Positions 1 to 38,531 of a stretch of DNA of 38,531 nt are shown one piece after another. The stretch's first letter is position 1; the number at the start of each line of letters is the position of its first letter. This DNA comes from Octopus sinensis. Its lineage: Eukaryota. Below the pieces are notes generated by a model. That model had not been told where the DNA came from. It saw nothing but the letters and a program-made list of their open reading frames with translations, and made no database searches. The stretch is from contig NW_021832815.1 in the NCBI RefSeq assembly GCF_006345805.1, forward strand, positions 1-38,531, in the 5' to 3' direction. The position numbers and the translations under genes are program-made.

Positions 1-814
1 CTTGTTGCGCAATATTTAGAAAAAAGATGAAATGATCAATCTAGAAAGCCTTTGATCAAAGTGACCCGGAGCAGGAAAGCAGCAACAAGAACAACAGCAA
101 GAAAGACACTCTCTGTTTATCTATCTACTTAATATACATTGTGTCTATAAATTCAATCACAACACACTTTGCCTATTTCTATACCCACGAAAATACACAT
201 AGCTTATATCTATATACAGTTGACATCTACACTCGACGTACATACACACACATTGCGTCTATTTCAATATAAACTGAATCGCTTTTTGTCTACCATTTCT
301 CATTTCCGTTTAATTTAAATGTCGCTCTTAAATCTTTTCTATCTTTTCAGCTCTGTGAATTCCCTTTAATAAGTGTAAGGTGACGAGTTCAATATCGTGA
401 CACTGCGCAGACGAACAGAAGCCACGAAAGAACGAGAAAGAGAGAGGGAGAGAGAGAGAAGATAAATGTCTGTGTGATTGCATATTTGTGTGCAGCCATG
501 TTTGTTCGTGCGTGTGTGTCTGTGTGTCTGTGTGTTTATACACATACATATGCATATACATACACGTATATATCCGGAAAGAGAGAGGGGCAGAGAGAGA
601 GAGAAGGGCCGAGTGATAGAAAGAAAGAAAATTGAAGGTAGCATTATTTCTATTTGAACGAAGAAATAGGAAGGAAATACCGAAAAAATGCCAAAAAAAA
701 AAGATGTAAATGACTCGGATTGAATTTCTTTTAAGAGAAGTAATCAAGTAATCACTCACTGGGGACTAAGAGGATATAAATAGAAAAACACACATCTACA
801 TGCTTTTAGAGAAG

Positions 815-819
815 TGTGC

Positions 820-882
<63 letters not shown>

Positions 883-931
883 ATACATACATTATATATA
901 TATATATATAATTAATTATATATATATACAT

Positions 932-963
<32 letters not shown>

Positions 964-1126
964 CTGTATAAATATATACTATATAATATTATATATACAT
1001 ATATATACACACACACACATATATATATACGTGTATTTGCGTCTAAGTAAATATATATGTGTATTGTACATGTATATATATATATATATGTGTTATGTGT
1101 GTGTATGTGTGTATACATACATAGAT

Positions 1127-1178
<52 letters not shown>

Positions 1179-1484
1179 TACGTGTATAATATTTATACAC
1201 GTATGTGAATATGGAATTACTTTTGTGTATGTGCGTCTAAGTTATATATATATGTGTGTATGTATGTATTATACATGTGTATGTACATATATATATGTAT
1301 ATTTATATATATACATAGGTGTGTTTGTGTATTATGCATGTACGTATGTGTGTGAGCGTGTATATATATATATATATATAATATATATATATATGTATAT
1401 ATGTAGGGGGTCTGTGTGTATATGTGTGCGTGTGTGTGTGTCTCTGTGTGTGTCCGTGCGTGCGTGTGTGTGTGTGTGTGTGTG
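815..1484. repeat. Compound (TA)n/(TG)n microsatellite tract. Similar tracts at ~4920-5070, 13820-13990, 14290-14470, 16780-17205, 19580-20050, 20370-20640 and 28750-29220
   Basis: Direct reading; these tracts produce the IYIY/VCVC ORFs in the track. Confidence 0.95.
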
Positions 1485-2423
1485 AATGAAATTTGGTAGA
1501 ATCATTGAGCGTCAGAAAAAATACAGTGGTAGTCATTATGATTGTGTCCGTTTAAAGCTCGATTCCCGTCGGGTATCCACTTTTGCTTTTCGTCCCTGCG
1601 GAGGAGACGGGAGAAATAAAGTATAACACCCCAGACAAATACTGGGGTACTATAAGCGATGGTGTCGGCTAATCCTTTTCTCCCTGTGCCGAAATTAGAA
1701 ATCATTAATATCGCTATTGCTTTTGCTGTTAAATAACGGTACACATTGCTGACAGGTCTAATTTTAAAATCGGGAAATTTAATTGAAAAGATAAATTAGA
1801 TGAACGAAGTGTCAGGAATAAAATATATATTTTCTCTGTGTGTGTCTATTTGTGTTTGTGTGTGTGTGTGTTTGCTTGTGTGAGTGTGAGTGTGTTCCTG
1901 GCCAGGTTTTGTTTCTAATGTTACCAATCAGAGAAGTGTGAAGAAGGAACTTTATAAATTCGAAAATTCCTAAAATTAGATTTTTTTTTCTCTCTCTCCT
2001 CTCTCTCTCTCTCTTCTCTTCCACTCTTTGTCTTTAAAATTAGAATGCGGTGGAGGTAGCGAAATAATAAATCTACGAGATGAAACTTTCTAACATCGGT
2101 TAGGAAATAAATTGAAAAATATCCAAAATAAAATAAGGAATAACAATTTCTTCTACCTTGTGCACAAATTGCTTATACCAGTTCCTCTCTCTCTCTCTTT
2201 GAGAGAGTGTCAGGTATTGGCAATTTCAACGATACCAATATCTGATTGGTCACTTGATTTTATCGACCCGAAAAAATTTGGCATGGCGTGATTTTAATTC
2301 AGTAAGCAGGGACGTTAATAAATTATAAAAGACTTCCTTTTTTTATATATTTTGCTGAATTCCCTATCCACTTCTCTTAGAAATGACGACCAGCACAAGG
2401 GGTCTTAACCTGGGAGATACAGT

Positions 2424-2751
2424 GGGAGATCCCCTTCGGTCATGAATGACCATGGGATTGCACCCAGAAAGTTACCCTCCGAGGTACAAGTCCGGGCAAG
2501 GTTGTTTATAGAAGGCCAGCAGTCGCCCATGCATACCAGCCTCATATCTCCACGCCACCGATGTTATCCAAGCCAAAGGCAAAGGTCGATACAGCTTGGC
2601 ACCAGTGATGTCGCAACTCATTTCTAACTGGAGCAACGTGAAATAAAGTTTCTTGCTCAAGAGCACAACGCGCAGCACGGTCCGGGAATCGAACTCACAA
2701 CCTCAGGATCGTAAGCTCGACGCTCTAACCACTGAGCGACGCGCCTTTACG
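2424..2751 (-). mobile_element. tRNA-derived SINE (family S3), full length
   Basis: Minus-strand A box GCTCAGTGGTTAGAGC and B box GAGTTCGATTCCC; TSD GGGAGATACAGT (2412-2423 / 2752-2763); homologous to 10004-10345. Confidence 0.9.
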
Positions 2752-3186
2752 GGGAGATACAGTACTAATATTTTAATTATATTTTCAATGAAATAGCCTT
2801 GTCGTGATTAAAATATGTTAATCTTTAAAGAATAAGTAATACGTTGCATTATCAGTGAGCAGAAACAAGAGTTCTGGTGTGGTTTACTCCAATACCAGCA
2901 TACATAGCCACAAGCGCAGGGTTTCTTAATCTGGGCGGTAGAATACTTATTTGTTGAATGTATTTTCATTAGAATATCTTTGTTGGGATTAAAATATGAG
3001 CAACGCACTGTGTTCTGTTTCCTTTGAGCAGAAACAAGACTGTTGGTGTGCCTAGGCCCAGTATCATTTCAATGCATAATTCCTAGCCTTCGTTAGTAAA
3101 TTCTGTACTACTGGGCATTTTTTGTCTGGTATCTTAAGTATTTTATTATTTCTTTGGGAGGGATACGCGAAATAAAAATTAATTAT

Positions 3187-3345
3187 AGGCGTAGGAGTGG
3201 CTGTGTGGTAAGTAGCTTGCTTACCAACCACATTGTTCCGGGTTCAGACCTTGGGCAAGTGTCTTCTACTATAGCCTCGCGCCGACCAAAGCCTTGTGAG
3301 TGGATTTGGTAGGCGGAAACTGAAAGAAGCCCGTTGTATATATGC

Positions 3346-3389
<44 letters not shown>

Positions 3390-3600
3390 GTTTGTGTGTC
3401 TGTGTTTGTCCCCCCACCCCAACATCACTTGACAACCGATGCTGGTGTGTTTACGTCCCCGTAACTTAGCGGTTCGGCAAAAGAAGCTGATAGAATAAGT
3501 ACTGGGCTTACAAAGAATAACGTCCTTCGGTCGATTTGCTCGACTAAAGGTGGTGCTCCAGCATGGCCACGCTCAAATGACTGAAACAAGTAAAATAGTA
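3187..3600 (+). mobile_element. SINE family S1 with internal (TA)/(TG) microsatellite
   Basis: GGCGTAGGAGTGGCTGTGTGGTAAG head to GACTGAAACAAGTAAAA tail; homologous to 3918-4347, 7030-7394, 31672-31721 and 35186-35638. Confidence 0.9.
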
Positions 3601-3861
3601 AATGGGCAAAGAGTGTATATTCAAGGCATTGCATAAAACACTTGTAAAGGCTCTCCCTTTTGAACTAAAGGTGCAGTTCGACCAACGATCTCCGACACAC
3701 AGTTTCTGACTCCCCAAATTCGCTCACAAAACTTGGGTCGCAGTAGAATCAAACCCAGGACCTTATGCTTGCAAACGGTACTTATTAACCCCTCAACAAT
3801 GCCTTCCCACAACAAATACATGCACACTACACACACGCGCACATGCACATATGTTTATCTC

Positions 3862-3894
<33 letters not shown>

Positions 3895-3917
3895 TTTATT
3901 CTATCCATGCTTGAGGA

Positions 3918-4107
3918 ACTCTTTACTCTTTTACTCTTTTACTTGTTTCAGTCATTTGACTGTGGCCATGCTGGAGCACCGCCTTTAGTCGAGCAAATCG
4001 ACCGAAGGACTTATTCTTTGTAAGCCTAGTACTTATTCTATCGGTCTCTTTTGCCGAACCTGTAAGTTACGGGGACGTAAACACACCAGCATCAGACATA
4101 CACACAG

Positions 4108-4190
<83 letters not shown>

Positions 4191-4347
4191 ACATATATAT
4201 ATACGACAGACCTCTTTCAGTTTCCGTCTACCAAATCCACTCACAAGGCACTGGTCAGCTTGAGGCTATAGTAGAAAACACTTGCTCAAGGCGCCACCCG
4301 GAACCATGTGGTTCGTAAACAAGCTACTTACCACACAGACACTCCTA
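3918..4347 (-). mobile_element. SINE family S1
   Basis: Reverse-complement copy with an (ACTCTTTT)n tail. Confidence 0.9.
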
Positions 4348-4972
4348 ATGATACAGTAGAAAATCGCCATTATATAGTTTTCCTCTCTCTCCATAAAGAT
4401 GTAATTCAATGTGTAACGATTCTTGACTACTCAGAACTGAAAATATGCAACAACATTGAAATAGCAGCTGTGTACGATTACTGACAATTCTATGGTCATT
4501 CAATACGGCAAGCTGTTACTGAAGTGAATTTCGCTTCTATTTCTAGCTCGACAAGTAACGCAGCAGGCAAGCCGCCTACTTTCTTGTTAGTTGCTCAACG
4601 CTGAAACGATTTGGTCGTTCAAGTTCTTCCTTCCCGATAACGTTTCGCTGATTAACATCTAAACCATCCAAAGCTTTATGAGATTGGCTCTAATAACGCA
4701 CGTCATATCGGAAGCTCCGGTAGGTAAACAGCGTAATAAATAACAGGTAAAAACCGTCCAGAGGAAGTCCGTGCAGTAATAATGCTAATAATGGCAAGTA
4801 TGGGGGGGGTGATGTTGGTGGTGGTTTTGGGGGGCGGAAAATTATTTCCTTACATTAATTTACAGACAATATTTCATCATAAACATTACAGCGTTAATTA
4901 GGACAGATACCTGGTATCTAGCTCTCCATACACACACACACACACGCATATGTATATATATATATATATATG

Positions 4973-5021
<49 letters not shown>

Positions 5022-5703
5022 TGTGTGTGTGTGTGTGTGGTGTGTGTATATATATATATATATACTATATATAAATTAATAAATAAAACATATGCATATA
5101 TTATACATAATGTACGTACCTACCTCTACGTGTATATATACACGCATATATGGGTACAGGACACCAAAAAATCGACGAACACAATGAGAAACGAAAACAT
5201 AAACACAAAACCAAGGAACTGGACATTTTTTTTAAACAACAACAAAAAATAGATACAGGACATAACACAAGGAAAACTTCCCTTTCTTCAGTCGCCATGG
5301 TTCATCTACTCTGCGTTTCGAAGGTGAAGGCGATACGCATCTTCGATAGAAACTTTCCTCCCGCGAAAAGCAAATTAAATAAAATTTGAGATCTTTTTGC
5401 GGAGGGGCAAAAATGGTAACAAAAACAGGACAGTAACGACAGTACATATATATATATATATTATATATATATATATATAATACATACATATACGCGCACT
5501 CACACACACGCGCTTAAAGCTTGAGTACGTTATTTTATGCGTCAAACAGTTTCTTACAACTCAAGAAAGAGCAAGCAACTTATTCAAGTGCTTAGTGCCT
5601 TAAACCGATAGCAAAGACATAGTACATGCTATCAACTCATAGTCTGTTCAGAATGGAATTCAGAAATAACTCCTGATTATATATACTTATACATACATAT
5701 ATA

Positions 5704-5759
<56 letters not shown>

Positions 5760-5854
5760 CGGGAAGCTTTATGAAAATAAACAAAAGACGAAGGCAGGTG
5801 GAGTACAAACAAACAATTGTATTAGTATGGCGCTCAGGATAGAAATAAAACAAG

Positions 5855-5892
5855 TCTTTTACATTTCGAGCCTACGCTCTTCGACAGAAAGA
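5855..5892 (-). pseudogene. Degenerate minimal hammerhead motif in a PLE-like remnant
   Basis: Minus strand reads TCTTT-CTGTCGA-A-GAGC-GTAG-GCTC-GAAA-TGTA-AAAGA; stems I and II pair, core A6 is mutated. Confidence 0.5.
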
Positions 5893-6049
5893 TACACAGA
5901 AAAGAAACAAGGAGAGAAACAAGGAGAGAAAAAATGCGTGTAGGAGCTAACGGTCCAACATGGCGTTCTGATTTCATCCAGAAGTCAGAGATCAGATCAC
6001 AGAGGTCAGACGTTAGACGCTCGTGGGATAGTAGGGGAGATAACAGGGT

Positions 6050-6122
<73 letters not shown>

Positions 6123-6469
6123 GTATGTATATACATAAATAAATTAGAGATAAAACCACTATTAGGCAAATCAAACAGTGAAAAACATACACCAAAACAT
6201 AAAAATAAATATAATTAATATAGTACACAAAAAATATAAAATATAATTTAAAATTAAATTATTTAAATTTGAAATTTTTAATTTATATTTATAAATTTTT
6301 ATATATATATTTTTTTTAAATTTTAAAACTTTTCATTTTTTAATATTTATGTTTATTTATTTATTTATTTATTTACATAACTATCAAAAGGTATTAAAAA
6401 GTTTAATATAATATAATAAGTAATAAGTAATATAATAAGTAAAACCACTTATATATATATGTATGTATG

Positions 6470-6525
<56 letters not shown>

Positions 6526-6555
6526 GTATATATATATATGTATAATATATATATT

Positions 6556-6604
<49 letters not shown>

Positions 6605-6769
6605 CTTTCTTATTGGCCACGCAGGGCTGAACATAGAGGGGACAGATACAATGTAGAGTTTTCTTTTCGAGGGGGGCGAAAACAAAATAAATTTTTTTTA
6701 AATAGATTGACAGATAGATAGATAGATATACCGATCAAAGACACTTCCCAAACCATAAGTTTAAGAAGC

Positions 6770-6937
6770 CGGTCTCCCGGATTCATTGGACAGGCTACCA
6801 ATCCATCGAAAGATTACTCAATTTTGACAGCTGAAATGCCTTGTCCAAGAACACAATGCATTGTCCGGGCCAGGAATCGAATCCACAATCTTACGATCAT
6901 GATTCCAACACCCTAACCACTGAGCCACGCGCCTTCA
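6770..6937 (-). mobile_element. tRNA-headed SINE fragment (S3-like head)
   Basis: Minus-strand GGCGCGTGGCTCAGTGGTTAGGGTG...GATTCGATTCCTGG head, then GTGTTCTTGGACAAGGC core. Confidence 0.7.
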
Positions 6938-6943
6938 CACACA

Positions 6944-6982
<39 letters not shown>

Positions 6983-7029
6983 TATATGTATATTTACGTG
7001 TGTGTATATACATGTATATACATGGACAT

Positions 7030-7394
7030 AGGCGCAGGAGTGGCTGTGTAGTAAGTAGCTTGTTTCTAAACCTCATGGTTCTGGGTTCAGTCCCATTGCA
7101 TAGCACCTTGGGCAAGTGTCTTCTTTTATAGCCTCGGGTCGACAAAAGCCTTGTGAGTGGATTTGGGAGACGGAAACTGAAAGAAGCCTGTCGTATATAA
7201 GTATATAGATATATGTGTGTGTGTGTGTTTGTCACCCTATACCCACCTGATAACCGGTGTTGGTTTGTTTACGTCCCCGCAAAAGAGACCGATAGAGTAA
7301 GTAAGTACCAAGCTTTAAAAAAATAAGTACTAGGGTCATTTATTCGACTAAAAATTCAGAATGGCCGCAGTCTAATGACTGAAACAGATGAAAG
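7030..7394 (+). mobile_element. SINE family S1 (diverged)
   Basis: Same head, core and tail as 3187-3600. Confidence 0.88.
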
Positions 7395-7536
7395 GTCAAA
7401 GCAAAAGATAAAAGATATTCATACATACATACGCTTACGTGCGCTTGTATGTGTGTGTAAGTACTGGAACGGTGTCGTATCTATGACCAGCATACTTAGC
7501 TTTCAAATATCTCACTTTACTCAAGTTAGGTTTTGT

Positions 7537-7837
7537 TTGTTCCTTCTCGAGCCATGCCTGGCTCATAAGGGCCGGTTTCCCGGTTTCTTGGCGTATAGGT
7601 TCCCCACCTGGACGGGACGCCGGTCCGTCGCAGGTGAGCTGCAAGATTCGGGAGAAAAGAGCGAGAGAAAGTTGTGGCGAAAGAGTCAGCAGAAGTTTCG
7701 CCATTACCTTCTGCCGGAGCCGCGTGGAGCTTAGGTGTTTTCGCTCATAAACACACACATCGCCCAGTCTCAGATTCGAACCCGCGATCCCTCGACCGCG
7801 AGTCCGCTGCTCTAACCACTAGGCCATGTGCCTCCAC
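7537..7837 (-). mobile_element. tRNA-derived SINE family S2, full length
   Basis: 20-bp TSD TTACTCAAGTTAGGTTTTGT (7517-7536 / 7838-7857); A box GGCCTAGTGGTTAGAGC and B box GGTTCGAATC on the minus strand. Confidence 0.93.
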
Positions 7838-8247
7838 TTACTCAAGTTAGGTTTTGTAAGTTTGACTGCTGAGGTAACTGCCTTCCGTAATCTTGAATTG
7901 CTTATGTATTGCCATTTACAACACGAACATCTTGAATGGTATGTCTAACACCCTACACAGTGTGATATGGATATTTGAAATTTGAATGCTTTTAGCGGAG
8001 TTTCTCCCTTTTTGAACGGAAGCATTGTCTGCAAGTCTTTCGTAATGTTATTAGTCATTAGATACTCAGTCCCGAGCAATCTCCGCAGCATCCCGAACCA
8101 AGGACAGCTAGCAAAGATTATGGATACTCTACCGCTTTCTACTCTTTCTCCTCTCTATTACTAACACATAGAAATGATGCAAAGCTTCACAGTAAACTTT
8201 CTTTACCAGTCTTGACTTCTTATTCAAACCCCACATTTAAAAGTTCG

Positions 8248-8675
8248 GGATCTTTTCGGTTTGAACGGCAGTTTTTTCTAGCGGTGTCATATGAAATCGT
8301 CACCCATAATTATGACCCTAATATCGATCTATTGCATTCCAATCTTTTTTAGGGTTAGGGTTAGGGTTAGGGTTAGGGGTGGGGAAAGGGTATCTTTTTT
8401 TCTTCAGAAATGTAAATAAACCCAATCTGTTTCTTAAACGAGAGACATATTCATACGGCACAGAATGCGTTTTACCTCAATAGACATATTTGATTGGTTT
8501 AAATTGCAGAAATTGCAGAAAAAGAACAACAAATATCTTACAAACTATAGAATTTTCTCAATAAAGCCAAGAGAAAAAGATGTTTTATAAACACATTCTA
8601 CCAGTATACGAAGTTCAAAATTTTTTAGTTACCTAGAGATTATGTTAAAAACTGCCGTTCAAACCGAAAAGATCC
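8248..8675. mobile_element. 428-bp MITE with 28-bp TIRs, 8-bp TSD and internal (TTAGGG)5
   Basis: TIRs GGATCTTTTCGGTTTGAACGGCAGTTTT / AAAACTGCCGTTCAAACCGAAAAGATCC; TSD AAAGTTCG at 8240-8247 and 8676-8683; telomeric hexamers at 8349-8378. GG termini with an 8-bp TSD suggest Merlin; hAT is not excluded. Confidence 0.88.
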
Positions 8676-8959
8676 AAAGTTCGTGTGCACAACAAACCAT
8701 CATGTGTCGAAAACTGCACACACAAATTATCTGCGCACGTAGTTTATCATGGTCAGTTGAACCTTGAGCACATTTAGTGGAGTTTCACCATTTTTTAACG
8801 CAGGCATTAGTGCCACGTCTTTTTTAAATGACATTTGCCTTCAGTTATTCAGTCCTAAGCAATCTTTAGATGTTCAGTTCTTTGCAATCTCCGCAATATG
8901 ACAAATCAAGGAGAGCTTACAAAGGTCACGGGTTCATTCTTTTTTCTCCACTGCCTTAA

Positions 8960-9356
8960 TCTTTATATATAAAAGTCAAGTTGTGTGTCTGTCTCCTACG
9001 ATTTAGATTCCTAACTATTCCCACATTTTGCGGTGCAGTGTAACCAAAAGCGGGTATCTTATAGTCGTGATTCATATCGAGCCCTTCTGGGTATTAGCGC
9101 GCGTCTACGATGAGTCTACGATTTAAAAAAAAATTACCATCATTTTTTTTCTATTTTAATGCATTTTTTTGCTATTATATAAGGGAAGTAACTCTCTAAA
9201 AATGTCTACGATGAGTCAACGATTTTAAAAAGAAATTACCATCATTTTTTTTCCATTTTTAATGCATTTTTTGCTATTTTTTGGCTATAACTTTCTAAAA
9301 ATGCTTATATAGTTATTTCCCTTACAAACCCGAGCAACGCCGAGCGATACTGCTAG
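8960..9356 (+). mobile_element. Non-autonomous Helitron-like element
   Basis: A|TC...CTAG|T boundaries; subterminal hairpin-like CCCGAGCAACGCCGAGC; internal ~100-bp tandem duplication (9103-9176 / 9203-9280). Confidence 0.75.
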
Positions 9357-10003
9357 TATTTATATAAAAAGAACGCGACGCTTTAGAGAAAACGCTGGCA
9401 ATTTTCTTGGCCTGTCTTGACCTTACATTCGAACCCCGAATTAAATAGGTTGCGTTCACAACAATCCAGCACGCGTTAAAATCTACACACCCGGAATAAC
9501 TACCGTCTACTTGACATTTCCCCTGGCCTCGAGAGATAACAATAAGAAAGAATATACATTTTTTTGTGACAATTTATCTTTCTTCTCTCTCTCTGGCTTT
9601 ATGACCGATCTCCTTGATTTGGGAAGAATTCTATATAAGGTAATCCTATTATCAACTAATGTTCCTTCTCCTATCTTGTTTTGTTTAATGCTATATAATG
9701 TAATATTGTTGCTATGGATCTCTGCTCTAAATGTAATAACAACTAGAACTTATCCGGATTATGAGGTCACGATGAACCAAGAAGTGTCAATAGATCTGCT
9801 CCAAACAAAATATAAAAGACGAATAAGTATATGAGTAATATCTTTACAAGTATCCTTTAAAATTGTATAACACAGGAGCGCGGTCGGAGTTTTATACTGT
9901 ACACATTCAATAAAAATTATATTCATCTCCTACGTATATAGATACACGTTCTAGCGCAGTACCCATAAAAAACGACGGTTAGTTTGATTGTGCAATACAT
10001 TCT

Positions 10004-10345
10004 GAGACCCTCTTCGGTCACGACACAGACCATGGGATTCCACCTAGAAAGTCACCCTCCGAGGTACAAGTCCGGGCAAGGTTGTTTATGGAAGACCAGC
10101 AGTCGCCCATGCATACCGGCCTCTTCTCTCCACGCCACCAGTGTTATCCAAGGGAAAGGCAAAGGAGCCGATACAGCTTGGCCCCTGTGACATCGCAACT
10201 CATTTCTACAGCTGAGTGAACTGGAGCAACGTGAAATAAAGTGTTTTTCTCAAGAACATGACACGCAGCGCGGTCCGGGATTCGAGCTCACAACCTCACG
10301 ATCGTAAGCTCGACGCTCTAATCACTGAGCCAGGCGCCTTCACTA
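10004..10345 (-). mobile_element. tRNA-derived SINE (family S3), full length
   Basis: Homologous to 2424-2751; TSD TGCAATACATT (9993-10003 / 10346-10356). Confidence 0.9.
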
Positions 10346-11231
10346 TGCAATACATTATGCAAACACAAATTACGCATAATCGCTTCTAAAGCAGTGGTGT
10401 ATCTAGTAAGCATTGGACTTCGAGAGAAAACCACCATGATAGTGAATAACCGAAAAGGAAAGGAATTTGAAGATTATTTTATCATGGATAGTAGACAGGC
10501 ATGAAGAAGAATGATTTAAAATGCGCTCACAGAAGAAACAATTACAGCAATACACACGAAATTTTTAGCTTTATACCCAGATAACGTATATACTGATAAT
10601 AATGGGTGCGTTTGAGGTAATTAATAAATGCATAAGTGACAATCTGAAATAAGCAACTAGCTAATACGCACATTACAAATACAATCCGTAAACAAGACAA
10701 TAAAAACACAGGAGACTGTTCTCAAATTCAGCATGGAACATTGTTTTCGATATCTACAATCCAGCAATGGAGCTTTGCATCTTTGTTAGAAACCAGCTCC
10801 TTCTTTACAGAGCGACTTTCATTGATAAATGACAGTAGAGGACACACGTACATACATTCGTACATCCAGATTTAGATATAAAAGATAAGAGGGGTTTTCG
10901 TCGGGGTGACTCAAATTAATGTGTATGTGCTCTAAGAGCTCAAATTGGTATGCTACTAAAATACCTGTTTGAACTGCAGTTGAAGATGTAATTTTGTGAC
11001 TGCCTTTTCTAAAGCGACTAGAAGTGGCTTCTCCTTGAGTCGGTAGGTATATGTTAAAGCAGATAAGATAAAGCAAACAGTTTTGCTAGACTTGACAAGG
11101 ACATTTAGTTTAGCTTTTATTGTATATCTAAATTAAATGTCTTTATCAAGTCATGCCGAACTGTTTGCTTTATCTTTTCTTCATTAATCTATACAGACAT
11201 AGATATATACATACACACGTACATACACGCA

Positions 11232-11536
11232 GTGGAGGCACATGGCCTAGTGGTTAGAGCAGCGGACTTGCGGTCGAGGGATCGTGTGTTCGAATCTCGG
11301 ACCGGGTGATGTGTGTGTTTATGAGCGAAAACACCTAAGCTCCACGCGGCCCCGGCAGAAGGTAATGGAAAACTTCTGCTGACTCTTTCGCCACAACTTT
11401 CTCTCACTCTTTCCTCCTGCATCTTGCAGCTCACCTGCGTCGGACAGGCATCCAGTCCAGGTGGGGAACCTATACGCCAAGATACCGGGAAACCGGCCCT
11501 TATGAGCCAGGCATGGCTCGAGAAGGAATAAAAAAC
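11232..11536 (+). mobile_element. SINE family S2, full length
   Basis: Homologous to 7537-7837. Confidence 0.9.
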
Positions 11537-11898
11537 ATACATACACGCGGGTGCACATACACACGCACGCACACACGCATACATATATGTGTGTGAGTGT
11601 GTGTTTGTGTGCGTTTATGTGTATGTATGTATTAGTGTGGTGTAGGTTGAGTGATGCTTTGTGTGGTATTTAAAGTTAACATTGTTTAAAATCTGTAAAA
11701 TGAAATATAAGCGTGAAAACAAAAGAAAGACAGATCAACAGTCTAGCTTATAGTTCGAAATTTCGGGGAAAATAGCATCTCACCACAAGGAAATGAGTGT
11801 GGTGGTGTTCAACTAGTATCGTTTGCTCAAATATGTTGGGGGTGGGAAATAACCAATCTACATCTTGTACCAGACAATCTACAGCAAATATAGCACAT

Positions 11899-12086
11899 AA
11901 TAGAAGAACCATCCGAAAGGTATATATCCGCATCAAAGAGCACATGCATGCAAAAACATCACTGAAAAAATCCCTAGGAAGTTCCAGTCCCTGGACCTTA
12001 CAATTACCTTCAAGGCAACAGACCATAACATTGGTAATTTGAGCATCAAGGGAGCCATCCTCATTATTGAAGCTATCAATCAACAA
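11899..12086 (+). mobile_element. Possible decayed Penelope-like GIY-YIG endonuclease C-terminal fragment
   Basis: RRTIRKVYIRIKEH, then after a frameshift LSIKGAILIIEAINQQ; resembles the PLE GIY-YIG motifs IGxTxRxLxxRIKEH and LxIKEAIxI...INxQ. Confidence 0.45.
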
Positions 12087-13955
12087 CATGCGCAACTTAT
12101 CAACTGGTTATTGTAATAATACCATTCTGTAATAATACCATGTCACAAACTCCTTCTTCTATAAATGAGCATAAAAGCTCAACATGGACCAACATCGCCA
12201 ATTTCTTCCTGGCTTACATGAGTATTGTTGTTTACACCTAGATCAGCACAGAGTATGGCCTTGACTATCTCATCTTTTATTCAGAAAAAGTGTATCTAAG
12301 ACTACATCATGCAATGTGTCCATGCTATGTGTTAAAACTGCAGGGTGTTAATAACTTTTAAACATAATTTTACATAAGAACTTTTAGCTAATTCATAAAC
12401 TTTGATTCGTATTCCTGTAAGTAAGAAATGGGCGGGAGGAAAGGGAGATAAAGTACAAGAGATAGAGAAAGAGAAGAGAGACGGAAAGAGAATGAGGAAG
12501 AGCGAAAAGGGGAAAAGAGAGGGAAAGAGATTCGACCATGACTTTACAGGTTGTTGTGTAAACCCTCCGGTTAGCTCAAATAGAGCCGGTCTAGTATGAA
12601 CTCAATTAACCACAAGTGGTGCTATTAAACAAAACATGGCCTAGGAGGTTGATGGTTGAAACCTATCTGATGTTTTATGATGTTAAGCAAATATACAGCC
12701 GCAGAATTAATTAACATTTGTAAACTTATATAAGTTACTGTGCCGCGAGGAAGGACAACTTCCAATAAACACGCAGAAATGAAGTTTGAAGAGTGCAGAT
12801 AATTAGTTCGGCATATGAAGAAGACGACATGTTCTGCATAGTGCTATGCTTTGTGTCTTAGAGTATTTAGCAGTGTTCCTTTACTGTTATCAAATTTTTA
12901 ACCGCTTATTATCGTCCCAAAATTTAAGGTCCCTGCGTCCAAGAAACAACTAAATTACCAGTAAAGTATTGGGGTTGTTCTAAGTCATATATGCTACCCG
13001 CCTCCCCTATTTTGGGGGATCCTTTGTTCAGGATACCATTAGCATATATGATTAAAGTAACATTAACCGTTGACTTCATGCTTTCTTCTCTTTACCGAAA
13101 AATATGATTAGTTTAGTTGGAACTTAGCTTTTTTCACATCACAACTGTAAATATAATAGCACCTAAATCGATTTTATGTTAATATACTTCTAAAATGATT
13201 TGGTATTCCTTTCATAATAATTTGATAAAAGTGAGCAGAATAAATATAAAAATTATATATTGAACTGAAAAATTCTAATTCGGAAACAAACAGCGCTGTA
13301 CGTACATTGTATTATATGTATGTGTACATAACTGAAAGAAACATCGATTACGAAATTTCTATGAAATTTCGATGTGATATATAGATATACGATACAAATT
13401 TTCAAAAATGAAGTCCGAATGGAGAATGTTTGTAAATAATAAAAAAAATAGAGGATAAAAATGACAAAGACAAAGCTTTAAGTATATAGAATCTCTAAAG
13501 GAAATAGAGGCTATAAACAAAGGAAGGCTAGAAAGAGAAAGAGAGAGAGCGAAGGTAGGAAACAGAAGAAGAAAAGGGATACAAATGCAAGACGTGGCAA
13601 TGAATATGATTGCTTTGCGATTAGCGTGTTGTTGGAATCTTCGATAATTAAAGAAACCTCAAAACCACATTCTGATAAAAATAAATAATTCCTGCTAATT
13701 AATAAACTGCTTTCTCCGTTATTGTATACATAAATACACATATATATGCATACACATACATACACACGTACACGCACGAACACACACACACACTCGTGCA
13801 TACACACACTTACACACACATATATATATGTAGTTATAGGTAAATAGATGTATGTATATATATATGTATATTTATATGTTTACACACACATACATATACA
13901 TATATATGTATATGTATGTATGTAATATATATATATATAAATATATATTATATAT

Positions 13956-13992
<37 letters not shown>

Positions 13993-13998
<6 letters not shown>

Positions 13999-14140
13999 GA
14001 AAGAATGGAGTTGCGAACGAATTAACAAAATTCCTTTATTTTATTTTCGACATATGTTTCGAAGGCTGCATATTCCTAATGTCGAAAACAAAATAAAGGA
14101 ATTTTGTTAATTCGTCGTTCAACTCCATTCTTTCATTTAT
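13993..14140. repeat. Fold-back repeat, ~61-bp arms, PLE-like
   Basis: 13993-14053 is the inverse of 14079-14140. Minus strand carries CGAAACATATGTC (HHR stem III half with GUC) at the centre. Confidence 0.85.
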
Positions 14141-14408
14141 TTGTATTTAAAAAAAGACACAAATTTCCACACAATAGCACGTGATCTCTGCCCTAGGCAT
14201 GTAGCTTCAACCGTGTTTTTCTGACGTGAATTTGCTACCCAGGTTAACCGAATTATCCATAATAAGATACTTCACTCAACTACTCAATTATTTATATATA
14301 TATATGTATATTATATGTTTACGCACACATACATATACATATATATGTATATGTATATGTATTATGTATGTATGTATGTATGTATATATATGTATATATA
14401 TATATATA

Positions 14409-14457
<49 letters not shown>

Positions 14458-15010
14458 GTACATGTATATTTATATCGTGTATTATGTGTGGGTCTGTGTA
14501 AACAGCCATCCAGACAATGGCTTGGGCAAATCACTTCAAAACATATACTTCATAGGCTAGTGTAATGTATTGTATACTTACAGTCGGTATCAGATGTAGC
14601 TCAGTCCAACGTTCAAAGAAAGAAGCACATTCGTTGAGTTTATACTACAAAAAAGGCAAAAAAAGCTAAAACCCGAGTTTATTATAAAACATTGACATAA
14701 GCTTATACAAATGCATGTAATCATCTAATTGTATCTGACAATGATTACGTATATAAAACATGGTTACTTTATTGTATATTTCGAAGACGATGTCGATAGG
14801 AAAATTATATGGATACCAATGCTTACATGGGACAACATTGGAGCTTATTTTATCGAGCCAGGAAGAGTAAAAGATTAATTTGATTCCTTCGAGAGATTAG
14901 TGCCTAAAACAGCAAAGATCGAGAGTAAATAACGTGGACTATACTCTCACCACCACTCTTCACATTCTATCAATTCATCGCCTTCCTATTGTTTATTAAT
15001 GTTTCTACAC

Positions 15011-15048
<38 letters not shown>

Positions 15049-15172
15049 ATTTGCATATATTTATATATATATATAAATATATATAAATTGAATAAGGGTA
15101 GAAATTAATATTAATCAATTAAAACCAGTGGCCTAGCATATTAAAAAAATCTGAAGATTAAAATATTTTTAC

Positions 15173-15345
15173 ATACAAAACTTAAAGGACTGACCACTAA
15201 ACGTGGATGGTCAACATGCTAGATATAGACGTCAAAATCGCTATTTTCCACGAAGAACACATTCTTCGTGGAAAATATCGATTTTGACGTCTATATCTAG
15301 CATATTGACCGTCCACTTTTAGTGGTCAGTCCTTTAAATTTTGTA

Positions 15346-15346
<1 letters not shown>
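15173..15346. repeat. Fold-back repeat, ~85-bp arms, 4-nt spacer
   Basis: Arms meet at CACA (15258-15261). The arm matches 37455-37540, downstream of the 37294 HHR. Confidence 0.88.
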
Positions 15347-15412
<66 letters not shown>

Positions 15413-15426
15413 GTTTAAACAAACAG

Positions 15427-15777
15427 ATATTGTTATATTCGGAATGGTCATATTGCCAGTTTAGCCAATAAAAACACACGCACTATATATTTGGTGTTAT
15501 TTTGCTTCAGTGATATTTATTTTTTACTTTAATATTAATCTTATTTCGGCCAGAGTTCTTTCGTCACACTCCTGTGACCGCATCAGTGGTCCTTTGTTTT
15601 CTTCTTTCTTATTTGTTTGTGTCTCTCTTTACTAACCGTCAGCCATTTTGTATTTCTCTGGCCGAAATAAGATTAAGATTAAAGTAAAAAATAAATATCA
15701 CTGAAGCAAAATAACACCAAATATATAGTGCGTGTGTTTTTATTGGCTAAACTGGCAATATGACCATTCCGAAATAT

Positions 15778-15785
<8 letters not shown>
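15427..15785. repeat. Inverted repeat, ~130-bp arms, around a 100-bp spacer with a decayed HHR at the left-arm/spacer boundary
   Basis: 15427-15555 is a near-perfect inverse of 15656-15785. Confidence 0.9.
15548..15591 (-). pseudogene. Degenerate minimal hammerhead motif between inverted arms
   Basis: Minus strand reads GACCA-CTGATGCG-GTCACA-GGAG-TGTGAC-GAAAG-AA-CTC-TGGCC; stem II is perfect but the core is altered. Confidence 0.5.
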
Positions 15786-15816
<31 letters not shown>

Positions 15817-15827
15817 AATGCAAATTA

Positions 15828-16070
15828 GTGGAGGCACATAGCCTAGTGGTTAAAGCAGCAGACTTGTGGTCGAGGGACCGCAGGTCCGAATCTCAGACCG
15901 GGCGATGTGTGTGTTTATGAGCGAAAAAGCCTAAGCTCCACGCGGTTCGGGCAGAAGGTAATGGCGAAACTTCTGCTGACTCTTTCGCCACAACTTTCTC
16001 TCACTCTTTCCTCCTGCAACTTGCAGCTCACCTGCGACGGACCGGCGTCCCGTCCAAGTGGGGAATCTAT
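15828..16070 (+). mobile_element. SINE family S2, 3'-truncated
   Basis: Homologous to S2 up to GTGGGGAA-CTATA. Confidence 0.88.
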
Positions 16071-16384
16071 ATATGTGGTGTGTGGTGTGTGTATTACGAT
16101 GTATTCGATGCTCTCCCAGTTTTGCCTTCGATTTAGGTCTATGGTATTTCATTAAGTTAAGCAGCAATGATGGCGTATAGATCTCATATCTTTTGCAACA
16201 CCCCGTTCCCTGATTGATGTGATTTGCCAGGCTAATGTCCAACAGAAACATGTACGTCAGCAGGTTAACAAGCTTGAGCAGAAGTGAGAACTGCACAGAG
16301 AGGTGTATGAACAGAATGCTTGCAAAAGAACGAAATATTCTAAATTTATCCAAAGAACAAATAGCGCAGCAAGACCGAAGGAGA

Positions 16385-16530
16385 GCATTGAATCACTTGG
16401 TTCAAGCAAAGGACGTATTGAACCACTTGGTTCAAGCAAAGGACGCATTGAATCACTTGGTTCAAGCAAAGGACGTATTGAACCACTTGGTTCAAGCAAA
16501 GGACGCATTGAATCACTAGGTTCAAGCAAA
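16385..16530. repeat. 30-bp minisatellite (~4.9 copies) with an internal 18-bp palindrome and A/B alternation
   Basis: Units (C/T)ATTGAA(T/C)CACTTGGTTCAAGCAAAGGACG; TTGAACCA-CT-TGGTTCAA is an inverted repeat; variants alternate A-B-A-B-A. Confidence 0.95.
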
Positions 16531-17153
16531 GCTCACGACTGGATAGAAAGTCCCTGACCTCAGCCTTCTAATCAATTGTAACAATTCTACAAAGAGCAAT
16601 AGTTAATTAAAATAGAGACTTACTTTCAATGCAGCATCATAGTAAGGACCTAGAGTTCCAGCGTTCACGGATTCAACCATAACTTTGGCACACCTGACGA
16701 ATACCGATAATTATTTTTTAGCTCTGAATGAGTAGATTTATGACTAAAACTATTCCAGCCTTGGCAATATACATATGTGTGTGTGTGTATGTATATATGT
16801 ATGAATATATGTATATATATATGCATATATGTATATATATATATATGCATATATGTATATATATGTACATATATATATATGTATATATATACATATATAT
16901 ATGTATACATATATATATGTATATATATGTATATATATATATGTATGTTATATATATATATATGTATATAATATATACATATATATATATGTTTAATATA
17001 TATATGTGTGTGTATTTATATTACTTATATATATGTTTATATAAATATATGCATTTATATACATATATATATATATACATACATATATATATACATATAA
17101 TATATACATATATATATATATATATGTATACATATATATATATATATATATAG

Positions 17154-17187
<34 letters not shown>

Positions 17188-17348
17188 TATGTATGTATAT
17201 ATTCAAAAAAGTTTGGTACGGTTACATGTTTTTCTGTTTTGTTCTCTCACTCCATGTTTTAACACTCATTTTCGATCAAATTTCCTGCGAAATAACTTAG
17301 GATCCCTTGACGACAATGAAACCTTCATTTAAGTAAGGCATCTTCAGT

Positions 17349-17395
17349 CTGATGAATAGCTAGTAGAGTACCCCTAGTTCCGCTAGCTAGGAAAC
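17349..17395 (+). pseudogene. Truncated or degenerate hammerhead-like motif
   Basis: CTGATGA-A-TAGCTAG...CTAGCTA-G-GAAAC, then runs into (AGAT)n; stems I and III are not recoverable. Confidence 0.35.
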
Positions 17396-17451
<56 letters not shown>

Positions 17452-17827
17452 GTTTCTTTATTAGCCACACAGGGCTGCACACAGACAGGACAAAATTACA
17501 AGGTAGAGCTTTTCTTTTGGGGGTAAAAGCAGGGGGTTTGGTTTTCGATCAAAATGGAAAGAAAGAGTACAAAAAAAGGGGGGGATAAAATAAAATTTTA
17601 AAAAAAGAGGAGGAGGTGAGGAAAAAAAGGGGAGGTGAGGAAAAAAAGGGAAAGGAAAAAAAATTGATCAATAGGGATCGTTATCACAGAAATATCAATA
17701 TGAAGTGTAAAGGGGAGGACAGGTGAGGTTTACCCGTGGAAAGAAAAGCCTACGGAAAAGACCACGGTAACCTCGGTCAATGAAGTCACATGTTATATTT
17801 CTTATTTTTATAGATAGATAGACAGAT
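17396..17827 (-). mobile_element. Probable LINE 3' end with (ATCT)n tail (related fragment at 6557-6730)
   Basis: Shared TTTCTT(T)ATT(A/G)GCCAC-CAGGGCTG...GTAGAG-TTTTCTTTT segment abutting (AGAT)n at both loci. Confidence 0.5.
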
Positions 17828-17831
17828 ATTA

Positions 17832-18060
17832 AGAGGTGCTGTAAAGTTCCTGTCTTTGAGACAAAATAAAAAAGAAATAAAAACAAGACCCGTTAGTTAT
17901 GATTTTATTCAATTATATTCTCCTCTCAGATTCATACATTTATTACAGCAGTCCTCCAGTTTCTCTAAACCTAAAAAAGAACCCGAAAGGTTGGGCTCCC
18001 AACTTGGCCTTTCATGATACTCTTAAAGCCAGGAACTTTTGAGTCCCACCTCCACTCTTG
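17832..18060 (-). mobile_element. Mariner-derived MITE
   Basis: TA-flanked, imperfect TIRs (AAAGTTCCTGTCTTT / AAAGCCAGGAACTTT). Minus strand encodes GLEKLEDCCNKCMNLRGEY, resembling a mariner transposase C-terminus. Confidence 0.65.
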
Positions 18061-18252
18061 TATATATGTATATTTCTTTACTACCCACAAGGGGCTAAAC
18101 AGAGAGGGGACAAACAAGGACAGACAAACGGATTGTGTATGCATGTATGTACGTGTATATGAATATATATACATGTATAAATATAAACAATTTAACTTTT
18201 TGCTTCTATTTTTATGAGCGGCGAGGTGTGTATATAGATATAGATAACATGA

Positions 18253-18409
18253 TAATTTGTTTCCGAGCGCAGAGACGCCGTTGAAACAGCAGAAACATTA
18301 GGTAAATTACCCTTACAAAGCTGGTCGTTGACAAATTTTTCCGCTTTGTAAAGATTATTTTTCCAGTGTTTCTGCTGTTCTAACGGCGCCTCTGCGTTCG
18401 AAAATAAAT

Positions 18410-18411
<2 letters not shown>
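18253..18411. repeat. Imperfect fold-back (MITE-like), ~70-bp arms
   Basis: CGAGCGCAGAGACGCCGTTGAAACAGCAGAAACA pairs with TGTTTCTGCTGTTCTAACGGCGCCTCTGCGTTCG. Confidence 0.75.
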
Positions 18412-18456
<45 letters not shown>

Positions 18457-18552
18457 CATATATACTTATATGTCTATATGCATACATATATGTATAAAAT
18501 ATTGACGTCAACAATACATACACATGTGTATATATTTATATATATATATATA

Positions 18553-18930
18553 CTACCAGTATCGCCCGGCGTTGCTCAGGTTTGTAAGGGAAATAACTAT
18601 AAAGCATTTTTAGAGAGTTATAGCCAAAAAATAGCAAAAAATGGAAAAAAATGATGGTAAATTTTTTTTGAGAGTTAAAAAAGGATGGAGTTGCGTCCCC
18701 TAGACAGTTTGTGGTTCGTGTTTCTGATTCTCGACCCCATGTCGAACTTATCGATTTTTTTCAGAACTGGGGAAACTTTTCAAAATTTTGGCTGCGTTAG
18801 TTTTGAATTATGACATTGGGCTATGTGTGTGTCAAGTTTCATCAGAATCGGTGAAAGCCGTGGTCAGGGTGAGGGTACAAGCAAACAGACACACAGAAAC
18901 ACGCACAGACAAACTGCCGTTTATATTATA
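18553..18930 (-). mobile_element. Helitron/Helentron-like non-autonomous element sharing its 3' module with 8960-9356
   Basis: 18553-18665 is the reverse complement of 9240-9356 (GCAACGCCGGGCGATACTG, GGGAAATAACTAT, AAATGATGGTAA). The other end has an AAGTTTCATCAGAATCGG...ACAGAC...TTTATAT module. Confidence 0.65.
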
Positions 18931-19103
18931 TATATATATATATAATAATATATATATATATATATAAGATAAAATCTTTATAAGAATGTATCATGTAGTT
19001 AGCGTGAAAAACCTCATAAGAGAAAAATCCACCAAATTTTCTCTTTAATATATTTATTTATATTATATAGAGGGCATTTATGTATAGTAATGCCCTCTAT
19101 ATA

Positions 19104-19147
<44 letters not shown>

Positions 19148-19650
19148 TCGCCATGGTAGATGGCTGGCCGCTACACATTCTTTATTTTCTCTCCTTGTTT
19201 CTTTCTGTGTTCCTTATTATTAATATGACATCATTACCTAATCTGTCCTCTTTGTTAAGACTACCGTATGTGCTATTTCAGAAATTTCTAACAAGGGGAG
19301 CGATCCCACAGGGTCAGTCTCCGTCATTAACTTGTCTTTGTTGTTATTATACTAATGCTGTTGATAATGCTGTACAATGACTCAATGCGCCATTGCCAAC
19401 ATTAACTAATGTGACCTCCTCACGCTTTTAAGAGATCAGAAAGAGCCTTCAGAAAAATATAGCAGATATTTCTAGCACTCGGTAGGGGTCAGCTGTTTAG
19501 TTGAAGATGACTGGGTTAATGCAAGAAATGGTAAGAGAAAAAACCAATATATTTTAATATTATTTATATCATTTATATATTGTTGACAGATAGATAGATA
19601 GATAGATAGATAGACAGATAGACAGATAGACAGATAGATAGATAGATATA

Positions 19651-19715
<65 letters not shown>

Positions 19716-19787
19716 TGCATAAATGTGTATGTATATATACATATTTATGCATATATATATGTGTATATATATGTATGAATATATATG

Positions 19788-19839
<52 letters not shown>

Positions 19840-20513
19840 TGTGTGTGTATGTATGTATATTCATACATATATATACATATATATAATTTGTATGTTAACT
19901 TTATAACTGAATACGTATGTGTGTGTGTGTGCGTTGTGTGAGTATGTGCATGTATGTATGTATGTATCTATGTATGTATGCATACGTATGAATGTATGTA
20001 TGCATGCATGTATGTATGCGTATGGATGTATATATATATGTATACATGTATGTTTGTATCCGAAACACATTTAACTATATCAACATCCAGCTAGGTTTGA
20101 AAGCCATTCCGACAGTATATACTGTCTTGTTCCAGTACCTGCTGAGACATCCGTCTTTAACTCTACTAAACATCCTGGTTGCACACTGAGAAAATTGAAC
20201 TCTAAATTGTCAATTAATTAATGGTTATTCTTAGATTGAACAGAGGCAACTCAATTATCCTTGCGAAAAAAATGTTTGCCTATGTCAATATCACGAACAG
20301 ATACTCATACACACGGTCGCACAAACATATATACATTTGCACAAACACATGCATGTAGACACACACACATATATATATGTGTGTGTTTATATATATATAT
20401 ATATAGAAATATGTACTTACATACAAGTCGACGCTATATATATTATATGTAGAAAAATACATATATTATTATATGTAGAAAAAAGAATATATATATATAT
20501 ATGTGTATATATG

Positions 20514-20572
<59 letters not shown>

Positions 20573-20573
20573 G

Positions 20574-20640
<67 letters not shown>

Positions 20641-20788
20641 ATTTATATATAGAGGGCATAATTATACATACATGCCAGGAGGCATTATATATACTTGCCA
20701 AACGCTAAGAGGGACAATCAGTCATTTCTACCAAAATATTACTAATCCCACCGAATGCAATTTTTCAAAGTAAGACATTTAAAAATAT

Positions 20789-20839
20789 AGGCCTGTATCA
20801 CAGTGATTTCATACTACTTACGTAATCATCAGCAGGCCT
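20789..20839 (-). ncRNA. Type I hammerhead ribozyme, variant A copy (second, more corrupted copy at 21270-21320)
   Basis: Same core. Stem I is AGGCCTG/CAGGCCT (G-C where variant B has G-U), with a 3-nt GTA insertion in stem II/loop II in this copy. Confidence 0.75.
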
Positions 20840-21469
20840 GAATGTATTATAAATAAACACGACCCTGCCTCGCTTAAGCCGAACAGCTAACTGATCAACA
20901 TCAACGAAACACATGGGTGAGTTTATATATATTACATCCGGGTGAATGGCAAACTTTTACAAAATTGCATTTCGGGAGAGGAAGTTTTTTTTCGGAATAA
21001 AAATTTTTGCAATTAAGGACAACTACTTAATAAGGAAAACTAACAAGAAATTGTCAGGTAGATAGCGTAAAAACCTCATAAGAGAAAAAATTTCGAAAAT
21101 AATTATTTCTTATTGAACATATTAATTATATATAGAGGGCATAATTATACTACATGCCAGAGGCATTATATATACTTGCCAAACGCTAAGAGGGACAATC
21201 AGTCATTTCTACCAAAATATTACTAATCCCACCGAATGCAATTTTTCAAAGTAAGACATTTAAAAATATAGGCCTGTATCACAGTGATTTCATACTTACG
21301 TATCATCAGCAGCCAGGCCTGATATTATAAATAACAACGACCCTATAAATTAATATGTTCAATAAGAAATAATTATTTTCGAATTTTTTCTCTTATGAGG
21401 TTTTTACGCTATCTACCTGACAATTTCTTGTTAAGTTTTCCTTATTATAGTTGTCCTTAATTGCAAAAT

Positions 21470-21500
<31 letters not shown>

Positions 21501-21817
21501 AATATATATTAATATATATATGTATATATGTATATATATATGTATATATATATAGCAATTAAGGACAACTACTTAATAAGGAAAACTTAACAAGAAATTG
21601 TCAGGTAGATAGCGTAAAAACCTCATAAGAGAAAAAATTTCGAAAATAATTATTTCTTATTGAACATATTAATTTATATATAGAGGGCATTATACATACA
21701 TGCCGGAGGCATTCTACATACACGCCATACGCTAAGAGGGACAATCAGTCATTTCCTACCAAAATATTACTAATCCCCCGAATGCAATTTTTCAAAGAAA
21801 GACATTTAAAAATATAT

Positions 21818-21865
21818 AGACCTGTATCACAGTGATTTCATACTTACGTAATCATCAGCAGGCCT
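21818..21865 (-). ncRNA. Type I hammerhead ribozyme, minus-arm copy of variant B (also 22296-22343, 22773-22820)
   Basis: Exact reverse complement of the plus-arm 48-nt motif. Confidence 0.85.
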
Positions 21866-24722
21866 GAATATACCATAGATAAACAACGACCCCGCTTCGT
21901 TTAAGCCGATCAGCTAACTGATCAACATCAACGAAGCACGTGGTTGAATTTATATATACTATATCCGATGAATGGCAAACTTTTACGAATTGCATTTCGG
22001 GAGAGGAAAAGTTTTTTCGGAATAAAAATTTAGCAATTAAGGACAACTACTTAATAAGGAAAACTTAACAAGAAATTGTCAGGTAGATAGCGTAAAAACC
22101 TCATAAGAGAAAAAATTTCGAAAATAATATTCTTATTGAACATATTAATTTATATATAGAGGGCATTATACATACATGCCAGGAGGCATTCTACATACAC
22201 GCCATACGCTAAGAGGGACAATCAGTCATTTCTACCAAAAATATTACTAATCCCACCGAATGCAATTTTTCAAAGAAAGACATTTAAAAATATATAGACC
22301 TGTATCACAGTGATTTCATACTTACGTAATCATCAGCAGGCCTGAATATACCATAGATAAACAACGACCCCCGCTTCGTTAAGTAAGCCGATCAGCTACT
22401 GATCACATCAACGAAGCACATGGTTAATTTATATATACTATATCCGGATGAATGGCAAACTTTTACGAATTGCATTTCGGGAGAGGAAAAGTTTTTTCGG
22501 AATAAAATTTAGCAATTAAGGACAACTACTTAATAAGGAAACTTAACAAGAATTGTCAGGTAGATAGCGTAAAAACCTCATAAGAGAAAAAATTTCGAAA
22601 ATAATTATTTCTTATTGAACATATTAATTTATATATAGAGGGCATTATACATACATGCCAGGAGGCATTCTACATACACCCATACGCTAAGAGGGACAAT
22701 CAGTCATTTCTACCAAAAATATTACTAATCCCACCGAATGCAATTTTTCAAAGAAAGACATTTAAAATATATAGACCTGTATCACAGTGATTTCATACTT
22801 ACGTAATCATCAGCAGGCCTGAATATACCATAGATAAACAACGACCCCGCTTCGTTTAAGCCGATCAGCTAACTGATCAACATCAACGAAGCACATGGTT
22901 GAATTTATATATACTATATCCGGATGAATGGCAAACTTTTACGAATTGCATTTCGGGAGAGGAAAAGTTTTTTCGGAATAAAAATTTAGCAATTAAGGAC
23001 AACTACTTAATAAGGAAAACTTAACAAGAATTGTCAGGTAGATAGCGTAAAACCTCATAAGAGAAAATTTCGAAAATAATTATTTCTTATTGAACATATT
23101 AATTTATATATAGAGGGCATTATACATACATGCCAGGAGGCATTCTACATACCGCCATACGCTAAGAGGGACAATCAGTCATTTCTACCAAAAATTTACT
23201 AATCCCACCGAATGCAATTTTTCAAAGAAAGACATTTAAAAGACATTTAGCTGATCGCTTAAACGAAGCGGTCGTTGTTTATCTATGGTATATTCAGGCT
23301 GCTGATGATTACGTAAGTATGAAATCACTGTGATACAGGTCTATATTTTTAAATGTCTTTCTTTGAAAAATTGCATTCGGTGGGATTAGTAATATTTTTG
23401 GTAGAATGACTGATTGTCCCTCTTAGCGTATGGCGTGTATGTAGAATGCCTCCTGGCATGTATGTATAATGCCCTCTATATATAAATTAATATGTTCAAT
23501 AAGAATAATTATTTTCGAAATTTTTTCTCTTATGAGGTTTTACGCTATCTACCTGACAATTTCTTGTTAAGTTTTCCTTATTAAGTAGTTGTCCTTAATT
23601 GCTAAATTTTTATTCCGAAAAAACTTTTCCTCTCCCGAAATGCAATTCGTAAAGTTTGCCATTCATCCGGATATAGTATATATAAATTCAACCATGTGCT
23701 TCGTTGATGTTGATCAGTTAGCTGATCGGCTTAAACGAAGCGGGGTCGTTGTTTATCTATGGTATATTCAGGCCTGCTGATGATTACGTAAGTATGAAAT
23801 CACTGTGATACAGGTCTATATTTTTAAATGTCTTTCTTTGAAAAATTGCATTCGTGGGATTAGTAATATTTTTGGTAGAAATGACTGATTGTCCCTCTTA
23901 GCGTATGGCGTGTATGTAGAATGCCTCCTGGCATGTATGTATATGCCCTCTATATATAAATTAATATGTTCAATAAGAAATAATTATTTTCGAAATTTTT
24001 TCTCTTATGAGGTTTTTACGCTATCTACCTGACAATTTGTTAAGTTTTCCTTATTAAGTAGTTGTCCTTAATTGCTAAATTTTATTCCGAAAAAACTTTT
24101 CCTCTCCCGAAATGCAATTCGTAAAAGTTTGCCATTCATCCGGATATATATATATAAATTCAACCATGTGCTTCGTTGATGTTGATCAGTTAGCTGATCG
24201 GCTTAAACGAAGCGGGGTCGTTGTTTTATCTATGGTATATTCAGGCCTGCTGATGATTACGTAAGTATGAAATCACTGTGATACAGGTCTATATATTTTT
24301 AAATGTCTTTCTTTGAAAAATTGCATTCGGTGGGATTAGTAATATTTTTGGTAGAAATGACTGATTGTCCCTCTTAGCGTATGGCGTGTATGTAGAATGC
24401 CTCCTGGCATGTATGTATAATGCCCTCTATATATAAATTAATATGTTCAATAAGAAATAATTATTTTCGAAATTTTTTCTCTTATGAGGTTTTTACGCTA
24501 TCTACCTGACAATTTCTTGTTAAGTTTTCCTTATTAAGTAGTTGTCCTAATTGCTAAATTTTTATTCCGAAAAAACTTTTCCTCTCCCGAAATGCAATTC
24601 GTAAAAGTTTGCCATTCATCCGGATATAGTATATATAAATTCAACCATGTGCTTCGTTGATGTTGATCAGTTAGCTGATCGGCTTAAACGAAGCGGGGTC
24701 GTTGTTTATCTATGGTATATTC

Positions 24723-24770
24723 AGGCCTGCTGATGATTACGTAAGTATGAAATCACTGTGATACAGGTCT
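24723..24770 (+). ncRNA. Type I hammerhead ribozyme, representative plus-arm copy (12 copies, starting ~23294, 23770, 24243, 24723, 25202, 25683, 26160, 26635, 27117, 27596, 28075, 28555)
   Basis: AGGCCTG-CTGATGA-T-TAC-GTAA-GTA-T-GAAA-TCA-CTG-TGA-TA-CAGGTCT. Stem I AGGCCTG/CAGGTCT is 7 bp with one G-U; core CUGAUGA...GAAA; stem II is capped by a GNRA loop (GUAA); stem III is AUCA/UGAU; predicted cleavage after AUA (24763). A few copies have single-base indels that may be read errors. Confidence 0.85.
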
Positions 24771-27700
24771 ATATATTTTTAAATGTCTTTCTTTGAAAAA
24801 TTGCATTCGGTGGGATTAGTAATATTTTTGGTAGAAATGACTGATTGTCCCTCTTAGCGTATGGCGTGTATGTAGAATGCCTCCTGGCATGTATGTATAA
24901 TGCCCTCTATATATAATTATATGTTCAATAAGAAATAATTATTTTCGAAATTTTTTCTCTTATGAGGTTTTTACGCTATCTACCTGACAATTTCTTGTTA
25001 AGTTTTCCTTATTAAGTAGTTGTCCTTAATTGCTAAATTTTTATTCCGAAAAAACTTTTCCTCTCCCGAAATGCAATTCGTAAAAGTTTGCCATTCATCC
25101 GGATATAGTATATATAAATTCAACCATGTGCTTCGTTGATGTTGATCAGTTAGCTGATCGGCTTAAACGAAGCGGGGTCGTTGTTTATCTATGGTATATT
25201 CAGGCCTGCTGATGATTACGTAAGTATGAATCACTGTGATACAGGTCTATATATTTTTAAATGTCTTTCTTTGAAAAATTGCATTCGGTGGATTGATTAG
25301 TAATATTTTTTGTAGAAATGACTGATTGTCCCTCTTAGCGTATGGCGTGTATGTAGAATGCCTCCTGGCATGTATGTATAATGCCCTCTATATATAAATT
25401 AATATGTTCAATAAGAAATAATTATTTTCGAAATTTTTTCTCTTATGAGGTTTTTACGCTATCTACCTGACAATTTCTTGTTAAGTTTTCCTTATTAAGT
25501 AGTTGTCCTTAATTGCTAAATTTTTATTCCGAAAAAACTTTTCCTCTCCCGAAATGCAATTCGTAAAAGTTTGCCATTCCCGGATATAGTATATATAAAT
25601 TCAACCATGTGCTTCGTTGATGTTGATCAGTTAGCTGATCGGCTTAAACGAAGCGGGGTCGTTGTTTATCTATGGTATATTCAGGCCTGCTGATGATTAC
25701 GTAAGTATGAAATCACTGTGATACAGGTCTATATATTTTTAAATGTCTTTCTTTGAAAAATTGCATTCGGTGGGATTAGTAATATTTTTGGTAGAAATGA
25801 CTGATTGTCCCTCTTAGCGTATGGCGTGTATGTAGAATGCCTCCTGGCATGTATGTAAATGCCCTCTATATATAAATTAATATGTTCAATAAGAATAATT
25901 ATTTTCGAAATTTTTTCTCTTATGAGGTTTTTACGCTATCTACCTGACAATTTCTTGTTAAGTTTTCCTTATTAAGTAGTTGTCCTTAATTGCTAAATTT
26001 TTATTCCGAAAAACTTTTCCTCTCCCGAAATGCAATTCGTAAAAGTTTGCCATTCATCCGGATATAGTATATATAAATTCAACCATGTGCTTCGTTGATG
26101 TTGATCAGTTAGCTGATCGGCTTAAACGAAGCGGGTCGTTGTTTATCTATGGTATATTCAGGCCTGCTGATGATACGTAAGTATGAAATCACTGTGATAC
26201 AGGTCTATATATTTTTAAATGTCTTTCTTTGAAAAATTGCATTCGGTGGGATTAGTAATATTTTTGGTAGAAATGACTGATTGTCCCTCTTAGCGTATGG
26301 CGTGTATGTAGAATGCCTCCTGGCATGTATGTATAATGCCCTCTATATATAAATTAATATTCAATAAGAAATAATTATTTTCGAAATTTTTTCTCTATGA
26401 GGTTTTTACGCTATCTACCTGACAATTTCTTGTTAAGTTTTCCTTATTAAGTAGTTGTCCTTAATTGCTAAATTTTTATTCCGAAAAACTTTTCCTCTCC
26501 CGAAATGCAATTCGTAAAAGTTTGCCATTCATCCGGATATAGTATATATAAATTCAACCATGTGCTTCGTTGATGTTGATCAGTTAGCTGATCGGCTTAA
26601 ACGAAGCGGGGTCGTTGTTTATCTATGGTATATCAGGCCTGCTGATGATTACGTAAGTATGAAATCACTGTGATACAGGTCTATATATTTTTAAATGTCT
26701 TTCTTTCTTTGAAAAATTGCATTCGGGGGATTAGTAATATTTTTGGTAGAAATGACTGATTGTCCCTCTTAGCGTATGGCGTGTATGTAGAATGCCTCCT
26801 GGCATGTATGTATAATGCCCTCTATATATAAATTAATATGTTCAATAAGAAATAATTATTTTCGAAATTTTTTCTCTTATGAGGTTTTTACGCTATCTAC
26901 CTGACAATTTCTTGTTAAGCTTTCCTTATTAAGTAGTTGTCCTTAATTGCTAAATTTTATTCCGAAAAAACTTTCCTCTCCCGAAATGCAATTCGTAAAA
27001 GTTTGCCATTCATCCGGATATAGTATATATAATTCAACACCATGTGCTTCGTTGATGTTGATCAGTTAGCTGATCGGCTTAAACGAAGCGGGGTCGTTTT
27101 TATCTATGGTATATTCAGGCCTGCTGATGATTACGTAAGTATGAAATCACTGTGATACAGGTCTATATATTTTTAAATGTCTTTCTTTGAAAAATTGCAT
27201 TCGGTGGGATTAGTAATATTTTTGGTAGAAATGACTGATTGTCCCTCTTAGCGTATGGCGTGTATGTAGAATGCCTCCTGGCATGTATGTATAATGCCCT
27301 CTATATATAAATTAATATGTTCAATAAGAAATAATTATTTTCGAAATTTTTTCTCTTATGAGGTTTTTACGCTATCTACCTGACAATTTCTTGTAAGTTT
27401 TCCTTATTAAGTAGTTGTCCTTAATTGCTAAATTTTTATTCCGAAAAAACTTTTCCTCTCCCGAAATGCAATTCGTAAAAGTTTGCCATTCATCCGGATA
27501 TAGTAATATAAATTCAACCATGTGCTTCGTTGATGTTGATCAGTTAGCTGATCGGCTTAAACGAAGCGGGGTCGTTTTTTATCTATGGTATATTCAGGCC
27601 TGCTGATGATTACGTAAGTATGAAATCACTGTGATACAGGTCTATATATTTTTAAATGTCTTTCTTTGAAAAATTGCATTCGGTGGGATTAGTAATATTT

Positions 27701-28885
27701 TTGGTAGAAATGACTGATTGTCCCTCTTAGCGTATGGCGTGTATGTAGAATGCCTCCTGGCATGTATGTATAATGCCCTCTATATATAAATTAATATGTT
27801 CAATAAGAAATAATTATTTTCGAAATTTTTTCTCTTATGAGGTTTTTACGCTATCTACCTGACAATTTCTTGTTAAGTTTTCCTTATTAAGTAGTTGTCC
27901 TTAATTGCTAAATTTTTATTCCGAAAAACTTTTCCTCTCCCGAAATGCAATTCGTAAAAGTTTGCCATTCATCCGGATATAGTATATATAAATTCAACCA
28001 TGTGCTTCGTTGATGTTGATCAGTTAGCTGATCGGCTTAAACGAAGCGGGGTCGTTGTTTTCTATGGTATATTCAGGCCTGCTGATGATTACGTAAGTAT
28101 GAAATCACTGTGATACAGGTCTATATATTTTTAAATGTCTTTCTTTAAAAATTGCATTCGGTGGGATTAGTAATATTTTTGGTAGAAATGACTGATTGTC
28201 CCTCTTAGCGTATGGCGTGTATGTAGAATGCCTCCTGGCATGTATGTATAATAATGCCCTCTATATATAAATTAATATGTTCAATAAGAAATAATTATTT
28301 TCGAAATTTTTTCTCTTATGAGGTTTTTACGCTATCTACCTGACAATTTCTTGTTAAGTTTTCCTTATTAAGTAGTTGTCCTTAATTGCTAAATTTTTAT
28401 TCCGAAAAAACTTTTCCTCCCCGAAATGCAATTCGTAAATTTGCCATTCATCCGGATATAGTATATATAAATTCAACCATGTGCTTCGTTGATGTTGATC
28501 AGTTAGCTGATCGGCTTAAACGAAGCGGGGTCGTTGTTTATCTATGGTATATTCAGGCCTGCTGATGATTACGTAAGTATGAAATCACTGTGATACAGGT
28601 CTATATATTTTTTAAATGTCTTTCTTTGAAAATTGCATTCGGTGGGATTAGTAATATTTTTGGTAGAAATGACTGATTGTCCCTCTTAGCGTATGGCGTG
28701 TATGTAGAATGCCTCCTGGCATGTATGTATAATGCCCTCTATATATAAATGTATATATATATATATATATATTATATATAATATATATAATATAATGTAT
28801 GTATATTATATAATATATATATATATATATATGTATGTTATATATATATATGTATATATGTATATATATATATTTTATATATATT

Positions 28886-29026
28886 AAGGCGGCGAGCTGG
28901 CAGAAACGTTAGCACGCCGGGTGAAATGCGTAGCCGTATTCGTCTGCCGTTATGTTCTGAGTTCAAATTCCACCGAGGTCAACTTTGCCTTTCATCCTTT
29001 CTGGGTCGATAAATTAAGTACCAGTT
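28886..29026 (+). mobile_element. 5' half of S4 SINE, near-identical duplicate of 29225-29368
   Basis: Same sequence including the preceding TATTTTATATATATT flank. Confidence 0.85.
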
Positions 29027-29033
29027 ATGTGTA

Positions 29034-29137
<104 letters not shown>

Positions 29138-29143
29138 TATGTA

Positions 29144-29188
<45 letters not shown>

Positions 29189-29224
29189 ATGTATATATGT
29201 ATATATCTATTTTATATATATATT

Positions 29225-29464
29225 AAGGCGGCGAGCTGGCAGAAACGTTAGCACGCCGGGTGAAATGCGTAGCGGTATTTCGTCTGCCGTTATGTTTCGA
29301 GTTCAAATCCACCGAGGTCAACTTTGCCTTTCATCCTCTTCTGGGTCGATAAACATTAAGTACCAGTTCTTACCCACTGGGGTCGATGTAATCGACTTAA
29401 TACCTATGTCTGTCCTTGTTTGTCCCCTCTGTGTTTAGCCCCTTGTGGGTAATAAAGAAATAGG
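29225..29464 (+). mobile_element. SINE family S4
   Basis: AAGGCGGCGAGCTGGCAGAAACGTTAGC head, GAGTTCAAAT-C box, GGGTCGATAAA-TTAAGTACCAGT core, AGCCCCTTGTGGGTAATAAAGAAA tail. Confidence 0.85.
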
Positions 29465-29814
29465 TACTGAGTTGTCAAACATTTAAACCAAAGTTTCTGA
29501 AAACAACTTGTCTCACCATCCCATAGGCCTCCCCTTTGAGAAACACTGATTTAACCTAAATTTGAGACACCAGAAAAAAAACAAAGATTGACTTTTTTCT
29601 ATTCCAAAGAAAAACGATTTTATTTACACAAATATACAACCGAAGAGTTTAAAGTACCAGTAATGATAAGGCTGTTGACTGGGAGAACACAAACATGGTT
29701 TAAACAGTAAGCTTGGCAGGAAAGAAACCTGCCTTTAAGCAGTACAAAAACAACATAAAATGGAAGGTACAGTTATGTACAGGTTGACGGAAGAAAAGCA
29801 GGACAAAAACAGCT

Positions 29815-29985
29815 TTATCGATCGCATTCTCACCTGGAATCGAATCTTGTAACTTTTTCAAGACTTATACACGCCCTGATACCGTCGGTACCTACATATC
29901 AAATTTGAGCGCAATCGGATTGAGGATGCCCCAGATCCTAGAAGACACACACACAGACAGACAGAACGGATTTTATATAATAGAT
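29815..29985 (+). mobile_element. HINE/DINE-like terminal fragment
   Basis: CAAATTTGAGCGCAATCGG...(ACAG)n...GATTTTATATAATAGAT pattern typical of Helentron-associated elements. Confidence 0.45.
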
Positions 29986-30103
29986 ATGTACATCTGTATG
30001 CTGTCTATACACTGTGATGCTCTGCTATTGTATCGAAATAAAACTATTCAATTTATAAGGGGTGTATATGTGTATTAGCATGTATATATGCGCACATAAG
30101 TAT

Positions 30104-30158
<55 letters not shown>

Positions 30159-30160
<2 letters not shown>

Positions 30161-30847
30161 CACTTCATACCGAAGACATGACACGATGTAGGTAAAGAAC
30201 TTGAGAATTGAAAAGTTTACGCGAAACCGGTTTTTCTCCAAAAACAATGTTACTATACACAAAATTTTATAACATTTTTCTAACATAACGACTTAAACAT
30301 ATTCTTTAACCTTATAAACAAGCCTTCTGTAGTTTTTTCACTCTCTTCTATTTTTTATATACACACACAACACACACACACACACACAATATATATATAT
30401 ATATATATAATATATAATATATATATATATATATATTATATTATATACATACATACATACATATACGTATTGTTTTTAATCAGTTTATTACCTATCACTA
30501 CCGCTAAACAAACATCTATAATCTGTGAAATCTTTTTAAACAATTCACTAATTCACCGGAAAAAAAATTATTCTTTTATGAAGTGGCTTCAATTCTGGTG
30601 GAGCTTTTTGAACGATAATGAAAATCGATAATTGATCAATTGATTAAGAAATTCTGCAGATGAAACTCATGCAACACTTCGACCTGAAGGCTTGTTTTAT
30701 ATGGTTAAAGAATATATTTAAGTCGTTATGTTAGAAAAATTTTGTGTATAGTAACATAGTTTTGGGAGAAAAATCGGTTTCGTGTAAACTTTTCAATTTC
30801 TCAAAGTTCTTTACCTACATCATGTCATGTCTTCGTTATGAAGTGCA
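30159..30847. repeat. Inverted repeat, ~165-bp arms (30159-30327 / 30686-30847), flanked by (TA)n
   Basis: Direct comparison of the arms, e.g. AACATAACGACTTAAA / TTTAAGTCGTTATGTT. Confidence 0.85.
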
Positions 30848-31112
30848 CATATATATATATATATATAAATCATCTACGAACTTCTGGAGAAGTAACCCAA
30901 GAAGTTATTTGCAATGAACAGCTTCTTTCAGAGTGTTCTGTTCTTTAGTTTCTATTTACCATACTTTAAAATATATTAATAGATGTTGACGGATTGAAAG
31001 ATGATCACCGGAATCTCTCTAAGTTCACATCACTAGAAATTTAGAAAGCAATATTGTGCTAGTCTATGCCAATACGTTATTTAATGTATTAAATACACAG
31101 ACACATACATAC

Positions 31113-31143
<31 letters not shown>

Positions 31144-31267
31144 TACACATACACACATACATACATATATATACTTATATATACATACATATATATATAT
31201 ATGTATATATGTATATATATGTGTGTGTGTGTGTGTGCGCGTGTGTGCGTGTGTGCGCGCGTGTGTG

Positions 31268-31563
31268 GTGGAGACGCAATGGCCCAGTGGTTAGGGCAGC
31301 GGACGCGCGGTCGTAGGATCGCGGTTTCCATTCACAGACTGGGCGTTGTGAGTGTTTATTGAGCAAAAACACCTAAAGCTCACGAGGCTCCGACAGGGGG
31401 AAGGGCATCCCTGCTGTACTCTTTCGCAACAACTTTCTTTCACTTTTCTTTTGGCCTGCTCGCTTAGCCAACGGGGTGGCGTCATTTGAAGGCTAAAACA
31501 ATGCGAAGTGCATTGTCACCAGCGATGTGTAGCAACATCTGATAGCCTGGTCGGTCACGGTGA
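31268..31563 (+). mobile_element. SINE with S2 head and a different 3' tail
   Basis: S2-like to ...ACAACTTTCTTTCACT, then an unrelated tail ending GATAGCCTGGTCGGTCACGGTGATA. Confidence 0.8.
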
Positions 31564-31671
31564 TATATATATATATATATATCTTCAGCCCTGGACCCAA
31601 CGTGCATGAGTTTCTCGAAAAGTATATTCAATACGTCAAACATGTTAAAAATATATATATACATATATAAT

Positions 31672-31721
31672 GGCGTAGGAGTAGCTGTGTGGTAAGTAGC
31701 TTGCATACCAACCACATGGTT
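31672..31721 (+). mobile_element. S1 head fragment, cut off by a small inverted-repeat element
   Basis: GGCGTAGGAGTAGCTGTGTGGTAAGTAGCTTGCATACCAACCACATGGTT. Confidence 0.75.
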
Positions 31722-31811
31722 CAGTACCGGTTTCAGTCATTGAGCCTTCTTCAACTGTAACAATTAAATAATTAAATTTAGAAAAAGTCTCAATGACTGA
31801 AACCGGTACTG
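31722..31811. repeat. 90-bp mini inverted-repeat element (perfect 23-bp arms)
   Basis: CAGTACCGGTTTCAGTCATTGAG / CTCAATGACTGAAACCGGTACTG. Confidence 0.85.
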
Positions 31812-31901
31812 AAATGTTTTTTATAAAATTATTTTAGCATTTTCTATCTTGACTTTTTTCCATATATATTACCTCGTGTGTTCCTTTTCATCCTTATACA
31901 T

Positions 31902-31965
<64 letters not shown>

Positions 31966-31987
31966 TATATATACATACATACATACA

Positions 31988-32018
<31 letters not shown>

Positions 32019-32064
32019 CCATCATTTTCTGTTAAAATGTCTAATTGATGACTTTCATTTCTTC

Positions 32065-32153
32065 ATTTCCCTGAAGAGAAGATTACATTGTTTTACGCCA
32101 TTTTATTCCTTTGGAATAATACCAGTCATATCTTCGAAACATGTGTCGGAAGT
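32065..32153 (+). ncRNA. Stand-alone canonical type I hammerhead ribozyme, probably in a PLE pseudo-LTR remnant
   Basis: ATTTCC-CTGAAGA-GAAGAT...(46 nt)...ATCTTC-GAAA-C-ATGT-G-TC-GGAAGT. Stem I 6 bp; stem II 6 bp with G10.1-C11.1; minimal stem III; GUC cleavage triplet (32145-32147). Confidence 0.8.
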
Positions 32154-32806
32154 AAAAGAATTTGAATAACACCTGCGTTTAACTCCATTTATTTATTTAT
32201 ATATATTATACAAAATATTTCACGTAAACCCGAAGTTTCCACCTTTAAAAACAAGGAGTTACAACCTTTTTACTTGTGTGATTTTTTGCTACCCTGGTAA
32301 CTATTTATATATTTTTCCGTGTTAATTGTTAACAAGGGGAAAATACACACATCTATCTATCTATCTATATATATATATATATAATATATATATATATATA
32401 ATATATATATATATATTATATATATGCATTATATATGTATGTATGTATATATATTATACATATGTACATATATATGTATGTGTGTGTGTGTGTGTGTGTG
32501 TGTAGAATTCAATTGTTCTTTCGGTTTTGGGTCCACTATAATCCCAGTTAAGTTTCGGTTGGGTAACGAAAAACAATTAGAGACATTTTTTTTTAGGATA
32601 GTCCACAAAGGACTTTTCCCCCAATTGAATTCAATACAAATTACTTGGTAGTTGAATGGAGAAAGGTTTCGGCAGCAAAGCATTTATGTGAAGGCATGTC
32701 TCATTCAGCTTTCAAACCACCCACGTCAACATCATCACCTTTTCATTCTATGTCTGTCGTACGATATTTCAAGGACACGCAAAAATAACAATACAAGAAT
32801 ACCTAT

Positions 32807-33230
32807 ATGAGTGAGTGAGTGAATGAGTGAGTGAGTGAGTGAGTGAGCAAGGGAGGGAGGGAGGGAGAGAGTGAGTGAGTGAGGGAGGGAGTGAATGATT
32901 GAGTGCGTGAGTGAAAGACTGAGTGAGTGAATGAGTGAGCGAGGGAGGGAGGGAGGGAGAGGTTAAGTGAGGGGGGAGGGAGAGAGAGAGAGAGTAAGTG
33001 AGGGAAGAAGGGAGGGAGTGAATAATTGAGTGCGTGAGTGAGTGAGTGAGTGAGTGAGTGAGAGTGTGTGAGTGAGTGAGTGTGTGTGAGTGAGTGAGTG
33101 AGTGAGGGAAGGAGGGAGGAGGGAGGGAGTGAGTGAGTGAGTGAGTGAGTGAGTGAGTGAGTGAGTGAGTGAGTGTGCGAGTGAGTGAGGGAGGGAGGGA
33201 GGGAGGGGAGGGGGAGGGAGGGAGGGAGTG
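32807..33230. repeat. Compound purine-rich (GAGT)n/(GAGG)n microsatellite
   Basis: Direct reading of the sequence. Confidence 0.95.
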
Positions 33231-33705
33231 CGGTGGGGTGTATGTCTTTGTCGGTGTGTGCTTGTGTCTTAGTATCTTTGTGTATATGGTATTAATGCGT
33301 AGATTCAGAAACGTAATAATAAAACAAAAGCTACTGATACATGAAAACAACACCGAACAATGCAGCTAAGGTGTTTTTTTATTTTATTTTCGGTGATAAC
33401 AATATCACCTGTAACGAGATCATTCCCAAGACACTTGTTGTCCACATTGATAATGCGACAACGTATATCCTCATTAGCAAACAACACATCTTGAAGATAA
33501 GATCGACAAGAGTTAGCCAAGTTCGTCACAATTCTTTCATAGAAAAGATCAAACGCGAAACAGTCACATGTTCAATTTAACACGTTAAAAGATGTTCCAT
33601 ACAAACACATATACACACACATATTTATATACAAATGTACGTGTGTATATAAACATGTATATTTTTGTATATAAACACACAAATATAGTTATGTTCATAT
33701 ACATA

Positions 33706-33825
33706 CGATGGTAAGTCAAAAGTTAAGTGCATTCTTACTTCTGTAACTTAATAAAACAAAAGCCTGGGTTGGACAGTGATATCATTTTTCGACAGTGTCT
33801 CCTTGATTTTCGATTAAATTCGTCC
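33706..33825 (-). mobile_element. Mariner remnant (part 2): last codons and 3' terminal inverted repeat
   Basis: (G)TNLIENQGDTVEK* resembles the mariner end WTKCIEKQGDYVEK*. The terminus TA|CGATGGTAAGTCAAAAGT has a TA target dinucleotide at 33704-33705. Confidence 0.75.
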
Positions 33826-34223
33826 CCAAAGTCCATCCCCATCCTCTCCATGGTGGGGACGCTGGCAACGGGTAGTGTCAGAGCTATGCCGTCGGGAACT
33901 TCGGTTCCTGGTAGGGCCACCCAAGGCGGATTGGTCTGACACCGAGTGGTATTAGGGCCACAACCCGGCAGACGGGGCTCTGGTGAATATCCTCGGAGTG
34001 TCTGTTTCCGCAACCGGCGGCTCCTCGGTCGTTCTGTCCCTGCGTCTGCGGACAATCTGCGGCAAACAAGATGTCTCTACATGCGGGATTGTTGGGGACC
34101 GCTTGTGAAATTCATATTCCCACGAAACTTCTACTGCCATGGTTCAAGATGCCTCGAGGGTGGTGGAAGAAGCCGACTCAACCCGCCCAGGGTGAATGTC
34201 GCCACAAGTAAGTAAGTAAGTAT
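33826..34223 (+). mobile_element. GC-rich ~400-bp non-autonomous retroposon, RTE-like, inserted into the mariner ORF
   Basis: Splits the mariner reading frame between ...VSR and (W)T.... Ends in an (AAGT)n tail (34206-34221). The 5' part has a GAGCTATGCC...CCTGGTAGGG.CACCCA.GGC motif that I recall from RTE-clade 5' regions (not database-checked). Confidence 0.6.
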
Positions 34224-34462
34224 GCGGCTCACAAGCTTGCTCGTTCCATCGGAGAAGATTTTTTACTGGTCATGCAGCCATTTATGCACAACAACCTGCG
34301 CTTCTTCGTCCTCAGATTCGTCCTAAAATATATTTGAGCTATCAAAAGTGATGATAGTCGAAAGGAGTGAGACCGGGACTATATGCAGTTTGTTCCAACA
34401 ATTTGAAGTACAATTTTCTAATTGTTTTGACGCTTTGGGCGGCCGTACGTTGGCGTACATTT
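34224..34462 (-). mobile_element. Mariner transposase C-terminal remnant (part 1)
   Basis: NVRQRTAAQSVKTIRKLYFKLLEQTAYSPGLTPFDYHHF...EDEEAQVVVHKWLHDQ*KIFSDGTSKLVSR matches the mariner DNARPH/YSPDLAPSDYHLF region. Confidence 0.8.
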
Positions 34463-34712
34463 TCCTACAATAACAGAAACAGTTCTTGCTTTAAGATGCC
34501 ATAGCTTTTGTATTTCAATTTCCAGGTCCTTATATTTACTTAATTGGTCAAATTCCTTTAGATATATTTTTATCAGTCGGTACACTTACATCTATTAGTC
34601 TACAAGTATTTTCTTCCAGCCTTTAATGACTATGTCTGGTCGATTAGCCTTGATTGTTCTGTTGGGTTGACTGGAAAATCTCAGAGGACAGTGACATTTT
34701 ACCTTCAACGAA
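34463..34712 (-). mobile_element. Second, distinct R4/Dong-type endonuclease-domain fragment
   Basis: Minus strand across frameshifts gives TVL*DFPV..TIKANRPDIVIK..RLIDVSVPTDKNI..EFDQLSKYKDLEIEIQKLWHLKARTVSVIVG. Confidence 0.85.
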
Positions 34713-34719
34713 TGTCTCC

Positions 34720-35446
34720 GATACATTGTCATCTGCTGGTATTGATACATCGATTAAAAGGCTGCTTTTTTCTTGTGATCTCTGACGACTACATCAAGTC
34801 TATTAGCCTTGATTTCTCTATCTGTATGTGTTGGCATAATCCAGAGTATGACTGCGCTGTCATTTTCTGATGCTTTTACTGGAGTGTGCCAATACCATCT
34901 TTTTTTCTGTTGTCATTCTATAGTGTTGGCATAGCTTTTGGTGTATATAGGTCCCAACTCTGTCATGTCTATGGATATATTCCTTCTTAGCCAGAACTGA
35001 TTAGCCAGAGAGAATATGATTCATTGTTTATCCCCATCATCCCATATTCTGCAATTACTTGTATTTATATAGTTATGGTTTTCATTGTGTGTTTCTGGTG
35101 ATTTCTGGTGGGGAGGCTTTGATCTTGTGCTGCAGTTAAAAAATCCTTCAGTCTCTGCTTTGAGTCCTGAACTTCTCAGTCTTTGTTTATATTTTACTTT
35201 GTTTATTTCTTTTCTACTCTTTTACTTGTTTCAGTCATTTGACTGTGGCCATGCTGGAGCACCGCCTTTAGTCGAGCAAATCGACCCCCAGGACTTATTC
35301 TTTGTAAGCCTAGTACTTATTCTATCGGTCTCTTTTGCCGAACCGCTAAGTTACGGGGTCGTAAACACACCAGCATCGGTTGTCAAGTGATGTTGGGGGT
35401 GGGGGGACAAACACACACGCATAAACATATACACACACACATGCAT

Positions 35447-35479
<33 letters not shown>

Positions 35480-36765
35480 CGACGGGCTTCTTTCAGTTTC
35501 CGTCTACCAGATCCACTCAAAAGGCTTTGGTCGACCCGAGGCTATAGTAGAAGACACTTGCCCAATGTGCCACGCAGTGGGACCGAACCCGGAACTATAT
35601 GATTGGTAAACAAGCAACTTACCACACAGCCACTCCTAGCTTAACTCAATATATGCCATGTAGAGGCTTTTCTTGCCATCGTTTTATCATAATTTGTTGT
35701 TCCAATTTTGGCTTGGATTTCAGTTGTTTTACAATTTTTGTTGTTTCTTCCTTATCTTCATAGTAATCAGGTTTCTTGTATTTTTCAGCTTCTTTAATGA
35801 TAGAAAGCAGTTTTTTTTTTTGTTTTCCTCGTGTTTTGTGATTATTTGTATCGGTTTTCCTTGCTTCAGAGTTAGGTATTTCTAAAATCTTATAGTGATT
35901 GTTTTATAATAAAGTCTGCCATTATTTTTCTTGTTTTCCTGTCTAGTTTGATTAGTTCATTTAGAATCCAATTAAGAATATTGGTGCTGTAACTTATAAC
36001 TGGAACAGCTAGGATATTGATACCTATTATCTTATTTTTTGCATTAAGCTCTTTCTCAGTACTAATCTTATTCGTCTATAGTATTCCTTTCTTATCTTCT
36101 CTTTCATTGTGTGTGATGTACCGTATCTAGTTCATTGATTCCTAAGTATTTGTATGTCTGGCTTTGGTCTAATTCTCTTATTTCATTAGCTTTATCTAGT
36201 GTGATATTGTTACCCTTAACTAGTTTTCCTTTTTTAAGGTTGCTTTGGCACAATTTTCTAAACCGAATTTCATGTTTATTTCTTTGATAAATCGATGCAC
36301 TGTCCATAGTAATATTTCCAGCTGTTTGTGATTTGTAACATACAGTTTTAGATCATCCATAAATAAGAGATGGTTGATTGTTTTACCGTAACAGTTGTAT
36401 TCACATCTAGTTCTGTTTAGTATGTCAGTTAAAGACGTCAGTGCCAACCAGAAAAGGAGTGGAGAGAAAGTGTCTCCCTGGAATAGTCCTCTCCTAATGG
36501 GGATGGAGCTGCGGCACTGTTTGCCATTTATTCATGGAATGTTTTACATGTATTTTATTATTATCCATGGCTAACTTATCCATGGCTAGTCAAAAGTTTA
36601 CCGTGAAAAACCCTTTGATAATCGACCCCAGCCATACTTAGACCTTTCTTAGACTGTCTTCAGTTATGGCATTATTGATCAATAACTGGTCGTTACAACC
36701 ATATGAGCCCTTGCCGCATCTCTTCTGCTCTTCTGGAAACAAGTTGGCTTCATCCAGATGTTTTC
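34720..36765 (-). mobile_element. Decayed R4/Dong-type (RLE clade) non-LTR retrotransposon: RT, zinc knuckle and restriction-like endonuclease; interrupted by a SINE at 35186-35638
   Basis: Minus-strand translation across stops and frameshifts gives HLDEANLFPEEQKRCGKGSYGCNDQLLINNAI, PIRRGLFQGDTFSPLLF, INHLLFMDDLKLY (FMDD at ~36352-36363), MKFGLENCAK, QTYKYLGINE, KRWQEKPLHG, SGLKAETEG..AAQDQSLPTRNH, HRHDRVGTYIH, ILWIMPTHTDREIKANRLDVVVRD and LLIDVSIPADDNVS. Confidence 0.92.
35186..35638 (-). mobile_element. SINE family S1 inserted in the R4/Dong LINE
   Basis: Reverse-complement S1 copy; LINE protein motifs resume on both sides. Confidence 0.9.
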
Positions 36766-37293
36766 CTATTCTCTACGAAATAAATGAAGAGAACGACCTT
36801 CTCCGGAAGGCAAAAAGAAGAATATTTTATAAGATTTCTGAATTCGAAACTAAACCGGAAATAGTCAACAACAATTTTACTGAAAACTACTTCCCCTATA
36901 TATAATAATACGTGCCTGAAAACGTTAAGAAGTGAAAGCGCTTGCACATTTATATAAATAATGCTTACTCGCATTGCGTGAAATCTCTTCCCAAAAGTTA
37001 GTGTTTTTCGACTTTCTAAAAAGGTTCTTTTCTCAATCTTTACTCTTTGAGAAAAGATCTTCTCTCCAAATATATATATAATTAAATAAGGGTATTTTAA
37101 ATAAAAATGTTCTCTATCCGGTAAATTAACTGCTGTAGTTTATTAACTGCAGAGTAATTTCCGATCTCAGCGCGCCAAAGTGAAGGCATTTAAGAGCTAC
37201 ACATAAACACAATTTGCGGAACTATATACAATGCTGGATTTCGGTCGAGCGCCCTGTATCTAGTTCTGGAAATTGTGTTTCGCAAATGACAGA

Positions 37294-37369
37294 CTATGCT
37301 GATGATCTTGCAGATGTTTATGTATTCATATACGGAAATTATTAACAAGTGAAACTAATTAGTACATAG
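37294..37369 (+). ncRNA. Stand-alone type I hammerhead ribozyme with U10.1-U11.1 and palindromic stem III
   Basis: CTATG-CTGATGA-TCTTG...(35 nt)...CAAGT-GAAA-CTAATTAG-TA-CATAG. Stem I 5 bp; stem II is U-U then 4 bp; stem III ACTAATTAGT is a perfect palindrome; GUA triplet (37362-37364). Confidence 0.75.
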
Positions 37370-37942
37370 GTAATCGTTTCTTTGTTTTGTATATTTTCAT
37401 TTGTCTTGCTTATTTTTACGCTTTGGTCTTTTACTGAATTTTTTCTTGACAACACACTCTCCGTGGAAAATGGCGATTTTGACGTCTATATCTAGCATAC
37501 AGGCTGTCCACTTTTAGTGGTCAATCCTCTAAATTTTGTATATATATATATAGGCATGGCATATATGTTAACATATACAAGCACACACTGGCAGTATTCT
37601 TTTCTATCGCATATTTCAGAAACGTTCGACGATAATATATAATGAATAGACAAGGTAATTGACTTTCCACCCTGAAGCTTCCTAAAATGTAATCGTAAAA
37701 TGTTATACGTCCATTTAATCAGTGGCGTCTAAGATGTTAGCTTTTAAAAAAAATAGCATGGATGCTTCTGATCAAAGAAATCCAAATGCCAGTTCGTAGC
37801 ATGTCAGTAAAAGAAATAATTGCCCGATATTCAATATGTATAAATTTGTATGTATAATAATATATTTATACACACACGCACTCACTCACAAACACACGCA
37901 GATATGCATGTAGAAATGTGTGTATATGCACGTATATATATA

Positions 37943-38075
37943 CTTTATTTAAAAGTAGCAGAAATTCAACAAAACTTGTTACTCGGAGTTTCACGTTCCC
38001 GTTCGTCGGACAGGAACGGGATTGTGAAACTCCGAGTAACAGGTTTTGTTGAATTTCTGCTGCTTTTAAATAAAG
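37943..38075. repeat. Fold-back repeat, ~62-bp arms, 9-nt spacer, PLE-like
   Basis: 37943-38004 is the inverse of 38014-38075; overlaps the decayed HHR. Confidence 0.88.
37975..38014 (-). pseudogene. Degenerate minimal hammerhead motif inside a fold-back repeat
   Basis: Minus strand reads CCTGT-CCGACGA-ACGGGAACGT-GAAAC-TCCGA-GTA-ACAAG; core U4 is changed to C. Confidence 0.5.
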
Positions 38076-38263
38076 CCTATTACTCTACCCCTGGTATTTG
38101 AGTACTCTTTTTTCCACCTTGTTTCACATTTATGTGTTTACTCAGGTATGTATATATATATATATATATACACTCATGCGCGCATATATATGTATATGAA
38201 TCTATATGTATGTTCATGTATTAAAACATATTTGTCATTATAATATATTATATGGGATTATGT

Positions 38264-38531
38264 GTGAAGGCGCGTGGATTAGTCGTTAGGGGCATTCGGT
38301 TCATGATCGTAAGGTCGTGAGTTCAATTCCCGGCGGCGCGTTGTGTCCTTGAGCAAGACATTTTATTTCACGTTGCTTCAGTCCACTCAGCTGGCAAAAA
38401 TGAGTTGTATCAGTATTTCAAAGGGCCATCCTTGTCACACTCTGTGTCACGCTGAATCTCCCCGAGAACTACGTTAAAGGCACACGTGTCTGTGGAGTGC
38501 TCAGCCACTTGCACGTTAATTTCACGAGCAA
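38264..38531 (+). mobile_element. tRNA-derived SINE with S3 head and core but a different body; runs off the window end
   Basis: GAAGGCGCGTGG...GAGTTCAATTCCCGG head and GTTGTGTCCTTGAGCAAGACATTTTATTTCACGTTGC core shared with S3; downstream sequence is unrelated to S3. Confidence 0.8.

What the first reader, a model, noticed from the sequence alone, without database searches (positions are those of the whole stretch)
20640..28750. Retrozyme-like array: ~17 tandem 480-bp monomers, each full monomer carrying a type I hammerhead ribozyme
Seen: a head-to-tail ~480-bp repeat with one complete HHR fold per full monomer (7-bp stem I, CUGAUGA, stem II with GUAA loop, GAAA, stem III, AUA site) and no consistent ORF. 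Established: tandem satellites with type I HHRs (newt satellite 2, schistosome SMalpha, metazoan non-LTR retrozymes) are transcribed as multimers, self-cleave to monomers and can accumulate as circular RNAs. Inference: this is an active or recently active retrozyme family, probably cephalopod, with a monomer at or above the size range I recall for animal retrozymes (~170-400 nt). I do not know of a description in octopus but cannot confirm novelty without a search.
Basis: partly seen in the sequence, partly recalled or inferred. Interest (0 to 1): 0.92.

Follow-up and report, generated by a model that had tools for sequence, protein, structure and literature searches.

The report
Hammerhead-ribozyme tandem repeat (animal retrozyme-like)
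An 8-kb block of about 17 copies of a non-coding 481-bp repeat, each with a hammerhead self-cleaving RNA motif, looks like an ordinary new member of the animal "retrozyme" repeats already known from corals, mussels and salamanders; its copies sit in two head-to-head inverted pairs inside (TA)n microsatellites, not in one head-to-tail array.

Summary
The repeat is real. It is not one head-to-tail array: 12 motifs lie on the + strand and 5 on the - strand, in four blocks that form two head-to-head pairs. All four HHR-sense 3' ends abut (TA)n.

A lenient HHR descriptor accepts 13 of the 17 copies and found nothing in 60 Mb of random sequence. Rfam does not call it: no hit at gathering score, and only 12.8 bits to Hammerhead_HH9 on a 53-nt slice. 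Helix II is weak (a U.U mismatch plus 3 bp), which has a precedent in an axolotl retrozyme that still cleaves. The monomer RNA is strongly self-paired (z about -5.5).

Best reading: a non-LTR retrozyme-like family with two subfamilies 5.4% apart, inserted with the signature of Penelope-like elements. Catalysis, transcription, circular RNA and the cephalopod origin are all untested. The monomer size is not unusual, since published retrozyme consensuses span 51-972 bp. I rate it a new member of a known kind, of moderate interest.

The parts
20487..20651 (.). (TA)n microsatellite, left flank of the composite array
   Evidence: TRF; sequence
20634..21343 (-). Block 1, subfamily B, about 1.45 monomers in minus orientation. 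The HHR-sense 3' end (consensus position about 156-161) lies at 20634 against (TA)n; the 5' end (consensus 414) lies at 21343. HHR motifs have A17 at 20796 (fold intact, with a GUA insertion in loop 2) and 21277 (defective).
   Evidence: blastn of the consensus; pairwise alignment gives 26 substitutions (5.4%) against subfamily A; the two B copies are identical in substitutions
21344..21470 (+). Block 2, a plus-oriented fragment (consensus 149-278). It is joined head-to-head to block 1, and its 3' end runs into (TA)n.
21470..21554 (.). Internal (TA)n tract between the two head-to-head pairs
21544..23241 (-). Block 3, subfamily A, 3.5 monomers in minus orientation. The 3' end (consensus about 274-283) lies against the internal (TA)n; the 5' end is truncated at consensus 14. 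HHR A17 at 21825, 22303, 22780.
23244..28756 (+). Block 4, subfamily A, 11.5 monomers in plus orientation. The 5' end is truncated at consensus 386; the 3' end (consensus about 155-161) lies against (TA)n. HHR A17 at 23335, 23810, 24283, 24763, 25241, 25723, 26199, 26675, 27157, 27636, 28115, 28595.
24723..24770 (+). Reference HHR motif. Helix I 5' strand 24723-24729 (AGGCCUG); core CUGAUGA 24730-24736; helix II with GUAA loop 24737-24748 (U.U, then U-A, A-U, C-G); G12 A13 A14 at 24749-24751; helix III 24752-24762 (AUCA/UGAU with a CUG loop); A17 at 24763, with predicted cleavage on its 3' side; helix I 3' strand 24764-24770 (CAGGUCU).
   Evidence: sequence; descriptor; same register in the Rfam HH9 alignment; alignment of copies
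28757..28884 (.). (TA)n microsatellite, right flank
18972..19078 (-). Diverged solo fragment of the same family (about 77% identity to consensus 136-245, no HHR part), itself bracketed by (TA)n

Best explanation
The locus holds a non-autonomous, non-coding retroelement family of the metazoan non-LTR retrozyme kind: a 481-nt unit with one type I hammerhead ribozyme.

Proposed mechanism (inferred, not shown):
1. HHR-sense multimeric transcripts self-cleave after A17, at the 481|1 junction of the consensus. Because helix III is marginal as a hairpin (-0.2 kcal/mol) but stable as an inter-unit duplex (-12.1 kcal/mol), cleavage may work better in a dimeric HHR arrangement.
2. The 481-nt monomers are ligated by a host ligase into highly self-paired circular RNAs.
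3. A reverse transcriptase supplied in trans copies them back into DNA, most likely that of a Penelope-like element (PLE).

The locus itself looks like two separate insertion events from two subfamilies, A and B, 5.4% apart. Each event is a head-to-head pair: an inverted 5'-truncated block next to a direct tandem block. All four HHR-sense 3' ends fall in AU-rich tracts of the monomer (consensus about 156-161 or about 274-283) and abut (TA)n.

This is the published PLE insertion signature. It also fits internal priming on a circular or multimeric template, followed by rolling-circle reverse transcription, rather than priming at an HHR-cleaved 3' end.

Shown here: the repeat, the motif, its non-random nature, the block architecture, the absence of coding capacity, and the predicted self-pairing of the RNA. 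Inferred: cleavage, circularisation, the identity of the mobilising enzyme, and the priming mode.
For: - Tandem 478-479-bp repeat. Consensus of 481 nt with copies at 97.5-99.8% identity.
- 17 HHR motifs with an intact CUGAUGA/GAAA core, A15.1-U16.1 pair, AUA site and a 7-bp helix I. 13 of 17 pass a lenient descriptor that gives 0 hits in 60 Mb of random sequence and none elsewhere in the window.
- The Rfam HH9 model aligns the motif in the same register.
- The differences between subfamilies A and B inside the HHR are all compatible with the structure: G.U to G-C in helix I, a GUA insertion in loop 2, and loss of one TA unit beyond helix I. No core base changes.
- Monomer RNA MFE z = -5.3 (linear) and -5.7 (circular), 64% of bases paired.
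- No ORF of 45 aa or more on the HHR strand of the consensus. GC about 33%.
- Architecture: block 20634-21343(-) joined to 21344-21470(+), and block 21544-23241(-) joined to 23244-28756(+). The 5' ends are variable (consensus 414, 149, 14, 386). The 3' ends are recurrent and all lie against (TA)n, which covers only about 5% of the rest of the window.
- A-type copies in both orientations are substitution-identical. About 10 genuine substitutions occur over 13 copies against 66 indel columns.
- A third, diverged fragment at 18972-19078 is again bracketed by (TA)n.
- Literature: metazoan retrozyme features, and the axolotl HHR_Amex2 with a U.U at the base of helix II that still cleaves (PMC7229834). 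PLE insertions form partial tandems plus an adjacent inverted 5'-truncated copy, with a (TA)n target bias reported for the Naiad clade of PLEs (PMC8557442). Retrozymes are related to PLE pseudo-LTRs (bioRxiv 10.64898/2026.07.22.740005).
Against: - No Rfam hammerhead family reaches its gathering score. The only match is 12.8 bits against 52.
- Helix II has a U.U at 10.1-11.1 and only three A/U-rich pairs. The helix III hairpin is worth -0.2 kcal/mol. The HHR fold (-9.1) lies 3.6 kcal/mol above the local MFE (-12.7), and the local fold is not better than shuffles (z -0.38).
- No homologue from any other locus or species could be retrieved. There is therefore no covariation or purifying-selection test. 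A versus B is a single comparison, read after the fact.
- No transcript data are available.
- In the 2026 preprint, 8 of 9 predicted Xenopus retrozyme dimers did not cleave in vitro.
- No PLE ORF lies in the window. The only RT relic (36223-36531) is an unclassified RVT_1 fragment.
- The inverted architecture could be a DNA-level rearrangement at (TA)n, or in part an assembly problem in a noisy long-read region.
Confidence: 0.7

Rival explanations
1. The repeat is a plain satellite or minisatellite that descends from an HHR-bearing element, but its ribozyme is now dead. The weak helix II and marginal helix III abolish cleavage, the array grew by unequal crossing-over, and no circular RNA is made.
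For: - U.U at 10.1-11.1, a 3-bp helix II and a helix III hairpin of -0.2 kcal/mol.
- Rfam score far below threshold.
- 8 of 9 predicted Xenopus retrozyme dimers were inactive in vitro.
- Near-identity of the copies is also what unequal exchange or gene conversion produces.
Against: - All 11 core bases, the A15.1-U16.1 pair and the cleavage triplet are intact in both subfamilies 5.4% apart, and the changes between them keep the fold.
- An axolotl HHR with the same U.U defect cleaves, and cleaves better as a dimer.
- Unequal crossing-over does not explain two head-to-head pairs with recurrent 3' ends in (TA)n.
Confidence: 0.2
2. The inverted-block architecture is not an insertion signature. It comes from DNA-level events at hairpin-prone (TA)n tracts (fold-back inverted duplication, replication-fork switching), or from misassembly of noisy long reads. 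The element may still be a retrozyme; this rivals only the PLE-type integration step.
For: - (TA)n is palindromic and fragile.
- Sequence on the two sides of the internal (TA)n (21344-21470 against 21544 onward) forms an inverted repeat about 130 nt long.
- Copies differ by indels far more than by substitutions, which suggests an unpolished long-read region.
Against: - The 23241/23244 junction joins consensus 14 to consensus 386, so it is out of register. It is not the perfect palindrome that a fold-back read or a hairpin duplication would give.
- The two pairs belong to different subfamilies by their substitution markers.
- The pattern of variable inner ends and recurrent outer ends appears twice.
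Confidence: 0.25
3. The HHR-like motif is a chance resemblance inside an unrelated tandem repeat.
For: - Rfam does not recognise it at threshold.
- In a multi-gigabase genome a lenient descriptor is expected to produce a few chance matches; my analytic estimate is about 4e-9 per position.
Against: - 0 hits in 60 Mb of random sequence, so fewer than about 1e-4 are expected per monomer.
- The motif coincides with the other retrozyme features: tandem units, low GC, no ORF, self-paired RNA.
- It is preserved in a second subfamily.
Confidence: 0.03
4. The array is a stack of pseudo-LTRs or the 3' part of an autonomous Penelope-like element, rather than an independent non-autonomous family.
For: PLE pseudo-LTRs carry type I HHRs and occur as partial tandems with inverted copies. 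Xenopus retrozymes are sister to PLE pseudo-LTRs.
Against: - No RT or GIY-YIG ORF lies in or next to the array. The longest ORFs are 63 aa and inconsistent between copies.
- Roughly 15 pure monomers in a row are not a PLE body.
- According to PMC7229834, PLE HHRs are 'minimal' variants; here helix III has 4 bp.
Confidence: 0.05

Closest known systems
Metazoan non-LTR retrozymes (coral, mussel and axolotl families; Cervera & de la Pena 2020, PMC7229834)
   Same: Tandem units of a few hundred bp, each with one type I HHR. Low GC, no coding capacity, and a highly self-paired monomer RNA. A weak-helix HHR that may act as a dimer. The axolotl HHR_Amex2 shares the U.U mismatch at the base of helix II.
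   Different: No sequence similarity could be tested. The monomer (481 nt) is longer than the 170-400-nt circular RNAs described there, but lies within the 51-972-bp range of the 2026 preprint. This locus shows inverted head-to-head blocks and (TA)n junctions, neither of which is mentioned in that paper's main text. Expression and cleavage are untested here.
Classical HHR satellites: newt satellite 2, Schistosoma SM-alpha, Dolichopoda pDo500 (PMC2837043, PMC2808323)
   Same: Satellite-like tandem DNA whose transcript carries a type I HHR. pDo500 is a cave-cricket satellite family with an HHR; that its monomer is about 500 bp, comparable to this one, is from my own knowledge and from its name.
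   Different: A different sequence and host. Those families have documented transcripts and cleavage, and pDo500 has documented cross-species conservation; none of this is available here.
Penelope-like elements (PLEs) and their pseudo-LTR HHRs (PMC8557442; Cervera & de la Pena 2014)
   Same: The same insertion architecture: partial tandems plus an adjacent inverted 5'-truncated copy, inside (TA)n microsatellites. A type I HHR is present.
   Different: No RT or GIY-YIG ORF. The HHR has a 4-bp helix III rather than the minimal PLE variant. The unit is repeated about 15 times with no element body.
Plant LTR retrozymes (PMC4918200)
   Same: Non-autonomous, HHR-processed, with circular RNA intermediates (same logic).
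   Different: The plant elements have type III HHRs in LTRs, a PBS and PPT, high GC and a dimeric HHR arrangement, and are mobilised by Gypsy elements. None of these features applies here.

Membership tests
Hammerhead ribozyme, type I | Conserved core C3-U4-G5-A6-N7-G8-A9 and G12-A13-A14 | tested here: met
   CUGAUGA and GAAA are present in 16 of 17 copies; one copy reads GAA after a 1-nt deletion.
Hammerhead ribozyme, type I | Three helices around the core, with helix I open and helices II and III closed by loops (type I topology) | tested here: met
   Helix I has 7 bp. Helix II has 3 bp plus a U.U, capped by GUAA. Helix III has 4 bp with a CUG loop. The descriptor accepts 13 of 17 copies, and the Rfam HH9 alignment uses the same register.
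Hammerhead ribozyme, type I | A15.1-U16.1 pair and a non-G residue at position 17 (NUH cleavage triplet) | tested here: met
   A15.1 (24752) pairs with U16.1 (24762), and A17 is at 24763, giving the triplet AUA. These are invariant in all 12 aligned copies, which represent both subfamilies.
Hammerhead ribozyme, type I | Watson-Crick 10.1-11.1 pair (usually G-C) at the base of helix II | tested here: not met
   The pair is U.U (24737/24748). This pair is typical rather than absolute: axolotl HHR_Amex2 has the same U.U and cleaves 22% per hour as a monomer, and more efficiently as a dimer (PMC7229834).
Hammerhead ribozyme, type I | Score at or above the Rfam gathering threshold for a hammerhead covariance model (clan CL00010) | tested here: not met
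   No hit at the gathering score, nor at E<=10 on 9.5 kb or on 111 nt. Hammerhead_HH9 gives 12.8 bits against 52 on a 53-nt slice.
Hammerhead ribozyme, type I | Site-specific Mg2+-dependent self-cleavage | not testable with these tools
   This needs in vitro transcription of a monomer-plus or dimer, with a core mutant as control.
Metazoan non-LTR retrozyme | [quoted passage not shown] | tested here: met
   481-bp unit, about 16.7 units, 17 motifs. The units lie in both orientations.
Metazoan non-LTR retrozyme | Low GC (<45%) and no coding capacity | tested here: met
   GC is 0.32-0.33 across the array. The longest consensus ORF is 54 aa, on the non-HHR strand; there is none of 45 aa or more on the HHR strand.
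Metazoan non-LTR retrozyme | Highly self-paired monomer RNA | tested here: met
   MFE -126.6 kcal/mol (linear) and -119.9 (circular), z = -5.25 and -5.65 against dinucleotide shuffles. This is a prediction only.
Metazoan non-LTR retrozyme | Expressed as linear and circular monomer RNAs | not testable with these tools
   No transcriptome of the source organism is available.
Metazoan non-LTR retrozyme | Dispersed multi-locus family that co-exists with PLEs in the genome | tested here: inconclusive
   Two subfamilies and one diverged solo fragment lie within 10 kb. No other locus could be reached, and no PLE was identified in the window.
Penelope-like element (autonomous) | ORF encoding an RT and a GIY-YIG endonuclease | tested here: not met
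   There are no such ORFs in or beside the array.
Penelope-like element (autonomous) | Insertion as partial tandems with an adjacent inverted 5'-truncated copy; microsatellite (TA)n target | tested here: met
   Two head-to-head pairs, with all four 3' ends in (TA)n, compared with PMC8557442 section 6. This shows that the locus resembles a PLE-type insertion, not that it is a PLE.

The most novel reading that the evidence does not exclude
The locus preserves the junctions of two independent retrozyme integration events. Each has variable 5' truncation points joined head-to-head, and recurrent HHR-sense 3' ends inside AU-rich tracts of the monomer, fused to (TA)n. None of these ends is at the HHR cleavage site. 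If this holds genome-wide, it would be direct structural evidence that animal retrozymes are integrated by PLE-type target-primed reverse transcription, primed internally on a circular (or uncleaved multimeric) RNA and extended by rolling-circle copying. So far that step has been argued only from co-occurrence and from similarity to PLE pseudo-LTRs. It would also be the first retrozyme family described in its host lineage, if the host is a cephalopod.
Probability: 0.3. Interest if true: 0.55.

Novelty: new member of a known kind. Interest (0 to 1): 0.35.

Why it matters
HHR-bearing tandem repeats (retrozymes) are an abundant source of small circular RNAs in animals. How they are mobilised is still inferred rather than shown.

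This locus adds a further family with a weak-helix HHR variant. More usefully, it offers a clean example in which the insertion architecture can be read: head-to-head blocks, (TA)n junctions, and 3' ends away from the cleavage site. That architecture points to Penelope-like machinery and to a circular or multimeric template.

No paper in the searchable library links hammerhead ribozymes or retrozymes to cephalopods. If the host is an octopus, the family would extend the known distribution. That would not change the concept.

Tried and rejected
- Rfam at gathering score on the whole window, and at E<=10 on 9.5 kb and on 111 nt: no hammerhead. The many mir-297/mir-3149-type hits are (TA)n/(TG)n low-complexity artefacts.
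- C/D-box snoRNA reading (snoZ7, 14.3 bits against 43): rejected. The hit rests only on UGAUGA, there is no CUGA D box, and only 26 nt lie between the stem strands.
- Coding repeat: rejected. ORFs are 63 aa or shorter and shift frame between copies.
- tRNA-derived unit: ARAGORN finds nothing.
- Second ribozyme on the opposite strand or elsewhere in the monomer: none found by the descriptor or by Rfam.
- PLE-type minimal HHRs elsewhere in the window: only one very loose match at 37299, probably chance.
- Fold-back assembly artefact at 23241/23244: unlikely, because the two arms are out of register (consensus 14 against 386).
- Related loci elsewhere: exact-pattern scans of metagenome contigs (38-mer and 23-mer), viral contigs and prokaryotic genome contigs found nothing. 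No eukaryotic genome collection was available.
- Organism identification failed. A protein search with a repeat ORF found nothing. The RT fragment gave only unnamed ENA hits at 51-55% identity. Exact-protein look-ups were empty, and sequence strings were not found in papers.
- A cluster of 19 apparent substitutions in copy 22779-22303 was a misalignment caused by indels.

Full report
**Observation**

Tandem Repeats Finder reports a 478-479-bp repeat at 21553-23241 (3.5 copies, 96% matches) and 23247-28750 (11.5 copies, 97%). I cut the monomers at the predicted cleavage site and aligned them, which gave a 481-nt consensus. blastn of that consensus against the window places family sequence continuously from 20634 to 28756, apart from an internal (TA)n at 21470-21554. 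That is about 16.7 monomer equivalents.

In the reference copy it runs as follows:
- helix I 5' strand AGGCCUG, 24723-24729
- core CUGAUGA, 24730-24736
- helix II UUAC-GUAA-GUAU, 24737-24748
- G12 A13 A14, 24749-24751
- helix III AUCA-CUG-UGAU, 24752-24762
- A17 at 24763
- helix I 3' strand CAGGUCU, 24764-24770

The array is not head-to-tail. Twelve motifs are on the + strand (A17 at 23335 to 28595) and five are on the - strand (22780, 22303, 21825, 21277, 20796). The AT skew flips sign near 23000 accordingly.

In HHR-sense orientation the locus consists of four blocks:
- Block 1: 20634-21343 (-), running from consensus 414 at its inner end to consensus about 156-161 at its outer end.
- Block 2: 21344-21470 (+), consensus 149 to 278.
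- An internal (TA)n at 21470-21554.
- Block 3: 21544-23241 (-), 3.5 units, with consensus 14 at the inner end and about 274-283 at the (TA)n end.
- Block 4: 23244-28756 (+), 11.5 units, running from consensus 386 to about 155-161.

(TA)n tracts flank the whole structure, at 20487-20651 and from 28757 onward.

**Is the HHR motif more than chance?**

I wrote a deliberately lenient type I descriptor. It requires helix I of at least 5 bp; CUGANGA; helix II of at least 3 bp with a mismatch allowed at 10.1-11.1; GAAA; helix III of at least 3 bp including A15.1-U16.1; and a non-G residue at position 17.

It accepts 13 of the 17 copies. It finds nothing elsewhere in the window on either strand. It also finds nothing in 2 x 30 Mb of first-order Markov sequence modelled on the window background and on the monomer. 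The expectation per monomer is therefore below about 1e-4. The four failing copies each carry a small indel.

Rfam does not recognise the motif. There was no hit at gathering score, and none at E<=10 on 9.5 kb or on 111 nt. Only on a 53-nt slice did Hammerhead_HH9 (RF02275, a type I model) appear, at 12.8 bits against a gathering score of 52, E 0.49. Its alignment uses exactly the register I derived by hand and flags the first helix II pair as non-canonical. That hit shows the register is consistent; it is not independent support for the call.

**Weak points of the ribozyme**

- Positions 10.1-11.1 are U.U, and the rest of helix II is U-A, A-U, C-G under a GUAA tetraloop.
- The helix III hairpin is worth only -0.2 kcal/mol.
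- The full HHR secondary structure scores -9.1 kcal/mol, against a local MFE of -12.7. The local region folds no better than shuffles (z -0.38).
- Two helix III segments pair with each other at -12.1 kcal/mol. A dimeric HHR formed across neighbouring units is therefore plausible, as described for newt and axolotl repeats.

The literature gives a direct precedent. [quoted passage not shown] It still cleaves 22% in one hour as a monomer, and much better as a dimer (PMC7229834).

As a caution, a 2026 preprint found cleavage for only 1 of 9 predicted Xenopus retrozyme dimers (10.64898/2026.07.22.740005). I put the chance of detectable self-cleavage at roughly even. That is lower than my confidence that the element belongs to this class.

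**The monomer as a whole**

- The consensus has no ORF of 45 aa or more on the HHR strand and a maximum of 54 aa on the other strand. ORFs in the window copies are 63 aa or shorter and change frame between copies.
- GC is about 0.33.
- The monomer RNA is predicted to be strongly self-paired: -126.6 kcal/mol linear and -119.9 circular, z = -5.25 and -5.65 against dinucleotide shuffles, with 64% of bases paired. The complementary strand gives z -5.1 and -4.6.
- ARAGORN finds no tRNA-like part, and no other Rfam ribozyme family matches.

**Copies and subfamilies**

The 13 complete A-type monomers compared differ from the consensus by about 10 genuine substitutions and by 66 indel columns. A cluster of 19 apparent substitutions in one copy was an indel-driven misalignment. 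Indels outnumbering substitutions this heavily points to long-read noise or slippage on essentially identical copies. The minus-oriented and plus-oriented A blocks are the same sequence.

Block 1 belongs to a second subfamily, B, which differs from A by 26 substitutions (5.4%) plus indels. Its two copies share every one of these substitutions over their 150-nt overlap. B is therefore a different lineage, not simply an older, decayed copy.

Within the HHR, the A/B differences are:
- U to C at position 1.5, turning G.U into G-C;
- a GUA insertion that enlarges loop 2 and keeps all helix II pairs;
- loss of one TA unit just beyond helix I.

No core base differs. This fits structural constraint. 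It is, however, a single comparison read after the fact, and the count of changes in the HHR (2 substitutions in 54 nt) is not significantly below the monomer average.

A third, diverged fragment (about 77% identity, consensus 136-245) lies at 18972-19078. It too sits between (TA)n tracts.

**Architecture and mechanism**

Read in HHR sense, blocks 1+2 and blocks 3+4 are two head-to-head pairs.
- The inner ends are all different (consensus 414 | 149, and 14 | 386) and are joined directly.
- The four outer ends fall at only two monomer positions, about 156-161 and about 274-283. Both are AU-rich tracts (UAUAUAUAAAUUAAUAU and UAAAUUUUUAUU).
- Every outer end abuts (TA)n, which covers only about 5% of the rest of the window.

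Variable 5' ends with recurrent 3' ends are what target-primed reverse transcription leaves behind.

This layout is the documented structure of Penelope-like element insertions: an inverted 5'-truncated copy immediately upstream of direct partial tandems. (TA)n is a preferred target of the Naiad clade of PLEs (PMC8557442 section 6). PLEs are the proposed mobilisers of animal retrozymes (PMC7229834 discussion; the 2026 preprint).

None of the 3' ends lies at the HHR cleavage site. Priming therefore seems to have been internal, on a circular or uncleaved multimeric RNA. Rolling-circle copying of one circle would also explain why the roughly 15 A-type units are substitution-identical.

These steps are inference from one locus. 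DNA-level rearrangement at hairpin-prone (TA)n, or assembly error, remains a serious alternative for the architecture. One argument against it is that the out-of-register junction at 23241/23244 is not what a simple fold-back would produce.

**Comparison with known systems**

The element meets the sequence-level definition of a metazoan non-LTR retrozyme. It has tandem units of a few hundred bp, each with a type I HHR; low GC; no coding capacity; and a self-paired RNA (PMC7229834).

Its size is unremarkable. Published figures are 150-450 bp for HHR tandem repeats (PMC7229834) and 51-972 bp for retrozyme consensuses (the 2026 preprint). HHR-bearing satellites such as the cave-cricket pDo500 family (PMC2837043) are a further precedent; that pDo500 monomers are about 500 bp is my own recollection and the family's name, not something I read here.

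It is not an autonomous PLE, because it has no ORF. It is not a plant LTR retrozyme either, since those have a type III HHR, LTRs and high GC.

Expression, circularity, cleavage and co-occurrence with PLEs could not be tested. I could retrieve no homologue from any collection available, and I could not establish the host organism.

The window is clearly from a repeat-rich animal-type genome. It has dense microsatellites, a TTAGGG run, SINE-like dispersed repeats and an RVT_1 relic. No paper in the searchable library connects hammerheads or retrozymes with cephalopods.

**Verdict**

This is a genuine repeat family bearing an HHR motif, and a new member of a known kind. The claimed head-to-tail arrangement, the size argument and the implied novelty do not.

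The most interesting residue is the pair of head-to-head, (TA)n-embedded insertion structures. Together with a genome-wide survey, they could give junction-level evidence for how animal retrozymes integrate.

Noticed in passing
18972-19078 (- strand), flanked by (TA)n at 18922-18966 and 19098-19144: A diverged solo fragment (about 77% identity) of the same 481-bp family, covering consensus 136-245 and lacking the HHR part. It suggests older insertions of the family in the same TA-rich neighbourhood.
   Followed up: partly
20634-28756, all A-type copies: Copies differ from the consensus by 66 indel columns but only about 10 genuine substitutions. The region looks like unpolished long-read sequence, or is prone to slippage, so copy-specific HHR defects (23302, 25209, 26167) may be sequencing noise.
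   Followed up: partly
28740-29368: A unit of about 339 bp is present 1.8 times immediately 3' of the array. It consists of (TA)n plus the first roughly 125 nt of a SINE-like element (aaggcggcgagctggcagaaacgttagcacgcc...gttcaaattccaccgaggtcaac). ARAGORN calls no tRNA.
   Followed up: no
8349-8378: An interstitial run of five TTAGGG telomere-type repeats.
   Followed up: no
7533-7838, 11231-11535, 15827-16071, 31268-31447: A dispersed repeat of about 300 bp (78-93% identity between copies, both orientations), probably a SINE-like element.
   Followed up: no
3192-3614, 3918-4347, 7036-7394, 35215-35638; also 2417-2750, 9995-10343, 38264-38407: Two further dispersed repeat families (71-86% identity). 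The first forms an inverted pair at 3192-4347.
   Followed up: no
36223-36531 (- strand): A frameshifted reverse-transcriptase relic (Pfam RVT_1, E 4.9e-10, with an FMDD motif). Its closest database proteins are unnamed ENA fragments at 51-55% identity. Its clade (LINE or PLE) was not determined.
   Followed up: partly
16385-16531: A 30-bp minisatellite (4.9 copies, 92%; it reads as a 60-bp unit at 98%).
   Followed up: no
32808-33205: A long (TGAG)n microsatellite of about 100 copies, which creates a spurious 194-aa ORF on the minus strand.
   Followed up: no
481-nt consensus (reference copy 24764-25241): The HHR strand has five runs of T5-T6 per monomer, and the other strand has two. RNA polymerase III would be expected to terminate within each unit, so multimeric precursors probably need another polymerase. 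This is inference only.
   Followed up: no
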